This document shows, piece after piece, positions 1 to 64,000 of a DNA stretch of 64,000 bases. Each line of letters starts with the position of its first letter. The first letter of the stretch is position 1. The DNA comes from Sedimentisphaerales bacterium. GTDB lineage: Bacteria > Planctomycetota > Phycisphaerae > Sedimentisphaerales > SM23-30. A model generated the notes under the pieces. That model had not been told where the DNA came from and made no database searches. It saw only the letters and a program-made list of their open reading frames with translations. The stretch is taken from assembly GCA_963666285.1 (NCBI GenBank), contig OY762711.1; one strand, 5' to 3'. Position numbers and translations under genes: made by a program.

Positions 1-1
1 G

Positions 2-1363
2 TTAACAGGGGACATAGATAAGCTTAATAATGCACATAATCTGGCTATGGTGGCTTTAACGGCTCGAATGCAGCATGAGACTAACTATGATGATGAAAAA
101 CTCGCTCAACGTAAGTTAAAGCGTCTTGATATAGATCCGGAACGTATTCAAATACGCTGGGTAATTGATTTTTGTGCACAGGCATTGCGTAATATTGTTA
201 TTGGCCGTGGCGGCAAGATGGACGGTCTGGAAATGGAATCCGGTTTTCAGATTTCTGTTGCCAGTGAACTAATGGCTATACTTGCAGTTGCAAGAAACTT
301 AGAAGATATGCGTAATCGTATTGGCAAGATGGTCGTTGCCTATGATCGAAATGGCAATGAGGTAACTACCAGTCATCTGGAAGTGGCTGGTGCGATGACA
401 GCCTGGCTGATAGAAGCTATCAAGCCGAACCTGGTTCAGACCTTGGAAGGTCAGCCTATATTTGTTCATGCCGGTCCCTTTGCCAATATAGCCATTGGTC
501 AGAGTTCTGTTATTGCAGATCAGCTTGGTCTGCGTTTGTGTGATTACCTTGTAACCGAAAGTGGTTTTGGCGCTGATATTGGTTTTGAAAAATTCTGGAA
601 TCTAAAATGTAGATTTTCTCATTTGCAGCCAGATGCTGTAGTGATAGTTGCTACTATTAGAGCTTTGAAAATGCATGGAGGTGGCCCATCTGTTAAGCCA
701 GGTAAAAAACTTGACCATGCTTATGTAGAAGAAAATCTGCCTTTGCTGGAAAAAGGTTGTGAAAACCTGGTTCAGCATATTAAGACAGTATTAAAGAGTG
801 GTGTGACTCCGGTTGTTTGTATTAATAGTTTCCATACAGATACTAAAGCAGAGCACAAGCTGGTAAAAAGGATTTCTGAGGCAAATGGTGCAATGTTTGC
901 TGTCAGCCAGCACTGGCTTAAGGGCGGTGAAGGTGCAGTTGAACTTGCTGAAGCGGTGATGGCAGCTTGTGAGAAAAAGAGTGAATTTAAATATCTTTAT
1001 GACTTGGATATGCCTCATACCAAGCGTGTCGAATTAATTGCAAAAGAAATTTATGGTGCTGCCGGTGTCGAATTTAGCGAAAAAGCATTAAAGAAACTTA
1101 ACAGCTACGATAAAGATCCGGAAACTGCAAAGCTTGGTACTTGCATGGTCAAAACACATCTAAGTTTAAGCCATGACCCCAATTTTAAAGGTTTGCCATT
1201 GGGGTGGACACTGCCAGTCGAGGATGCAATGATTTTCCGTGGAGCGGGCCTGGTGGTTCCAATTGCCGGAGACATTAAGCTTATGCCTGGAACTGGTTCA
1301 GATCCCGCATTTAGGCGGATAGATGTCGATACTGAAACCGGCAAAGTCCAAGGTATGTTCTAA
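2..1363 (+). CDS. fhs: Formate--tetrahydrofolate ligase, 5'-truncated by window edge
   Basis: Frame is open from base 2 ([16 protein letters not shown]...). Family motifs [39 protein letters not shown] and MPG near the C-terminus. Confidence 0.95.
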
Positions 1364-1805
1364 TTACTATTTTGTTGGTATTAGGTTTTAATTTTAAAAT
1401 CGCCATCTTTAGCTTTCTAATTTCACAATGGTCCCATAACTAGGCATTGCAGGCATATGGTTCGGATTCTGCTATAGCTTTCGTTCATTAAACGATATTT
1501 TTTAATTCTTAGTTACAATTATTTGTGTATTTATAGAAGTTTCATTCACGAATAAAATAATAGTATAGATTAAGTTTAAAATATAAAAGTTATTTGCTTA
1601 AATTATAGCCCTATAATATCGCCAATTAGGGCATTGTTTTAGCTTTTAGATTAAAGTTAGTTAAATCCTGTTACACGTGAGACATTTTTGTAAGATATAA
1701 AATACGAGAAAGCTTAAAGATTTTTGAATTAAAATGTCGAAAAAATAAGTGCTAATCGTGCATTTGTTTATCAAAGTTGTTTAGTTTTATGAAAGGAACT
1801 GAAAT

Positions 1806-3041
1806 ATGTTAAAAAGAATTTTGGTTGTTGTAATTGCTGCAGCTTTTGCGACAAGTGTTTTAGCTCAGGAAGCTTCTGATAAAACACGAATTGCAGAATT
1901 GGAAAAAGCAGTTAAAGAGTTGCAGGACTGCCAGGGAGAAGGCAAATCAATGTTCGGATGCAATCTGGTTATTTATGGTTATGCCCGTATGGATGCAGTT
2001 TATACGGATAGTGTTACGACAAGTGCGGGAGGAGGAGCTATTAATTTTTGGAGTAATTCTGAATCGTCTTCAAATGACAATGATGATACCTTTAGAATGA
2101 CTGCTCGTTGCTCTCGTATCGGATTGTTGCTGAAAGGTGACGAAAATGCAGACCTTAGATCATCAGCTAAGATCGAATTTGATTTTGCAAACGGAGGTAC
2201 AGAAACCAATAATACTCCTCGTATCCGTCATGCATACTTACAACTAGATATTCCGGATGCAGATATGAGTATTCTTGCCGGTCAGACCTGGGATGTAATT
2301 GCCCCTGTACTTCCACCTACAGTTGATAATAGTGTATTGTGGTTTCAGGGTGATACTGGTATGAGACGTACTCAGTTGCGTTTGACTAAAAATATGAATG
2401 TCGATGAAAATTCATCTATTAAGCTTGAAGGTGCTATTGCTCGTCAGATAGGAAGCTCAGCAACAAATGCCAGCGGTTTAGATACGGGTGATGATTCAGG
2501 CGCGCCGTCAGTTCAGGGACGTGTAAGTTTTACCACTCCGGTATTTAATGGTTTGAAGTCAACATTTGGTTTTTCAGGTCTTGTTGGTAGAGAAGAAAAT
2601 GATATTGCAGGAGCTGATGCTGAAAAATATGATTCAAATCTGTTAGCTTTTGATATGACACTGCCAATTTCAGATTCTACAAAGTTTATGGGCGAGTTTT
2701 ATGCGGGCGAAAATACCGGAAGAGTTGGTGGAGCGATCGGTCAGACTGTCGATTCTTCAACAGGCAATGAAGTTCGTTCAAAAGGTGGTTGGGTTGCTGT
2801 TACTCAAAAATTAACTGACAAGGTATCTATATCAGGTGGCTATGCTCATGACAGTGTTAATGACAATGATATTGACCTTGGAGATAAACAGAGTAATCAG
2901 ACAGCATTTGCTAATATAATAGTGTATCCTCTAAAAAATGTTAAAACCGGTTTTGAAATAGCTCACAATAAAACAGAGTATCAGAGTTCTGATAATGGTG
3001 ATAGCATAAGAGGAACATTCTTTATGCAGTATAATTTCTAA
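1806..3041 (+). CDS. DcaP-like outer-membrane porin
   Basis: Signal peptide, short coiled coil, YGYARMD, SRIGL, KIEFDF, PRIRHAY, LAGQTW and C-terminal YNF beta-signal. RBS GAAAGGA upstream. Confidence 0.75.
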   Translation: MLKRILVVVIAAAFATSVLAQEASDKTRIAELEKAVKELQDCQGEGKSMFGCNLVIYGYARMDAVYTDSVTTSAGGGAINFWSNSESSSNDNDDTFRMTARCSRIGLLLKGDENADLRSSAKIEFDFANGGTETNNTPRIRHAYLQLDIPDADMSILAGQTWDVIAPVLPPTVDNSVLWFQGDTGMRRTQLRLTKNMNVDENSSIKLEGAIARQIGSSATNASGLDTGDDSGAPSVQGRVSFTTPVFNGLKSTFGFSGLVGREENDIAGADAEKYDSNLLAFDMTLPISDSTKFMGEFYAGENTGRVGGAIGQTVDSSTGNEVRSKGGWVAVTQKLTDKVSISGGYAHDSVNDNDIDLGDKQSNQTAFANIIVYPLKNVKTGFEIAHNKTEYQSSDNGDSIRGTFFMQYNF

Positions 3042-3117
3042 TTATTAGAAAATGATTTTGCTTAGTATTTGCTAAACAACGTAAATATAAATAAGTGAAG
3101 CTGGTTTAAAAAGACAA

Positions 3118-3145
3118 AGGCTGTGTAGAACTATCTACACAGCCT
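3118..3145. terminator. Probable bidirectional intrinsic terminator
   Basis: Perfect 12-bp stem AGGCTGTGTAGA-ACTA-TCTACACAGCCT between convergent porin and cheX genes. Confidence 0.8.
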
Positions 3146-3186
3146 GATTTTATTGTTATGGGTCTACCTTGTGAAATTTGAGATCG

Positions 3187-3660
3187 TTAAACTCCTGCTG
3201 CAACTGGAATTTTTTCCAGGCAGACATCAACAATCATTCTTCCAGCGTTGGTTTCACATGGAATAGATATAATAGGTTTTTTGGAAGGGTAAACCGTCTG
3301 GTGCTTGCCAATTACTACACTTGGAACAGAAATGCTGACATTTCCTTCCGGGAAATCTTTTTTTGCGTTACCTGAAATCATATTGGCAACCTCACCAATA
3401 GCATCAGTACAGTCTGCATCCAGCTCTGTGATTTCTTCATATAACAAAGCGGAAGCAAGTTGTAATGCTACTTCTTTTGACAGGTTGATCACAACGCATC
3501 CGGTAACATCACCAGACAAGCCAATTATTCCACTAACATCATATAGCGGAGTATTGTCTTCTTTTAATCTTGGTTTTCCGACATTGAATGGTACATTAAT
3601 CATTGTGTCAAAAACGTTCTTGATTGAACCTAAAAATGGATTTATATATCTGACGTCCAT
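3187..3660 (-). CDS. cheX: Chemotaxis phosphatase CheX
   Basis: YINPFL start, VSGIIGLSG, DAIGEVANMISG and ISVPSVV motifs; last gene of che operon. Confidence 0.9.
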   Translation of the reverse strand: MDVRYINPFLGSIKNVFDTMINVPFNVGKPRLKEDNTPLYDVSGIIGLSGDVTGCVVINLSKEVALQLASALLYEEITELDADCTDAIGEVANMISGNAKKDFPEGNVSISVPSVVIGKHQTVYPSKKPIISIPCETNAGRMIVDVCLEKIPVAAGV

Positions 3661-3706
3661 GGTAAACCCCTATTGATTTTATATATTATTTACTTTTTCG
3701 CATTAA

Positions 3707-4090
3707 TTAACAAGAAGCGCCAAGTACTTCTTCCAGGACATTCCTGATTGATTCAGGAGTGAAAGGTTTGTGTATATAACCTTTTATTCCTTTTTCCTTG
3801 AGTAGCTGTATTCTGGCTGTGCTGGCTTCTGTTGAGACAACAATTATAGGTGTTTCAGCTGTCTTTGGATTTTCAAATACTTTTTCAACCATTTCGATAC
3901 CATTCATCTGAGGCATATTCAAATCTGCAAGTATCAGGTCGACTTCATTGTCATTCAATTTTTGTAGAGCTTCATTACCATTAGAAGCCTCATAAACAGT
4001 AGATACATCTACTCCTGTCATCTGGATAGTTTTCTTAAGTACTGCTCGGGTAACCGATGAATCATCAACGATTAATATCTTGTACCCCAT
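3707..4090 (-). CDS. cheY: CheY-like single-domain response regulator
   Basis: ILIVDDS, DLILADLNMPQMNG, VSTE and YIHKPF receiver motifs; 127 aa. Confidence 0.85.
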   Translation of the reverse strand: MGYKILIVDDSSVTRAVLKKTIQMTGVDVSTVYEASNGNEALQKLNDNEVDLILADLNMPQMNGIEMVEKVFENPKTAETPIIVVSTEASTARIQLLKEKGIKGYIHKPFTPESIRNVLEEVLGASC

Positions 4091-4112
4091 TATGTCACCT
4101 CAAAACAAAAAA

Positions 4113-4964
4113 TTATGGTTTAGCATAAGTAGCCGGTTGTAAATATCTGTATTTGTGATTTATTCCAGTCAAAGATTCTGAATGTCCTATACAAAGGAGA
4201 CCTTCGGATCTAAGACAGTCAAAGTATCTTCCAACAAGCTTCTCTTGAGTTTGTTTATCGAAATATATCATTACGTTTCGGCAAAAAATCACATCAAATG
4301 GGCCTTTGAACGGCCATTTTTCCATTAAATTCAAATATCTAAATGAAATCATTTTTTTGAGTTCATCTTTTACACGATACGATGTTTGTCCATTTTCGTT
4401 TATTTTTGTAAAATAAGCACTTTGCTGCTGTGTTGTCAGCTGTTTAACACGATCAACTTCATATATACCAGAGTTTGCTTTATTAATTACTCTGGTGGAT
4501 ACATCGCTGGCCAGTATTTTTATATCCCAGCCTGGCTTATCTTTAAAAGCTTCAGTTAATGTCATTGCCATAGTATATGGTTCTTCGCCTGTAGAACAAC
4601 CGGCAGACCATATCCTGAATCTTTTAGGGCCGCCATGCTTGGCTTGCCTGGCAACCATGTTTGGTATAAATTTTTCTTTGAGCAGGTCGAAATGTACTTT
4701 TTCTCTGAAGAAACTTGTCAAATTTGTACTTATGGAATCAACCAGGTCATAGAATTCTTTTTGGTCCTTTGTTGATAGAGCGTAATCGAGATATTCTTTG
4801 ACATCTCTTATTTTTGTTGCTCGCATACGTTTTGCCAGTCTGGCGCGAACAAGTGTTTTTTTTCCTTCATGCAGATTAATTCCGCAATGCTGGTATATAA
4901 TATCACTGACTCGTTTAAAATCAGAGTCAGAAATGTCTACGCAATCTAGTAATGCACCGGTCAT
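4113..4964 (-). CDS. cheR: Chemotaxis methyltransferase CheR
   Basis: TNLTSFFRE, RIWSAGCSTGEEPYT, FDVIFCRNVMIYF and IGHSESL. ATG at 4964 with AGGGGA RBS is preferred over 4994. Confidence 0.93.
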   Translation of the reverse strand: MTGALLDCVDISDSDFKRVSDIIYQHCGINLHEGKKTLVRARLAKRMRATKIRDVKEYLDYALSTKDQKEFYDLVDSISTNLTSFFREKVHFDLLKEKFIPNMVARQAKHGGPKRFRIWSAGCSTGEEPYTMAMTLTEAFKDKPGWDIKILASDVSTRVINKANSGIYEVDRVKQLTTQQQSAYFTKINENGQTSYRVKDELKKMISFRYLNLMEKWPFKGPFDVIFCRNVMIYFDKQTQEKLVGRYFDCLRSEGLLCIGHSESLTGINHKYRYLQPATYAKP

Positions 4965-4977
4965 ATATATTCCCCTA

Positions 4978-7900
4978 TTATTGTTCGTTTGCAAGAGTAA
5001 GTAAGCCCGGCACGTCCAGGATCAGGCTTACATTTCCGTCGCCCATAATAGCTCCGCCTGAAATTCCTTTTATACTTCCGAGGTATTGCCCCAGACTTTT
5101 AATTACAACCTGCTGTTGGCCGAGGAGGTCGTCTACCTGTATGCAACATTTCTGGACACCATCAGTTACGATAACAACGAGCGATTCACATGGATTAGTG
5201 AATTTTGGTTTCAAATTATATAGTTTATATAATCTTACTAATGGGATAAGTTCACCCCTTACCATCATCATTTCACCTTTTCCACCTTGTACTGTTGAAA
5301 TCTGTTTTGGTACAGGTCTAAGGTTTTGTTCAATTGAAGCTGTTGGTATTATGTAGTTTTCATCACCTACAGTTACTTCCTGTCCTTCAATTACTGCTAG
5401 AGTTAACGGAAGTTGAATACGGAAAATTGTTCCTTTGCCGAGAGTGGAATCAATATCGATTCGACCGCGAAGAGACTCGATATTTTTTCTTACAACATCC
5501 ATTCCAACTCCTCGACCAGAAATATCTGTTATTTTCTCTGCGGTTGAAAATCCGGCATGGAATATAAGTCTGTATACTTCCTGATCGCTCATTTCAGCAT
5601 CTTCTTTTACGATGCCGTTTTCTACCGCCTTTTTAAGGAGTTTTTCACGGTTCAAACCTTTACCATCATCAGATATTTCGATAACGATATTTCCACCTTT
5701 GTGGTATGCTTTTAATTCAATTTTACCGGATGGACTTTTACCGGCAGCCTCTCTTTCCGCTGGAGACTCAACTCCATGATCAACAGAGTTCCTGACCATG
5801 TGGACCAATGGATCTGCGATTTCCTCTACAACGTTTCTATCTAATTCAGTTTCTGCTCCGGCCATTTCAAATTCTATTTGTTTGCCGGATTTGCGAGACA
5901 GATCTCTGACCAGCCGAGCCATTTTCTGAAATACTCCCTGTACAGGTACCATACGGGTAGACATACTCAGTTCCTGCAGATCTCTTGTGATCTTTTCCAG
6001 ATGACGGGTATTTCTTTCCAATCGCTGATTTGTTTTTCGATGCTCACCGAGATCTCTGCTTACCATTGCCTGGGCAATTACCAGTTCTCCAACCATGTTG
6101 ATTAAGGCATCAAGCCTTTCGGTGGTTACTTTTACGGTACTTTCTGTTGTTGCTTTTTTAGCAGTGGTTTTAGCTTTCTGTGCTGATTGGGCAGTATCTA
6201 TTTGCGTTGACATTGCAAGTTCGATCTTTTCCCTGGAAATAATCCCTTTTTCCAAAAGTATCTCGCCAATTTTTTTCCCTTTGCCTTCTGGTGTGTGCTG
6301 ATATTTCACAGCTTCATCAATTTCGGCTGGTTTAACGAAACCTCCATCGATAAGTATTTCGCCTAATTTTCTTGGTTCTATTTTTCCCTGAGCTTCCAAC
6401 TGCAATTTTCTGTTTTTTTGCTCCTGGATTGCTTTTTCAACTTTTACGCCGGTTGTCTTCTTATTTTCAACCAGGATCTCGCCGATTTTCTTTTTCTCAT
6501 CATTTGGCTCGTCTCTCTGTTCTTTTAGTGCTGCGTTTAGATCATTTCTTTTTATTTCACCTTTTTCTCTTAGAATTTCTCCAACTTTTGGAACAAATTC
6601 CTTGCCTTCTATGCACATTTGTATCCTGTTAATCAGGGCGGTCAAACCTTCAACAGGATGAACTGCTTCATTAGCTGCCACTGCATCGCTTAGATCAGAG
6701 AGCATTCTTTTCATTATGTCAATAGCTTCAAAGATGACATCTACTTTTGCATTTTCTAAAATGGTTTCACCTTTGCGACCCATGTCCAGTAATGTTTCCG
6801 AAACGTGTGCAAGAGATCCTATATGTTTCAGGTCGAGAAAACCGGCAACTCCTTTTATTGTGTGGAAAGCTCGGAATATTGAATTGATTGCTTCCTGGTC
6901 TTCAGGATTGTCTTCAACAGCGAGCATGTCATTTTCAGCGTTTTCCAGATGTTCTCTGGATTCATTGACAAAGTCTATTACAAGTGGAATATCTGTTTCT
7001 GCGATAATAAGAGATTCAAACTGTTCCTGGTGTTCTTGTGCTGGTTTTGGCTCTGGTTCGGTCTGTGCTTCTATTTTTGTTTCGCTTTGGTTTTCGGGTT
7101 CAGGCTCTGGTTCTTGAATCGGCTCTTGAGTGGCCTGGGTTTCTTCTGCCTGTTCTGCTGAATTAAGCAGCTCTGAATCAAGATCAATATCTTCAAATGC
7201 ATTTTCTATTTCTGCTTGAACTTGAGAATCTGTTCTTTCATCATATATTGTTTCTTCGCTTTCTCCTCTAAGAGCTGCGGCAATTTTTCTAAGCTGGTCG
7301 CAGGTCTCTAGCAGTTTCTGGCCGGGAAACTCATTAGAAGGATCTTCCAGTAAACTTTCAGCATCATGGCATATATTAGCCATTTGCTGCAACGTCATTA
7401 ATGACGATTCGCCTTTTAGATTATGAAGTATCCCTTTGATACTGTTTCTGTTATCATCTGAAGTGTCCTGTTCGCCTTCCAGGATTGCTGTTTCAAGGTT
7501 GTCGAGTGTATGTGGTAATGAAGATACGAATTCGGCAAAAATATCTTCATCTACATTTTCTGGTAATTCAATTGTAATAGGTGTGACTGATTCTGATTCG
7601 ATTGTGCCGGATGATTCAGTTCCTGTTTTAACAGACTTTGCTGAAGGAGCAGCAGATTCTAAACTTGAATTGTTTATGCTTTCTCCTTTTTCAACTCTGT
7701 TGATCATTTCCTGTAAGCTTTTGACTGTCATACTAACAGATTCGATAGCCTTACGAGGATCTTCAACATCCTGCAAAACAATGTCTTGAACCAGGTCAGC
7801 AGCCTTTTGGGAAGTATCTGATATTATCTGCTGTTCGCTATCGATAAGTTCCAATTCTTCGACAGCTTTGATCATATCTTCAAAACTGGTGTGTAGTTCA

Positions 7901-7980
7901 GCCAGAATCGCCAGATCATCAGGCTCAACTGTTAGCAGTTTTACTGACGAATCTTCAAGTAACTTTATTAATTTTTCCAT
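4978..7980 (-). CDS. cheA: Chemotaxis histidine kinase CheA with two Hpt domains and MshEN-like repeats
   Basis: Hpt motifs GILHNLKGES and RAFHTIKGVAG. Dimerisation LINMVGELV, HATPase HMVRNSVDHG/DDGKG/SGRGVGMDVV and C-terminal CheW domain. Confidence 0.95.
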   Translation of the reverse strand: MEKLIKLLEDSSVKLLTVEPDDLAILAELHTSFEDMIKAVEELELIDSEQQIISDTSQKAADLVQDIVLQDVEDPRKAIESVSMTVKSLQEMINRVEKGESINNSSLESAAPSAKSVKTGTESSGTIESESVTPITIELPENVDEDIFAEFVSSLPHTLDNLETAILEGEQDTSDDNRNSIKGILHNLKGESSLMTLQQMANICHDAESLLEDPSNEFPGQKLLETCDQLRKIAAALRGESEETIYDERTDSQVQAEIENAFEDIDLDSELLNSAEQAEETQATQEPIQEPEPEPENQSETKIEAQTEPEPKPAQEHQEQFESLIIAETDIPLVIDFVNESREHLENAENDMLAVEDNPEDQEAINSIFRAFHTIKGVAGFLDLKHIGSLAHVSETLLDMGRKGETILENAKVDVIFEAIDIMKRMLSDLSDAVAANEAVHPVEGLTALINRIQMCIEGKEFVPKVGEILREKGEIKRNDLNAALKEQRDEPNDEKKKIGEILVENKKTTGVKVEKAIQEQKNRKLQLEAQGKIEPRKLGEILIDGGFVKPAEIDEAVKYQHTPEGKGKKIGEILLEKGIISREKIELAMSTQIDTAQSAQKAKTTAKKATTESTVKVTTERLDALINMVGELVIAQAMVSRDLGEHRKTNQRLERNTRHLEKITRDLQELSMSTRMVPVQGVFQKMARLVRDLSRKSGKQIEFEMAGAETELDRNVVEEIADPLVHMVRNSVDHGVESPAEREAAGKSPSGKIELKAYHKGGNIVIEISDDGKGLNREKLLKKAVENGIVKEDAEMSDQEVYRLIFHAGFSTAEKITDISGRGVGMDVVRKNIESLRGRIDIDSTLGKGTIFRIQLPLTLAVIEGQEVTVGDENYIIPTASIEQNLRPVPKQISTVQGGKGEMMMVRGELIPLVRLYKLYNLKPKFTNPCESLVVIVTDGVQKCCIQVDDLLGQQQVVIKSLGQYLGSIKGISGGAIMGDGNVSLILDVPGLLTLANEQ

Positions 7981-8496
7981 TTCTATTTCTCTTTCACATC
8001 TGTGAACTTATGAAAATATTGTAGCCTACGTCAAATTACTTTTACTTTACTTACCTTATACAAAAATGGTCACCTGCTTCATCGGAACTATATATACCCT
8101 TCTTTAGAACAATTATAATATGAATGAAACAGGAATTTATTCTTCCTGTCTGGTGCTACCAGTTGTAGGTTCTATAATAAAATATCAGAAATATTTAATG
8201 AAGCATTACTTATTTTGTCAATAGATTTCATTCTATTAATAGTTGCATAATCTGTTTATTATCAATGGTTTAAGTTTCGTTTCTGATGAGTGTGGGAAAT
8301 TGTTAAAGTTAAAACGGTGCTTCGTTTAGCGATTTGTTTATATGTGTACTTATTTATGCTGAACTTTAATTTATAAGTATTTCAGCTTTGTTATAGGTCG
8401 TTATTGTCTGGTTATTGTGTAATTGGTTATATTGATACAATTGAATAAAAATTATTGAAATCAATTATCATTTTTATTAAATCTGGGCTTACCTGC

Positions 8497-8524
8497 TTGA
8501 CATATATGATATCTCTTATAATAT
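8497..8524 (+). promoter_or_regulatory. Candidate sigma70 promoter
   Basis: TTGACA at 8497, then TATAAT (N14) or TAATAT (N16); spacing to the perfect -10 is suboptimal. Confidence 0.35.
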
Positions 8525-8611
8525 AGAGTTGCTTGAATTGGAGATTTGAAAATAGACTTATAGGGGAGAAGTTAACCGCTGCCGCCGGGCAGCCTTATTT
8601 GGGCAGATTAG

Positions 8612-9511
8612 ATGGTAGGAAAAAGTAATATTGAAAACAATATAATAGGGCTGTTTGTTAAATTAGGTATTGCAATTTGTGTGTTTATTTTCGCTTGTAT
8701 AGCCGGTTGTCAGGAGGATCCTCTTATTGAGCAGCTGCGCAGAGAAAATCCTTTTAGAAAGCCGGAGGTAGAAAAACAACCAACCCAGAAATGGCTTGAA
8801 GTCTCTTGTGATACTTTAACGTTTGAGTTGCCCGATACTTATGACATTAACCAGCTTAGGATATTTCAAAATTATCGAATTACTGGAAGAGATGAGAAAC
8901 ACATAAATCTTGCCATTATGGAGGGTTTCAAATCAAAAACGTTATGGCACGCAAACGGATTTATTGTGTCTGTAGCTCCTAGAGTGTTATGGAATAAGAC
9001 TTTAGAGAAATTTGATGTTTTTTTTACTGATCAGGTCCCTCAGTCAAAATTGCGAATATTCAAGACTAGCGGGCAGTATGCTGATCTGTATCTTCGGTCG
9101 ATTATAGACACTGAATCTATTTTTATTTTTGATCCCGGCATGATTCCGCATGGGTATGATTTATCTGATGGTGAAAGTTTATTTCGGATCCAATGTCAGC
9201 CGCCAGTATTTTCATCTTCTGAACCTTCAAGTGTTTATGTATCTCTTGCAATGATGTTCAAAGAACAGTTACCTTACACTTCAAATTCTGTGGCTGGTTT
9301 ATATCAGAGGTCTCAGCCTGAGCAGATAATTAGTTTTGATTATCTGGCTCTTTCCGGTATGCTGTTAAATGATAATGTGATTGTAATTACTTGTGATGAT
9401 GAAAGCATTAAAAGCTCTAACGCGGCAGGGCGGCTTTTATATAACCAGGCAACAAACACCAGAATTATTGCTGTTTTAGCTCCAAATGCGAAAATGATAG
9501 AAAGTAACTAA
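8612..9511 (+). CDS. Hypothetical lipoprotein
   Basis: 299-aa ORF; hydrophobic N-region ends in IAGC lipobox. No family recognised. Confidence 0.6.
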   Translation: MVGKSNIENNIIGLFVKLGIAICVFIFACIAGCQEDPLIEQLRRENPFRKPEVEKQPTQKWLEVSCDTLTFELPDTYDINQLRIFQNYRITGRDEKHINLAIMEGFKSKTLWHANGFIVSVAPRVLWNKTLEKFDVFFTDQVPQSKLRIFKTSGQYADLYLRSIIDTESIFIFDPGMIPHGYDLSDGESLFRIQCQPPVFSSSEPSSVYVSLAMMFKEQLPYTSNSVAGLYQRSQPEQIISFDYLALSGMLLNDNVIVITCDDESIKSSNAAGRLLYNQATNTRIIAVLAPNAKMIESN

Positions 9512-9551
9512 TTACAATACTTGTTAAGTATTTAAAGATTTATAAAATAAA

Positions 9552-10652
9552 ATGAAACTGAATATGTTTGAAAATATGTGCAGAAGTGCCTGTTATGGGA
9601 TAATGATGCTTGATAAGCAGGGCAGGATAGTTTTTGTGAATGACTTTTGTACAAAACTTTTAGCTTTGCCTTCTGATGCCGGTTCGGGAGCCAGCTTTTT
9701 ACATGAATTTATTCCTTCTGAAGAGCATAGCACTTATAATAAAATATTTAATATTTATCCAGATATTATTTATCTCGATCAGCCGTCAGTTGATATGTTA
9801 AACCCGGTGCATATTGAGTTTGAGAAACCACACCCAGGTGGTTTAATGGCTACCTTGCTAAAATTTTCAATTTGTCCGTTATATGAGGAAAGTATGCTGG
9901 TTGGGTACAGTGTGTGGATAAATGATATCTCTCGACGCAAGAAGTTGCTGACTCAGCTGGATCAGGCTGAAAAACTCGCTTCACTTGCTACGCTGGCATC
10001 GGGCATAGCTCATCATTTTAATAATATCATTGGCGGAGTTGCTACTTTTGCTGATTTTGCTCTGGCTGGAAATAATCCTCAGGCTTATCAAAAAGCATTG
10101 AAAATGACAATTGAAGCGGCTGAACGTATTAGCCAGATAACTTCTTCTTTACTTACTTTTGCCGAACAGGATTCCCGTGAAATAGAGACTTCTGATCTTA
10201 GTGAGGTTGTGTTGACCTTTTGTCACCTTGTTGAAAAAGATCTATGTGAGAAGAATATTATTTTGGAATTAAATGTTGGCTCGGTTCCGGAATATGAAGT
10301 CCCTGGTGCAAAAATAAACCAGATTTTGAATAATATAGTTAGTAATGCTGAAGAAGCCATGCCTGAAGGTGGAACTCTTTCAATCAATCTTATTCGGGAT
10401 GAAGGGAATCTTGTGCTTACTTTTGCTGATACAGGTTGTGGAATTGAGCAGGATCATTTGCCGCATATTTTTAATCCGTTTTTTACTACTCGTGGAGTTG
10501 CTAGTAACGGCCAGTCGACACATAAAAGCGGATTGGGGCTTTCTGTTGTTTACGGCATAGTTAAAGAGATGAGAGGTTCTATTTCAGCTTTTAGTAAACT
10601 TGAATGTGGTTCTGAGTTTATCATTAAGCTGCCGCTGCAAGAATCTAAGTAA
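9552..10652 (+). CDS. Cytoplasmic PAS-domain sensor histidine kinase
   Basis: PAS-like N-terminus, H-box GIAHHFNN, NIVSNA, DTGCG, FNPFFTT and GLGLSVV boxes. Confidence 0.9.
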   Translation: MKLNMFENMCRSACYGIMMLDKQGRIVFVNDFCTKLLALPSDAGSGASFLHEFIPSEEHSTYNKIFNIYPDIIYLDQPSVDMLNPVHIEFEKPHPGGLMATLLKFSICPLYEESMLVGYSVWINDISRRKKLLTQLDQAEKLASLATLASGIAHHFNNIIGGVATFADFALAGNNPQAYQKALKMTIEAAERISQITSSLLTFAEQDSREIETSDLSEVVLTFCHLVEKDLCEKNIILELNVGSVPEYEVPGAKINQILNNIVSNAEEAMPEGGTLSINLIRDEGNLVLTFADTGCGIEQDHLPHIFNPFFTTRGVASNGQSTHKSGLGLSVVYGIVKEMRGSISAFSKLECGSEFIIKLPLQESK

Positions 10653-10704
10653 GCTCATTTATGGGGTATGATAATAGATGCCTGAATGTAATGAATTGTG
10701 CAGT

Positions 10705-11241
10705 TTAATCTTCACCACGCAGCTTTTTATCTAATGCACTCATCATATGTGCATAACCGCGATTGAGATGACGATGATCTTTTAGGCCAATCATTTCTCG
10801 GACTTTTGTTATAATTTCTTCGTTTGGCCCTTCAATCTCAATGAACATACCCAAACGATTAACCTTGTCAAGACAAACCAGACAATTTTCAATTTCGTAG
10901 GTTTTACGTAATTTATCTATTGTTAGATTTGGTGTAAAAGTTAACTGTTCCAGCAGAGCTATAGCCTTATCACAATCATCTACCTCAAGTTCTATTTCGG
11001 TTCTGCTTTTATACTCGCCGCGCTGCCGGGGACCTTTGAAGGTGATCATTGTTATTTCCTGGTCGACAGTTTTTTCTTTGCGGATACGCATACCCGTACC
11101 TTTTCTCAGTACCTTGCGACTGCCGAGATATATGTCGGTTTGGCGAACTATGCTGATAAAATCAGCTTCCAGCTCTTCGAGCTTGGCTTCGAAAGAATCC
11201 AGCTCTTTTACCTTAAATTTTGCTTCAACTTCCAAGTTCAT
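10705..11241 (-). CDS. cyaB: CYTH-domain protein (class IV adenylate cyclase, CyaB-like)
   Basis: N-terminal EVEAK (ExExK), QTDIY, RIR, TFKGP, RTEIE and LD..LG.FIEIEG motifs. Confidence 0.85.
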   Translation of the reverse strand: MNLEVEAKFKVKELDSFEAKLEELEADFISIVRQTDIYLGSRKVLRKGTGMRIRKEKTVDQEITMITFKGPRQRGEYKSRTEIELEVDDCDKAIALLEQLTFTPNLTIDKLRKTYEIENCLVCLDKVNRLGMFIEIEGPNEEIITKVREMIGLKDHRHLNRGYAHMMSALDKKLRGED

Positions 11242-11341
11242 TATCTACCTTTATTATAGAAAGCGACTTTTAAAAATGCCGCAATAATTTTTAATTATTT
11301 ATCATTGCAGACAAATATACTTGCAAGGTTGCCTAAATATA

Positions 11342-12829
11342 TTAGCCTGCAGGAACGCACCTGTCGGCAGCCCAGGCTCTTAAATTGGCTACCTGTTCCG
11401 CCATTGTAACAGACAACGGCGGCGATCCGGTTATTCTCTCTGACATTATTTTATCATTGAGTTCTGTTGTTTTTGAAAAGGCTTCATGTAAGCCTGAAAT
11501 AACCGCTTGCTCTATCTCAGCTCCGCTAAATCCGTTAGCTTTGTCTGCTAGCATATCCAGATCAAATTTCTCAGGATCCTGGTTTCGCTTTCGCAGATGT
11601 ATTTCTAAAATTGTTTTTCTTGTTTCAAAGTCCGGCAGATCGACAAAAAATATCTCATCGAACCTTCCTTTTCGCAATAGTTCTGCCGGAAGCGACTCTA
11701 TGTCGTTTGCAGTTGCCACCAGGAATACCGGGTCAACATGTTCCTGCATCCAGGTGAGCAGTGAACCAAACATTCTGCGTGACAAGCCGCCGTCACTATT
11801 ATGCGATGCGGCAGAAGCAAATGCTTTTTCTATTTCATCTATCCACAATACTATTGGCGACATGCTTTCAGCCTGCTTTAAGGCCTGACGAAGATGTTTT
11901 TCTGATTCGCCAATATAGCTGTCGTACAATTTCCCAGGATCCATCCTCAGGAGCGGTAGTTGCCAGGCGGTTGCAATTGCTTTGGCACAAAGGCTTTTTC
12001 CTGCTCCCTGTACGCCAAGCATTAATACGCCTTTAGGGGCAGCCAGCCCATATTCCTCGCCTTCACCTGTAATAGCTCTATATCGCTGTTTCAGCCATTT
12101 TTTCAAATTGGCAAGCCCGCCAATATTGTTAAGGTCGGTCGGGGCCTCGATATAGTCCAGCAAACCATCGCTATGGAGCACTTGTCTTTTACGTGCAAGT
12201 ATGCTGTTAATGTCTTCCTGGTTAAATTTTCTATCTCTGGCTACAGAGTCGGCAATAACTTCTTTGGCCTGCCTGCGGGTCAAACCTCGCAAGTTTCGGA
12301 TAATTGTATTTAACCCTTTTCTGGTAATATCTATCTCTATAGGTTTTACCTGGTGCATTTCACGCAGTGTGCTTTTTACCAGTGATTCCAGTTCCTGTTC
12401 GTCTGGTAGCGATATTTCGAATTTTGTAACCAGCGGCTTTATTGCCTGATCGATTTCATTTTTGAAATCGATTAGAACAAGCTTGTTTCCGGTTTGTTCA
12501 AACTGGAAAATTGTATCTCTTAACAGTCTAACTGTTTTTGGTTCGTTAAGATGTTCCAGTATGTCCAGCATGACAAACACCGTTTTTTCCTGGCAACGCA
12601 TCATGGTGTATAATGCGGCTGCCGGGTGTTCTGTGCCGGAAACAGGTTTCGTGTTTGCGAGCAATCCTTGACGCAAACCTTCTACAATTGACCATTTCTG
12701 AATCTCGTAACCTGCGTTTGCAGATACAGTTGTAACCATTTCACGAGCGTACGGCTCTTCATCTGTGATAATAGCTATACAGGAACGGCCCCCTGTGAGT
12801 AATTCTTCAAATCGCTTGTAATCTTCCAT
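11342..12829 (-). CDS. Ycf46-like AAA+ ATPase
   Basis: IGGLANLKKWL, PKGVLMLGVQGAGKS (Walker A), LWIDEIEKAF (Walker B), RKGRFDEIFFVDLP and C-terminal LRAWA. ATG at 12829. Confidence 0.9.
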   Translation of the reverse strand: MEDYKRFEELLTGGRSCIAIITDEEPYAREMVTTVSANAGYEIQKWSIVEGLRQGLLANTKPVSGTEHPAAALYTMMRCQEKTVFVMLDILEHLNEPKTVRLLRDTIFQFEQTGNKLVLIDFKNEIDQAIKPLVTKFEISLPDEQELESLVKSTLREMHQVKPIEIDITRKGLNTIIRNLRGLTRRQAKEVIADSVARDRKFNQEDINSILARKRQVLHSDGLLDYIEAPTDLNNIGGLANLKKWLKQRYRAITGEGEEYGLAAPKGVLMLGVQGAGKSLCAKAIATAWQLPLLRMDPGKLYDSYIGESEKHLRQALKQAESMSPIVLWIDEIEKAFASAASHNSDGGLSRRMFGSLLTWMQEHVDPVFLVATANDIESLPAELLRKGRFDEIFFVDLPDFETRKTILEIHLRKRNQDPEKFDLDMLADKANGFSGAEIEQAVISGLHEAFSKTTELNDKIMSERITGSPPLSVTMAEQVANLRAWAADRCVPAG

Positions 12830-13038
12830 AATCCCAAGGTTCTTAAAAGTGTAGGCAAATACTTCAAATCTGCCAATTTGGCGCAATTATAAGCGATTAA
12901 TTGTTTTTTGTCAAATCTGCAATACCGTATATTTCAGTATTATGGGGGATAATGTTGATATAAAGAGATTTTTATAAATTTTGATGCCAATCGCATTTTT
13001 TCTTGTCGTTTGGAATTAAAGTGATATAATTTAATTGT

Positions 13039-13347
13039 CTGATAAAAATATTCATTCGAATTTTAGTGAATCTAAATATTTCATATTTCTGAAATTTAAC
13101 ATTAGTCTACGAAATCTGATAAAAATTTGATAATACCGGCGAATTGCTGGGAATTTCTGATATTAATTCTGATATCTGAGTATTAGTTCTGATATTAATA
13201 ATGCCAGTGCGGGTATTTAAGTGCAGTTTTTACTGAAAGCTTATTGATAATCTTAAGAACTGATATGTTATCAGTAAAAAGTATTCTCACTGAGTATCTT
13301 TGCTGAGTATCTTTGCTGAGTATTTTCTGAGTATCCTCACTGAGTCA
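13039..13347. repeat. Cluster of short CTGA(G)TAT repeats in divergent intergenic region
   Basis: CTGAGTAT at 13176, 13290, 13303, 13316, 13327 (CTGAGTCA at 13340). CTGATAT at 13157, 13169, 13189, 13260. Confidence 0.7.
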
Positions 13348-13426
13348 GTTGGAACTGTGTGGAAGTTTTCTTTGTTGGAGGGCTGGCTGATGTGTATTGA
13401 TATTAATGTAAGGAGTGTAAGTAGTT

Positions 13427-13942
13427 ATGATATATTTTAAATGCAGTCAATGTAATGAACACCTGGAAGCGCCGACATCTATGTCCGGTGAAAAGCTGCA
13501 GTGTCCGGTATGCAAGTTCCCCGAGATCGTACCTAATGAGGATGAGAAGATCAATTTAGATCTAGGAAGTGCTATGGCAGCAAGTGAATCGTCGATGAGC
13601 GATAGTGCCGGAGGTGAAAGTATAGCAGTAGCAGAGCTTTCTGGTGATACCAAAGTAGGAGTTGGTATTACCGGCACGTCACAAATAAAGGCATTTGGTA
13701 AGGATCATTTACGTAAAGAGCACAAATGGCACAGGCAAACGCACAAAACCGGTGTAGGTGCATGTAGAGTGAAGCTGTTTCACTCTCGTTTGAGTCCAAA
13801 TGCGATGGAATATATGGAAGATAGCATAAACGAATGGCTGGATGAGAATCCTGATATCGAGGTAAAGTTTTCAGAATCAACAGTTGGTGTAGTTGAAGGT
13901 AAGAAGTCAGAGGCTCATATCCTAATAACTGTCTGGTATTAA
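13427..13942 (+). CDS. Hypothetical protein with N-terminal zinc ribbon
   Basis: CSQC...CPVC, AAGGAG RBS, low-complexity linker, compact C-terminal domain ending VWY. Confidence 0.75.
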   Translation: MIYFKCSQCNEHLEAPTSMSGEKLQCPVCKFPEIVPNEDEKINLDLGSAMAASESSMSDSAGGESIAVAELSGDTKVGVGITGTSQIKAFGKDHLRKEHKWHRQTHKTGVGACRVKLFHSRLSPNAMEYMEDSINEWLDENPDIEVKFSESTVGVVEGKKSEAHILITVWY

Positions 13943-14289
13943 TTCCGGGTTATATTGTTGTAACTGTCTGTATATAAATGTATTTATGAGATTAGGGGCC
14001 AGGCGAAAATTAGGATTAGCAATAGGTTTTGCCAATGGGGTAGAGCCAATGGGTATTAAAAGTGGTTCTAAAGGAGTGGATTGTATGGGTACTTTCAGGA
14101 GGAAGGTAAACGAAATACAGCTTGCGGAGAGCCGATAGCAATAATGAATATAAGTTATTGTTTTACAATTTCTTATATAATGAAAAAAAGTAATCTGCGG
14201 GCAAAAAAGATCACTAAATACTCTAAATTTGTGCGGGTTAGTTCGCAACTCGAAACACTAAAGAATTGCGAAAGGAGCCGAAACCCGGT

Positions 14290-14322
14290 AAAGGTTGGCA
14301 GTTTGAAATTGCCAACCTTTTT
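14290..14322. terminator. Intrinsic terminator hairpin
   Basis: AAAGGTTGGCAGTTT-G-AAATTGCCAACCTTT followed by T-run, between convergent genes. Confidence 0.75.
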
Positions 14323-14350
14323 ATTTACAGCGGTTTACGATAGTTTGGTT

Positions 14351-15232
14351 TTAGTTTTGGGGTTGTTCAAGAGGTGTTCGGTCAAGGTTTGGTCGCAGTA
14401 TTTCAGATGATATGACGTTTTTGCAGCGGTCCAGAATTCGCTGGATCATTATCTTGAAGTTTTCAGGTGACTTTTCAGCGTAAGTCTTTGATTTTCCAGT
14501 AACTTGTGTGGTTGATAGTACCTGGCCGGTGTCGGTGTTGACGATCATAATAACAACAGCGAGGTTGGTGCCTGACGGGTCGTCATTGTCGGGCTGCGGA
14601 GTGGTGGAGACTTCCTGGCCGTTGACCATGAAAGCAGGCTGGGGGTCGGACGGCAGGGTCATGACGCTGTATTCCTTGACTGCGGGGGTGGTATGGAAGG
14701 AGTCTTCCAATATTGCGGAATTATCTCGTGATGAAGCGGCTGATTGCGCTATTGCGGCGGTTTGAGGTGTGCTGACGGCGGAGTCCGGCGTGCTGCGGAG
14801 AGTCTGCGACGGCTCACGGGCAGGCTCTTGCGCGATCATGGAATTTTCGATGTTAAATGTTCCGTAGCTTCGTTTTCCTTCGCGATTATTGGCATAAACC
14901 CTTATTTTTTGGCCCGGTTCAGCCTTGATTTCTACGGTGAAACTCATGTCTTCAGCGAGAGTTACGTTGGCTCGGGTACCGGTTTCAGCGTTTTTAGCAT
15001 ATACGGTTGCAATGGATGTAGAGGTGATAGCCTCGGGCCTACCAGATATAGTGACTGTGCCGGGTGTTGTGCCGGGTGAAATTGTGATCAGGTTTTTATT
15101 TACCTTGCAGTATGGAGTTTTGTCCGGGTTGAGATCGTCGGTGGTTAGTCCGGCGAAGGTAAAGGTGCAACAGGTGTATAAGATTGCCAGAATAAATAAT
15201 ACGCGGTTCGACCAGAAACTACAGCTGTTCAT
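14351..15232 (-). CDS. Hypothetical secreted protein
   Basis: Signal peptide (..TFTFA), Ig-like beta domain, Pro/Ser/Thr linker; ATAGGAG RBS upstream. Confidence 0.7.
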   Translation of the reverse strand: MNSCSFWSNRVLFILAILYTCCTFTFAGLTTDDLNPDKTPYCKVNKNLITISPGTTPGTVTISGRPEAITSTSIATVYAKNAETGTRANVTLAEDMSFTVEIKAEPGQKIRVYANNREGKRSYGTFNIENSMIAQEPAREPSQTLRSTPDSAVSTPQTAAIAQSAASSRDNSAILEDSFHTTPAVKEYSVMTLPSDPQPAFMVNGQEVSTTPQPDNDDPSGTNLAVVIMIVNTDTGQVLSTTQVTGKSKTYAEKSPENFKIMIQRILDRCKNVISSEILRPNLDRTPLEQPQN

Positions 15233-15278
15233 GTTACACTCCTATCGTAATTTGCCCGCTTTGAACTGTGTTTATTAA

Positions 15279-15453
15279 GAACCCATCCCAAAATCTTTTT
15301 TTGCATTGATTGGCTGCATTCACCCTGCCCTTCGTTGATCGGCAAAAAACAATCTCGACGTATAATAATACGCCTGCGATAGTTTTTGGCCTCCGCCTCG
15401 GCCATGAATAAATTCGCTCAATCCTGCATTAAAACATATTTTGGACGAGTTCA
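15279..15453. mobile_element. Long imperfect palindromic element (MITE/REP-like)
   Basis: Ends GAACCCATCCCAAAAT / ATTTTGGACGAGTTC. Nested pairs TGCATTGATTG/CAATCCTGCA, GGCAAAAAACAATC/GATAGTTTTTGGCC and CGTA/TACG, with apex near 15362-15367. Confidence 0.55.
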
Positions 15454-15831
15454 AATAACTTACATCAGTCCCAATCGGGCAGCCTCAATTATTAACCCTT
15501 CCTGAAACTCCTATATGCCGGATCTCCTTACCCGGTGACAATTAATACCCAGATTCCGAATTTGTTAAAAAGTTCAAACTGACTCGTGGCCAGTTGAAAG
15601 TTATTTTTAAGTATTTGGTATCAGGCAAGGATAGCCGTAAAGCGGCAGGCCTGTTTAATATAAAAGATTGTCTTAAAATATATTACAACAATATAAAGAG
15701 ACTAATCAATCATACTAAATTAAGCAAATACCTTTCAAGCTGTGAAACTCAAGTTGCCTTAAACATCCACAAATTATCGTATCCGGTCGGGATGTTATTA
15801 TCAAGTAAAAATTGAAATTAGTTGGCAGGTA
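15362..15831 (+). repeat. ~470-bp direct repeat, copy 1 (left of Cas9 locus)
   Basis: Near-identical to 22287-22755 (about three substitutions and a 1-bp indel seen by eye); both copies give the same 73-aa ORF. Confidence 0.95.
15552..15815 (+). pseudogene. Possible LuxR-type HTH gene remnant inside the direct repeat
   Basis: Reads FKLTRGQLKVIFKYLVSGKDSRKAAGLFNIK..KIYYNNIKR, resembling LuxR C-terminal HTH; no proper start. Confidence 0.3.
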
Positions 15832-15848
15832 ACAGGAGAATAAAAATA

Positions 15849-15878
15849 TTGACCAAGGTGGTTGTAAATTGGTAGAAT
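15849..15878 (+). promoter_or_regulatory. Candidate sigma70 promoter upstream of the cas operon
   Basis: TTGACC-N18-TAGAAT with extended -10 TGn. Confidence 0.5.
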
Positions 15879-15977
15879 ACAACAAGTTAAAATTGAACAG
15901 GGATAAAGGATTGCCCGCTTCTTTGAAATCTGAGAAATAATTGTGGTTATAGGTAATTAATTAAATCCAACATTAAT

Positions 15978-16105
15978 AAAAAAAGCACCCTCAAAATGAA
16001 GGTGCAAGAGGTTGTTCCGTGGAACATTGCTCGCACATAACAGCGGAGCGCCTGCGTCTTTTTCAACTTATTGTGAAAAGTATACAGACTAGGATTAATT
16101 ACACT
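15978..16105 (-). ncRNA. tracrRNA: tracrRNA
   Basis: 36-nt anti-repeat at 16070-16105 (+ strand ATTGTGAAAAGTATACAGACTAGGATTAATTACACT versus repeat GTTGTGGATTGACAACAGGCTAGGATTGATTACACT). It continues ...CACAATAAG and ends in hairpin GCACCTTCA/GAGGGTGC + T7 (16005-15978). Confidence 0.9.
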
Positions 16106-16111
16106 ATAAGT

Positions 16112-16140
16112 AAAATACACCAATAATTTGAACGTGTCAA
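16112..16140 (-). promoter_or_regulatory. Predicted tracrRNA promoter
   Basis: Minus-strand TTGACA (16140-16135)-N17-TATTTT (16117-16112) predicts a start near 16105, the first base of the anti-repeat. Confidence 0.65.
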
Positions 16141-16159
16141 ATAGAAATTGGAGTTTAAT

Positions 16160-19100
16160 ATGGTGAAATATGTTTTAGGACTTGATTTAGGGCCAACATC
16201 TATTGGATGGGCAGCAATTGCTATTGATGAAAATGGCAATTTTTTAGGTTTTCTGAAAATTTCAGATTCTAAAGATGGTTTGCATTGGATTCCAGCTATT
16301 AATTCGAGAATATTTCCGATGCCATATGTAGAAAAAACTTATTGTGCTGGAAATAAAGAAACAACCAGAAATAAAAACAGAAGAGATGCTAGAGGGGCCA
16401 AAAGAAGATATCAAAGACGGTCTCAAAGGTTGAATGAAACTTATTGCTTTTTACATGAAAGAAATATTCTTCCAGAAAGAAATGAATATGAGAAATTACT
16501 TTCTTTGGATCCTTTTGAAATAAGAGCAAAGGCTTTAGAGGAAAGAATAGATTTACATCATGTAGGAAGAGCAATAATGCATATAGCAAAAAGGAGGGGT
16601 TTTAAGTCAAATAGTAAATTAGGTGGATTGATAGACGTTGATACAGACAATAAGAGAAAGAAAAAAGATAAATCCAAGATAACTCTTTTAAATACATACG
16701 AAGGAAAAACAATTGGGCAAATATGTTATGAGAAACATAAGGATGATATCTGTACTGCTGTAAGGAATAAAGGTGAAATGAATATATGGCAAAGGAAAGA
16801 CTATATTGATGAAGTATGTCGTATATGGAAATGTCAACAACAGTATTATCCAACAATTCTTACGGACGATGTATTAGAGGATTTAGTATCAGAAGATGGA
16901 AGTAAATGGTTATTATTCAGTCAGCATAGTTATAAATTGTCAGCAAGAAAGCAAAGGAAGTATATTGGAAAATGTTCACTATGGAAAGAAAAGCTAAGAT
17001 GTGATAAAAGTAAGAGAGTTGCACAAGAATTTGTGCTTCTTCAAACAATTAACTACTTAGAAATATATGATTCTTACGGTTCAAAAATTGAATGCGGCGT
17101 TTCAAAAGAAGATAAGCAAAAAATATTAGAATATATATCTTCCTTTGAGAAAGGCAAAAAGTATTCACAAATTAAAAAACATTTAGGATATCCAGAAGAT
17201 TGGAGATTTAATTTTGAGGATGTAGAAGAAGATAATAGTTTGCCAGGAATTGCAGTAGATGATCTGATAAGAGTTATATTTGGCGAAAGGAAGGGCAATA
17301 AGTATGTGCAGATTGTTGATTATAGTGATAGAGAAGCTGTTTGGGAAATTGTGCTTTTATATATTGATGAAGAGATATCATACAATGAATTACGAAAGCA
17401 AATGGTTAAATTTGATGTTGAGGTTCCAGACGAAGATATATTGAATGCTAAACTAAGTAAAGCAAAAGTACCTGATGGACATGTCAAGTATTGTGAAGAA
17501 ATAGTTAAAATTCTTAATGCCGAAATGCTAAAGGGTATAAACTTGCATGAAGCAAAACAGAGAGTTTGCAAACGTTTAGGGCTAAAAAATAATAGCAGAG
17601 TATTGTCCAAATTACCAATACCTGATAGGGCACATGGTTTTGAAACTACTAATCCAAATGTCAAAGTGGTTTTACATGAAGTTAGAAAGATAGTAAATCA
17701 ATTAATAAAAGAGTTTGGCAAACCAGAGAGGATTATGATTGAGTGCGGAAGGTCGATTAAAGCAAATAAAAAACAAAGAGAGGTAATAAAGAAAAAACAA
17801 AAGGATAATAATACATTGAAAAAAAGTGTTAGGGAGATATTTGATGTAAATGATCAAATACCAGCTTTTATTAAATGTAATAAGCCAGGATGGGCAATTA
17901 AAAGATATATATTATGGCAACAGCAAAAAGGTATGTGTCCGTACTTAGATTCCAGTAAAAAACAAATTCCATTATCAAAACTATTTAGTTCAGAAGTGGA
18001 AATAGACCATATTATTCCTCGTGAAATATCATTTGATAATTCATTAAATAACCAGGTAGTATGTTATACGAATGAAAACAGAAATAAGGGACTTAACACA
18101 CCTATTAGCTGGTTAAAGGAAACAAATCCGGAAAAGTGGGTAAATACACAGAATGCGATAAAGCATTGGAAAGAACTGACTAAGCGGGAAAAAATTACTA
18201 TTGATGGTGAAGAAATTACGTTGGAGCCAAATAGGAATAAATGGGAACGTTTTTTTGTAAATAATAAAGATGTGCACAATAAATACAGCCCTAAAAATCT
18301 CCTGAATGACAATTCATACATTGCAAATGAAGTAAAAAAGTATTTACTGAGATTATATCCTTCTGAAAATCAACAGGGTAGACAAAATGTTGACACAACA
18401 AAAGGTATGATCACCAGTGAGCTAAGAAAAATATGGGGAGTTAATAGTATATTGCGTAAAGATGATATTGATCAAAAGAATAGAGGTGACCATAGGCATC
18501 ATGCAATAGATGCAGCTATTTGTGCTGTTACTACTCATTCTGAAATTCAAAAAATAACGCGAGAGTTGCAACAAGCGTTTCCTGAAACGGATTATGGGAA
18601 AATAAAAATTAGTAAACCTTGGTCTGGTTTTGAAAGAGATTTAAAAGAAGTGATTGATTCTATAAATGTTTCGCATCGGCCAAGACGGCAAGTTCGAGGA
18701 TCATTGCACGGAGATAGCTTTTGGGCAAAAGATTCAAATGGAAAATTTGTGCAAAGAAAAAAAGTGAAAGATGCTAATGTGAGTACTGTTTGTGATGAAA
18801 AGGTTAGAGATCTTATAAAGAAATGGAAGGAATCTAATCAAAGTGAATATCCTATGCTGCCAAATAATAATCATAATGTAAATAATGGAGAACCAATTCC
18901 AGTTAAGAAAGTTAAATGTTATTCTGGGAAAAATGAAAATCAATTTATTGAAATCAGGCCAGGAAAGTATGTTGAAAAGCCTGAAAATCATCATGTCGAG
19001 TTATTTGAACTTGAAGAAAATGGATCAACTCAAATAATTGCAAAAATATGGAATACTTATGAAGTATCAAAAAGAATAGCGAATGCAAACCGCAAGTATA

Positions 19101-19435
19101 ATAAACTTGCTAAGAGTGGGGAAAAGTTAAATATGACTAACTGTATAGTTATCCGTGAGCATCCAGAATATTCAGAAGCAACATTTAAGTTTTCATTTTC
19201 AAAAGGGGATATTATTCAAATGGATAGTAAAAAAGGAGGAAGGGCTTATTATAGAGCCGTTAGTATTGGCGAAAATGATTATTGGTTTTGGGAATTGCAT
19301 ATTGCATCAAATGAAAAACCTAAAGCAGATGATTTAGATGGGCATAGGCTGAGAAGCCCCAATAAATTCTTAGAATTGAATGCTAAAAAGGTTACGGTTG
19401 CCCCATTGGGTCGTGTACGGTGGGCAAATGATTAA
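16160..19435 (+). CDS. cas9: Type II-C Cas9 (~1091 aa)
   Basis: RuvC-I GLDLG, Arg-rich bridge helix, KRRGF, RuvC-II IMIECGR, HNH EIDHIIP...N..K and RuvC-III HRHHAIDA. Adjacent cas1/cas2 with no csn2 or cas4. ATG 16160 with GGAG RBS. Confidence 0.97.
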   Translation: MVKYVLGLDLGPTSIGWAAIAIDENGNFLGFLKISDSKDGLHWIPAINSRIFPMPYVEKTYCAGNKETTRNKNRRDARGAKRRYQRRSQRLNETYCFLHERNILPERNEYEKLLSLDPFEIRAKALEERIDLHHVGRAIMHIAKRRGFKSNSKLGGLIDVDTDNKRKKKDKSKITLLNTYEGKTIGQICYEKHKDDICTAVRNKGEMNIWQRKDYIDEVCRIWKCQQQYYPTILTDDVLEDLVSEDGSKWLLFSQHSYKLSARKQRKYIGKCSLWKEKLRCDKSKRVAQEFVLLQTINYLEIYDSYGSKIECGVSKEDKQKILEYISSFEKGKKYSQIKKHLGYPEDWRFNFEDVEEDNSLPGIAVDDLIRVIFGERKGNKYVQIVDYSDREAVWEIVLLYIDEEISYNELRKQMVKFDVEVPDEDILNAKLSKAKVPDGHVKYCEEIVKILNAEMLKGINLHEAKQRVCKRLGLKNNSRVLSKLPIPDRAHGFETTNPNVKVVLHEVRKIVNQLIKEFGKPERIMIECGRSIKANKKQREVIKKKQKDNNTLKKSVREIFDVNDQIPAFIKCNKPGWAIKRYILWQQQKGMCPYLDSSKKQIPLSKLFSSEVEIDHIIPREISFDNSLNNQVVCYTNENRNKGLNTPISWLKETNPEKWVNTQNAIKHWKELTKREKITIDGEEITLEPNRNKWERFFVNNKDVHNKYSPKNLLNDNSYIANEVKKYLLRLYPSENQQGRQNVDTTKGMITSELRKIWGVNSILRKDDIDQKNRGDHRHHAIDAAICAVTTHSEIQKITRELQQAFPETDYGKIKISKPWSGFERDLKEVIDSINVSHRPRRQVRGSLHGDSFWAKDSNGKFVQRKKVKDANVSTVCDEKVRDLIKKWKESNQSEYPMLPNNNHNVNNGEPIPVKKVKCYSGKNENQFIEIRPGKYVEKPENHHVELFELEENGSTQIIAKIWNTYEVSKRIANANRKYNKLAKSGEKLNMTNCIVIREHPEYSEATFKFSFSKGDIIQMDSKKGGRAYYRAVSIGENDYWFWELHIASNEKPKADDLDGHRLRSPNKFLELNAKKVTVAPLGRVRWAND

Positions 19436-20330
19436 GCGGATAATCGAGGTTTCTCAGGCGAAGACATATTTATCGGTTAAAAATAGCCAATTGTTAATAC
19501 GCCGAGATGATGAGCAGATAGGTCAGATACCATGCGAAGATATAGGTATGCTGATAGTAGATCATCCTGGTGTGATATATACACACTGCGTGTTTACTGA
19601 ACTGGTTAAAGCAGGTGCTGCGGTTGTGCTGTGCGGAGCAGACCATCATCCGGCGGGAGTGTTTATGCCGGTAGAGTCTAACAGCGTGCAGACCGAGCGT
19701 ATGCGTGGGCAGCTGCTGGCGAAAGAGCCTATAAAGAAGCAGATGTGGAAGCAACTGGTGCAGTCAAAGATCCGGCATCAGGCAGAAGTGCTGGGTAAAG
19801 ATTGTCGTGCGTATGAGGGATTGCAGGAGATGGCAAATGCGGTGAAGAGCGGTGACCCGGAGAATAAGGAAGCGCAGGCGAGTAAACTGTACTGGAAATA
19901 TTTTGGTGATGAAATGGAGTTCAAAAGGCATCGGTACGGTAAGAGTCCTAACAATATGCTGAATTATGGATATGCAATTGTTCGTGCGGCTGTTGCCAGG
20001 GCAATCGTAGCGGCTGGTTTGAACCCATCAATTGGTGTGCATCACTGCAACAAGTATAATGCATTTTGCCTGGCGGATGATTTGCTGGAGGCCTTCAGGG
20101 GATTTGTGGATAGAAGGGTTCTTGAAATATGGTCGGAATTGTCTGGGGGTGAAGGCGAAGTTGAATTGGATCAGGAGATAAAGGCAAAGCTGCTTGAAAT
20201 ATTATATGATGAAGTAGAGCTGGGGCAGTATTCCGGACCGATGATGGTTGGTATGCACAGAATGGCGGCATCAGTAGTGAAGTGTTTTGCCGGGGAAAGT
20301 AAAAATCTGGATTTGCCGAAAATCTGTTAA
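19428..20330 (+). CDS. cas1: Type II Cas1
   Basis: IPCEDIG, SGDPENKEAQA, NNMLNYGYAIVRA and GVHH..YNAFCLADDLLEAFR; ATG overlaps cas9 end. Confidence 0.96.
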   Translation: MIKRIIEVSQAKTYLSVKNSQLLIRRDDEQIGQIPCEDIGMLIVDHPGVIYTHCVFTELVKAGAAVVLCGADHHPAGVFMPVESNSVQTERMRGQLLAKEPIKKQMWKQLVQSKIRHQAEVLGKDCRAYEGLQEMANAVKSGDPENKEAQASKLYWKYFGDEMEFKRHRYGKSPNNMLNYGYAIVRAAVARAIVAAGLNPSIGVHHCNKYNAFCLADDLLEAFRGFVDRRVLEIWSELSGGEGEVELDQEIKAKLLEILYDEVELGQYSGPMMVGMHRMAASVVKCFAGESKNLDLPKIC

Positions 20331-20398
20331 AGGCAGGTTTGTTAAAAGACGAAAAATAAGAAGATGAGTGAAATTTTTATTTTTTCTGAGTGACAATA

Positions 20399-20728
20399 AT
20401 GGATATCAGCGGGTATAGAGTAGTGTGGATACTGGCAATGTTTGACCTGCCGACCGATACGAAGCAGGCAATAAAAGATTATACGCAATTTCGTAAAAGT
20501 CTTTTAAAAGACGGGTTTTCTATGATACAATATTCTGTATATATCAGACATTGTGCCAGTGAGGAAAACGCAGATGTTCATTTTGAACGAGTTAAAAAAT
20601 TTTTGCCTCCGGATGGCGAAGTGCGGCTGCTTTGTATTACCGATAAGCAGTATGGTCGCATGGAAACCTATTGGGGGCGGCGTAGAAAACCGACGCCTCC
20701 GGCACCAAAACAGCTCGAACTTTTCTGA
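20399..20728 (+). CDS. cas2: Type II Cas2
   Basis: WILAMFDLPT, FRKSLLKDGFSMIQYSVY, ITDKQY and QLELF. Confidence 0.96.
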   Translation: MDISGYRVVWILAMFDLPTDTKQAIKDYTQFRKSLLKDGFSMIQYSVYIRHCASEENADVHFERVKKFLPPDGEVRLLCITDKQYGRMETYWGRRRKPTPPAPKQLELF

Positions 20729-20784
20729 TTTTTTTGCCGAATCTTTTTGTAAGTCTGTGTTTGACAGTAGGTTGGAAAATATGT
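20729..20784. promoter_or_regulatory. Putative short CRISPR leader (spacer-acquisition end)
   Basis: Lies between cas2 and the first perfect repeat; the degenerate repeat is at the far end. Confidence 0.55.
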
Positions 20785-22204
20785 AGTGTAATCAATCCTA
20801 GCCTGTTGTCAATCCACAACTTGACAGATCTTTGCTGCTGGTGATGGGGTAGTGTAATCAATCCTAGCCTGTTGTCAATCCACAACAGGTGTCTGCGTTT
20901 AGCTGGTCGATCTTGTAGTGTAATCAATCCTAGCCTGTTGTCAATCCACAACAGCTCAAGCCTTGTAAGTTTGCTAGTTCTTAGTGTAATCAATCCTAGC
21001 CTGTTGTCAATCCACAACTAATATGAGTGCTTATGCAATTCTGTCAAAGTGTAATCAATCCTAGCCTGTTGTCAATCCACAACAATTTATTTTCACTCCA
21101 CTTATCGTCCCAGAGTGTAATCAATCCTAGCCTGTTGTCAATCCACAACATAAGCAGATAATGGATGAGCGTTGGGAGTAGTGTAATCAATCCTAGCCTG
21201 TTGTCAATCCACAACATCTTATTGTTTCTCCTGGTCCGGCTTTTCAGTGTAATCAATCCTAGCCTGTTGTCAATCCACAACACAACTTTATAATTGTTGT
21301 AAGTGCAGCCCAGTGTAATCAATCCTAGCCTGTTGTCAATCCACAACCTCTTGTCTGAACTATCTCATCAATGGAAAAGTGTAATCAATCCTAGCCTGTT
21401 GTCAATCCACAACACATTCCTTCAGGGGAAGCGATTCAAATAAAGTGTAATCAATCCTAGCCTGTTGTCAATCCACAACCCCGCCCTGGTTAATGTATTT
21501 GCTCGGGCAAGTGTAATCAATCCTAGCCTGTTGTCAATCCACAACCATTTCCCTTATCTACTAAAACAGTACTGAAGTGTAATCAATCCTAGCCTGTTGT
21601 CAATCCACAACTGGATGTCTTCAACTCATGTCGGATTCTGGAGTGTAATCAATCCTAGCCTGTTGTCAATCCACAACGGTGTTTCAGAGTTCTTTAATCG
21701 TTAATCGAGTGTAATCAATCCTAGCCTGTTGTCAATCCACAACTTTATCATGGCAGTATGTTCGTTTTGATTAAGTGTAATCAATCCTAGCCTGTTGTCA
21801 ATCCACAACAAGTTTCGGGTCGGAGTTATTCACTCTTTTAGTGTAATCAATCCTAGCCTGTTGTCAATCCACAACCAAGGGCAAAGTAAGATGTGGCGAG
21901 CGTTCAGTGTAATCAATCCTAGCCTGTTGTCAATCCACAACGTCGGTGTCGGTAAAACTTATGCCCGTTGTAGTGTAATCAATCCTAGCCTGTTGTCAAT
22001 CCACAACATCGCCTTGCCGGGTTATGTCTACCTATCAAGTGTAATCAATCCTAGCCTGTTGTCAATCCACAACCACGCTCACTGCCGCGAACAGCTGTTT
22101 GGAGTGTAATCAATCCTAGCCTGTTGTCAATCCACAACTATCCTTGACTTGAACGGTAATACAGTTGGAGTGTAATCAATCCTAGCCTGTTGTCAATCCA
22201 CTGA
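20785..22204 (-). CRISPR. CRISPR array, 22 repeats of 36 bp, 21 spacers of 29-30 bp
   Basis: Plus-strand repeat AGTGTAATCAATCCTAGCCTGTTGTCAATCCACAAC at a 65-66 bp period; last repeat (22169-22204) ends TGA instead of AAC. Minus-strand transcription is inferred from tracrRNA polarity and the GTTGT start. Confidence 0.99.
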
Positions 22205-22286
22205 CTGCAGCGATTGGTTTCGAGTATAGAGCGGCCAGCAATAAGCAGAGAGCTGGAGTAAAATCAGTTTGTGTTTGTAATGAAAA

Positions 22287-22755
22287 ATAATAATACGCCT
22301 GCGATAGTTTTTGGCCTCCGCCTCGGCCATGAATAAATTCGCTCAATCCTGCATTAAAACATATTTTGGACGAGTTCAAATAACTTACATCAGTCCCAAT
22401 CGGGCAGCCTCAATTATTAACCCTTCCTGAAACTCCTATATGCCGGATCTCCTTACCCGGTGACAATTAATACCCAGATTCCGAATTTGTAAAAAGCTCA
22501 AACTGACTCGTGGCCAGTTGAAAGTTATTTTTAAGTATTTGGTATCGGGCAAGGATAGCCGCAAAGCGGCAGGCCTGTTTAATATAAAAGATTGTCTTAA
22601 AATATATTACAACAATATAAAGAGACTAATCAATCATACTAAATTAAGCAAATACCTTTCAAGCTGTGAAACTCAAGTTGCCTTAAACATCCACAAATTA
22701 TCGTATCCGGTCGGGATGTTATTATCAAGTAAAAATTGAAATTAGTTGGCAGGTA
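22287..22755 (+). repeat. ~470-bp direct repeat, copy 2 (right of array)
   Basis: Matches 15362-15831; starts at the apex of the palindrome and ends next to the IS200 remnant. Confidence 0.95.
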
Positions 22756-22760
22756 GAAAA

Positions 22761-23236
22761 TGGTTCTCCAGAAGACTCTAAAAAGAGGTGAAGGAGAACC
22801 AAAATGAAAGACAGGCAAACCCAAAACCATGTTAAATGGGAATGAAAGTATCATGTGTTAATAGTACCAAAATATCGTAAGAAGATAGGCGAGATAATTC
22901 GAGAATTATGTCGCCAAAAGGATATCGAATTATTAGAAGGCAATGCAGGTGTGGATCATATTCATATGTTGCATAGTATTCCACCTGGGTACAGTATTGC
23001 CATGACAATGGGATCTTTGAAGGGCAAAAGTGCTATTCGCATAAACAGGAAGCTTGTCTGTTTGGTAGAAGCTTTTGATCCCTAGGATATTGTGTAAGAA
23101 CGGTTGGTCTTGATGAGGATATAATACGAAAATATATCCAGGATCAGGAACAGCAAGAACGTGATGAAGATAAATAGAGGTATCCAAATTCTAGGGTTCT
23201 TCCTCGGACCTCCTGCTATGCAGAAGGCGTGGTTGA
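22761..23236 (+). mobile_element. Decayed IS200/IS605-family element
   Basis: Left hairpin TGGTTCTCC...GGAGAACCA (22761-22801) occluding the RBS, tnpA remnant, right hairpin CCTCCTGC-TAT-GCAGAAGG (23209-23227). Ends approximate. Confidence 0.7.
22804..23177 (+). pseudogene. tnpA: IS200-type Y1 transposase pseudogene
   Basis: MKDRQTQNHVKWE*KYHVLIVPKYRKK...DHIHML (HUH)...LKGKSAIRI, then frameshift to LFGRSF*SLGYCVRTVGLDEDIIRKYIQDQE. Two stops, a frameshift and internal deletions. Confidence 0.9.
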
Positions 23237-23868
23237 TTTGTCTTTGAAATAGGCTCTATTATCTCATCAGGAAATTCATGAATCGCTTTATTAAGCAGAT
23301 TATCTAATTTTTCTTCAAGGGCTCTTGGAAGTAAAAAAAATGTTTCACGTTTTTGCTCAAACGTAACAAAAGAGTACCTGTTAAGATATTTATCCATATT
23401 ATCGTTATGTTTGTATTCAACAAATAGCAAAACATTGGTATTTGTTGAATAAATATACACATCTTCAACTACGGGTTTTATGATGATTATTCCCATTTTG
23501 GAATCATATTCTCCATGTATAGTCCGTGCAAGTACTGGAATATTAGGATCGAATTCCTCATCCTTATTTTTATCGAATTCAATTATTTCATTTCCCATAA
23601 AAATGGTACTGCCTTTAGGTGGACAAATATGTTCGAAGTTACTTAAATTAGTATTGTTAGTAGATGTATAAAATACATCCACTATACCTTCATGAAAAAG
23701 TTTCCCTTCAAAACCAAATTGATTTAAGATACTGTCAACTTCTTCTTTGGGTAATCCATTTTTCAGCAGCAAATTATTATCATAAAATAAATGAGATTCA
23801 GTAGTATTTTCAGAAATACAACCTGAAAAGAAAATTAGAAACAATAAATATATTATCAAATTCTTCAT
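23191..23868 (-). CDS. AT-rich hypothetical lipoprotein
   Basis: MKNLIIYLLFLIFFSG-C lipobox; 225-aa open frame in very AT-rich DNA; no SD before the ATG. Confidence 0.75.
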   Translation of the reverse strand: MKNLIIYLLFLIFFSGCISENTTESHLFYDNNLLLKNGLPKEEVDSILNQFGFEGKLFHEGIVDVFYTSTNNTNLSNFEHICPPKGSTIFMGNEIIEFDKNKDEEFDPNIPVLARTIHGEYDSKMGIIIIKPVVEDVYIYSTNTNVLLFVEYKHNDNMDKYLNRYSFVTFEQKRETFFLLPRALEEKLDNLLNKAIHEFPDEIIEPISKTNQPRLLHSRRSEEEP

Positions 23869-23879
23869 AAGTATATATA

Positions 23880-23915
23880 AGTGTAATCAATCCCAGCCTG
23901 TTGTCAATCCACGAA
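23880..23915 (-). CRISPR. Orphan degenerate CRISPR repeat
   Basis: AGTGTAATCAATCCCAGCCTGTTGTCAATCCACGAA, 33/36 identical to the array repeat, 1.7 kb beyond the array. Confidence 0.95.
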
Positions 23916-24332
23916 CAGCAGTGATCGGCTTTGAGTATTGAGATGCCAGGAATAAATAAGCAAGGAGCAGTGGTGAAATCATATTATAACTATCACAGGG
24001 GTAAATGAGGCATAATTATATAGATTGTGATTAGCTATCGGACCATTATGGTATGAAGTTTATTGCCAGAAAGCATATATAATTGATAATAGCATATAAA
24101 ATATTGATCGTGTGAAATGGAAATATGGATTGTGGAAAAATATTTTTTTGTAAGTTGTTGTTAGTAATAGTCTTACTGGCAAGTTGTGTTGTTTGTCGTA
24201 ATGTTGATGATAAATCGCAAATCTGGCAAAAAAATGAGATTATTAATGAAAAAGTGTATATGTTTTTGGTACGATAATAGTACTTGAATCAAAGCAGTCA
24301 TGAATATACAAAGTAAAGGTGTGAAACTAGAG

Positions 24333-27300
24333 ATGAGTAAAATAGTTGTAAGTATCTTTTTTTTATTAATGTTATGTCAGATATCTCTCTATGGCGGCAT
24401 AATTGTATCAGAGACAGATTCCGGCACGCAGATCCAGGAATATGGTTTATCAGATTCGATTGTAATAACAATTGACAATGCTCCTACAGCGACAGTCTGG
24501 GTTCAGATATCAGCCAATACTGCTGATATAGAGATAGACGGCGGTTTTGGCGGTGATGATGCTTATATATCCTTTACAACAAGTGACTGGTCAGTGCCAA
24601 GGGAAGTTGTGCTGGTGGCAGCTGATGACGGAATCCAGGAGCCGCAGGAGCAGGTGACATTGTCATTTAGTGTTACCAGTGGTGATACTTCGTATAATGG
24701 TGTTGCGCTTGCAGATATAATTGTTACAGTTTTGGATAGAGAAGTTGATATCTGCCCGGAAGGAGATATCGACGGCGATTGTGCCGTGTCAATAGCTGAC
24801 CTCGAATTGCTGGCAGGACAATGGCTTGGTTCGCCAGATTGCAGTGGAGCAGGATGTCCTGACCTGGTTGACTTTGGTGTAGTAGATCTTCTGGATTTTG
24901 AGCTTTTGTCAGCGAAATGGAAAAAGTCAGTTGGTCCGGTGGTTATCAATGAATTTATGGCGGATAATAACAGCGATAACCCGGACATCTCTCCGGAAGC
25001 GTGGGAGGTTTTTGATGAGACCGGTGACCCGGTTGACTGGATCGAGCTGTGGAATATTACATCTGAGCCGGTTAATCTAACCGGTTGGCATCTGACTGAT
25101 GATAAAGACGAGCTTTCGAAATGGGCATTTCCTGATGACACTATAATCTTGGCCGGAGATTACCTGCTGGTGTATGCATCTGGAAATGAACATGTAACCG
25201 GCAGTTATATTCATACAAACTTCAGTCTGGCAGGTGGAGGTGAATACCTGGGCCTGGTAAACAGTGAAGGGATAGTCACCAGTGAATATATAGATTATGA
25301 GTATGATTCAGATAAGTACGGTTATCCACCGCAGGAAAGTAATGTGTCATATGGTTATACAGACTATCTGCAGAGTCATCGCTACTTTTACCCGGCTACT
25401 CCGGGCGAAGAGAATAATAACAGCTCGCTGGGAACATCACCGGACACAAAATTTACTGTGGATCGAGGATTCTATGATACACCATTTGATCTGAATATAT
25501 ATACTGAGAATCCGGAAGCGATAGTAAGGTATACCCTGGACGGTTCGACACCGGATTGGGATAATGGCGAGATATTTGAGCCGGGCAGTACGATAACAAT
25601 AGATAAGACAACGGTGTTAAGAGCAAGATCTTTCCTGGCGGGTTATCTGCCGAGTAATGTCGATACCCAGACATATATTTTTGCCGCGGATGTAGTAACT
25701 CAACAGTCGGACGGCAGCAGCCCGGGATCAGGGTGGCCGGCACCAGGTTATTCTGTGAACGACCAAAGAATGGTTTATGGAATGGATCCTGATATCGTTA
25801 ATAGCTCGGAATATTCTGATTTAATGGATAATGCACTACATGCGGTGTCGACATTGTCGATGGTGATAGATTCTGAATATTTATTTGACGCATCATCCGG
25901 AATATATGTAAATGCGGCAGCCGCCCGCAGTGATAATGATTTCTGGACAGTTGAAAAGGAAAAAGCATGTTCGCTGGAATTAATTAACCCGGATGGAACG
26001 AAGGGCTTTAATATCAATTGCGGAGTACGAATCCGAGGTGGAGCCAGTCGGACAGGTGGAAACCCTAAACATGCGTTCAGGTTTTTCTTCAGGGATAAGT
26101 ATGGTAAGGGTAAGCTGGAATATCCGCTGTTCGGCGATGAGGGAGTGGATGAATACGACAAGGTTGATCTGCGAACAAGCCAGAATTTTTCGTGGTCGTT
26201 CAAGGGCAGTTATGAAAATCAACATAATACGTTTGTGCGTGAGGTGTTTTCCCGAGATATGCAGGGCCGCCTGGGTCATCCTTATACCAAGAGCAGGTAT
26301 TATCATTTGTATATTAATGGTGTATACTGGGGATTGTATCAGACGCAGGAAAGAGCGGAGTCCCGTTTTGCAGCATCGTACATGGGCGGCAAAAAGACTG
26401 ATTATGATGTTGTAAAAGCAGACAGTAACTACGGGCGGGAGATGACAGCGATCGAAGGTAATCGGGACGCATTTGAAAGATTATGGGCGGCAATAGCAGA
26501 TGGAGTGTACACGACGGAAGAATATTATCGTTTGCAGGGTATGAACCCGGATGGTACAATTAACCCAGCCTACGAGCGGCTGCTGGATGTGGAAAACCTG
26601 ATAGACTATCAGCTAATAAATTATTATACTTCTGATACTGATGGTGCAGCGTCCAGGTTTGGAAATTTACCGAATAATATATTCTGTTTGTACAACCGCA
26701 GCAACCCGGACGGCTGGAAGTGGATGGAGCATGATTCGGAACATTCGATGGGTGTATCAGAGCTAGGCTGGCCGAACTATGAAAATCTGGTGACGCCATA
26801 TACGACAGCCGGTGCGCAAATGCGATATTTTAACCCGCACTGGATGCACGAGCAGCTGATCCAGCAAAGTACAGAATATCGTATGGCATTTGCAGACAGG
26901 GTACAGGAATTGTTTTATAATGATGGTTTGTTTATGCCGGACAATGTCTGGGATATTTTAGTGGCGCGTGCGTTGCAGATTAATAATGCCATTATTGCCG
27001 AGTCAGCACGCTGGGGTGATACGAATACAAATCCACCGCGAACGAAAGAGACATGGCAAGAAGCGATCGATTATGTTCAGGATTTTATTTATGGAGCAAG
27101 CGGACATCCATGGGAGGCCAAACCACGTCAGCAGCGTGTCGTAGAGCAGTTTATGGGTGAGAACTGGCTGCCGATACTATCGGCTCCTGAATTTAATCAG
27201 TATGGCGGTTATGTGCCGGATGGGTTTAGCCTTGAGATTAGTAATCCTAACAGTACCGGTGAGATATATTATACCACGGACGGATCAGATCCAAGGATGC

Positions 27301-29972
27301 CCGCTGATGATTCAGCAAATGAAGCTGAGATTGTTTTTATTGCCGAGTCAGGCGCAAAAAAAGTATTAGTGCCTACGGAAGATTTCTCTTCTGTGGCAAC
27401 TGATAATTCTCTGTTGGTAGATATCTGGGAAGGGATAACCGGAGTAACAATTCCGGATCTAACAAATAATAGCCGTTATCCGGATGACCCGGACAGCAGG
27501 TCGATGTGGTCAGATTTTGATATGCCGCAAATTGACTATATGGATTATTATGGCACTCGAGTTAGGGGGTATTTATATCCACCGGCCAGTGGTGGATATA
27601 CATTCTGGGTTTCAGGTGATGATTATTGCTCATTGAAACTTAGTATGGATGGTATAGCCGAAAATGCAGTAGAGATAGCGACAGTGCCGGGCTGGTCGAA
27701 TCAGTATGAATGGTATAAGTATGGAGAGCAGCAGTCTGTGTCGATATACCTGGAGTCCGGCAAGAGGTATTATATAGAGGCACTGCATAAAGAAGACGGC
27801 GGTGGCGACAATTTATCAGTGGCGTGGTCCGGGCCTACGATAATCGGTCCGGTAGTAATAGATTCGCGGTATTTAATGCCTAGCGGTCAACCGTGGACAG
27901 TACAGGAGTATGATGACAGCAGCTGGATAGCAGGTAATAATGCCGTAGGATATGAAATGAGTTCCGGTGGAGATTATGAAGCTATCCTGGCTGGCGGTAT
28001 TGATGTAGGTTCCAATTTATATTCGATCAATACGAGCTGTTATGTCCGTATACCGTTTACGTATGATAACGAGGTTTTGACATTTCTGCAATTAGAGTTG
28101 CGATATGAAGATGGAGTCGCAGTATTTTTAAATGGAGTTGAGATATTGCGTGATAATGTTGATGTATCTGAAGGTCAGTTAAGCTGGAACTCACATGCCG
28201 TCAATGCCAGAGCAGATTCAACGGCATTGGTGCCTGTCAGTTATGATATCCTGGAGTATAAAGACTTACTGGTAACAGGCGAGAATATATTAGCAGTTCA
28301 GGTAATGAACAATATATTAGAAAGTTCAGATATGCTGCTGACGGTTAGCCTGAAAGGAAGCGAGAGGTTATTGTCTGCCGGAGTGCCGTCTGAGAATGCC
28401 CGGATTTATGATAGTGCCTTAGGTCTGGATAAGAGTATGGAGATCAAAGCACGAGTTTATGACGGCGATCAATGGTCAGCTCTGACTAAAGGCACTTTTG
28501 CTTTAAGTGAAATTAATGATAACCTGCGAGTTACTGAAATTATGTATCATTCGGTTGATTCGAATACTGATTATATCGAGCTGAAAAATATTGGTGACGA
28601 ATCTATTAATCTGGATATGGTGAGGTTTACCAAGGGAGTGGATTTTGATTTTGGTGATATGTCAGTTCCGGCGGGCGGCTATATACTGCTGGTAGAAGAT
28701 GCGGCTGCATTTGAAGCCAGATATGGTAGTGGTCTGCCTGTGATAGGTGAATATGAAGGCAGTCTGGATAATGGCAGCGATACCCTGCGGATAAAAGATG
28801 CACTGGGTGAGATTTTGCTGGAATTTGAATATAAAGATGGCTGGTATGAAATAACAGATGGCGAAGGTTTTAGTTTGACGGTCCGTGACGAGGCGTTGGC
28901 GGATACTGCTTTGCTTTCAGAGAAGGAAGGCTGGCGTCCAAGTGCCGAGAACGGCGGTTCGCCCGGTGAGGATGAGAGTTATATTCTTCCGGACGTAGGT
29001 GATGTAGTAATTAATGAAGTGTTATCGCATTCGCATTCATATGCCCCGGACTGGATTGAGCTGCATAATACTACCGATTCAATTATTAATATTGGCGGCT
29101 GGTTCCTGTCGGATGATAATTCTGATGATGAATCGAAGAAGAAATTTGAGATACCTCTTGGAACAACTATCCAGGCTGATGGTTATGCAGTCTTTTATGA
29201 GACACAGCATTTTGGAAATGCAAATGCCGAGGGTTGTCATACCCCGTTTGGTCTGAGCGAGGGTGGCGATGATATATATCTGAATTCCGGTAATAACGGT
29301 GAGCTGACCGGTTATGCGGTGGAAGAAGATTTTGGCGCATCTGCCAGTAATGTAGCGTTCGGCAGATATTATAAAGCCAGTACCGACAGTTGGAATTTTG
29401 TGGCGATGGAAAGTAATACGCCCGGCTATGAAAATTCGTATCCGAAGGTAGGGCCTATTGTGATAAGTGAGATAATGTATCATCCGGACAGCGGCGGCAG
29501 CTATGATGAGGATGAATATGAGTATATTGAGCTGACAAATATTACCGGCTCGACAGTAAATCTATGGATGTATGATGAAGTTAACCTGGAATATGTCGGC
29601 TGGCAGCTGACAAACGGGGTTGAATATAGTTTTGGTGTTGGTGACAGTATTGCGCCTTACGGCAAGGTGGTAGTAGTACGTAATCCGGAAGCCTTTGCGG
29701 ATCGATATTCGTCAGTAGCGTCTAGTATAATTTATGGTCCATATGATGGTGGTTTGAACAATAAGGAAGACAAGATCGACCTTGTTATGCCGGGAGATAA
29801 AGAACAGGATGAACGGTACTGGATTCGTATTGATCGGGTAGGATATGAAGATCGCGGCTTGTGGCCGGAAGAGGCAGATGGTGACGGCGATTCTTTGCAG
29901 AGGATCGATAACGCGGCATATGGAAATGATGCTGCCAACTGGGAGGCGGACGATCCGAGCCCGGGCAATTAA
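24333..29972 (+). CDS. Large secreted protein: dockerin-like, lamin-tail domains, CHB/Fn3-associated, CotH kinase, PA14
   Basis: Signal peptide; several VVINE/ITEIMYH...DWIEL LTD motifs; RYTLDGSTP; CotH-like RIRGGASR..PKH and YHLYINGVYWGLY..ER; PA14 RVRGYLYPP..YTFWVSGDD. Start may be 24300. Confidence 0.85.
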   Translation: MSKIVVSIFFLLMLCQISLYGGIIVSETDSGTQIQEYGLSDSIVITIDNAPTATVWVQISANTADIEIDGGFGGDDAYISFTTSDWSVPREVVLVAADDGIQEPQEQVTLSFSVTSGDTSYNGVALADIIVTVLDREVDICPEGDIDGDCAVSIADLELLAGQWLGSPDCSGAGCPDLVDFGVVDLLDFELLSAKWKKSVGPVVINEFMADNNSDNPDISPEAWEVFDETGDPVDWIELWNITSEPVNLTGWHLTDDKDELSKWAFPDDTIILAGDYLLVYASGNEHVTGSYIHTNFSLAGGGEYLGLVNSEGIVTSEYIDYEYDSDKYGYPPQESNVSYGYTDYLQSHRYFYPATPGEENNNSSLGTSPDTKFTVDRGFYDTPFDLNIYTENPEAIVRYTLDGSTPDWDNGEIFEPGSTITIDKTTVLRARSFLAGYLPSNVDTQTYIFAADVVTQQSDGSSPGSGWPAPGYSVNDQRMVYGMDPDIVNSSEYSDLMDNALHAVSTLSMVIDSEYLFDASSGIYVNAAAARSDNDFWTVEKEKACSLELINPDGTKGFNINCGVRIRGGASRTGGNPKHAFRFFFRDKYGKGKLEYPLFGDEGVDEYDKVDLRTSQNFSWSFKGSYENQHNTFVREVFSRDMQGRLGHPYTKSRYYHLYINGVYWGLYQTQERAESRFAASYMGGKKTDYDVVKADSNYGREMTAIEGNRDAFERLWAAIADGVYTTEEYYRLQGMNPDGTINPAYERLLDVENLIDYQLINYYTSDTDGAASRFGNLPNNIFCLYNRSNPDGWKWMEHDSEHSMGVSELGWPNYENLVTPYTTAGAQMRYFNPHWMHEQLIQQSTEYRMAFADRVQELFYNDGLFMPDNVWDILVARALQINNAIIAESARWGDTNTNPPRTKETWQEAIDYVQDFIYGASGHPWEAKPRQQRVVEQFMGENWLPILSAPEFNQYGGYVPDGFSLEISNPNSTGEIYYTTDGSDPRMPADDSANEAEIVFIAESGAKKVLVPTEDFSSVATDNSLLVDIWEGITGVTIPDLTNNSRYPDDPDSRSMWSDFDMPQIDYMDYYGTRVRGYLYPPASGGYTFWVSGDDYCSLKLSMDGIAENAVEIATVPGWSNQYEWYKYGEQQSVSIYLESGKRYYIEALHKEDGGGDNLSVAWSGPTIIGPVVIDSRYLMPSGQPWTVQEYDDSSWIAGNNAVGYEMSSGGDYEAILAGGIDVGSNLYSINTSCYVRIPFTYDNEVLTFLQLELRYEDGVAVFLNGVEILRDNVDVSEGQLSWNSHAVNARADSTALVPVSYDILEYKDLLVTGENILAVQVMNNILESSDMLLTVSLKGSERLLSAGVPSENARIYDSALGLDKSMEIKARVYDGDQWSALTKGTFALSEINDNLRVTEIMYHSVDSNTDYIELKNIGDESINLDMVRFTKGVDFDFGDMSVPAGGYILLVEDAAAFEARYGSGLPVIGEYEGSLDNGSDTLRIKDALGEILLEFEYKDGWYEITDGEGFSLTVRDEALADTALLSEKEGWRPSAENGGSPGEDESYILPDVGDVVINEVLSHSHSYAPDWIELHNTTDSIINIGGWFLSDDNSDDESKKKFEIPLGTTIQADGYAVFYETQHFGNANAEGCHTPFGLSEGGDDIYLNSGNNGELTGYAVEEDFGASASNVAFGRYYKASTDSWNFVAMESNTPGYENSYPKVGPIVISEIMYHPDSGGSYDEDEYEYIELTNITGSTVNLWMYDEVNLEYVGWQLTNGVEYSFGVGDSIAPYGKVVVVRNPEAFADRYSSVASSIIYGPYDGGLNNKEDKIDLVMPGDKEQDERYWIRIDRVGYEDRGLWPEEADGDGDSLQRIDNAAYGNDAANWEADDPSPGN

Positions 29973-30065
29973 GGTGTAAATGCTTATAGATTATGCGGTT
30001 ACATTGATTTAGAGCGTGTATGTTGAAATTCATTTCTAATAATATCATATAAATATTACCAGAAG

Positions 30066-30125
30066 TGCTAATTTTTTAGCATTTTTGATTTGCAAACACT
30101 GCGTAAGTGTGCTAAATTTTTAGCA
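30066..30125 (+). promoter_or_regulatory. Tandem palindromic operator and promoter of blaI-like operon
   Basis: TGCTAATTTTTTAGCA (30066-30081) and TGCTAAATTTTTAGCA (30110-30125). TTGCAA-N17-TAAATT promoter (30090-30118) is overlapped by the second box. Confidence 0.75.
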
Positions 30126-30204
30126 TACAATGGTTGATTATGTATTTCTGCAGGATTCACGAGTGTGATTAACTGCGGGCGGTACTTGATAAGGAGTGTT
30201 TGTG

Positions 30205-30600
30205 ATGGCCAAAAGTGAGTTATCTCTTCTTTCCAAACGTGAACAGCAGATTATGGATTTTATCTATGCACAGGGCAGGGCTACTGCCGGGGAAGTTCAT
30301 AAGGGTATTCCGGAGCCACCGAGTTATTCGGCGGTGCGTGCGCTTTTGCGGGTGCTGGTAGATAAGGGTCAGCTGCGTCATGAGAAGGATGGTCCGCGGT
30401 ATGTGTATTATCCGACAAGCTCTAAGAAGACGGTGGGTGCTCCTGCGCTGAAGCGGGTGGTGAATACATTTTTTGAGGGTTCGTTTGGAAAGGCGGTCGC
30501 GGCCCTTATGGATGTGAACGGTGAATCGCCGACAAGTGAAGAGCTTGATCAGTTGCAGAGCCTGATTGACAAGGCCAGGCAGAACAGGAGTGAAAAATGA
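30205..30600 (+). CDS. BlaI/MecI/CopY family repressor
   Basis: LSKREQQIM, SYSAVRALLRVLVDKG, RYVY, FFEGS; translationally coupled (ATGA) to the M56 gene. Confidence 0.92.
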   Translation: MAKSELSLLSKREQQIMDFIYAQGRATAGEVHKGIPEPPSYSAVRALLRVLVDKGQLRHEKDGPRYVYYPTSSKKTVGAPALKRVVNTFFEGSFGKAVAALMDVNGESPTSEELDQLQSLIDKARQNRSEK

Positions 30601-33600
30601 GTGTATTATATAAATTGACCGATTTGTCGCCGGAAGTATTTGAATTTCTTGTCTCGATGGTTGTTAAAGGGATATTGATATTTGCTATTGCCGGTAGTTT
30701 GAATATTCTGCTGAGGAAAGCGTCTGCCGCGTTGAGGCATATGGTGTGGCTGCTGGCTTTTGGTGCGTTGAGTTTATTGCCGCTGCTGATATTGACAGTG
30801 CCGAGTGTGGGGGTGCCGGTATTGCCGGCTGCAGAAGAAATTAAAAATTCAGAATTAAAAATTCAAAGAGAAGAAATTTTCTCTGCGAGCCAGCTAGAAG
30901 TTTTTGATTCAGGATTTTCATTTGAAGGAGAAGCTTCTAGCGGAGAGATTCCGCAAGCAAATATTGGGCCAACGAATGCTGAAGTTACTGTAATTGAACC
31001 AGAGTTAAGTTTATCAGTGGGGCAGTGGTTGCTGCTGGCATGGGCGGCAGGATTTGTTATATGTCTGTGTCCGATATGCTACAGGTTGATTTTGCTGGCG
31101 ATATTCCAGGGCAGGTGCAGGAAACTGGAAGATAAGAATACTGTTGGCCTGGTGGAAGAGGTCTGCGGTAAGCTGAATATAAGGAAACGGGTTAAGGTTA
31201 TTGGTAACGATGATGCGAGCGGTCGGTTTGCGCCTATGGTTTGGGGTGTGCGTCCGGCGGTATTGTTTTTACCGAAGGCGAATGAAGGCTGGGACTGTCA
31301 GCAGTTGAGAAGTGTGCTGCTGCATGAGCTGGCACATATCAAGCGGCATGACTGGCTGTCGCAGCTGTTTGGCAGCGTGGTTTGTGCGGGGTACTGGTTT
31401 AACCCGCTGGTGTGGTATGGTTTGAGACGGCTGCGGGTCGAACGTGAGCAGGCATGTGATGACCTGGTGATTAATAGCGGGATAGACCATGCTGACTATG
31501 CCGAGCATCTGGTGGGTATTGCCCGCAGGCTGGTGAATCGTCAGCCGGTAAATTCAGCGGCGTTGGCGATGGCACGTACCAGCCAGATTGAGTCCCGGAT
31601 AAAGGCTATTTTAGATATACGCAAAAATCGCAAAGCGGTAACGCGTGTTATGCTGGCTGGTTTTACGATAGTAGTAGCTGCGGTGTCGGTTACGCTGGCA
31701 TCTCTAACACCTGTTGAGAAAGAGACTGAAAAAGCAAGTGAAGAGTTAATGAATCCGCCAAAGGCGGAAGCTGATTTGAAACAGGGGTCAGGTGTCAGGG
31801 ATCAGGTGTCAGGGAATGTGCTCGCTGACGCTCGATTAATTAATATAGAAGAAGCAACCACAGAAGACGCGAAAGAAGATAGTAAGGATGTGGAAAAGGG
31901 GACGGAGATCTTAAATTCTGTTCAGGAAAGCGAAGCCGGTCAGTTGGAAGTTTATGTTACCTACGCTGCAGATGACAGTTCGATAGAAGGTGCCCGGATG
32001 CGGCTTTATCTTGATAAAAGCTATGATGATCCAATTGAAATTTTAACCGATAAGGATGGTATTGCCAGAGTGTCTCTTACACCGGGCGTTTATGAACTTG
32101 GTACGCCAATGAAAGACAGATATGTCAGTGTTTTTAAGTCGAATCCTAAAATCGAGATTAAGGAAAACAGTAGAGCTCAATATGAATTTCAGATGACTGA
32201 TGCCCCAAGGTTAATAGGGTACGTTCATGATAGTACCGGCAAACCTGTTGCCAATGCCGTAGTTCGGCTTATCCCGGAAGGTCCAAAAGAAGGTTATTTA
32301 ACAAATGAAAATGGCAAGTTTGAATTTTCCTGGAGGCTCAGGCCAATTACGACCTATCTCGTTGCCCGGAATCCGCTTGACAATACCGCGGGTGTTATCC
32401 AAATACATGACGGAATGGGTGAATTAAAAACCGACTATGTTAATGATCCGGAGAATATTATACTTAGCGAGGCCCAAACTGTAACAGGCCGGGTGTTAAA
32501 TGAAACTGGTGATGTGGTTGCCGGTGCCAGGGTAGAGATTTTGAAAAACACCCCGCGCGGGCTGGCTATGATTGCCTCTGGCATAACTGACAGAAGCGGA
32601 AACTATTCCATCAATGCGATACCTCCGGATGTTGAAGGCTGTTGGGTACGAGCCGAGGCAGACCGGTACGGCGGGCCGGTTTGTATTCAAGTCAAGCCCC
32701 CTTCAGCGGGAAATATTTGTCAGGCTGAATCTTTGACATTGAAGATTCCAGACAGTTCAATCTCCGGTGTCGTTGCAGATAGTGAGGGTAATACGATTGA
32801 AGGAGCAACAGTCAAAACTGCCTGCGGGTACGACGGTCAGCCGGAACGGATTGTCAAAACAGATAGTAATGGCCGGTTTGTTATTGACGGGGTATGCAAA
32901 GGGGAATTGAGCCTGTTTGCGAAGAAAGGAGAACTTGGCACTTTCCGGGTCGATACATTTGGCGGCAAAAAAGATCTAAAAATAGTATTAACTCCGCAGG
33001 TGGCGGTATTTCCTGGTGTTAAACCGCTAATTTCAGGCATCGCTGTAACGGCTAAACCTGTTAAAACTACCTGGAATGTTGGTGAAGTGCCTCAGGTTGA
33101 AGTTGTTGTTGATATTGCTGATGAGCAGGTTTACCAAGCTAGTAAACTGAGTGAGATACATTTCAGCCATTATTACAATGCTTTTATGGTCATAGTTGAC
33201 GGCCGGGAATATGTCACCGACCATTCCGCTACGGCATATCCTGTCTCTTTGATGGCTCCATGGAAGATTAAATTGCCGCTGGATATCTGGGTAATCCCTC
33301 GCAAGACCGGCGATACCCTGGCAGACGTTCAGCAGCTCAAACTCACCCCCGGCAAACACAAGGTCAAGATCGCCTTTATAGGCAGAGATAATTATTCAGT
33401 TGAAAAAAACTTCTCCGGCCCCGATGCCTTTGTGATGCCCGTATCTGAGGAATTTGAGATAGAAATACAGCCAGATATTATTGACCGTGCCGGTTTTAAT
33501 AATGTTAAGGTAGGGCTAGTCAGTATATGTAATAAGCGTACCGGTTTGTCTTATGGCTTGGATGGGAATGTAATCAATAAGCCGGGCTATTTTATTGAAT

Positions 33601-34385
33601 GGCCGACAGGGAATTCCAGACCTGACTTTAACCGGCTTCCTTCTTCGGAGGTTCCGGCTAATAATTATGAGTATGAAAAAGAGAATAATTTTGATTATTA
33701 TGAAGTTGTCGTAAAAATAGATGGGGTAAAACCTGTTGACAAAACATGGATAAAATGGGAGGCAGATAAAAGTGGAACTCTTTTTTCAGATCGCGGCCTT
33801 ACCGGTAAAGGTATTGAAGATAATTATTATGCTGCAAGATTACGTGTGCCCAAAGGTGCAAAGACGACTAATATAAATCTTGGTATGAATGTGAGAGGGT
33901 GGAAAATACTTGAGAGTTTTGATGAGCCGGGCGAATACAAAACAGATAATTATTATGTTAAGCTTGAGATAAGTGATCTGGATCCAAGGTCAAGAGGTTT
34001 TGAAATCAGGTGTACGCATAATATTGCAGACCATCAGGTGAAACTTGATCTTTTAGATAAGAAAGGGATTGCCCACGGGCAAATGCAGAATATTATATGG
34101 AAGGTCGATGATGGTTTATTTATGATCAGGTCAACGTTTGATCGGAAGCTTAAAGATATAATCAAGGGCTACCGGGTGTGTATTGGTGATAATGATTGGT
34201 TTACTCTAAAAGATGTCAAACTTCCGGTAGAAGAAGATAACGAGACAGTTGCATCTAGTACAGCAGTCAGTTCAGAGTTAGATAATGATGAAGGAAGCAA
34301 AAGAGTTTCAGAAATAGAAAAAGATGCTAAATGGTATGAGGTTAAGGTTGTTGATACAGAAGGTCGGCCGGCAGCAGGCAGATAG
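30597..34385 (+). CDS. BlaR1/M56 peptidase sensor with carboxypeptidase-regulatory-like repeats; C-terminus appears frameshifted
   Basis: SAALRHMVW, VLLHELAHIKRHD, WFNPLVW, REQACDD and RIKAIL; repeated G.V.D..G.P..GA.V...TD..G.F units. Confidence 0.88.
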   Translation: MSVLYKLTDLSPEVFEFLVSMVVKGILIFAIAGSLNILLRKASAALRHMVWLLAFGALSLLPLLILTVPSVGVPVLPAAEEIKNSELKIQREEIFSASQLEVFDSGFSFEGEASSGEIPQANIGPTNAEVTVIEPELSLSVGQWLLLAWAAGFVICLCPICYRLILLAIFQGRCRKLEDKNTVGLVEEVCGKLNIRKRVKVIGNDDASGRFAPMVWGVRPAVLFLPKANEGWDCQQLRSVLLHELAHIKRHDWLSQLFGSVVCAGYWFNPLVWYGLRRLRVEREQACDDLVINSGIDHADYAEHLVGIARRLVNRQPVNSAALAMARTSQIESRIKAILDIRKNRKAVTRVMLAGFTIVVAAVSVTLASLTPVEKETEKASEELMNPPKAEADLKQGSGVRDQVSGNVLADARLINIEEATTEDAKEDSKDVEKGTEILNSVQESEAGQLEVYVTYAADDSSIEGARMRLYLDKSYDDPIEILTDKDGIARVSLTPGVYELGTPMKDRYVSVFKSNPKIEIKENSRAQYEFQMTDAPRLIGYVHDSTGKPVANAVVRLIPEGPKEGYLTNENGKFEFSWRLRPITTYLVARNPLDNTAGVIQIHDGMGELKTDYVNDPENIILSEAQTVTGRVLNETGDVVAGARVEILKNTPRGLAMIASGITDRSGNYSINAIPPDVEGCWVRAEADRYGGPVCIQVKPPSAGNICQAESLTLKIPDSSISGVVADSEGNTIEGATVKTACGYDGQPERIVKTDSNGRFVIDGVCKGELSLFAKKGELGTFRVDTFGGKKDLKIVLTPQVAVFPGVKPLISGIAVTAKPVKTTWNVGEVPQVEVVVDIADEQVYQASKLSEIHFSHYYNAFMVIVDGREYVTDHSATAYPVSLMAPWKIKLPLDIWVIPRKTGDTLADVQQLKLTPGKHKVKIAFIGRDNYSVEKNFSGPDAFVMPVSEEFEIEIQPDIIDRAGFNNVKVGLVSICNKRTGLSYGLDGNVINKPGYFIEWPTGNSRPDFNRLPSSEVPANNYEYEKENNFDYYEVVVKIDGVKPVDKTWIKWEADKSGTLFSDRGLTGKGIEDNYYAARLRVPKGAKTTNINLGMNVRGWKILESFDEPGEYKTDNYYVKLEISDLDPRSRGFEIRCTHNIADHQVKLDLLDKKGIAHGQMQNIIWKVDDGLFMIRSTFDRKLKDIIKGYRVCIGDNDWFTLKDVKLPVEEDNETVASSTAVSSELDNDEGSKRVSEIEKDAKWYEVKVVDTEGRPAAGR

Positions 34386-34581
34386 ATATAAAGGTGGAGA
34401 TATGCCGCGGACCTGGGCGTTGATATATAATGATATCTCGGAACCGTTTACTTTTTACGAGGAAGGTTTGTACGAACTTGAAGTTGATCTTGTGGTGCCG
34501 TAATGATAGTGAACGAGTTATTGTATACACATAGTGTATGATTTGTTCGGTTGCTCGGAAGGTAAGTGATGATAGTGAAAA

Positions 34582-34614
34582 AAAGAGCTCATACCTGAGT
34601 GGTATGGGCTCTTT
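34582..34614. terminator. Bidirectional terminator
   Basis: AAAGAGCTCATACC-TGAGT-GGTATGGGCTCTTT flanked by A and T runs, between convergent genes. Confidence 0.8.
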
Positions 34615-34635
34615 ACTTTTTTTGGTATTGAAATC

Positions 34636-37600
34636 TTATTGAATGTTTGCCAGTTCTGCAATTTCGGAGTTAGAGAAAGCTGTATTGTATAATCTGAGTT
34701 CGTCGATACTTCCACTGAAAGGGAACACCGCAGACTGAATACCGGATGTCGAGTCGGTGTCCATAGCGCCGATAATTATATTTTCTGTTAGAGCCGTGTT
34801 TATAATCGCGTCCAGTGATCCGGCGTTAGTTGAGATTTCAAAGCCATCTACAAACAGTTTGACCTGGTTGAGGTTGTCAGCAGTATCAGGCAATACAGCT
34901 GCAATATGATGCCATTGGCCATCTTCCAGGTCCGGGCCGCCGATTAGTCTGCCGGCATAAATTGCCAGGGCCAGCTGGCCGGTCTGGTTGTCGAGCATTA
35001 GCAGCCATTTCCTGGCGGATTCTGCTTTGCCCCAGGAAATGATAGAGTGAATATTCTTTTCGGTATTTGTGAGGTCTTCGTCGGCCTTGATCCATGCCGA
35101 GAAAGTTCTTGGGTTAGAGCTGCCAATGCCCGGTAAATTATCCACGATGATATAATCATCTGTACCGTCGAAGGTCATACTGCCCAGCAGATAGCCGGCA
35201 GTTGTTTTGGTCGGGCCGTTAACCGGTTGGCAAGTATGATTATAGATCGAGCTGTCAGTTATTGTGTTATTGCCCGGGTGGTCAAATTTCAGGTACAGCT
35301 GAAGAGTTTCATCGGCAAGCCAGTTGTGAGCCTGAACAGCAAAATCTTTGATATTGACGTTCGAGTCGCCGGTCAGGTCTGCTCCGTCACAGGCGGGTGT
35401 ATCTGAGCAGTCAGAAAGCAGCCATTGAGCGGCAAGTGCAGCCAGGTCGTCGGGGCCGCGTTGACCTGAATAGACGTTTGTTACCCGGATAGTCATCTGA
35501 GCGGTATCGAAGCCAACCTGGTTAGCTACACGAACAGTGAAGGTATTGGTGCCTGCGTGTGAATCGGCCGGTATACCTGATAGAGAGCCATCATCTGAAA
35601 CGTTGAGCCAGTTCGGACCAGCATCCAGGCTGAATGTCAATGTATCAGTTCCGAGCGGAGAGTCGACATATTCTGTAAGCGGTGTTCCGGTGTAGGGTTG
35701 AAGTTCAATGGCTTCGAGGTTTGAGATTGTGTCAGTTGTGAATGATGGGGGCATTGACAGTACCGTGATCTGAGAATCATCAAGTGCATAGTCCAGGATA
35801 CGGAAGTCATCGATTTGGCCGTTAAAGAGCGGGTCAGACCATTGGCTTTTGCCGATATAGTTTACGGTTGGGTTAAAATCTGTCGGGTCAATGGTCATCG
35901 CGGTATTTATGTCTTTTAGCCGGCCGTTGACATACAGTCTGCCGGTGTTGCCGGTGAGGGTTACGGCGACATGTGTCCATTGTCCGGCAGTGAGTCCGGT
36001 AGCCTGGAGTTTCTGTTCGGCTGATTTGTCGCCGGAACCGGATATAGCAAAGGTAAGAGTGCCGGAGTCAGCGTTGGGCGACAGAAACATATATTCAGTG
36101 GTATTATTGCCGAAGTCAAATATTCGCTGCCAGTTTCCGCCGCCGTCCCATTTGACCCAGGCAGCGATAGTGAAATCCTCGGTATTAATAACATCAGTCG
36201 GCAGTGTGACATAGTCGTTGCTGCCGTCAAGATCGATCGCCTGGCCAAGTATGCCGGTTGGGTAGGTTGGGCTGCCGATTGGCGTACCGTGGTTTGTGCC
36301 ATTGTTGTCATTAACAGATCCTTCGAACCTGTAGTAAGTATTTGCCGGTTCGCTGACAATGATATCAATTGCGATATCGTCGCTTGCACCTAAAGAATCA
36401 GTAGCGCGAACAACAAAAGTATTTTTGCCGCCAGTGCCGCTGCCGGGTGTGCCAGAGAGAGTGCCGTTAGAAGCGACGTTAAGCCATGTCGGCCCGCTGA
36501 TTTTGCTGAAGCTGATTGTGTTTCCTTCCGGGTCGGCGGCAAAGTTTGCCAGTGTCTGGCCGGAGTATGCGGCATTGGTACGGGCATTTGGCAGATCGAT
36601 TAAGTTGGAGCTGAATTTTGGAGGATTGTTGGCGTTTTGTCCCCATAGGTTCCAGATTTGTGAGCCGGAAAGGGCGTGGTTAAAAATTCTGAACTCATCA
36701 ATTCGTCCGTTAAAGAGCGGGTCGGCACTAAACTGGCTGTCGCCGATATAGTTTCGGTCTGCCAGCAGCTCTGCGGGGTTTATTGTGACATTGCCGTTTG
36801 AAGAGACAGCCTTGCCGTTGACATATAAAGTAGCGGCATCATCTCTCAATGTAACCGCCAGGTGTACCCATTGGCCGGTGGCCAGTCTTGATGTGTCTAC
36901 TCTCTGCTCGCTGCCGCCGTTTTTGATAGCGAATCGCATGACGCTGCCATTGCTCGGAGTGAGGAACATGAAGTTTGAAGAGCTGGAGCCGAAATCGAAG
37001 ATGCGCTGCCAGTTGTTTCCGCCGTCCCAATATACCCATGCGGTTATGCTCATATCGTTAGTATCAGCCACGCCGGCAGGCAGGACGACATAGTCGTTAG
37101 AACCGTCAAGATCGATAGCGGTATCAATTTTACCGGTGGTGTATGATGGTGACCCATAAGCGGTTCCGTTAAATGCCCCGGTAGTGTCGTCTGTGTTGTT
37201 ATCGAAATGCCACCAGCCGGTTTTACCTTTTATCGAGAGACGGCGTGTGCGGCTGGTTAGATTATCATGGGTATCGGCGGCTATACAGTAATAGTTTCCG
37301 GCATCGGCGGCGGTGACATTTGTAATTTGCAGTGTCGATCTGTTTGCACCTGAGATTCGTGTTCCGTTATTTAGAGCAGTACCGTCTTTGTACCATTGGT
37401 AGGAGTCGGCCAGCGGCGAAGCAACACCGAAGATTGCAGTGCCGCCCAGCGGGGCGACCTGGTGTTCGGCTTCTTTGCTGTATGCCAAGATTCCCATATC
37501 GCAGCGCAGGGCCGCCATAATCTGGACGTGTTTGATGCGTTCGGCATAGCTGGTATCTTCGCTGTCGTAGTTAAGTCCCCAGGGCCAGATGTGTGTGCCG

Positions 37601-38004
37601 TCTCCATGGAGGCCATCGGCGTAGCCACCGTCCATTGCCAGTGCGAGCTTGCGTCCATAAAAGCCCTGCCAGAGGCCGCTAACCATAAGATTGCCGTATC
37701 TTCCGTATGTGCCGACGCCGACGGTGTGTCCCATTTCGTGCATTGCTACGCGAGTGTTGCGTGATCCGCCGAAAGTTATGACACCATCGTAGTTGGCCTG
37801 GGCAGTCGGCACGCCGGAGTTGTAATAGACGGACAGATGTTTGTTGAAAGAGCCGTACTTATTGTATATCGGGACGGCTTCTTCGATAGATGCCCTGACA
37901 TCGCTGAGGGCGCTGGAGTCAAACCAGTAGGTGACATCTGAATAGGCAGATGATGAAACGGCAAATAAAAGAAACATAAATTTACAAACGCACTTTGAAT
38001 ACAT
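34636..38004 (-). CDS. Secreted multidomain protein: zincin (HEXXH), Ig, LamG x3, cadherin/He_PIG-like, dockerin-like
   Basis: Signal peptide; VAMHEMGH; YQWYKDG...DAGNYYC; WQRIFDFG...IDEFRI LamG units; GPTWLNV..GTLSGTP repeats. Confidence 0.82.
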   Translation of the reverse strand: MYSKCVCKFMFLLFAVSSSAYSDVTYWFDSSALSDVRASIEEAVPIYNKYGSFNKHLSVYYNSGVPTAQANYDGVITFGGSRNTRVAMHEMGHTVGVGTYGRYGNLMVSGLWQGFYGRKLALAMDGGYADGLHGDGTHIWPWGLNYDSEDTSYAERIKHVQIMAALRCDMGILAYSKEAEHQVAPLGGTAIFGVASPLADSYQWYKDGTALNNGTRISGANRSTLQITNVTAADAGNYYCIAADTHDNLTSRTRRLSIKGKTGWWHFDNNTDDTTGAFNGTAYGSPSYTTGKIDTAIDLDGSNDYVVLPAGVADTNDMSITAWVYWDGGNNWQRIFDFGSSSSNFMFLTPSNGSVMRFAIKNGGSEQRVDTSRLATGQWVHLAVTLRDDAATLYVNGKAVSSNGNVTINPAELLADRNYIGDSQFSADPLFNGRIDEFRIFNHALSGSQIWNLWGQNANNPPKFSSNLIDLPNARTNAAYSGQTLANFAADPEGNTISFSKISGPTWLNVASNGTLSGTPGSGTGGKNTFVVRATDSLGASDDIAIDIIVSEPANTYYRFEGSVNDNNGTNHGTPIGSPTYPTGILGQAIDLDGSNDYVTLPTDVINTEDFTIAAWVKWDGGGNWQRIFDFGNNTTEYMFLSPNADSGTLTFAISGSGDKSAEQKLQATGLTAGQWTHVAVTLTGNTGRLYVNGRLKDINTAMTIDPTDFNPTVNYIGKSQWSDPLFNGQIDDFRILDYALDDSQITVLSMPPSFTTDTISNLEAIELQPYTGTPLTEYVDSPLGTDTLTFSLDAGPNWLNVSDDGSLSGIPADSHAGTNTFTVRVANQVGFDTAQMTIRVTNVYSGQRGPDDLAALAAQWLLSDCSDTPACDGADLTGDSNVNIKDFAVQAHNWLADETLQLYLKFDHPGNNTITDSSIYNHTCQPVNGPTKTTAGYLLGSMTFDGTDDYIIVDNLPGIGSSNPRTFSAWIKADEDLTNTEKNIHSIISWGKAESARKWLLMLDNQTGQLALAIYAGRLIGGPDLEDGQWHHIAAVLPDTADNLNQVKLFVDGFEISTNAGSLDAIINTALTENIIIGAMDTDSTSGIQSAVFPFSGSIDELRLYNTAFSNSEIAELANIQ

Positions 38005-38654
38005 TGTCCGGTCCTTGATTAATCTTCGAACTTATCCCAAAAAATGATTGTCAGGTTTGATAGTGTTTTGAGGTAGGTTCTAATATCCAATTTCTCTTTG
38101 TCTTACTCCAATTCATGCAGGAAAAGCCAATTGCTCTATCCGGAAGCATTTCTGTATTATATCAGTTTTGAATAACAACAGTCCAATTCCGGAAATCAAA
38201 AGCACATGATTTTTTGAAATACTTAATTGATGGTTATTGCTGCAATTATGTTTTCCTGGCAGTATTTTCTATATAGTATTAGTATACCATTCTATTTGGC
38301 AATATAGCTGAATTTTCACTAAAAAATAATATATAAAGAGCTTAATTTGTGATAATTTAGGCAAATGTGCGCAAAAGTAAGATATTTCTGGTGTGTTTGA
38401 GAGATATATTAAGCTGACTAAGTTTTGAAAAATAGCAGCTTTATTGGATTGGGTTGAAGTTGGAAAGATTAGAAATATAGTTAATTGTATCGGTTATGGT
38501 GGATTTTCCGGCTTTCAGGTCAGAGAATATATTTGTTTTGTTCAATAATCTCCTGTTTCCTTCAGCTTATATAGTGCTTGACCTGAGATGGTTTACTGGT
38601 AAAATTTATTATCATAAGTAAGCAAAATGAAATAACATTGAAAAAGGGGATAAT

Positions 38655-39737
38655 ATGCGAACGAATACACAATCGGTTCTTTTCTGTTTGTTATTATCAA
38701 TTATAATTTTGGTTCGAGCGAGTGCATGTACGAGTTTTTGTATGGATACGCCTAGCGGTCCGATTTTTGGTAGTAATCTTGATTTGTTTATCCCGGCATA
38801 TGGAATAGTGGTTGTGAATCAGAAAGGTATGGTGAAAAAAAGCTTTTCAGATCAGAAGGGTACGACAGGTAAAGAGCTTGAGTGGGTTTCTAAGTATGGC
38901 AGTGTAACATTTAACCTTGCCGGGCGTGAATGGTGCTGGAGCGGGATGAATGAGGCCGGGCTTGTGTTGGGTGCGATGGAGCTGGTAGATTCAAAGTTTC
39001 CAGATAAGGATGAACGTCCGGGTTTGCCGATAGGAATGTGGGCCCAGTATATAATGGATACGTGCGGTACTGTGTCGGATGTAGCTAAGGTAAAGGATAA
39101 GGTGAGGATGGATGATCCTGCGACTCCGGCGCATTTTTTGATTGCTGATGCGAAGGGCGACTGTATTGCGATAGAGTGGATAGATGGCAAGATAGTGCAG
39201 TATATCGGCAAGACGATGGAAGTTAAGGCTATGGCAAATATGCGATATGGTCAGGGAGTAGAAGCATATAAAAGAGGCGGTCCAAAATGGTGGTGGTCTA
39301 ACCCTGGTCAGTCGGCAGAGCGGGTTGCCGGAGCAAAGCAGAGGTGTGATGGTTATGATGCCGGGAAGGAGCCGGATGCAATTAAGTACGCGTTTGGTAC
39401 GCTGGTGGATGTGGTAGCGGCCGGACATACCAAGTGGAGCATAGTGTATGATATTGCCAAGCGTGAGATATGGTATGGGACGGCGTACAGCAAGCCTGTA
39501 AAGCATATATCATTTAAGAACCTGGATTTTAAGTGCGGCGGGGATTTGATGGTGATAGATGTTAATATTCAGCAGGAAGGTGACGTAGAAAAATATTTTG
39601 GTCCTCTCAAACGTGAGGATAATTTGAATCTCTTAAAACATATATGTGTTAACTATGGAATTGATTTAACAGAAGAAGAGTATAATGATGTGGTAGATCA
39701 TCTCGAGAGTTTTGAATGTGAAGTGAAAGATAAATAA
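38655..39737 (+). CDS. Secreted linear amide C-N hydrolase (choloylglycine hydrolase/penicillin V acylase family)
   Basis: Signal peptide followed by nucleophile CTSF; WVSKYGSVTFN, GMNEAGL, HFLIAD and TKWSIVYD. Confidence 0.88.
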   Translation: MRTNTQSVLFCLLLSIIILVRASACTSFCMDTPSGPIFGSNLDLFIPAYGIVVVNQKGMVKKSFSDQKGTTGKELEWVSKYGSVTFNLAGREWCWSGMNEAGLVLGAMELVDSKFPDKDERPGLPIGMWAQYIMDTCGTVSDVAKVKDKVRMDDPATPAHFLIADAKGDCIAIEWIDGKIVQYIGKTMEVKAMANMRYGQGVEAYKRGGPKWWWSNPGQSAERVAGAKQRCDGYDAGKEPDAIKYAFGTLVDVVAAGHTKWSIVYDIAKREIWYGTAYSKPVKHISFKNLDFKCGGDLMVIDVNIQQEGDVEKYFGPLKREDNLNLLKHICVNYGIDLTEEEYNDVVDHLESFECEVKDK

Positions 39738-39768
39738 AATCAGGTAATATTGGAAAAAAGGATTAATA

Positions 39769-40560
39769 ATGAAGAAAGTTTTGTTGTTTGCGGTATTGTT
39801 TCTAAGTTTTATTTCTAACAGTCTTTTTGCTGAAGAAGGATTGCGTGTATTATTTATCGGAAACAGCTTTACCTTCCAGGGACCGATACCGGAGATCTTC
39901 CAGGCGATAGCAGTTGATGCCGGCAAGGCCAAGCCTGAGGTACGGCTGGAAGCAGTAGGAGGTAAGTCGCTGGGATTTCACAGTAATCGAAAAGAGACGT
40001 TACAAGCGATAGATGAAGGTAATTGGGATTTTGTTGTTTTACAGGAATACAGCACGAACCCAACGGATAATATAGGTAGTCCGGAAGAGTTTAAGTCAAA
40101 TGCTGTAAAACTTTATGACAGGATCAAGACAAGCAGCCCGGAGGCTAAGGTAGTAATGTATGAAACCTGGGCCCGGCATGAAAAGCATGATATTTATAAG
40201 AAATCGTTTAAGGACAGGACCGAGATGCAGAGCCAACTGATCAAGCATTATAGAGATTGTGCGGCAAAGTATATTCCGACCCATTGCAAGTCTACGGATA
40301 AGGCGGATGTGCTGCTGGCACCGGCAGGAGAGGCCTGGCAGGCGAACTATCTGGACAGGAATATTATGCTGCATGCCGATGAGTTGTATCATGCCGGGGA
40401 TGCCGGTAAATACCTGAACGGCCTGGTTATTTATGCTACTATATATAAGAGCAAGGTTAGTGGCTTGAAACCTCAGTTGAGTGTAAGTAAAGAAGATGCG
40501 GAATACCTGCAGAAAATTGTGGATAAACTGTGTAAAAGCGAGCTTACTAAAACTGACTGA
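39769..40560 (+). CDS. Secreted SGNH/GDSL-like hydrolase (DUF4886-like)
   Basis: RVLFIGNSFT, WDFVVLQEYS, YETWAR, PAGEAW and D...H near the C-terminus. Confidence 0.8.
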   Translation: MKKVLLFAVLFLSFISNSLFAEEGLRVLFIGNSFTFQGPIPEIFQAIAVDAGKAKPEVRLEAVGGKSLGFHSNRKETLQAIDEGNWDFVVLQEYSTNPTDNIGSPEEFKSNAVKLYDRIKTSSPEAKVVMYETWARHEKHDIYKKSFKDRTEMQSQLIKHYRDCAAKYIPTHCKSTDKADVLLAPAGEAWQANYLDRNIMLHADELYHAGDAGKYLNGLVIYATIYKSKVSGLKPQLSVSKEDAEYLQKIVDKLCKSELTKTD

Positions 40561-40764
40561 TGATTAGTCTCTTTATGTTGATGTAACATATTTTAAGATA
40601 ATCTGTTATGTATTAGTATAAACAGATTGCCGCTCTGCGGCTTTCAAGCTTTTAGGTCTAAGATGCGCCTTAGGCGAGTTCTTGTTCCCCTATCTCTTAT
40701 GCCTTTCAAATTTAGTGTCGGTAGTTTTGGAAATTTATTTTTTTCAAAAAAAACATTTTTATGC

Positions 40765-40796
40765 GGGAAAAAAACGGACAAAATTCATATGAATAT
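40765..40796 (+). promoter_or_regulatory. Conserved upstream motif copy 1 (possible ECF promoter)
   Basis: GGGAAAAAA...TTCATATG.ATAT; same spacing as at 43674. Confidence 0.5.
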
Positions 40797-41060
40797 ACAG
40801 GAAATACCGTTCTATCAGGTATTTTGTTGATATTTTTAGTCTGTGTTCGGTTCAGATACGAACTATGTAGTAATCTTTGTTTTTTAATATACTTAATTGC
40901 ATGAGGTTTCTATTCTGTTTTCTATTAGTCGTCATTGATTTGTATTAAATGTTAAGAACTTTTGTCTATGTTATTGATATTTTGTCCTATATAAGAATTT
41001 TCAAAGATGTTTAGTTGTATTTCTTGAACTATTTATTCATTTATTTTGGAGGTTATTAGA

Positions 41061-43403
41061 ATGAAAAAGGCAGTTTTATTCTTATTGGTATCAGCGATGG
41101 CTGCGATATGCCAGGCTGAGATGGTCGATGATTTTGATGGTTATGATATTAGTGTATCAACAAATGTGATTGATCTTGATACGCCCTGGGAAGCGAGAGA
41201 AAGTAGTGATCTGGTAGATATTATTGATGATGGTACCGGTAACCAGGTACTTTCATACGGTGGAGCCGGATTTCATAATCCTACCATAACGGAGATTCCG
41301 GACACATCAGTCGCCACCACTTTGTTCTATCGTTTTTATGTAAACAATGAAGACATCGATAATAGTTTTGGTTTAAGTGACTTGACTGATAACGGCTGGT
41401 TTTCTGATTTTGAAATTCAGATAGCAGTTATAAGAACCGGTACTACTGATGACGGAGTTGTTAATTTTCATGTACGAAACAGCGGCAGTGCAACTCAGGT
41501 TGCCACGATCAATGCAGGTCAGTGGTATAATGTCTGGGCAGTTATAGATCAGACAACAGATACCTATGATGTTTATCTTGGTCAAGGTATGCTGGCAGCT
41601 ACATCAGCAAACCTGGTAGCAGATAGTTTTAGCTTCCGAAATGGGACAGCAGATCCATTGGTAGCGGTCAAGGGCTTAGGTTATAATTCAGCTGATAGTT
41701 GTTTGTTTATTGATGATATATATATAATAGATGGTGCATATCTTGGATATGCTCCAACTAAGCCATATGATCCTGCAGTATCCATGGAATCAGTTGGTGG
41801 TCAGGTTGAGGCAACCTTGTCATGGAAGCCAACAGTTGACGATAGCGGCACATATGCAGTAGAACCTGATATTGCAGAAGAATACCTTTTCCTGGGAGAG
41901 TCAGTAGATGCCCAGTATTATATTGGTACACTGCCAGATCCCGGTACAGACGAGATAACAGTATCAGAAGTTGTTTCCGGTCTTGATTTTGACACAAAAT
42001 ATTACTGGACAGTAGTAGATGCAACTGTTGGAAATGAAGAAACATTTACAGTAGAAAGTACACTTGCTGATGCCGATCCTAACGTAAATATTTTTGGTCC
42101 AACCTGGTCATTTGATTCTTTGATTTCAAGTGCGGTTATTGATATCCAGCCGTCAGATACCCGTGTATTTGAAGGTGAGACAGCAGTGTTTACAGTTGAA
42201 TATAATACTGCAATTAATCCTGTTGTATCAGCCGATTGGTATAGAAATGGTGTAAAATTGTCAGAAGGCGATGGTATCACTATGGACTTTAGCTCAGCAG
42301 CAGGTGACGGGCAGGCAACATTAGCAATTGCAGGAGCATCGCTTGATGATGAAGCCAATTACTATTGTGTATTGAGTACGGATTCGTCGGTAATAACAGA
42401 CGATGTTCAAACTGCTACAAGGCTGCTGGTAATTAAGAAGCTACTGGCACAGTACAGTTTTGATAATTCTGAAGACCTGTTGGCAGATACAGGTGAATTT
42501 GCAGCCGAAGTCGGCACAGCCAGAGACGCAGCTCAGCTGAAGACAGTTTCACTTGACGATCCAAATGAAATGCTGGCAGTTGCAGCTACGCCGGTAGAAG
42601 TTGACGGTATTATCGGTGGTGCTTTGTATCTTGATGGTGACAAATATGTAGATATGGACTCTGAAAGTTATCCAAGGGCCGGTTCGCTGGATACCGTAGG
42701 CGATATTCGCGGTCTAGGATATGAGAAGCAGGGCTTTGGTCGTGGTATGGACGCAGGATCAATCCTGCTGTGGATCAAGCCAGAGTCAGATGGTTGTGTA
42801 ATAGCAAATGCAAGCAATACCGATGGAACTCATTTTGCCATAACAACAAACGGCAGTAATAGTGCCAGAATAATTGTACGCGGAGATAACTGGGGTAGTG
42901 ATTCCAGTTGGCAGAATCTAGGTGAAGCTAGTGGTGCTTATGACTATATGACAGATTTTGATATGCTGGCAGATGGAGAATGGCATATGTTCGCCGCCAC
43001 ATGGAAAGACAGCACAGCCCGAATTTATATTAACGGTGAACAGGTTGCAGAAAGCACCCAGGGTTATGCTGAAGATTATACAGCCTGGGACTATAGCAAT
43101 TTGATTGGCGTATCTCGTCAGGGCCAGCCAAATCGCCACCTGTTAAATGCCGGTGATTTCTTCACGGGTGCTGTTGACGAGTTAAGGATCTATAACTATG
43201 CTGTCTCGGCAGAGGTAATAGCTGATGAATACGAAATGCTGAACGAAGCAGGTGTAGTTCCTTGTATCGATCATGAATTTGTCGGCAATAATGCAAACCT
43301 TGATAATACGGTTAATTCTTATTGTGTAGTTGACCTGTTTGACTTAGCAGTACTGGCAAAGTATTGGCTGGTAGATGGTTTTGCAGTTGAAGATGTAGAA
43401 TAA
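41061..43403 (+). CDS. Secreted Ig + LamG-domain protein with dockerin-like tail (paralogue A)
   Basis: GGAGG RBS, signal peptide, WYRNG..DEANYYC, WHMFAATW..IYING..GAVDELRIY and CVVDLFDLAVLAKYWL. Confidence 0.82.
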   Translation: MKKAVLFLLVSAMAAICQAEMVDDFDGYDISVSTNVIDLDTPWEARESSDLVDIIDDGTGNQVLSYGGAGFHNPTITEIPDTSVATTLFYRFYVNNEDIDNSFGLSDLTDNGWFSDFEIQIAVIRTGTTDDGVVNFHVRNSGSATQVATINAGQWYNVWAVIDQTTDTYDVYLGQGMLAATSANLVADSFSFRNGTADPLVAVKGLGYNSADSCLFIDDIYIIDGAYLGYAPTKPYDPAVSMESVGGQVEATLSWKPTVDDSGTYAVEPDIAEEYLFLGESVDAQYYIGTLPDPGTDEITVSEVVSGLDFDTKYYWTVVDATVGNEETFTVESTLADADPNVNIFGPTWSFDSLISSAVIDIQPSDTRVFEGETAVFTVEYNTAINPVVSADWYRNGVKLSEGDGITMDFSSAAGDGQATLAIAGASLDDEANYYCVLSTDSSVITDDVQTATRLLVIKKLLAQYSFDNSEDLLADTGEFAAEVGTARDAAQLKTVSLDDPNEMLAVAATPVEVDGIIGGALYLDGDKYVDMDSESYPRAGSLDTVGDIRGLGYEKQGFGRGMDAGSILLWIKPESDGCVIANASNTDGTHFAITTNGSNSARIIVRGDNWGSDSSWQNLGEASGAYDYMTDFDMLADGEWHMFAATWKDSTARIYINGEQVAESTQGYAEDYTAWDYSNLIGVSRQGQPNRHLLNAGDFFTGAVDELRIYNYAVSAEVIADEYEMLNEAGVVPCIDHEFVGNNANLDNTVNSYCVVDLFDLAVLAKYWLVDGFAVEDVE

Positions 43404-43439
43404 TTATCCATTAGATAATTATCTAATTTACCTGAATTT

Positions 43440-43470
43440 AGCCGGGGCTCTTAAATGTGGCTCCGGCTTT
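43440..43470 (+). terminator. Intrinsic terminator
   Basis: AGCCGGGGC...GCTCCGGCTTTT after paralogue A. Confidence 0.7.
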
Positions 43471-43673
43471 ATATTTTGTGGGTAGGGGAAAGAGCCTAAG
43501 TTGGCAGGTTATCGGACCGCGAAAAGGGGTTACTAGAAATAATTATGTATTTATTGCATGGATAGTAATTTAACCATTTGTTGAATTATGTGGCAAGTGT
43601 GTATAATTTTTCGGGGAAAATTACGTAAAATCGAAGTTTTTATTATTTTTTTGATAAAAAAAATATTTTTTCA

Positions 43674-43705
43674 GGGAAAAAACCCTCTTCATTTCATATG
43701 TATAT
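43674..43705 (+). promoter_or_regulatory. Conserved upstream motif copy 2 (possible ECF promoter)
   Basis: GGGAAAAAA...TTCATATG.ATAT, 19 bp between element starts, as at 40765. Confidence 0.5.
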
Positions 43706-44277
43706 GTTAGGAGTTACTGGTATGCCAGATATTCAAGGCATAATTTAGCCTTGGCATATAATATCTTTTTGATTCGTATTTAAACCATAAGGACAGAAAG
43801 TACATTGTGGTTCAAATAAGAATCTGTAAGTCTTTGCTGCCTTTAGAGAGTAGAATTATAATTTAATTGATTTACTGAGAGAGAAAAGAAGAGAGCCTGC
43901 TATATTTTATCAAAGGAGCGAATTTATTTAACCGATTTTAAACTGTGGTTTTGTTTGATTAATTATAGGGCAGATTTTAGCCAACTGTTTAGGGCAGTAT
44001 AATTATTGATACCCAGGTTTAGTTTTTAAGAGAACAAAGCCGACAAAAGATATTGGCAGTTATATTGATATGTTGCGAAATATAAATTAGGGCTAAATAG
44101 CCGGCTTAAAGACAAGACAGGAGGCAGGTAGAACAGTAAAGAGAATAATTAAAACGGCTGACGTATTAGCGTTTGGCGATTCTGAAGAATTCTTTTTCTG
44201 CAAGTCCCTTTGATATATGACGATTTGAGTTATCTGAACTAATTATTTATTTATACAGTTTTCTGGAGGAATTAAGA

Positions 44278-46590
44278 ATGAAAAAAATAGTGTTAATGTT
44301 AACGCTTGCAGTATTGGCTTCAATGGTTCGAGCCGAATTGGTAGATGATTTTGATAGTTATGAGGCAGGGCTTGTTCGTGATGTTGCCAGTCCTCCATGG
44401 ACAGCAATAGCAAATACCGGCCTGGCAATGATCATTGATGACGGTACTGGTAACAAGGTTATAAGTGCCGGTTGGAACAGCGGCTGGCGTGGAGCATACA
44501 ATGATAATATTACCCCGGTAGCAGACGGAACAGATAATATGATGTTGTATTATTCTGTGTATGCTAACAGTGAAAGCCTAAACCATGTATTTGGCATGTC
44601 AGATGTAGAAGGTGCCAGCCTGGACTGGTTTGATGACTATGAAGTTCAGATTGGTCTGACAGATAACGGTACAGCAGGTGATGGTAAGCTGAATTTAAAC
44701 GTTCGCAATGCCGGTGGAAATATAACCACAGAGATCGATTTGCAGACCTGGTACAATGTCTGGGTTCTTATCGACCAGATAAATGATACTTATGATGTAT
44801 ATATAAGTACCAGTGATATTTATTCGGCTACCCTGGTTGCTGATAACGCTCAGTTTCGTAATGCTCAAGCCGGTGCAGTTGGCGACCTGACAGCCTTGCT
44901 GGTTTGCGGTTATAATGCCAGCGGTCAGCAGGATATGTGGATTGATAATGTTAAGCTTGAAGTTGTACCATGGCCGTATGATTCAATAGTTGATCAGACA
45001 GCTAATGGTGCTGCAGTAGATGTTACTTTGAAATGGAATCCGGCAAGAGATCCTGAGAAGGTAGAAGAAGTTAATCCAGATATTGTAGAAGAATATGTAT
45101 TTGTTGGAGCAGAAGGAGAAGCTCAGTATTATGTCGGCAGCTTGGGAGATCCCGGAATAACTCTGACAGAGTCAGTATTTGAATTGTCTTTGGACTATGA
45201 TACAACTTATAACTGGACAGTAGTTGACGCTCTGGACGGTTATGCCCAGACTTTGACAACGGCGAATACGCTTGATGATGCCGATCCAAATAATATAATA
45301 GGCCGCACCTGGACATTCGATACATTGCTTTCAAGTGCGGTAATAACAACACAACCTTCAGACGCACGAGCGTTTGAGACAGATGATTCTGTATCGTTTA
45401 CAGTTGGTTTCAATACCGTTGTTAATCCTGTGGTAGCAGCTGACTGGTATAAGGATGGCGAGAAACTGACAGTTGGCGGTGATGTCAGCGTTACATTCAC
45501 AAGTGAAGTTGGCGATGGTGAATCTACCCTTACAATAGCAACTCCGACAGCGGATGATGAAGGTCAGTATTATTGTGTTCTCAATACAGATTCAAATACA
45601 TCTGTGACATCTGACGATTCTCAATCTGCAACACGTCTTTTGACAATCAAGCGTCTGCTGGCAAAATACACATTTGATAATGAAAGTGATCCTCTAGCCG
45701 ATACAGGTGAATTTGCAGATGAAGTTGGTGTGGTTCGTGAAGCGGCCGAGCTAAAGACAGTATCGCTTGATGATCCTAATGAGGTTCTTGCAGTTTCTGC
45801 TACTCCTGTAGTTGTAGATGGTATTGTTGGAACAGCTCTTTATCTTGATGGTGATGAATATGTTGACCTTGATTCTGAAAGTTATCCAAAGGCCGGTCCG
45901 TTGAATACACTAGGTGATATTCGTGGTTCCGGTTATGAAAAACAGGGCTTTGGCCGTGGAATGGATGCCGGTTCTATCCTGTTGTGGATCAAGCCTGAAT
46001 CAGATGGCTGTGTAATTGGAAATGCAAGCAATTTGGATGGAACTCATATTGCTGTTACAACTAATGGTACTGACAGTGCCAGGGTGATAGTACGCGGTGA
46101 AAACTGGGATGGCGGCTGGCAGAATCTAGGTGAAGCCAATGGTGCATATAATTATATGACTGACTATTCGATGCAGGATGGAGAATGGCATCTGTTTGCA
46201 GCAACCTGGGACGAGAGTACCGCACGTATATATATTAATGGCGAGCTTGTTTCAGAAAACACGCAGGGTTATGCAGAAAACTATACAGCATGGGACTTTA
46301 GTAATTTGATTGGTGTTTCCCGTCAGGGGCAGCCAAACCGTCATCTATTGAATGCCGGCGATTTTGTTACAGGTGCTATTGATGAAGTGAGAATATATAA
46401 CTATCCGATTTCAGCGGCTGATATTGCAAGTGAGTATGAACTGCTGAATGAAGTAGGAGTTACACCTTGCTTGAATCACAACTTTGTTGGAAGTGAAGTA
46501 AACCTGGACAATACCGCATCTTCTTATTGTGTAGTTGATCTTGTTGACTTTGCATTACTTGCAGGCAACTGGTTGGCAAATGGTTTCTAA
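44278..46590 (+). CDS. Secreted Ig + LamG-domain protein with dockerin-like tail (paralogue B)
   Basis: Collinear with 41061-43403; long identical peptides (GYEKQGFGRGMDAGSILLWIKPESDGCVI, SNLIGVSRQGQPNRHLLNAGDF). Confidence 0.82.
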   Translation: MKKIVLMLTLAVLASMVRAELVDDFDSYEAGLVRDVASPPWTAIANTGLAMIIDDGTGNKVISAGWNSGWRGAYNDNITPVADGTDNMMLYYSVYANSESLNHVFGMSDVEGASLDWFDDYEVQIGLTDNGTAGDGKLNLNVRNAGGNITTEIDLQTWYNVWVLIDQINDTYDVYISTSDIYSATLVADNAQFRNAQAGAVGDLTALLVCGYNASGQQDMWIDNVKLEVVPWPYDSIVDQTANGAAVDVTLKWNPARDPEKVEEVNPDIVEEYVFVGAEGEAQYYVGSLGDPGITLTESVFELSLDYDTTYNWTVVDALDGYAQTLTTANTLDDADPNNIIGRTWTFDTLLSSAVITTQPSDARAFETDDSVSFTVGFNTVVNPVVAADWYKDGEKLTVGGDVSVTFTSEVGDGESTLTIATPTADDEGQYYCVLNTDSNTSVTSDDSQSATRLLTIKRLLAKYTFDNESDPLADTGEFADEVGVVREAAELKTVSLDDPNEVLAVSATPVVVDGIVGTALYLDGDEYVDLDSESYPKAGPLNTLGDIRGSGYEKQGFGRGMDAGSILLWIKPESDGCVIGNASNLDGTHIAVTTNGTDSARVIVRGENWDGGWQNLGEANGAYNYMTDYSMQDGEWHLFAATWDESTARIYINGELVSENTQGYAENYTAWDFSNLIGVSRQGQPNRHLLNAGDFVTGAIDEVRIYNYPISAADIASEYELLNEVGVTPCLNHNFVGSEVNLDNTASSYCVVDLVDFALLAGNWLANGF

Positions 46591-46627
46591 TTCAGGATTT
46601 CTATCATGAATCTTTTTAGCTAATAAT

Positions 46628-46663
46628 AAGCCGGGGCCTTTCGCGAGGCTCCGGCTTTTTTTT
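46628..46663 (+). terminator. Intrinsic terminator
   Basis: AAGCCGGGGCCT-TTCGCG-AGGCTCCGGCTT followed by long T-run. Confidence 0.85.
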
Positions 46664-46792
46664 GAAAGAGGTCTATAAGAGAGGACTTTCGCAGTTTTTC
46701 ATTCACAAGGTCCTGTTTTAATCTTTGTTTGTAATGTTGAACTGCCAAAAGTGTGATACCGCGCTAAGAGTGAAATAGTTGAGGTTTGTCGA

Positions 46793-49273
46793 ATGAAAAT
46801 ATTGAATCTGAATAACAGTCATTTGAAGAAAATACTCCTGTCGATATTGTTATTGTTTTGGACAGCTGCAGTTGCTGATGTGTCGGTTCGAGAAGCTTCT
46901 GAGATTAGTAATGATACAATTGACTGGATGAAAATAGTGGCAGACTGGCAGCTGACCCAGAGCAGCTGGGACAGTTCTGTAAGTTGGGAGCGAGGTGCGC
47001 TGCATGCCGGTATGATGGCGTGTTATGAGGCTACTAAAGACGAGAAATACCTGGAGAAATGCCGGGAGTGGTCGGAGAAGTTTAACTGGCAGCTGGGCTG
47101 GAATAATTCCAATCATGCCGATAATATGGCGTGTGCCCAGACATATTTGGAGCTGTATCTGCTGGATGAGCAGGATCCGTTTCGTTATGCGGATTATAAG
47201 AGTCAGAATGATACATTTGTGAACGATCCGGAAAGGTTTGACTGTATTAACTCCGGTGACAGTGACCAATGGTGGTGGTGTGATGCCTTGTTTATGGCGC
47301 CGCCTGCACTGGTGAGGCTGTCCAGGGCGATAGATGATCCGATCTATACACAAGCTATGCATATAATGTGGTCTGATACCCAGAGTTGTCTGTATGATAC
47401 AGAAGAACATCTTTTCTATCGTGACATCAATTATCTGCCGCCGTACAATTATAATGGTAAGAAAGTATTCTGGTCTCGTGGTAACGGCTGGGTGATAGCC
47501 GGAACGGCAAGAGTGCTTCAATATCTGCCGCTGGAAGATACAAACCGGTCCGGTTATGTTACTTTGCTGCAGGATATGGCGGCGAAGCTGGCGGATATCC
47601 AGCTGGAAGATGGGTACTGGCATTCCGATTTACTCAGCCCTGAGCGATTTGATGTCCCTGAGACCAGCGGGACCGGATTCTTTACTTATGGAATTGCCTG
47701 GGGTGTTAATAACGGTTTTCTCAATGAATCTGAATACTGGGGCAATGTTGAGGCCGGTTGGGATGCTTTGAGAGCGGCAGTGAAGTCGGATGGTTTGCTC
47801 GGCTGGGTTCAGCCGGTAGGCGCAGATCCGAGACTGGCGACAGAGTACGGGACAGATGTATTTGGTATTGGTGCTTATCTACTGGCCGGAAGTGAGATTT
47901 ACAAATATCAACTGGCACATGATTCCTGGACGATAGACTGTTTTGAGAGTTATGTGGATAGTGTCGGCTTGAGTGCGGCATGGTCTGACGGCACCATAAA
48001 TAGCAGCTCATCAGAAGCAACACTTGGTGACTATGGTGATAATTTTATGAAGCTGGCATATAATAATGGTCAGTATCCATATTATTCAGAAACGACCAAA
48101 GCGTTTGCTACTCCAATGGATTTTGCAGCAGATGAAGCATATTATCTTTCGGTTCTGGTTCGAGGTGATGTCGCTAATGCCGAAGAAAGTATGTTTATTC
48201 GGCTGGAGGATGTCAGTTCGAATACTGCGACTGTAGTAATGGATGACAAATCAATAGTACAAACCGCCAGCTGGCAGGAGCTTGGTTTTAAGCTGGCAGA
48301 TTTTTCCGGAATTGATAAAACACAGATAGTGAAGCTGACGATTGGTATCGGGACAGCGGGCCGGCCAGATGGGACAGGCAGCGGAACGGTACGTGTCGAT
48401 AATATCCGCCTTATGCCGAAAGAGTGTATTGCAGCAGATGATATAGTATTTGATTGCAATATGAATATGCAGGATTTTGCCCTGTTGGCTGCTGAATGGC
48501 TGGATGAAAACAGGATAGTGGTATCCCCGGTAGATCCAGGGAGCGAAAACCTTGTTGGATACTGGCCGCTAAACGAATCATACCAGGATGTAACAGGTAA
48601 TGGTTATGATGCCCAGTCCGGTTCATCGGTAATTTTTGATAGCGGATATTCAGGTTCGTCGGTTTACTTTGATGGCACAGATTATGCGAGCTACCTGGTT
48701 TGTGAAAACAGCAATAATCTGGATTTTGAAAACGGGCTGACAATCTCAGTCTGGATAAAGAGCTCCGGTCAGCAGGATCAATGGGCATCGGTTGTAACTA
48801 AAGGTTTACAGGCCTGGCGTTTGATCCGTAACAGTACCGGTAATTCGTTATCGTTTCATTTTAATAAATCCGGTGGCGGTGAGTATCAGGCAAATGGTTC
48901 TATTGAAGTTATGGACGGTCAGTGGCATCATGTTATGGCGGTTTATGACGGCAGTGAGCTTCGGCTATATATAGACGGTCAGCTGGATGCTTCAACAGCA
49001 GCCGGTTCTGTTAATACCACTACTGATCCGGTCTATATTGGCAGCAGGGTAAATAATACCAGTAACCGAAACTGGATAGGAAATATTGATGATGTGAGAT
49101 TGTATAATATTGCTCTTGATGAAAGTAACTTGTTATACCTGGCTGATAAGCCTGGATATGTGGAGCTGCCGGAAGAGAAATATCCGGCTGATCTGGTTTT
49201 TGACGGAATAGTTGATATGGTTGATCTGCAGGTATTGGCAGAAAAGTGGGCCCAGGAAATCATTTGGCCATAG
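46793..49273 (+). CDS. GH105/GH88-type unsaturated uronyl hydrolase with accessory beta domain, LamG and dockerin-like motifs
   Basis: HADNMAC, WWWCDALFMAPP, FWSRGNGWV, PETSGTGFFTYG and LGWVQPVG. Confidence 0.88.
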   Translation: MKILNLNNSHLKKILLSILLLFWTAAVADVSVREASEISNDTIDWMKIVADWQLTQSSWDSSVSWERGALHAGMMACYEATKDEKYLEKCREWSEKFNWQLGWNNSNHADNMACAQTYLELYLLDEQDPFRYADYKSQNDTFVNDPERFDCINSGDSDQWWWCDALFMAPPALVRLSRAIDDPIYTQAMHIMWSDTQSCLYDTEEHLFYRDINYLPPYNYNGKKVFWSRGNGWVIAGTARVLQYLPLEDTNRSGYVTLLQDMAAKLADIQLEDGYWHSDLLSPERFDVPETSGTGFFTYGIAWGVNNGFLNESEYWGNVEAGWDALRAAVKSDGLLGWVQPVGADPRLATEYGTDVFGIGAYLLAGSEIYKYQLAHDSWTIDCFESYVDSVGLSAAWSDGTINSSSSEATLGDYGDNFMKLAYNNGQYPYYSETTKAFATPMDFAADEAYYLSVLVRGDVANAEESMFIRLEDVSSNTATVVMDDKSIVQTASWQELGFKLADFSGIDKTQIVKLTIGIGTAGRPDGTGSGTVRVDNIRLMPKECIAADDIVFDCNMNMQDFALLAAEWLDENRIVVSPVDPGSENLVGYWPLNESYQDVTGNGYDAQSGSSVIFDSGYSGSSVYFDGTDYASYLVCENSNNLDFENGLTISVWIKSSGQQDQWASVVTKGLQAWRLIRNSTGNSLSFHFNKSGGGEYQANGSIEVMDGQWHHVMAVYDGSELRLYIDGQLDASTAAGSVNTTTDPVYIGSRVNNTSNRNWIGNIDDVRLYNIALDESNLLYLADKPGYVELPEEKYPADLVFDGIVDMVDLQVLAEKWAQEIIWP

Positions 49274-49298
49274 TTTTTGAATTTGGAGGATTTTGTTA

Positions 49299-50864
49299 AT
49301 GGTAAGAAAAATGTTACATGTTGTTTTGGTGGTTTTGTTTATTGTCGCAGTTCCAGTATTGTCTGCACCGCCTGATGGTGCCGGTTACAGCTGGAAGCTG
49401 GTTTTTGGCGATGATTTTAACGGCAGCAGCCTGGATAGGAATAAGTGGATAAGTCAGCTGCCCTGGACGCGGGATTATAAAGGTGATGCCTATATTCGCG
49501 ACAATAATGTGACGGTTGAGGACGGCATATTGACCATTACCGCCAAAGCAGAAGATTATTCAGGTCATGAATTTACTTCCGGAGCGATATCAACCGGCTA
49601 TAGCAAGTTTCGATTTAAGTATGGCTATGTAGAGGCGAAGATTAATATGCCTAGTGCTCGCGGCAGCTGGTGTAATTTCTGGATGCTTTCTGACGGCTGG
49701 CCACCGGAAGTGGACATTGTAGAGTATCCGCTATACACTGTTTCAGGTGATAGTAATCAGCGATACAGGTATCTGTCGAATATTCATTATGGCGATTATC
49801 TGTCAAATATGGCGACACACTGGAAAAGTGATCTGTCAGCCGGTTATCATACTTACGCCTTTTACTGGCGGCCTTGGTACCTGGAATATTATTTTGACAA
49901 CAGTTACGTTCGCAGTATAAGCGATTTTGAATACAGTAATAATTTCGGAAGTATGTATCTTATCCTGGACTACTATGTCGGCGGCGAATGGAGTGGTGAA
50001 GTTTTGCAGCATCCTGACCCTGACACCTGGCCGAATCCGGCTACCAGTGACGGCGGTAAGATGCAGATCGATTGGGTGCGGGTCTGGCAGCGTAACCAGG
50101 ATGCGGTAAAGGAGTGTATAGGATGGTGGCGTCTGGATGAGGAAAGCGGAGCAGTTGCCTCAGACGTTAGTGGTAAAGGTATGGACGGCACACTACAGGG
50201 CGGCATGAGTTTTGACACCAATCGGGTAAACGGTAATCTTGGTACAGCGGTTACTTTTGACGGAGTTGATGATTATGTTGATTTGCCGGACGGTTTCGAT
50301 GAATTTGATAACGGCTGTACCTTTACACTATGGGCCAAGCCGACGGCGGTGAAAAATCATGCCAGGTTTATCGAGCTGGGTAATGGTACAACTTCTAATA
50401 CAATTTCCTTCGCTCGTGACGGTACAAGCAACGGATTGCGTTTTAAATCTTATGGCGGCAGCAGTTCTGATGGTGCTGTTATTGCTAGCGATGCGATAGA
50501 GCTGGATCGCTGGCAGTTTTTTGCCGTTACAATAGACAATTCCGATAATGTATGTTTGTATAAAAATGGCGAGTTGATAAAGACAGGCACTTCTACCTGG
50601 CCGTGGGGTGTCAAGCGTACACAGAATTACCTGGGCCGCAGCAGCTGGTCTTCGGATGCTTATTATCAGGGTGCTATGGACGAAGTAAGAGTATTCGATT
50701 TTGCCCTGACCGATACCCAGATACAGTATGTCTATGAAAACAGTAAATTCTGCTCGGAACCGTATCCGGAAGAGCTGGATATTAACTGGGATTGTGTGAT
50801 AGACATTACCGAGCTGTCGGTATTGATGCAGGCATGGCTCAGTAACGGTTTTGAAGTTGAATAA
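49299..50864 (+). CDS. GH16 glycoside hydrolase with LamG and dockerin-like tail
   Basis: WKLVFGDDF, FTSGAI, FKYGYVEA, catalytic WPPEVDIVE (ExDxxE) and MQIDWVRVWQ. Start 49293-49311 uncertain. Confidence 0.88.
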   Translation: MVRKMLHVVLVVLFIVAVPVLSAPPDGAGYSWKLVFGDDFNGSSLDRNKWISQLPWTRDYKGDAYIRDNNVTVEDGILTITAKAEDYSGHEFTSGAISTGYSKFRFKYGYVEAKINMPSARGSWCNFWMLSDGWPPEVDIVEYPLYTVSGDSNQRYRYLSNIHYGDYLSNMATHWKSDLSAGYHTYAFYWRPWYLEYYFDNSYVRSISDFEYSNNFGSMYLILDYYVGGEWSGEVLQHPDPDTWPNPATSDGGKMQIDWVRVWQRNQDAVKECIGWWRLDEESGAVASDVSGKGMDGTLQGGMSFDTNRVNGNLGTAVTFDGVDDYVDLPDGFDEFDNGCTFTLWAKPTAVKNHARFIELGNGTTSNTISFARDGTSNGLRFKSYGGSSSDGAVIASDAIELDRWQFFAVTIDNSDNVCLYKNGELIKTGTSTWPWGVKRTQNYLGRSSWSSDAYYQGAMDEVRVFDFALTDTQIQYVYENSKFCSEPYPEELDINWDCVIDITELSVLMQAWLSNGFEVE

Positions 50865-51207
50865 GTATTTGGTACCCTGTTTTTAAGGGGTGCCGGATAA
50901 AAGTATAATAATGAGGTAAGTTTTTGTGTAATGCAGGAGTTTACCTCTTTTTTTTTGTTTTTTTATAGAATCATCGATGTTAAAACAGTATATTGGAATA
51001 ATGGCCAGGAAACTGGATTGTAAATATTAATTTATTTTAACGAGGTGTTTTTTGAAACTTATTATTAGTTCAACAGATGTATGCTAGCGCATGTGATGTA
51101 AAACGTGCGCACCCAATCGATCCCCGTAATTTTGGAGGAATTTTAAATATGATAATATAATGCCTGTAGCAGATATCTACAGGTGCAATACATAAAGGAA
51201 AATTAAA

Positions 51208-51987
51208 ATGAAACAATGGTACGAAGAATTGTTCGAAAACTTCGCAGGTAATTATGATAACGAGCATTTTACCCAGGGCACTCTGGGGGAATGTGATTTT
51301 ATCGAAAGTGAGATCAACTCGGATAAAAGTGTCCGGATACTGGATATCGGCTGCGGGACAGGCAGGCACTCGATAGAGCTTGCCAGGCGTGGGTACGATG
51401 TGACAGGTATTGATCTTTCAGAGTGCCAGATATCGAAAGCTCGTGAAAAGGCGAAGTTGGCAGGTGTATCAGTAGAGTTTCTGACGGCGGACGCCCGGGA
51501 GCTGAACTATGCCGGTGAATTTGGACTGGCGATTATGCTTTGTGAGGGTGGTTTCAGCCTGATGGAGACTGACGAGATGAACTATGCTATTTTGCAGGGT
51601 GCGGCCAGTTCGCTTCTGCCCGGTGGTAAGTTTATCTTTACCTGTCTCAACGGATTGTTTCCCCTGTTTCATTCGGTTAAAGAGTTTATGGATAAGTCAG
51701 CTGATGAGGCAAAAAAAGGCTCATCTAATGCCGGTTACAATATGCAGGATTTTGACCTGCTGACCTTTCGTCAGAAACAGAAGGTTAAGTTTTCTGATGA
51801 CAGCGGCATCGAAAAAGAGCTGGACAGCAACGAGCGGTTTTATGTCCCTAGCGAAATTACCTGGCAGCTGAAGAGCCTGGGTATGAGCGAGATAGACATA
51901 TTTGGCTCGAAGCTCGGTGCGTATAGCCGCAATGATAAACTTCGGACCGATGATTATGAGATGCTGATTGTTTGTAAAAAACAATAA
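51208..51987 (+). CDS. Class I SAM-dependent methyltransferase
   Basis: ILDIGCGTGRH, VTGIDLS and LLPGGKF. Confidence 0.9.
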   Translation: MKQWYEELFENFAGNYDNEHFTQGTLGECDFIESEINSDKSVRILDIGCGTGRHSIELARRGYDVTGIDLSECQISKAREKAKLAGVSVEFLTADARELNYAGEFGLAIMLCEGGFSLMETDEMNYAILQGAASSLLPGGKFIFTCLNGLFPLFHSVKEFMDKSADEAKKGSSNAGYNMQDFDLLTFRQKQKVKFSDDSGIEKELDSNERFYVPSEITWQLKSLGMSEIDIFGSKLGAYSRNDKLRTDDYEMLIVCKKQ

Positions 51988-52034
51988 GCTGATATTTGAC
52001 TTGTTCGCTTTTCAGTGAACTTTACAAAACTAAA

Positions 52035-52066
52035 AAGACCGGGTTAGAGATTTCTATCCCGGTCTT
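52035..52066. terminator. Bidirectional terminator
   Basis: AAGACCGGGTTAGA...TCTATCCCGGTCTT between convergent genes. Confidence 0.7.
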
Positions 52067-52073
52067 ATTCTTT

Positions 52074-52532
52074 TTACAGAAATTCTTTTCTATTTTTCTT
52101 TATATATTCAATTATAAGTTCAGTTAAATCGTCTTCATAATCATAAAACTTATTATCAAGCTGTTCCCACGAATCGCTTGTTTTGTCTTCTATAGAGTCC
52201 ATGATTTCTTGGCGTTTATTTCTGTCTTCAGGGATAATTCCATCAGGAAATATAGCCATTGCTGATTTCAGCAGATCGGCTGTTTTATCAGCTCCAATAG
52301 CACGCAGCCCATCTAATGTTATCTGGGTGCGATCGCCAGAGGAATTCCAGAAAAACTGGTCAAATCCTCCATTGTTAAGTTCTTGATCAAAGATAAAAAC
52401 ACAAGCAATGTAGGTTTCTTTTTGTGTTAATTTCTGGCCGGAATCTTGCCTGGTTTCAAGGATATGGTCAGAAATCATTATGGCTGCATCATCTTTATCA
52501 TCTAATTTTATTGCTTCATCTATCACACTCAT
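52074..52532 (-). CDS. DUF4375 / DMP19-family protein
   Basis: ELNNGGFDQFFWNSSG, LRAIGA and LDNKFY motifs; acidic. Confidence 0.8.
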   Translation of the reverse strand: MSVIDEAIKLDDKDDAAIMISDHILETRQDSGQKLTQKETYIACVFIFDQELNNGGFDQFFWNSSGDRTQITLDGLRAIGADKTADLLKSAMAIFPDGIIPEDRNKRQEIMDSIEDKTSDSWEQLDNKFYDYEDDLTELIIEYIKKNRKEFL

Positions 52533-52562
52533 GAATCACCTCGTTTTTGTATAAAGTTACTG

Positions 52563-53954
52563 TTATAATTTCGCAAAATCTGAACCGGTTGGGTTTTGGA
52601 ATACGCGCAGTTCGAATTCGGGGATGACGGCGAGGATATGGTCGAAGATATCGGCCTGGATGCCTTCGTAGTTGGTCCAGCGTTTATCGCGGCAGAAGAT
52701 ATATATTTCTATCGGCAGCCCCGTTTCAGTAGGCTGGAGATGTCGCACCAGGAAGGTCAGATCGGTATTGATCATAGGGTGGTTATGCAGGTACCCTTCA
52801 AGGTAAGCCCGGAACGTACCGAGGTTGGTCATGCGTCTGCCGTTGACCATCTCGCTGCTGTCGATATTATTCTTTTCATTATAATCTCGCAATTCGTTCT
52901 GCTTATCTTCGATATACTTTGTGATATTATGAAATCGTTTAAATTTTTCGATCATCCCATCGTCACAGAATTTTACGCTGGACATATCTATATTAATCGA
53001 GCGTTTGATACGTCGTCCGGCTGATTCGCTCATGCCACGCCAGTTTTTGAACGAGTCGGTTACCATCGAATAAGTTGGTATCGTAGTTATGGTCTTGTCA
53101 AAGTTCTGAACCTTTAGAGTAGTAAGTGAAATATCGATGACATCGCCGTCTGCTCCGTATCTGGGCATCTCTATCCAATCGCCGACCCGGATCATCTTAT
53201 TAGTCGAAAGCTGTATGCCGGCGACGAGTCCGAGAATGGAATCCTTGAATATCAAAAGCAGGATAGCGGTCATAGCACCGAGGCCGGTTAGGAAATAACC
53301 CGGTTTTTTGCCCATAATGACCGACAGGGTAAAGATAATTGCGATAGCCCAGAGGATAATCTTGGCAACCTGGATGAATCCCTTTATCGGCATATTTTGT
53401 GATACATCCAGTTTGTTGTATAGGGTGTTGGCACTGTTTAGAAAAGCCGAAGCAGCAAAAAGTATGGCAAAGATCAGGTAGATAAGCGAAATACTGGAGA
53501 CAAAAAGGGTCAGCTGTGCCAGTATTTCTGATGCTTGTACCGGGGCCGATGAAAAGATTTCACCAACCGGGGTATTGGCAATATCGTTAGCCACTTTATC
53601 AGCCAGATCGGTAAGCCCACCGCTTTTTGATAGTTCCTTGGCGGCCTCGGCTGTCGCAGTGCTATCAGTCGGCTGGCTGTACAACAGGTCGGTCCATGAG
53701 GTGATTTTTACGGATACCCGCTGGGCAAAAACCTCGGTAAATTTATAGAGTGCCAGTGCAGGTACCGCATGAGCCAGCCTGATAAATACCTTGTTCTCGG
53801 CAAGAATATCGTCCCAATCGAACCGTGTTTTTTTGATTATCTTATGTACTATGGGTACTAGTAGTCGCCGGGCTATCAGCCACGTCACAAACCAGACAGC
53901 AAATGCGACCGCGATAAATATGCCTATATTGGTAATTTCAGTTTTGAAATCCAT
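52563..53954 (-). CDS. MscS-family miniconductance mechanosensitive channel (YbdG-like)
   Basis: GLGAMTAILLLIFKDSILGLVAGIQ, GDWIEMP.YGADGDV, FKNWRGM..GRRIKRSI, TNLGTFRAY and FQNPTGSD. Confidence 0.92.
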   Translation of the reverse strand: MDFKTEITNIGIFIAVAFAVWFVTWLIARRLLVPIVHKIIKKTRFDWDDILAENKVFIRLAHAVPALALYKFTEVFAQRVSVKITSWTDLLYSQPTDSTATAEAAKELSKSGGLTDLADKVANDIANTPVGEIFSSAPVQASEILAQLTLFVSSISLIYLIFAILFAASAFLNSANTLYNKLDVSQNMPIKGFIQVAKIILWAIAIIFTLSVIMGKKPGYFLTGLGAMTAILLLIFKDSILGLVAGIQLSTNKMIRVGDWIEMPRYGADGDVIDISLTTLKVQNFDKTITTIPTYSMVTDSFKNWRGMSESAGRRIKRSINIDMSSVKFCDDGMIEKFKRFHNITKYIEDKQNELRDYNEKNNIDSSEMVNGRRMTNLGTFRAYLEGYLHNHPMINTDLTFLVRHLQPTETGLPIEIYIFCRDKRWTNYEGIQADIFDHILAVIPEFELRVFQNPTGSDFAKL

Positions 53955-54383
53955 TGAATAGCTCCGTCATTAAAGGTATTGGATATCAGGTTTTAGGAAA
54001 GATAACGGCCTCGCGTAACAGTTATAATGAGTTTCGCAGGCATTACCTTAAACCGTGATTTTTGCCACAAACTAGTTATTATATAATCCAGAACTATAAG
54101 TATATGGAAATAATGAGCGATTGCAAGCAGGGGCAATAGAACGATGGAGTTTGAATGATCCGGCATGTGTAGAAATGGCAAGTGTATTGTGTAAAATGTT
54201 GTTGTTAAATTAGTTACGGTTTTTCAGGGTTGATTTTGAGTTTTTGAACCTGAATTATGAGTTGGCGTATATAATATGTATGGAGAATAATATAAATAGC
54301 CGATAATTATTAGTGGCTATATTGGAAAACTTTAGTTAAATAACTGTTAAGTATAGATTTAGATAGGATATGAGGTGTAGAAT

Positions 54384-55229
54384 ATGAAGTTTTTGAATAA
54401 TGTTAAAACAGCAATGTTGATGGCGGCATTGATGATGTTGTTTGTTTTTATAGGCGGCAGGTTTTTCGGCCAGCATGGCATGATATTCGCGCTGCTGCTG
54501 AGCGGCGGGATGAACTTTTTCGGATATTTCTATAGCGATAAGATAGCTTTGAAAATGATGCGATGTCAGCCCGCGGACGATCCGGATAATGCTAATTATA
54601 ATTCTCAACTTGTTAGTACTGTAGAAGAGCTGGCTGCTCGTGCAGACCTGCCGATGCCCAGGGTTTATGTCTGTCCGCAGGATGCCCCGAACGCATTTGC
54701 GACCGGTCGGGACCCGAACCATGCCGCGGTGGCGGTAACAGCCGGCATAATGAGAATGCTTAACCATGATGAGCTGCGAGGTGTGCTGGCACATGAACTG
54801 ACCCATATCAAAAATCGCGATACGCTGATAAGTACTATTGCCGCGACGATTGCCGGTGTGATATCTTCGATCGGGTATATGCTCTGGTTCCTACCGATCG
54901 GCGGCGATGATGACGACAATCCGCTGGCATCATTAGCCTTGATTATCCTGGCACCGATTGCCGCCGGTTTGATCCAGATGGCGATCAGCCGTCGTCGTGA
55001 ATTTATGGCTGACGCCGGCGGGGCAGAGATTACCGGCAGTCCGCACGGATTGGCCAGCGCCTTGCAGAAACTGGAATCGGCCAGCAGACGCATCCCGATG
55101 AAAGTGTCGAACAGTCATGAGAATATGTTTATCGTACAGCCGTTTAACGGCGAAGCAGCAATGAATCTGTTCCGGACACACCCCACTACAGAAGACAGGG
55201 TGAAAGCGCTAATGGCATTAGGGTATTAA
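54384..55229 (+). CDS. htpX: Zinc metalloprotease HtpX (M48)
   Basis: PNAFATGR, ELRGVLAHELTH, SRRREFMAD and LFRTHPTTEDR. Confidence 0.93.
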   Translation: MKFLNNVKTAMLMAALMMLFVFIGGRFFGQHGMIFALLLSGGMNFFGYFYSDKIALKMMRCQPADDPDNANYNSQLVSTVEELAARADLPMPRVYVCPQDAPNAFATGRDPNHAAVAVTAGIMRMLNHDELRGVLAHELTHIKNRDTLISTIAATIAGVISSIGYMLWFLPIGGDDDDNPLASLALIILAPIAAGLIQMAISRRREFMADAGGAEITGSPHGLASALQKLESASRRIPMKVSNSHENMFIVQPFNGEAAMNLFRTHPTTEDRVKALMALGY

Positions 55230-55264
55230 TGTAAGCGAAGAACAAAAAACTGATTTATTATGAG

Positions 55265-55295
55265 TAGGCCCGTTAACAGCGGGCTTATTTTTTTT
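55265..55295 (+). terminator. Intrinsic terminator
   Basis: TAGGCCCGTT-AAC-AGCGGGCTTA followed by T-run after htpX. Confidence 0.75.
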
Positions 55296-55424
55296 ATGAG
55301 CTGATATCGGGATTATAGTATAATATAGGACAACGGTTTTTTGGTTACACTGGGATGCAGGGAAAGTTTTAAAAGATTTTTCCGATAAATTTGGTTACTA
55401 TATTTTAGAAGAAGGATATCTGGT

Positions 55425-56459
55425 ATGAGTGATGAAAAAGCAAAGCAAGGAGATTTTGACGGTTCTGAAACAATAGCTGTTGATGGTTGTATTATAAAAG
55501 CATGTATTTTTATGGTGCTGTTCTTGTCATTACCGTTGATACTAGCAGGAGGAAGCAGTCCAAATGGTATTTATTTTGGTTCTTCTCCGTACAATAATTT
55601 GAAAAGAGTGTATGAAAGTCTCCAGATATATGCCCGGGAAAATAAAGGAGAATATCCTGTGGATAACTGGTTTGTTACACTTTGTCCAAGCGGTGATTTT
55701 GAAGAGTATAATTTATCAAAGTATAATGGTGTAGTTTTAAATCTACATGCGTTAGAGTTAGGGGAAGATTCGCCTGATGATATGGTGTTGGGTTTTGGCA
55801 GCAGAGATGAAGACTGGGGTAAGGCTGGAGTGTATGATTCGAATAAGTTTGGTGAAAGAAGATACTATATGCATTGTCTTTTTTCTGATGGTATAATACG
55901 TAGAGTTAGTAATTCCCATATAAGATATTTACGGTGGACCAAGGATGGTTTTGATCGCCCGAAATTGGATACTGCCGGCCTTTATACTGTTTTTGGTGAA
56001 ATTGGTTTAGTTACACTAGCGACAGTGGTATTATGCTTCAGGTATTTCCTGAAGAGCTTTCATGTAGTTGTCCTGGTTGTGGCGTTGGCATATATTCCAA
56101 GCTTTTTATTCGGCTCACATGGAGCAAGGTTGTATTTGCCGTTGCTGGATTATACCTATCATGATTCCTTTAGATGTATTTATTGGTTGGGGCCTGTAGC
56201 TGCGGTAGGGTATGTGCCGCTTATGAAATGGTTAAGAGCGAGGTATCGGTATTTCAATGATACATCCCCTGTGGTTTTTTGTGGAATTATTACCGGTCTG
56301 ATATGTGCTGTTTTAACTCATGTTATTTTGCGATATTTGTATATGGAGGAATCGATTAATCCTATGCTCGGCGGCATACCGTTTGGTTTATGGTCCGGTG
56401 CTGTTCTCGGTTGGATAACCAGCGTTTTGATGGGCAAAAATACAAAAGATCAAACCTGA
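55425..56459 (+). CDS. Hypothetical membrane protein
   Basis: N-terminal TM, pilin-like-subunit segment (NNLKRVYESLQIYA...LFSDG) and ~5 C-terminal TM helices. Confidence 0.65.
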   Translation: MSDEKAKQGDFDGSETIAVDGCIIKACIFMVLFLSLPLILAGGSSPNGIYFGSSPYNNLKRVYESLQIYARENKGEYPVDNWFVTLCPSGDFEEYNLSKYNGVVLNLHALELGEDSPDDMVLGFGSRDEDWGKAGVYDSNKFGERRYYMHCLFSDGIIRRVSNSHIRYLRWTKDGFDRPKLDTAGLYTVFGEIGLVTLATVVLCFRYFLKSFHVVVLVVALAYIPSFLFGSHGARLYLPLLDYTYHDSFRCIYWLGPVAAVGYVPLMKWLRARYRYFNDTSPVVFCGIITGLICAVLTHVILRYLYMEESINPMLGGIPFGLWSGAVLGWITSVLMGKNTKDQT

Positions 56460-56652
56460 CTTAAGGCAGAGTTTTTGAGGTGAAATATTAAGGCGCCCTC
56501 TGGAAATTCATTTTGAGCGACTAGTTTTTCTTTTGCCTGCTGACATGCGTCACATAAAACAGTGAATATAGCCCAATATGCACGATTTTATGTTCCTTGA
56601 CAGTAACCAAAATCTTAAACCATTGCATCAAAAGCAATTTCCAGAGGTCTCC

Positions 56653-58620
56653 TTAATTTAGAGTTGTTTCGCGTGCGACCCGTTTCGGGATGGAAATTGT
56701 AAAGGTAGTGCCCTGGTTGACAGTTGAGGTCAGTTCGATGTTGCCCTTGTGTTTGTTGACGATGATATCGTATGCGATGGTCAGTCCCTGGCCGGTGCCC
56801 TGTCCGACATCCTTGGAGGTATAGAACGGGTCGAAGATTCGTTCGATTTTGTCTTGCGGTATGCCGCATCCGGTATCAGAAATTTCGATAATAGCATTGT
56901 CACCTGAGTTGTAAGTTCTTATTGTTATCAAACCCATATTGTCCTGGCTGCCGCTATTACGCTCTTTAATTGCGTGCGCTGCATTGACAATCATATTGAG
57001 AATTACCTGGCAGATAGAGTTCGACACCGCCTCGGCAAAAACTCCTTCAGACTGAAATTCAGTATGCAGTTCTGCGATATGTTTCCATTCATTCTTACTA
57101 AGTTCGATAGCGTTATTGATGATGCGGTTGAGTTCGACCTGCCCTAAATTATCTACGGACGGATGAGAGAAGTCTTTCATTGCAGAAATAATCTTGCTGA
57201 CATGGTTTACCCCTGAGAGTGTATCAGAAATTGCATCAGGTACCATATCGATCATTTTTCTGGCTTTATCAATCGCCTGACCATTTTGTGAAACACTGAT
57301 ATTGGCAGAAGATATGTCTTGTGCCATGTGATCAATTGCATCCTTGATAGAGTTAAAGGCATTAGACAGAAACGTCACATTGTCATTTATATACTGGATA
57401 GGGGTATTGATCTCGTGTGCTATCCCGGCTGCCAGCGATCCAATAGATTCCATCTGGTGGGCATGGGCGAGTCGTCTTTCCATTTCCTTCCGTTCGGTAA
57501 TATCAGTTTGTGATACTATAACGCCGATAACCTTACTGTCCTGATTTTTCACAGGAATAGCGATCATGGCATCAACTTTGCCGTTACGTACTATTTCAGA
57601 AGTGCATTTTTCTCCTTTTGCCAACGCTTCCTTTGCCACGCAATTTTGGCAGGGTTCGTCAAGTTTATACCATTCCTTATAACAAGTGAAACCTGATACT
57701 TTTTCTGTTGTGCAGTTGTCAGGCGGGCGGTTAGCCCAGACAACTTCAAGTTCCGGTGTGAGAAAAGCAATTTGTTCTGAGAGTTTATCAAGTATCTCGT
57801 CCCGTTTCCGGGCATGCTGGAGCATCTGGTCTTTTTCCTTTTGCAAGGTTATGTCCTGGTCAATGCCAAGATATTCAACTGGATATCCATCTTTGTCAAA
57901 CTCAACAGTTTCGCCACATGAATGAACCCATCGCCAGGTACTATCGCCGGCTTTGAGTCTGACCTCACGGTTATAACAGCTGTAAGCCGAACCGTCCAGG
58001 CTTTGTTTCCTGAAAGTTTCCAGCTGTTTGCGGTCGTCCGGGTGGAACAGGTTTTCGTAGAAAGCGATATCTACTATAGTCTTGTCTTTATCATAATTGA
58101 AAATATTGAACCATTGGTCACTTAGCTGAATTTCACCTGAGTGATAGTTTATTCTTACTACACCAACTTTTGCCATTTGTGAGGCAAGCTGCAGCTCGGT
58201 ATTTCTTTTGAAGAGTTCCTTTTTGAGCAGAAACATTTTCAGTACATCAAAAACAACAGAATTTAGCTCTTCGTTGTTCCATGGCTTTGCGATGAAACGG
58301 TCCAGTCGTCCGGTATTAACGGTTTTTGCGATGACTTCCATATCGTTTATGCCGGAAAGGAGTGCCATTGAGGTCATCGGCAGTTTTTGGCTGAGTATCC
58401 CGATGAGTTCATCACCTTTCATTGCAGGCATGGCATAGTCGGTGATAACCAGTGCGATATCCTGTTTCTTTTCAAGCAGTTCATTAACCAGTTCAATAGC
58501 TTCAGGTCCGCTTTCAGCCATCTCTATATTGCACATACCCCTAAAAGCAGAATAAAGGTTTTCTTCCAGGCTTTGGAGGACGATCATGTCGTCATCTACA
58601 CATATAATAGTTGGTTTCAT
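56653..58620 (-). CDS. Hybrid REC-PAS-PAS histidine kinase
   Basis: ICVDDD..TDYAMP..KPW receiver; FHPDD PAS; GIAHEINTP H-box; DTGCG, FDPFYTSK and GTGQGL. Confidence 0.92.
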   Translation of the reverse strand: MKPTIICVDDDMIVLQSLEENLYSAFRGMCNIEMAESGPEAIELVNELLEKKQDIALVITDYAMPAMKGDELIGILSQKLPMTSMALLSGINDMEVIAKTVNTGRLDRFIAKPWNNEELNSVVFDVLKMFLLKKELFKRNTELQLASQMAKVGVVRINYHSGEIQLSDQWFNIFNYDKDKTIVDIAFYENLFHPDDRKQLETFRKQSLDGSAYSCYNREVRLKAGDSTWRWVHSCGETVEFDKDGYPVEYLGIDQDITLQKEKDQMLQHARKRDEILDKLSEQIAFLTPELEVVWANRPPDNCTTEKVSGFTCYKEWYKLDEPCQNCVAKEALAKGEKCTSEIVRNGKVDAMIAIPVKNQDSKVIGVIVSQTDITERKEMERRLAHAHQMESIGSLAAGIAHEINTPIQYINDNVTFLSNAFNSIKDAIDHMAQDISSANISVSQNGQAIDKARKMIDMVPDAISDTLSGVNHVSKIISAMKDFSHPSVDNLGQVELNRIINNAIELSKNEWKHIAELHTEFQSEGVFAEAVSNSICQVILNMIVNAAHAIKERNSGSQDNMGLITIRTYNSGDNAIIEISDTGCGIPQDKIERIFDPFYTSKDVGQGTGQGLTIAYDIIVNKHKGNIELTSTVNQGTTFTISIPKRVARETTLN

Positions 58621-58626
58621 GATATA

Positions 58627-59763
58627 TTAATTTGTAATTTCCTGTTCTTTGTCTAATTGCATTGGGCATCTGACTTTTATCGGTTCTTTTATGTGGTTCG
58701 CAAAGTTCTTTAAGCGGTCTAATGACATCCTGTTAAGCTCTATTCCTTCAGCCATCAATAGCAATCCGCTATGAGATATAAGCGGTTCTTCCAAAATCAT
58801 TGAAGGTTCCAGGTCTTTCAATCTCAGGCAGGTTACAAATGTGTCGTTGCTGGAAATAGTATAATCACGAAATGCCATAAGCATCTTTTTGTTGTATATC
58901 CCCTGGTCCTTACAGAGGATGTCATACATGATCTGGTTTAGATTATCTTTGAAGTAGTTTGCGTTCATAAAACCGGCAACTTTTAACATTTGTGCGCCGG
59001 TTGCTATGATAGCAGGTTCCTGGCCGGTATAAAGTTTGTAGTCTCTATGCTGCATGCCGATAATCTTAGCTACACTAGTCAATAGCGGGATACTTTCGAG
59101 AATACTTTGGCCAAGTTCATGATGTCGCCAGTACATTTCTTCCATTCCGATGTTCTGTTTGATTTCTCTGATGGAATTTATTATGACATCCTGTTCGATA
59201 GCAACACAGCCAATATGGCTAAGCAGTGCGGCACTGTGATATTCCTGGTGATCTTCCAGGCTTAGCTTTTCGATAATCTCGGATATAAATTTGTCATATT
59301 GTACGCCGATATTGTAAGCGACCGGGTTAACTTGTGCGATAAGCCCGTGAATAGTCTGAACGATTTCGTATGGAGATTTCTCCAGGATTATGTGCTGTTT
59401 CCGTATAGTCTGTTTTTGTATCAGGTATTTAATAATATAGTGTTTGACTTCTTTGATAGAAACAGGTGCCTGGAAGAATTGTACGTCTAATGAACGGAAT
59501 TGGGCAAGTGAAATTTGTGTCATCTTTTCTACAAAGACAACGATCTTGGCATCGGGCAGGATTTTCGACATCTTGCTTGCAAAGTTTTGATCGTTATTGA
59601 CCAGGCTGTAGTCGGCTAATACAAAGTCAACAGAGCTGTAATCTATATGTCGGCTTTCCAGTGAGTTTGCAATGATTGTATTGCATACTTCCTGGATGGC
59701 AATACTGCACTCCCTGAGGAATCCGGAGGAATTATATAGAAACAATACTGTTGATTTATTCAT
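58627..59763 (-). CDS. Degenerate REC + HD-like domain protein
   Basis: AALLSHIG, HHELGQSILESIP..VAKII..QH, GAQMLKVA and LEPSMILEE...GLLL C-terminal module. Canonical HD and REC DD are absent. Confidence 0.65.
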   Translation of the reverse strand: MNKSTVLFLYNSSGFLRECSIAIQEVCNTIIANSLESRHIDYSSVDFVLADYSLVNNDQNFASKMSKILPDAKIVVFVEKMTQISLAQFRSLDVQFFQAPVSIKEVKHYIIKYLIQKQTIRKQHIILEKSPYEIVQTIHGLIAQVNPVAYNIGVQYDKFISEIIEKLSLEDHQEYHSAALLSHIGCVAIEQDVIINSIREIKQNIGMEEMYWRHHELGQSILESIPLLTSVAKIIGMQHRDYKLYTGQEPAIIATGAQMLKVAGFMNANYFKDNLNQIMYDILCKDQGIYNKKMLMAFRDYTISSNDTFVTCLRLKDLEPSMILEEPLISHSGLLLMAEGIELNRMSLDRLKNFANHIKEPIKVRCPMQLDKEQEITN

Positions 59764-59851
59764 TTGTATAGCCTTTATATACAAGCTGTTTTGTCTTGTC
59801 TTGATCCAATAAATATTGAAAAGGCAGTTGTTACGATAATATAGACAGAAT

Positions 59852-60445
59852 CTATGTAGTTTGAGTCTTCTTGGTTAAAAAAGAGAATAAAAGTTCGCTT
59901 TTAGTGATATCTTCTTCCAAACCATCAAGGAATGCCCTGGTATCTTTGAATGCCGTATCCGTAATTTGAGGAATATGATCAATGTCATTTTCTACAGTGC
60001 CTTCTTCAATGTACTGGTGCAGCGCGTCTGCCTGTCTGGTGCAAATTGCCCTTAGTTTTGATATCTTTTCAAGAACTTCTTTATAGATAAGCCCTTGCCG
60101 AATAGTTGTTACAATATCAACACCGTTACAAGGTTTGCACAGAAATCTGTAAACGTCTCCTTCTTTAATAGCTTTTCTGGCGGTGCCGGTGTCGGGGTTT
60201 CCGGTAAGCATAACTCTAAGTATGCGGGGGTGTTCCTGTCGGAGTTTGAGCAGAAATTCATTTCCGGTCATCATAGGCATTTTTTCGTCTGTAACAATGA
60301 TATCGACCGGATGTTTGCTGACAATGTCGAGGGCCTTTAACGCAGAGTTAGCCGCAATAGTATTGTAATTGTACTGGTGCAGCAGTCTTTCCAGGGAATT
60401 TGTCACCATAGGCTCGTCGTCTACCAATAATATAGTCGCTTCCAT
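59852..60445 (-). CDS. Response regulator (REC + short coiled coil)
   Basis: ILLVDDE, VTDEKMP, MLTG and FLCKP. Start 60445 or 60457. Confidence 0.88.
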   Translation of the reverse strand: MEATILLVDDEPMVTNSLERLLHQYNYNTIAANSALKALDIVSKHPVDIIVTDEKMPMMTGNEFLLKLRQEHPRILRVMLTGNPDTGTARKAIKEGDVYRFLCKPCNGVDIVTTIRQGLIYKEVLEKISKLRAICTRQADALHQYIEEGTVENDIDHIPQITDTAFKDTRAFLDGLEEDITKSELLFSFLTKKTQTT

Positions 60446-61128
60446 CTTAATCTCCATGCGAACACCGGGTTCGATTAATGTGATTATCTGACCAACAGTA
60501 TAAGCCCTAATACTCAGGTCATATTTTTAGGATATAAGTTTGCATTATTGTATCGAAAGGAATGAGCAGGAACTTGGTTAGGATTTTTTGAGGTGAATAG
60601 TATCATATTTTCTAATTGTTGATGTTGAAATAACTTACCTGATATATAGGCTGTTTTTTTACTTTTAGTGACAAATAAAGAAAAAAAATATTGAATACTT
60701 ATGGGACTTCTATTTGATTATGAGTGTCATTTAATGTTTATTCTTTCATACAGTTTTTAAAATAAGAGATAAGATATTCATGTTTACACTATTGATCTTA
60801 ATATACAATATATTTTAGTTCTAATTCTTTGTAAGGTTTGTGAGGTGTTAAGGCGTAAGTTCTTATTAATGATGGTTTTGTGTAGTACTTTGCTTGCTTG
60901 CTAAATAGTGTGTCAATATGCATTGAATGAATGTCTCAGGTAAAATTATTTAATATGTGAGGTGCTAAAGGTCGATGATATAGCAATGATATTATTGAAA
61001 TCCGGATATAAAATATTGTTTATATTTATTGAATTTTCCGAGTCAGTAATATTGGCAGTGGTATTGTAGTTATTTTTCGTTCTAAAATTGCTATCTAGAG
61101 GCATTCTCTGATCATAAAAGTATTAAAA

Positions 61129-63855
61129 TTGATGATTCTGGTAATTATCTTGCTGATACCTTTACCAAGCATTTTGGGGAAATCGGTAGACGGTAAGCCA
61201 GATGTCTGCGCGGCAGTGTTGAATGATTTTCCGCCGCTATATCAGCTGGATTCCAATAATGAGCCCGAAGGATTTGCAATAGATCTGCTGGAAGAAATAT
61301 CACGTCGCGAAGGTATTTCTATTTCGTACAAAAATGTAAATAACTGGGCTGAAGCTATCGATTTAATTCGTACAGGTGAAGCAGATATTATACCAGGTAT
61401 TGGAAAGTCAGAAGCCCGTCTGAGTGAATTTGCATTTACAGATGAAATGGAATCAATTCCAGTATCTTGTTTTGTTAAATATGGAAATAATGAAATAACT
61501 GGTAAAGAATCATTGAAAAAAAGCGGGGTAGTGACCGGTGTTATAGTTAAAAGTGCTGCCCAGACAGAACTGGAAGCTTTGGGGGGGGGTAATCTTAAAG
61601 TATTTGATAGTATTGATCCGGCATTAAACCAGCTGCTTTCGGGTGAGATAGATGCTTTTGTTTTTCCAGAGCCGATATTGCGTAAGAAGTTGTCTCAAAT
61701 GACAATTTCAGAAAAAGTGTTTGTTGCAGGAGAGCCATTGATGTTTTTACATCGTGGATATATGATGGCAGAAGAAAATAGTGAGCTTTTGTCATTATTC
61801 AATAATGCTTTGGATTCAATCATGAAAGAGCCGTTTTATGCAAACCTATATAGTAAATGGTATGGTTCTGAAAAAGAGTATAAAATGCCTCTTTGGATAT
61901 TGGTACTAATTGGCAGTTTGGCTTTTATTGTGTTGATTGTGATAGTGTTTAACTTAATGTTAAGGCGTCAGGTAAAGAAACAGACTGATGAAATTAAGGC
62001 AAATCATAAATTTGTAGATAATTTCTTAGAGGCTGCCGACTGTGTGGTATTGGTTCTCAATGAGGACTATGATATACAATATTGTAATTTGTATTCCCAG
62101 GAGTTGTTCGGTTACAGCAAAGCTGAAATGGAAGGTAAGAATTCCATAAAACTTCTTGTGCCGGAAATTGATACGAATGGGCAGCATACTCGAGAGCTTC
62201 TTGAAGAACGTTTAGGTCGTGGGGTTGTTGTTAGCCATATCAATCAAAATATTACAAAAGACGGACGGTTACTCTGGTTTGTCTGGACAAATAATGTAAT
62301 TTATAATTCTCATACGGGAAAGAATGAGATTGTTGCTATAGGTTTTAATATAACAGTTCAGAAGGAAGCAGAAGAAAAGCTTCGTCAGGCACAACAGGAA
62401 CTTGAGGTTATCCTGAATAATATGGCCGGTAGTGTGATATATCTGGATCGAGAGCTAAATATTATAAGAGTAAATAAAGAGACCGAGCGAATAATGGGTC
62501 TATCTCAAGATGAATTAATAGATAAAAAATGCTACAAAGTCATGTGTCATGCAGAAGAACCGTGTAATGATTGTTCTGCATTACAGGCTATAAAAACCGG
62601 TGTACGCAGCAGAAATGAAACATTTTTATTGCTAAACGGCAGAAATTATGATGTTATTTCCACCCCGATAAAAGATATCCATGATAATATTGTTGGAACT
62701 ATATCAATTTTGAGTGATGTTACACAGCGTAGAAAGCTGGAGACCAATCTGAAAAATGCTCATGAAGCTTTAGAAAGATATAGTAAAGCTTTGGAGCATA
62801 AAGTTCAGGCAGGTAATCTCAAGATGGAGAAGCAGGAAGAGAATTTAAAACAGGCTCAAAACCAATTAATCCAGGCTGAAAAAATGGCGTCTTTGGGCAG
62901 GCTTATTGCTGGTATTGGGCATGAAATTAATTCTCCGCTTGGTGCCATTCGTTCTTCTGGCGAAATTATACAACATGCTTTTGCGGAATTATCTGATTTA
63001 TTTGAAGTCCTGGTAAAATGGCTAAGCAGTGAACAAAAGGATATTTTTTATGAGATGCTGGAGAAGGTTAAATCTTGTAAGATGGTTGATTTATCGAGTA
63101 GGGAACGGCGAGACCGGCGTAATACTATTATGTCTGAATTAGAGAAATTAGGAGTTGAAAAATCATTTGAACTAGCACAGCGTCTTGTAGATATAGGATT
63201 GTTCGATTCTATTGACAGATACGAGGTGATTTTTAATCACCCTGATGTTGATAAGCGAATACAGATTATACAGAATTTATCTCAGGTACATAATGGAACT
63301 AATATAATAGAATGGGCAGTTGAAAGAGCACATAGTCTCATTTATGCGTTAAGGAATTATATTCATACAGGTTCACGGTCTGATATGGTTCCTGTAGATG
63401 TGAAAGACAGTATCTCCATGGTGCTTATGCTGTATCATAATCAGATTAAACATGGTGTGGAAGTAGATCTTGATTTAGGTGATTTACCTGATATAATGGG
63501 TTTTCCAGATGAGTTAAACCAGGTCTGGAGTAATCTAATTAGCAATGCCCTTCAGGCAATGGAATATCAAGGAAATTTGACAATAAAAGGTAGCGTAAAA
63601 GTAAATAATATAGTATTATCTTTTACAGATACAGGATGTGGAATTCCTGATGAAATTAAAGAAGCTATTTTTGAGCCTATGTTTACAACTAAACCTGCGG
63701 GTGAAGGAACTGGAATAGGCCTTGATATAGTAAGTAAAATAGTCAAAAAACATAATGGTGTAATATCAGTTGAGAGTAAGCCGGGTGAAGGTGCAGTATT
63801 TATTGTAAGTCTGCCAGTAAGCCAGGAAATTTCCGAGACAGGAGGTGCAGTTTGA
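61129..63855 (+). CDS. Sensor histidine kinase: periplasmic amino-acid-binding (SBP family 3) domain, TM, two PAS, HisKA, HATPase
   Basis: DFPPL...GFAIDL, YSKWYG, TM, AGIGHEINSPLG, ELNQVWSNL, FEPMFTTK and GTGIGL. Start uncertain. Confidence 0.9.
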   Translation: MMILVIILLIPLPSILGKSVDGKPDVCAAVLNDFPPLYQLDSNNEPEGFAIDLLEEISRREGISISYKNVNNWAEAIDLIRTGEADIIPGIGKSEARLSEFAFTDEMESIPVSCFVKYGNNEITGKESLKKSGVVTGVIVKSAAQTELEALGGGNLKVFDSIDPALNQLLSGEIDAFVFPEPILRKKLSQMTISEKVFVAGEPLMFLHRGYMMAEENSELLSLFNNALDSIMKEPFYANLYSKWYGSEKEYKMPLWILVLIGSLAFIVLIVIVFNLMLRRQVKKQTDEIKANHKFVDNFLEAADCVVLVLNEDYDIQYCNLYSQELFGYSKAEMEGKNSIKLLVPEIDTNGQHTRELLEERLGRGVVVSHINQNITKDGRLLWFVWTNNVIYNSHTGKNEIVAIGFNITVQKEAEEKLRQAQQELEVILNNMAGSVIYLDRELNIIRVNKETERIMGLSQDELIDKKCYKVMCHAEEPCNDCSALQAIKTGVRSRNETFLLLNGRNYDVISTPIKDIHDNIVGTISILSDVTQRRKLETNLKNAHEALERYSKALEHKVQAGNLKMEKQEENLKQAQNQLIQAEKMASLGRLIAGIGHEINSPLGAIRSSGEIIQHAFAELSDLFEVLVKWLSSEQKDIFYEMLEKVKSCKMVDLSSRERRDRRNTIMSELEKLGVEKSFELAQRLVDIGLFDSIDRYEVIFNHPDVDKRIQIIQNLSQVHNGTNIIEWAVERAHSLIYALRNYIHTGSRSDMVPVDVKDSISMVLMLYHNQIKHGVEVDLDLGDLPDIMGFPDELNQVWSNLISNALQAMEYQGNLTIKGSVKVNNIVLSFTDTGCGIPDEIKEAIFEPMFTTKPAGEGTGIGLDIVSKIVKKHNGVISVESKPGEGAVFIVSLPVSQEISETGGAV

Positions 63856-64000
63856 GTGCAGAAAAAAAGACTGCTATTTTATGTGTAGATGATGAGCGAA
63901 TGATCCTTCAATCCTTGGAATTACAACTATCAGAGCACTTTCGTCCCCATCATTTGCTTGAATTTGCTGAAAGTGCCGAGGAAGGCCTTGAAATACTTGA
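63852..64000 (+). CDS. Response regulator receiver, 3'-truncated by window edge
   Basis: TTG overlapping the kinase stop with GGAGG RBS; reads MSAEKKTAILCVDDERMILQSLELQL...EFAESAEEGLEIL. Confidence 0.85.
   Translation, partial: MSAEKKTAILCVDDERMILQSLELQLSEHFRPHHLLEFAESAEEGLEIL

Follow-up and report, generated by a model that had tools for sequence, protein, structure and literature searches.

We identified a solitary type II-C CRISPR repeat positioned as the candidate promoter of a lipoprotein gene in a 64,000-nucleotide stretch of a Sedimentisphaerales genome (the window). The repeat is 37 nt long and of the trailer type with a degenerate 5′ end (23880-23916, minus strand). An AT-rich gap of 11 nt without a Shine-Dalgarno (SD) sequence (23869-23879, minus strand) separates it from the ATG at 23868 of a lipoprotein ORF on the same strand. 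The repeat and the DNA 5′ of it are paralogous to the trailer end of the nearby CRISPR array. We favor, at about even confidence, an accidental promoter capture in which the stranded trailer-end repeat drives an orphan, immunity-like lipoprotein gene. A single junction of this kind, apparently strain-specific, is a lead and not a system.

The CRISPR-Cas module next to the repeat comprises cas9 (16148-19435), a cas1 of the NMENI type (19380-20330) and cas2 (20390-20728), all on the plus strand, followed directly by the leader and a type II-C array of 22 repeats and 21 spacers (20785-22205). A tracrRNA is predicted on the minus strand at 15975-16105, with an anti-repeat (16070-16105), hairpins and a U-rich terminator; its promoter, TTGACA-N17-TATTTT, is of the same type as that of the lone repeat. 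An Rfam search of the window returned no matches, and the tracrRNA is a prediction only. In a duplex computation the anti-repeat pairs with the minus-strand array repeat at −42.1 kcal/mol, indicating that the crRNAs are read on the minus strand and that 22169-22205 is the old trailer end of the array. Assignment to type II-C agrees with the gene order cas9-cas1-cas2, no other cas gene intervening ahead of the array, and with the tracrRNA, the 36-nt repeats and the −10 box at the repeat 3′ end. The repeat family also occurs in records from Sedimentisphaerales, Phycisphaerae or Planctomycetota.

The lone repeat matches the array consensus at 33/36 positions without gaps; with gaps allowed it spans 37 nt, one extra nucleotide being inserted close to the 5′ end, and has a single internal A>G difference. 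It contains a −35 box TTGACA (23907-23902) and a −10 box TACACT (23885-23880) on the minus strand. The combination TTGACA-N16-TACACT scores 10/12, and boxes and spacing are identical to those of the three array repeats examined. The anatomy given in the initial annotation, a lone repeat with this promoter followed by an 11-nt gap and the ATG at 23868, is thus present as described, with the repeat 37 nt long when gapped. In a scan of the 6.35-Mb assembly it was the sole sense-strand copy outside the array; apart from the array, the lone repeat and the tracrRNA anti-repeat (27/36), the background did not exceed 25/36. We found no partner repeat at spacer distance (best 14/36, P = 0.36), as expected of a solitary repeat unit. 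Calling the repeat lone therefore holds for the assembly, which has no other stray sense copy, but does not hold for its origin, as the match to the array end continues into the flank. Short-read contigs from two of three public runs cover 22726-25500 with no differing letters, in runs that possibly come from the source sample and so are not independent. The annotation had also counted as evidence that the differences from the consensus avoid the promoter boxes. Set against the 12 box positions, three random differences do so with P = 0.28, and the single internal one with P = 0.67, and the pattern carries no weight. The same boxes are found in every array repeat, so the promoter is not special to the lone copy.

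The segment 23880-23981 aligns on the minus strand with 22169-22266, which is the degenerate terminal repeat of the array (22169-22205) together with its flank (78.4% identity over 102 nt, E 5e-17). The alignment includes about 65 nt of flank (23917-23981, minus strand), with 15 differences in 61 aligned columns. The lone repeat lies 1.7 kb from the array trailer end. Both repeats have the same shifted, one-base-longer, degenerate 5′ end, and trailer repeats with a degenerate 5′ end are also found in three related loci (L030/L032, L031, L033). At the single internal difference the lone repeat has G, as do 15 of the 16 other variants of the repeat family, and the present array has A, indicating that the lone repeat preserves the older state and has not decayed at this position. 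On this alignment evidence, the lone repeat derives from the trailer unit of a II-C array, of which it is an older, stranded copy.

The repeat core is kept better than the flank (1/32 versus 15/61 differences, Fisher P = 0.006), a contrast that falls to P = 0.08 if half of the divergence is charged to the lone copy. This conservation need not mean selection as a promoter, since the 16 nt between the boxes are also kept. Perhaps the lone repeat was in the service of an array until late and is well kept for that reason.

We considered several other identities for the flank. As the remnant of a protein gene, it would be in line with seven of the 11 differences in the gap-free block (repeat included) sharing a codon phase, yet no protein match was found in the genome and we left the pattern as chance. 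Folding gave no significant structure (z about +1), and an old spacer followed by a decayed repeat found no better match than the 14/36 given above. The flank sequence was not found beside any other repeat in the repeat loci compared: L013, L017 and L018 gave weak, short matches with no repeat adjoining, and partial matches in genomes G068 and G043, situated within ORFs (L091) or of little length (L092), were put down to chance. Recombination between a spacer and its protospacer is a known idea for how such junctions could arise; the matching second junction was not seen at the array.

The start of the lipoprotein gene has no SD, as the annotation had stated: the duplex with the anti-SD sequence reaches only −0.1 kcal/mol. 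All three paralogues in the genome have an SD (−3.7, −3.8 and −3.8 kcal/mol) and none is beside a repeat. Genome-wide, an SD of −3 kcal/mol or better precedes 69 of 91 lipoprotein starts and 650 of 923 long-ORF starts. Among the 91 lipoproteins, one other has a comparable promoter within 14 nt, at a gap of 0. In the 430 nt upstream of the gene, no −10 box other than that of the lone repeat is paired with a −35 exceeding 4/6. The weaker candidates lie between 23978 and 24091 on the minus strand (TATAAT at 23988 with a 2/6 −35, TATGAT at 23983 with a 4/6 −35, and TG-n-TATTAT at 24091); these other −10 boxes sit 109-217 nt upstream of the gene. The only good −10/−35 pair nearby, the missing SD and a frame that appears to have been kept open make transcription of the lipoprotein gene from the promoter built into the repeat plausible, and to us the best reading.

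In Neisseria meningitidis, transcripts from II-C repeats begin at the sixth nucleotide beyond the repeat (PMC12477760, in the available text). By analogy, we predict transcription to start at A23874, the sixth nucleotide after the lone repeat, where a purine is found at the expected position. The predicted leader is unstructured and 6 nt long, versus 0 for a true leaderless mRNA. According to the available text of a Caulobacter study (10.1101/2020.05.06.081141), each added leader base lowers leaderless initiation, and from its fitted curve we calculate that a 6-nt leader retains about 9% of the efficiency of a leaderless start. Such a leader would be poorly suited to leaderless initiation, which argues for an accident over a tuned design. 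The combination of a strong promoter and a poor start site is in line with a chance junction that worked well enough to be retained.

The lipoprotein ORF (23191-23868, minus strand) has 225 codons, begins at ATG 23868 and has a lipobox, and its GC content is 30.5% versus 41% for the contig. The annotation's 225-aa AT-rich lipoprotein is accordingly right as to ORF, lipobox and base composition, with the correction that the last 15 codons and the stop (23191-23238, minus strand) are read from the right end of an IS200 element. The native part is 210 codons long (23239-23868, minus strand) with the lipobox at Cys17. The start is backed by a Met1 that is invariant in 5/5 aligned homologues, and the type II signal peptide and lipobox by a Gly16-Cys17 pair also invariant in 5/5. 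Homologues end about where the native 210 residues end, so the gene is essentially whole.

The protein belongs to a very small family. A search of 1.84 billion representatives returned two distant homologues, and a profile search of this genome found four family copies, the window's gene and three paralogues. The family is thus known from five sequences, of which P0003 is the sole homologue outside this genome. It was found in none of 400 other genomes of the order (earlier, in none of 40 related genomes), which leaves no orthologous locus for a comparison of conservation, and it has no match in Pfam, NCBIfam, PHROGs or PADLOC at the thresholds used. The structure predicted from the five sequences has a mean pLDDT of 47.8; Foldseek against the PDB returned nothing at E ≤ 0.001, and the Atlas held no usable match.

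Upstream of the paralogue P0002, at a distance of 28 nt, is an ORF whose Rhs core scores above the TIGR03696 cut-off. This adjacency holds for one of the four family copies in the genome, two of the three paralogues not being beside an Rhs gene. P0006 is 89% identical to part of the Rhs ORF next to P0002; P0003 and P0006 each lie on a 612,249-bp contig, and from this equal length they may be a second adjacent pair. In Rhs loci the toxin gene is usually followed by the immunity gene. Together with the position of P0002, this order suggests that the family probably consists of putative Rhs-toxin immunity lipoproteins, and that the window's copy is an orphan without a toxin gene. For the cargo lipoprotein, a role in immunity to an interbacterial toxin thus seems likelier than one against phages. 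Orphan immunity genes of Rhs and other polymorphic toxin systems share general features with the gene described here, namely a small AT-rich gene with a paralogue directly after an Rhs-core ORF, no toxin at the site and an adjoining IS remnant. Unlike them, the present gene belongs to a family of five sequences with a putative function, and its expression signal is apparently borrowed from a CRISPR repeat.

Downstream of the native gene is an IS200-family tnpA remnant (22753-23238, plus strand), about 70% identical to three intact copies that are themselves identical. Its left end is missing, it has two in-frame stops and one frameshift, and its right end is precise. Stops and frameshift together make three disabling lesions over about 135 codons of the remnant, compared with none in the 210 native codons, where about 4.7 would be expected (Poisson P ~0.01). 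An open frame beside a decayed IS200 suggests that the lipoprotein gene has been under selection since the arrival of the IS, unless the IS was already damaged at insertion. The argument reaches back to the IS insertion, not to the formation of the repeat-gene junction, and transposition in trans could have brought in an IS with lesions.

We propose the following sequence of events. Duplication or replacement of the CRISPR locus would have stranded an older trailer end, consisting of the terminal repeat and its flank. A rearrangement would then have joined the 3′ end of the repeat to a point 11 nt before the lipoprotein ATG, with the gene's own SD and the upstream toxin gene absent at the new site. 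RNA polymerase would start about 6 nt past the repeat, at A23874, from the sigma70-type promoter that ends every II-C repeat, giving an mRNA whose AU-rich leader measures 6 nt and which does not include the repeat. Weak, SD-less translation of this mRNA would maintain a low constitutive level of the orphan immunity lipoprotein.

The repeat may instead be a spurious duplicate in a coincidental geometry, with the gene deprived of its SD by the junction and now silent, untranslated or driven from the AT-rich region upstream. We rate this as somewhat unlikely, though a serious contender. It would account for boxes that every repeat has and for differences placed as by chance, and it agrees with the three repeat-free paralogues and with the absence of the arrangement from all 23 related loci surveyed. 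The reduced translation of mRNAs with short leaders in Caulobacter is in line with it. Solitary repeats in type II systems are mostly judged spurious and unlikely to function in the accessible text of Shmakov et al. (10.1101/2023.03.03.530964), and of six solitary repeats at other loci, at least two (L034, L051) have no credible gene ahead of them. Set against an inert repeat are the intact frame beside the decayed IS200, the 10/12 promoter with its purine at the expected start, and the better preservation of the repeat core than of the flank.

We then asked how often solitary repeats of this family are found near genes. Narrow repeat patterns gave no matches in metagenomes or genomes, a wider pattern gave 15, 17 and 3 loci (35 in all), and broadening it further yielded no additional loci in viral contigs. 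Thirteen of the 35 loci have a single match. Seven of these are at the leader beside cas2 and represent empty or cut arrays; no II-C cas genes adjoin the remaining six (L034, L042, L045, L047, L051, L056). At three of them a credible co-oriented gene lies 23-145 nt ahead of the repeat: a histidine-kinase-like gene (L042), a small protein followed by a lipoprotein on a phage-like contig (L045), and a resolvase of PHROG 1770 (L047). The genes at these three loci have SD-like sites of their own at plausible starts (−3.3 to −10.7 kcal/mol). L056 faces short, doubtful ORFs only. The genome that holds L042 (G008, 85% complete) gave no cas9 match. On the trailer side of related arrays, an extra repeat was found in 0/23 loci (about 17 distinct, with at least 1.5 kb of trailer side), with one 11-nt match only; the window, used as a control, was recovered. 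Lone repeats of this family are common leftovers, and the repeat-gene junction was seen once. The annotation had held that homologues never neighboring repeats would imply a chance junction, and three of the three testable homologues have no repeat nearby.

These counts bear on the idea that the II-C trailer repeat is a portable promoter and that genes brought immediately to its 3′ side, through recombination in or close to the old first spacer, come to be expressed and are then retained. The locus would then be one case of a general cargo slot at the promoter end, also used by phages with a solitary repeat. This is improbable as an account of the window. The ATG is no more than one spacer length from the repeat, and half of the solitary repeats without adjacent II-C cas genes face co-oriented genes, which speaks for it. 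But three of six is about what random orientation would give, and the genes concerned have their own SD-like sites. No repeat closes the window's gene, none of the 23 related loci has an extra trailer-side repeat, and the L045 lipoprotein is unrelated to that of the window beyond the signal peptide (probability 7.7%). The wider proposition, that trailer-end II-C repeats act as portable promoters whose stranded copies express signal-less cargo, recurring across II-C loci and repeat-carrying phages, is doubtful, if slightly less so.

A link to Cas9 and the tracrRNA, which the annotation had raised, is very unlikely. A longer RNA from an upstream promoter, containing flank and repeat, would have to pair with the tracrRNA and be cut by RNase III, releasing a guide of the scaRNA kind, a processed mRNA for the lipoprotein, or both. 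The lone repeat can still pair with the predicted anti-repeat by computation (−38.7 kcal/mol versus −42.1 for the array repeat), the A>G difference keeping a G-U pair. The whole repeat is conserved beyond the boxes, a TATAAT is available at 23988, and scaRNAs beside type II arrays are known from the available texts of three sources (10.1101/2023.03.03.530964; 10.64898/2026.06.01.729453; PMC13431127). Weighing against this, the lower stem of the duplex has five pairs instead of eight, the two flank copies differ inside the would-be seed, no second decayed repeat lies one spacer away, and the upstream −10 boxes lack a good −35. Around cas9, the leader and the 5′ region of the gene itself, guide seeds reach at most 7 nt. 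The best genome-wide match is 12 nt, at chance level, in a search made without a defined PAM, so that short or gapped targets may have escaped it. The repeat lies outside the predicted mRNA, which thus offers no handle for tracrRNA or Cas9; pairing could occur only in a transcript from farther upstream.

In the accessible parts of their sources, the Francisella novicida scaRNA and vscaRNAs (10.64898/2026.06.01.729453) and the Neisseria scaRNA (PMC13431127) resemble the locus in having a degenerate repeat near a type II array with possible tracrRNA pairing, and the Francisella scaRNA also in involving a lipoprotein gene. A scaRNA, however, acts in trans on a promoter through a guide located upstream of its repeat. 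The guide search at the present locus gave no target, the lipoprotein gene adjoins the repeat on its 3′ side instead of serving as a target, and the arrangement is not conserved in related loci. The crlRNA of the CRISIS system (10.1101/2024.12.27.630466, in the text available) likewise pairs a repeat-derived element with a cargo gene near a CRISPR locus, but in a type I setting where two pseudo-repeats flank a guide that represses the cargo promoter. The window's cargo has no match in PADLOC and adjoins a single repeat, for which no guide target was found, and there is no second repeat-like sequence around a spacer as in a regulatory mini-array of the crlRNA or CreA-like kind.

A close likeness is to the promoters in the II-C repeats of Neisseria meningitidis (PMC12477760, in the available text), where the −10 box is also at the very end of the repeat, the start is the sixth nucleotide beyond it, and the array is read opposite to the cas genes. 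The difference is that here the product would be an mRNA and not a crRNA, the −35 is a perfect TTGACA, and there is neither a following repeat nor a leader. As to the solitary repeat units (SRUs) of Shmakov et al. (10.1101/2023.03.03.530964), their accessible text names duplication of the terminal unit as a source, and like them the repeat is single, near a locus and outside the array, a terminal-unit duplicate, and not conserved in related loci. That text treats SRUs as spurious, recombinogenic or RNA-producing, not as gene promoters, and here the embedded promoter faces an SD-less protein gene 11 nt away. From its features, the lone repeat belongs in the solitary-repeat class and would work like a captured promoter.

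Repeat-embedded promoters and solitary repeats are thus known already, and solitary repeats of type II have mostly been dismissed as spurious duplicates. A repeat serving as the promoter of a gene was not described in the literature searched, which is mainly open-access; supplementary tables of type II stand-alone repeats and scaRNAs could list further cases. If the lone repeat drives a protein gene that is kept, it would be a clean case of CRISPR repeat reuse at the DNA level, as promoter and not as RNA. Lone II-C repeats from lost loci or on phages could then rewire neighboring genes, and if the pattern is general, interbacterial-defence genes and accessory genes of phages would draw promoters from CRISPR relics.

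The lipoprotein gene does not occupy a spacer slot, as had been suggested: no repeat closes it, the duplication includes the ~65 nt of flank, and between the gene and the next repeat lies about 1 kb of other DNA, made up of the IS200 remnant, a duplicated 470-bp segment and the array trailer. The two copies of this segment (15362-15831 and 22287-22755, plus strand, 99% identical) bracket the tracrRNA-cas-array module, and the second ends where the IS200 homology begins. The border between this copy and the IS remnant looks like a recent rearrangement over an older duplication. In the short-read run X3, one contig joins 15638 to 22563 and skips the cas module; 193 identical letters fit either side of this join, and it is possibly a collapsed repeat.

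The type II-C module of the window, from tracrRNA through cas9, cas1 and cas2 to the array, lies entire between two 99%-identical copies of a 470-bp direct repeat (15362-15831 and 22287-22755), and a single recombination between the copies could therefore remove all of it. The corresponding joined form (15638 to 22563) is found in one contig of the short-read run X3. This contig may represent a collapsed repeat, and the same run also contains cas genes. Part of the 470-bp duplicated segment is made up of a dispersed element with dozens of copies in the genome that are 68-85% identical; copies in the window lie at 22490-22645, ~15565-15720 and ~40561-40645.

Empty arrays are frequent among related loci of the window's II-C repeat family: at L033, L043/L048, L050, L052 and L059, one repeat and zero spacers adjoin the leader and cas2. 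At L034 (G071:C1:13595-13627, in another genome), a single II-C repeat stands immediately ahead of an array whose repeats are of another type and which is accompanied by divergent cas1/cas2. The flank of this site is similar to that of related II-C loci, and one CRISPR system has apparently been substituted for another.

Solitary II-C repeats were also found on phage-like and other contigs. At L045 (2488-3137), the phage-like contig carries a perfect solitary repeat and, beginning 29 nt past it, a two-gene unit that encodes a 51-aa protein and a 142-aa lipoprotein. Short words of the 29-nt gap recur both in the sequence preceding the repeat and in the first gene, a pattern resembling recombination between a spacer and its target. 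The solitary repeat of L047 (174-209) precedes a Holliday-junction resolvase gene (PHROG 1770), and that of L056 (25-60), near a contig end, follows an incomplete duplicate of its 5' half; both are candidate type II-C RNA anti-CRISPRs or candidate promoters carried by phages. A full-length solitary repeat, L042 (G008:C9:13566-13598), lies between divergent genes and is oriented toward a histidine-kinase-like ORF, in a genome (85% complete) from which a cas9 match is absent.

Spacers 1, 2 and 6 of the window's array, counted from the cas2 end (20821-21179), resemble a resident prophage-like region of the same genome (G000:C1:5283816-5311541), spacer 1 with 26/27 in its BLAST match and spacers 2 and 6 with weak likeness. 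The position of these three cas2-proximal matches fits a polarity in which the cas2 end would be the newest.

Two short Rhs ORFs of 313 and 286 aa (G000:C1:4449180-4450175 and 5748998-5749870) are candidate minimal secreted Rhs-type toxins. In each, a hydrophobic signal-like N-terminus is followed directly by an Rhs core motif and then by a C-terminal region that is variable; both ORFs lack long Rhs repeats.

Elsewhere in the window (30196-34385), a BlaI-like repressor (Penicillinase_R) precedes an M56 peptidase of 1262 aa that contains carboxypeptidase-regulatory-like repeats. Two paralogous LamG/Ig genes, in tandem and 3.2 kb apart (41046-46590), share blocks of 70-77% identity.
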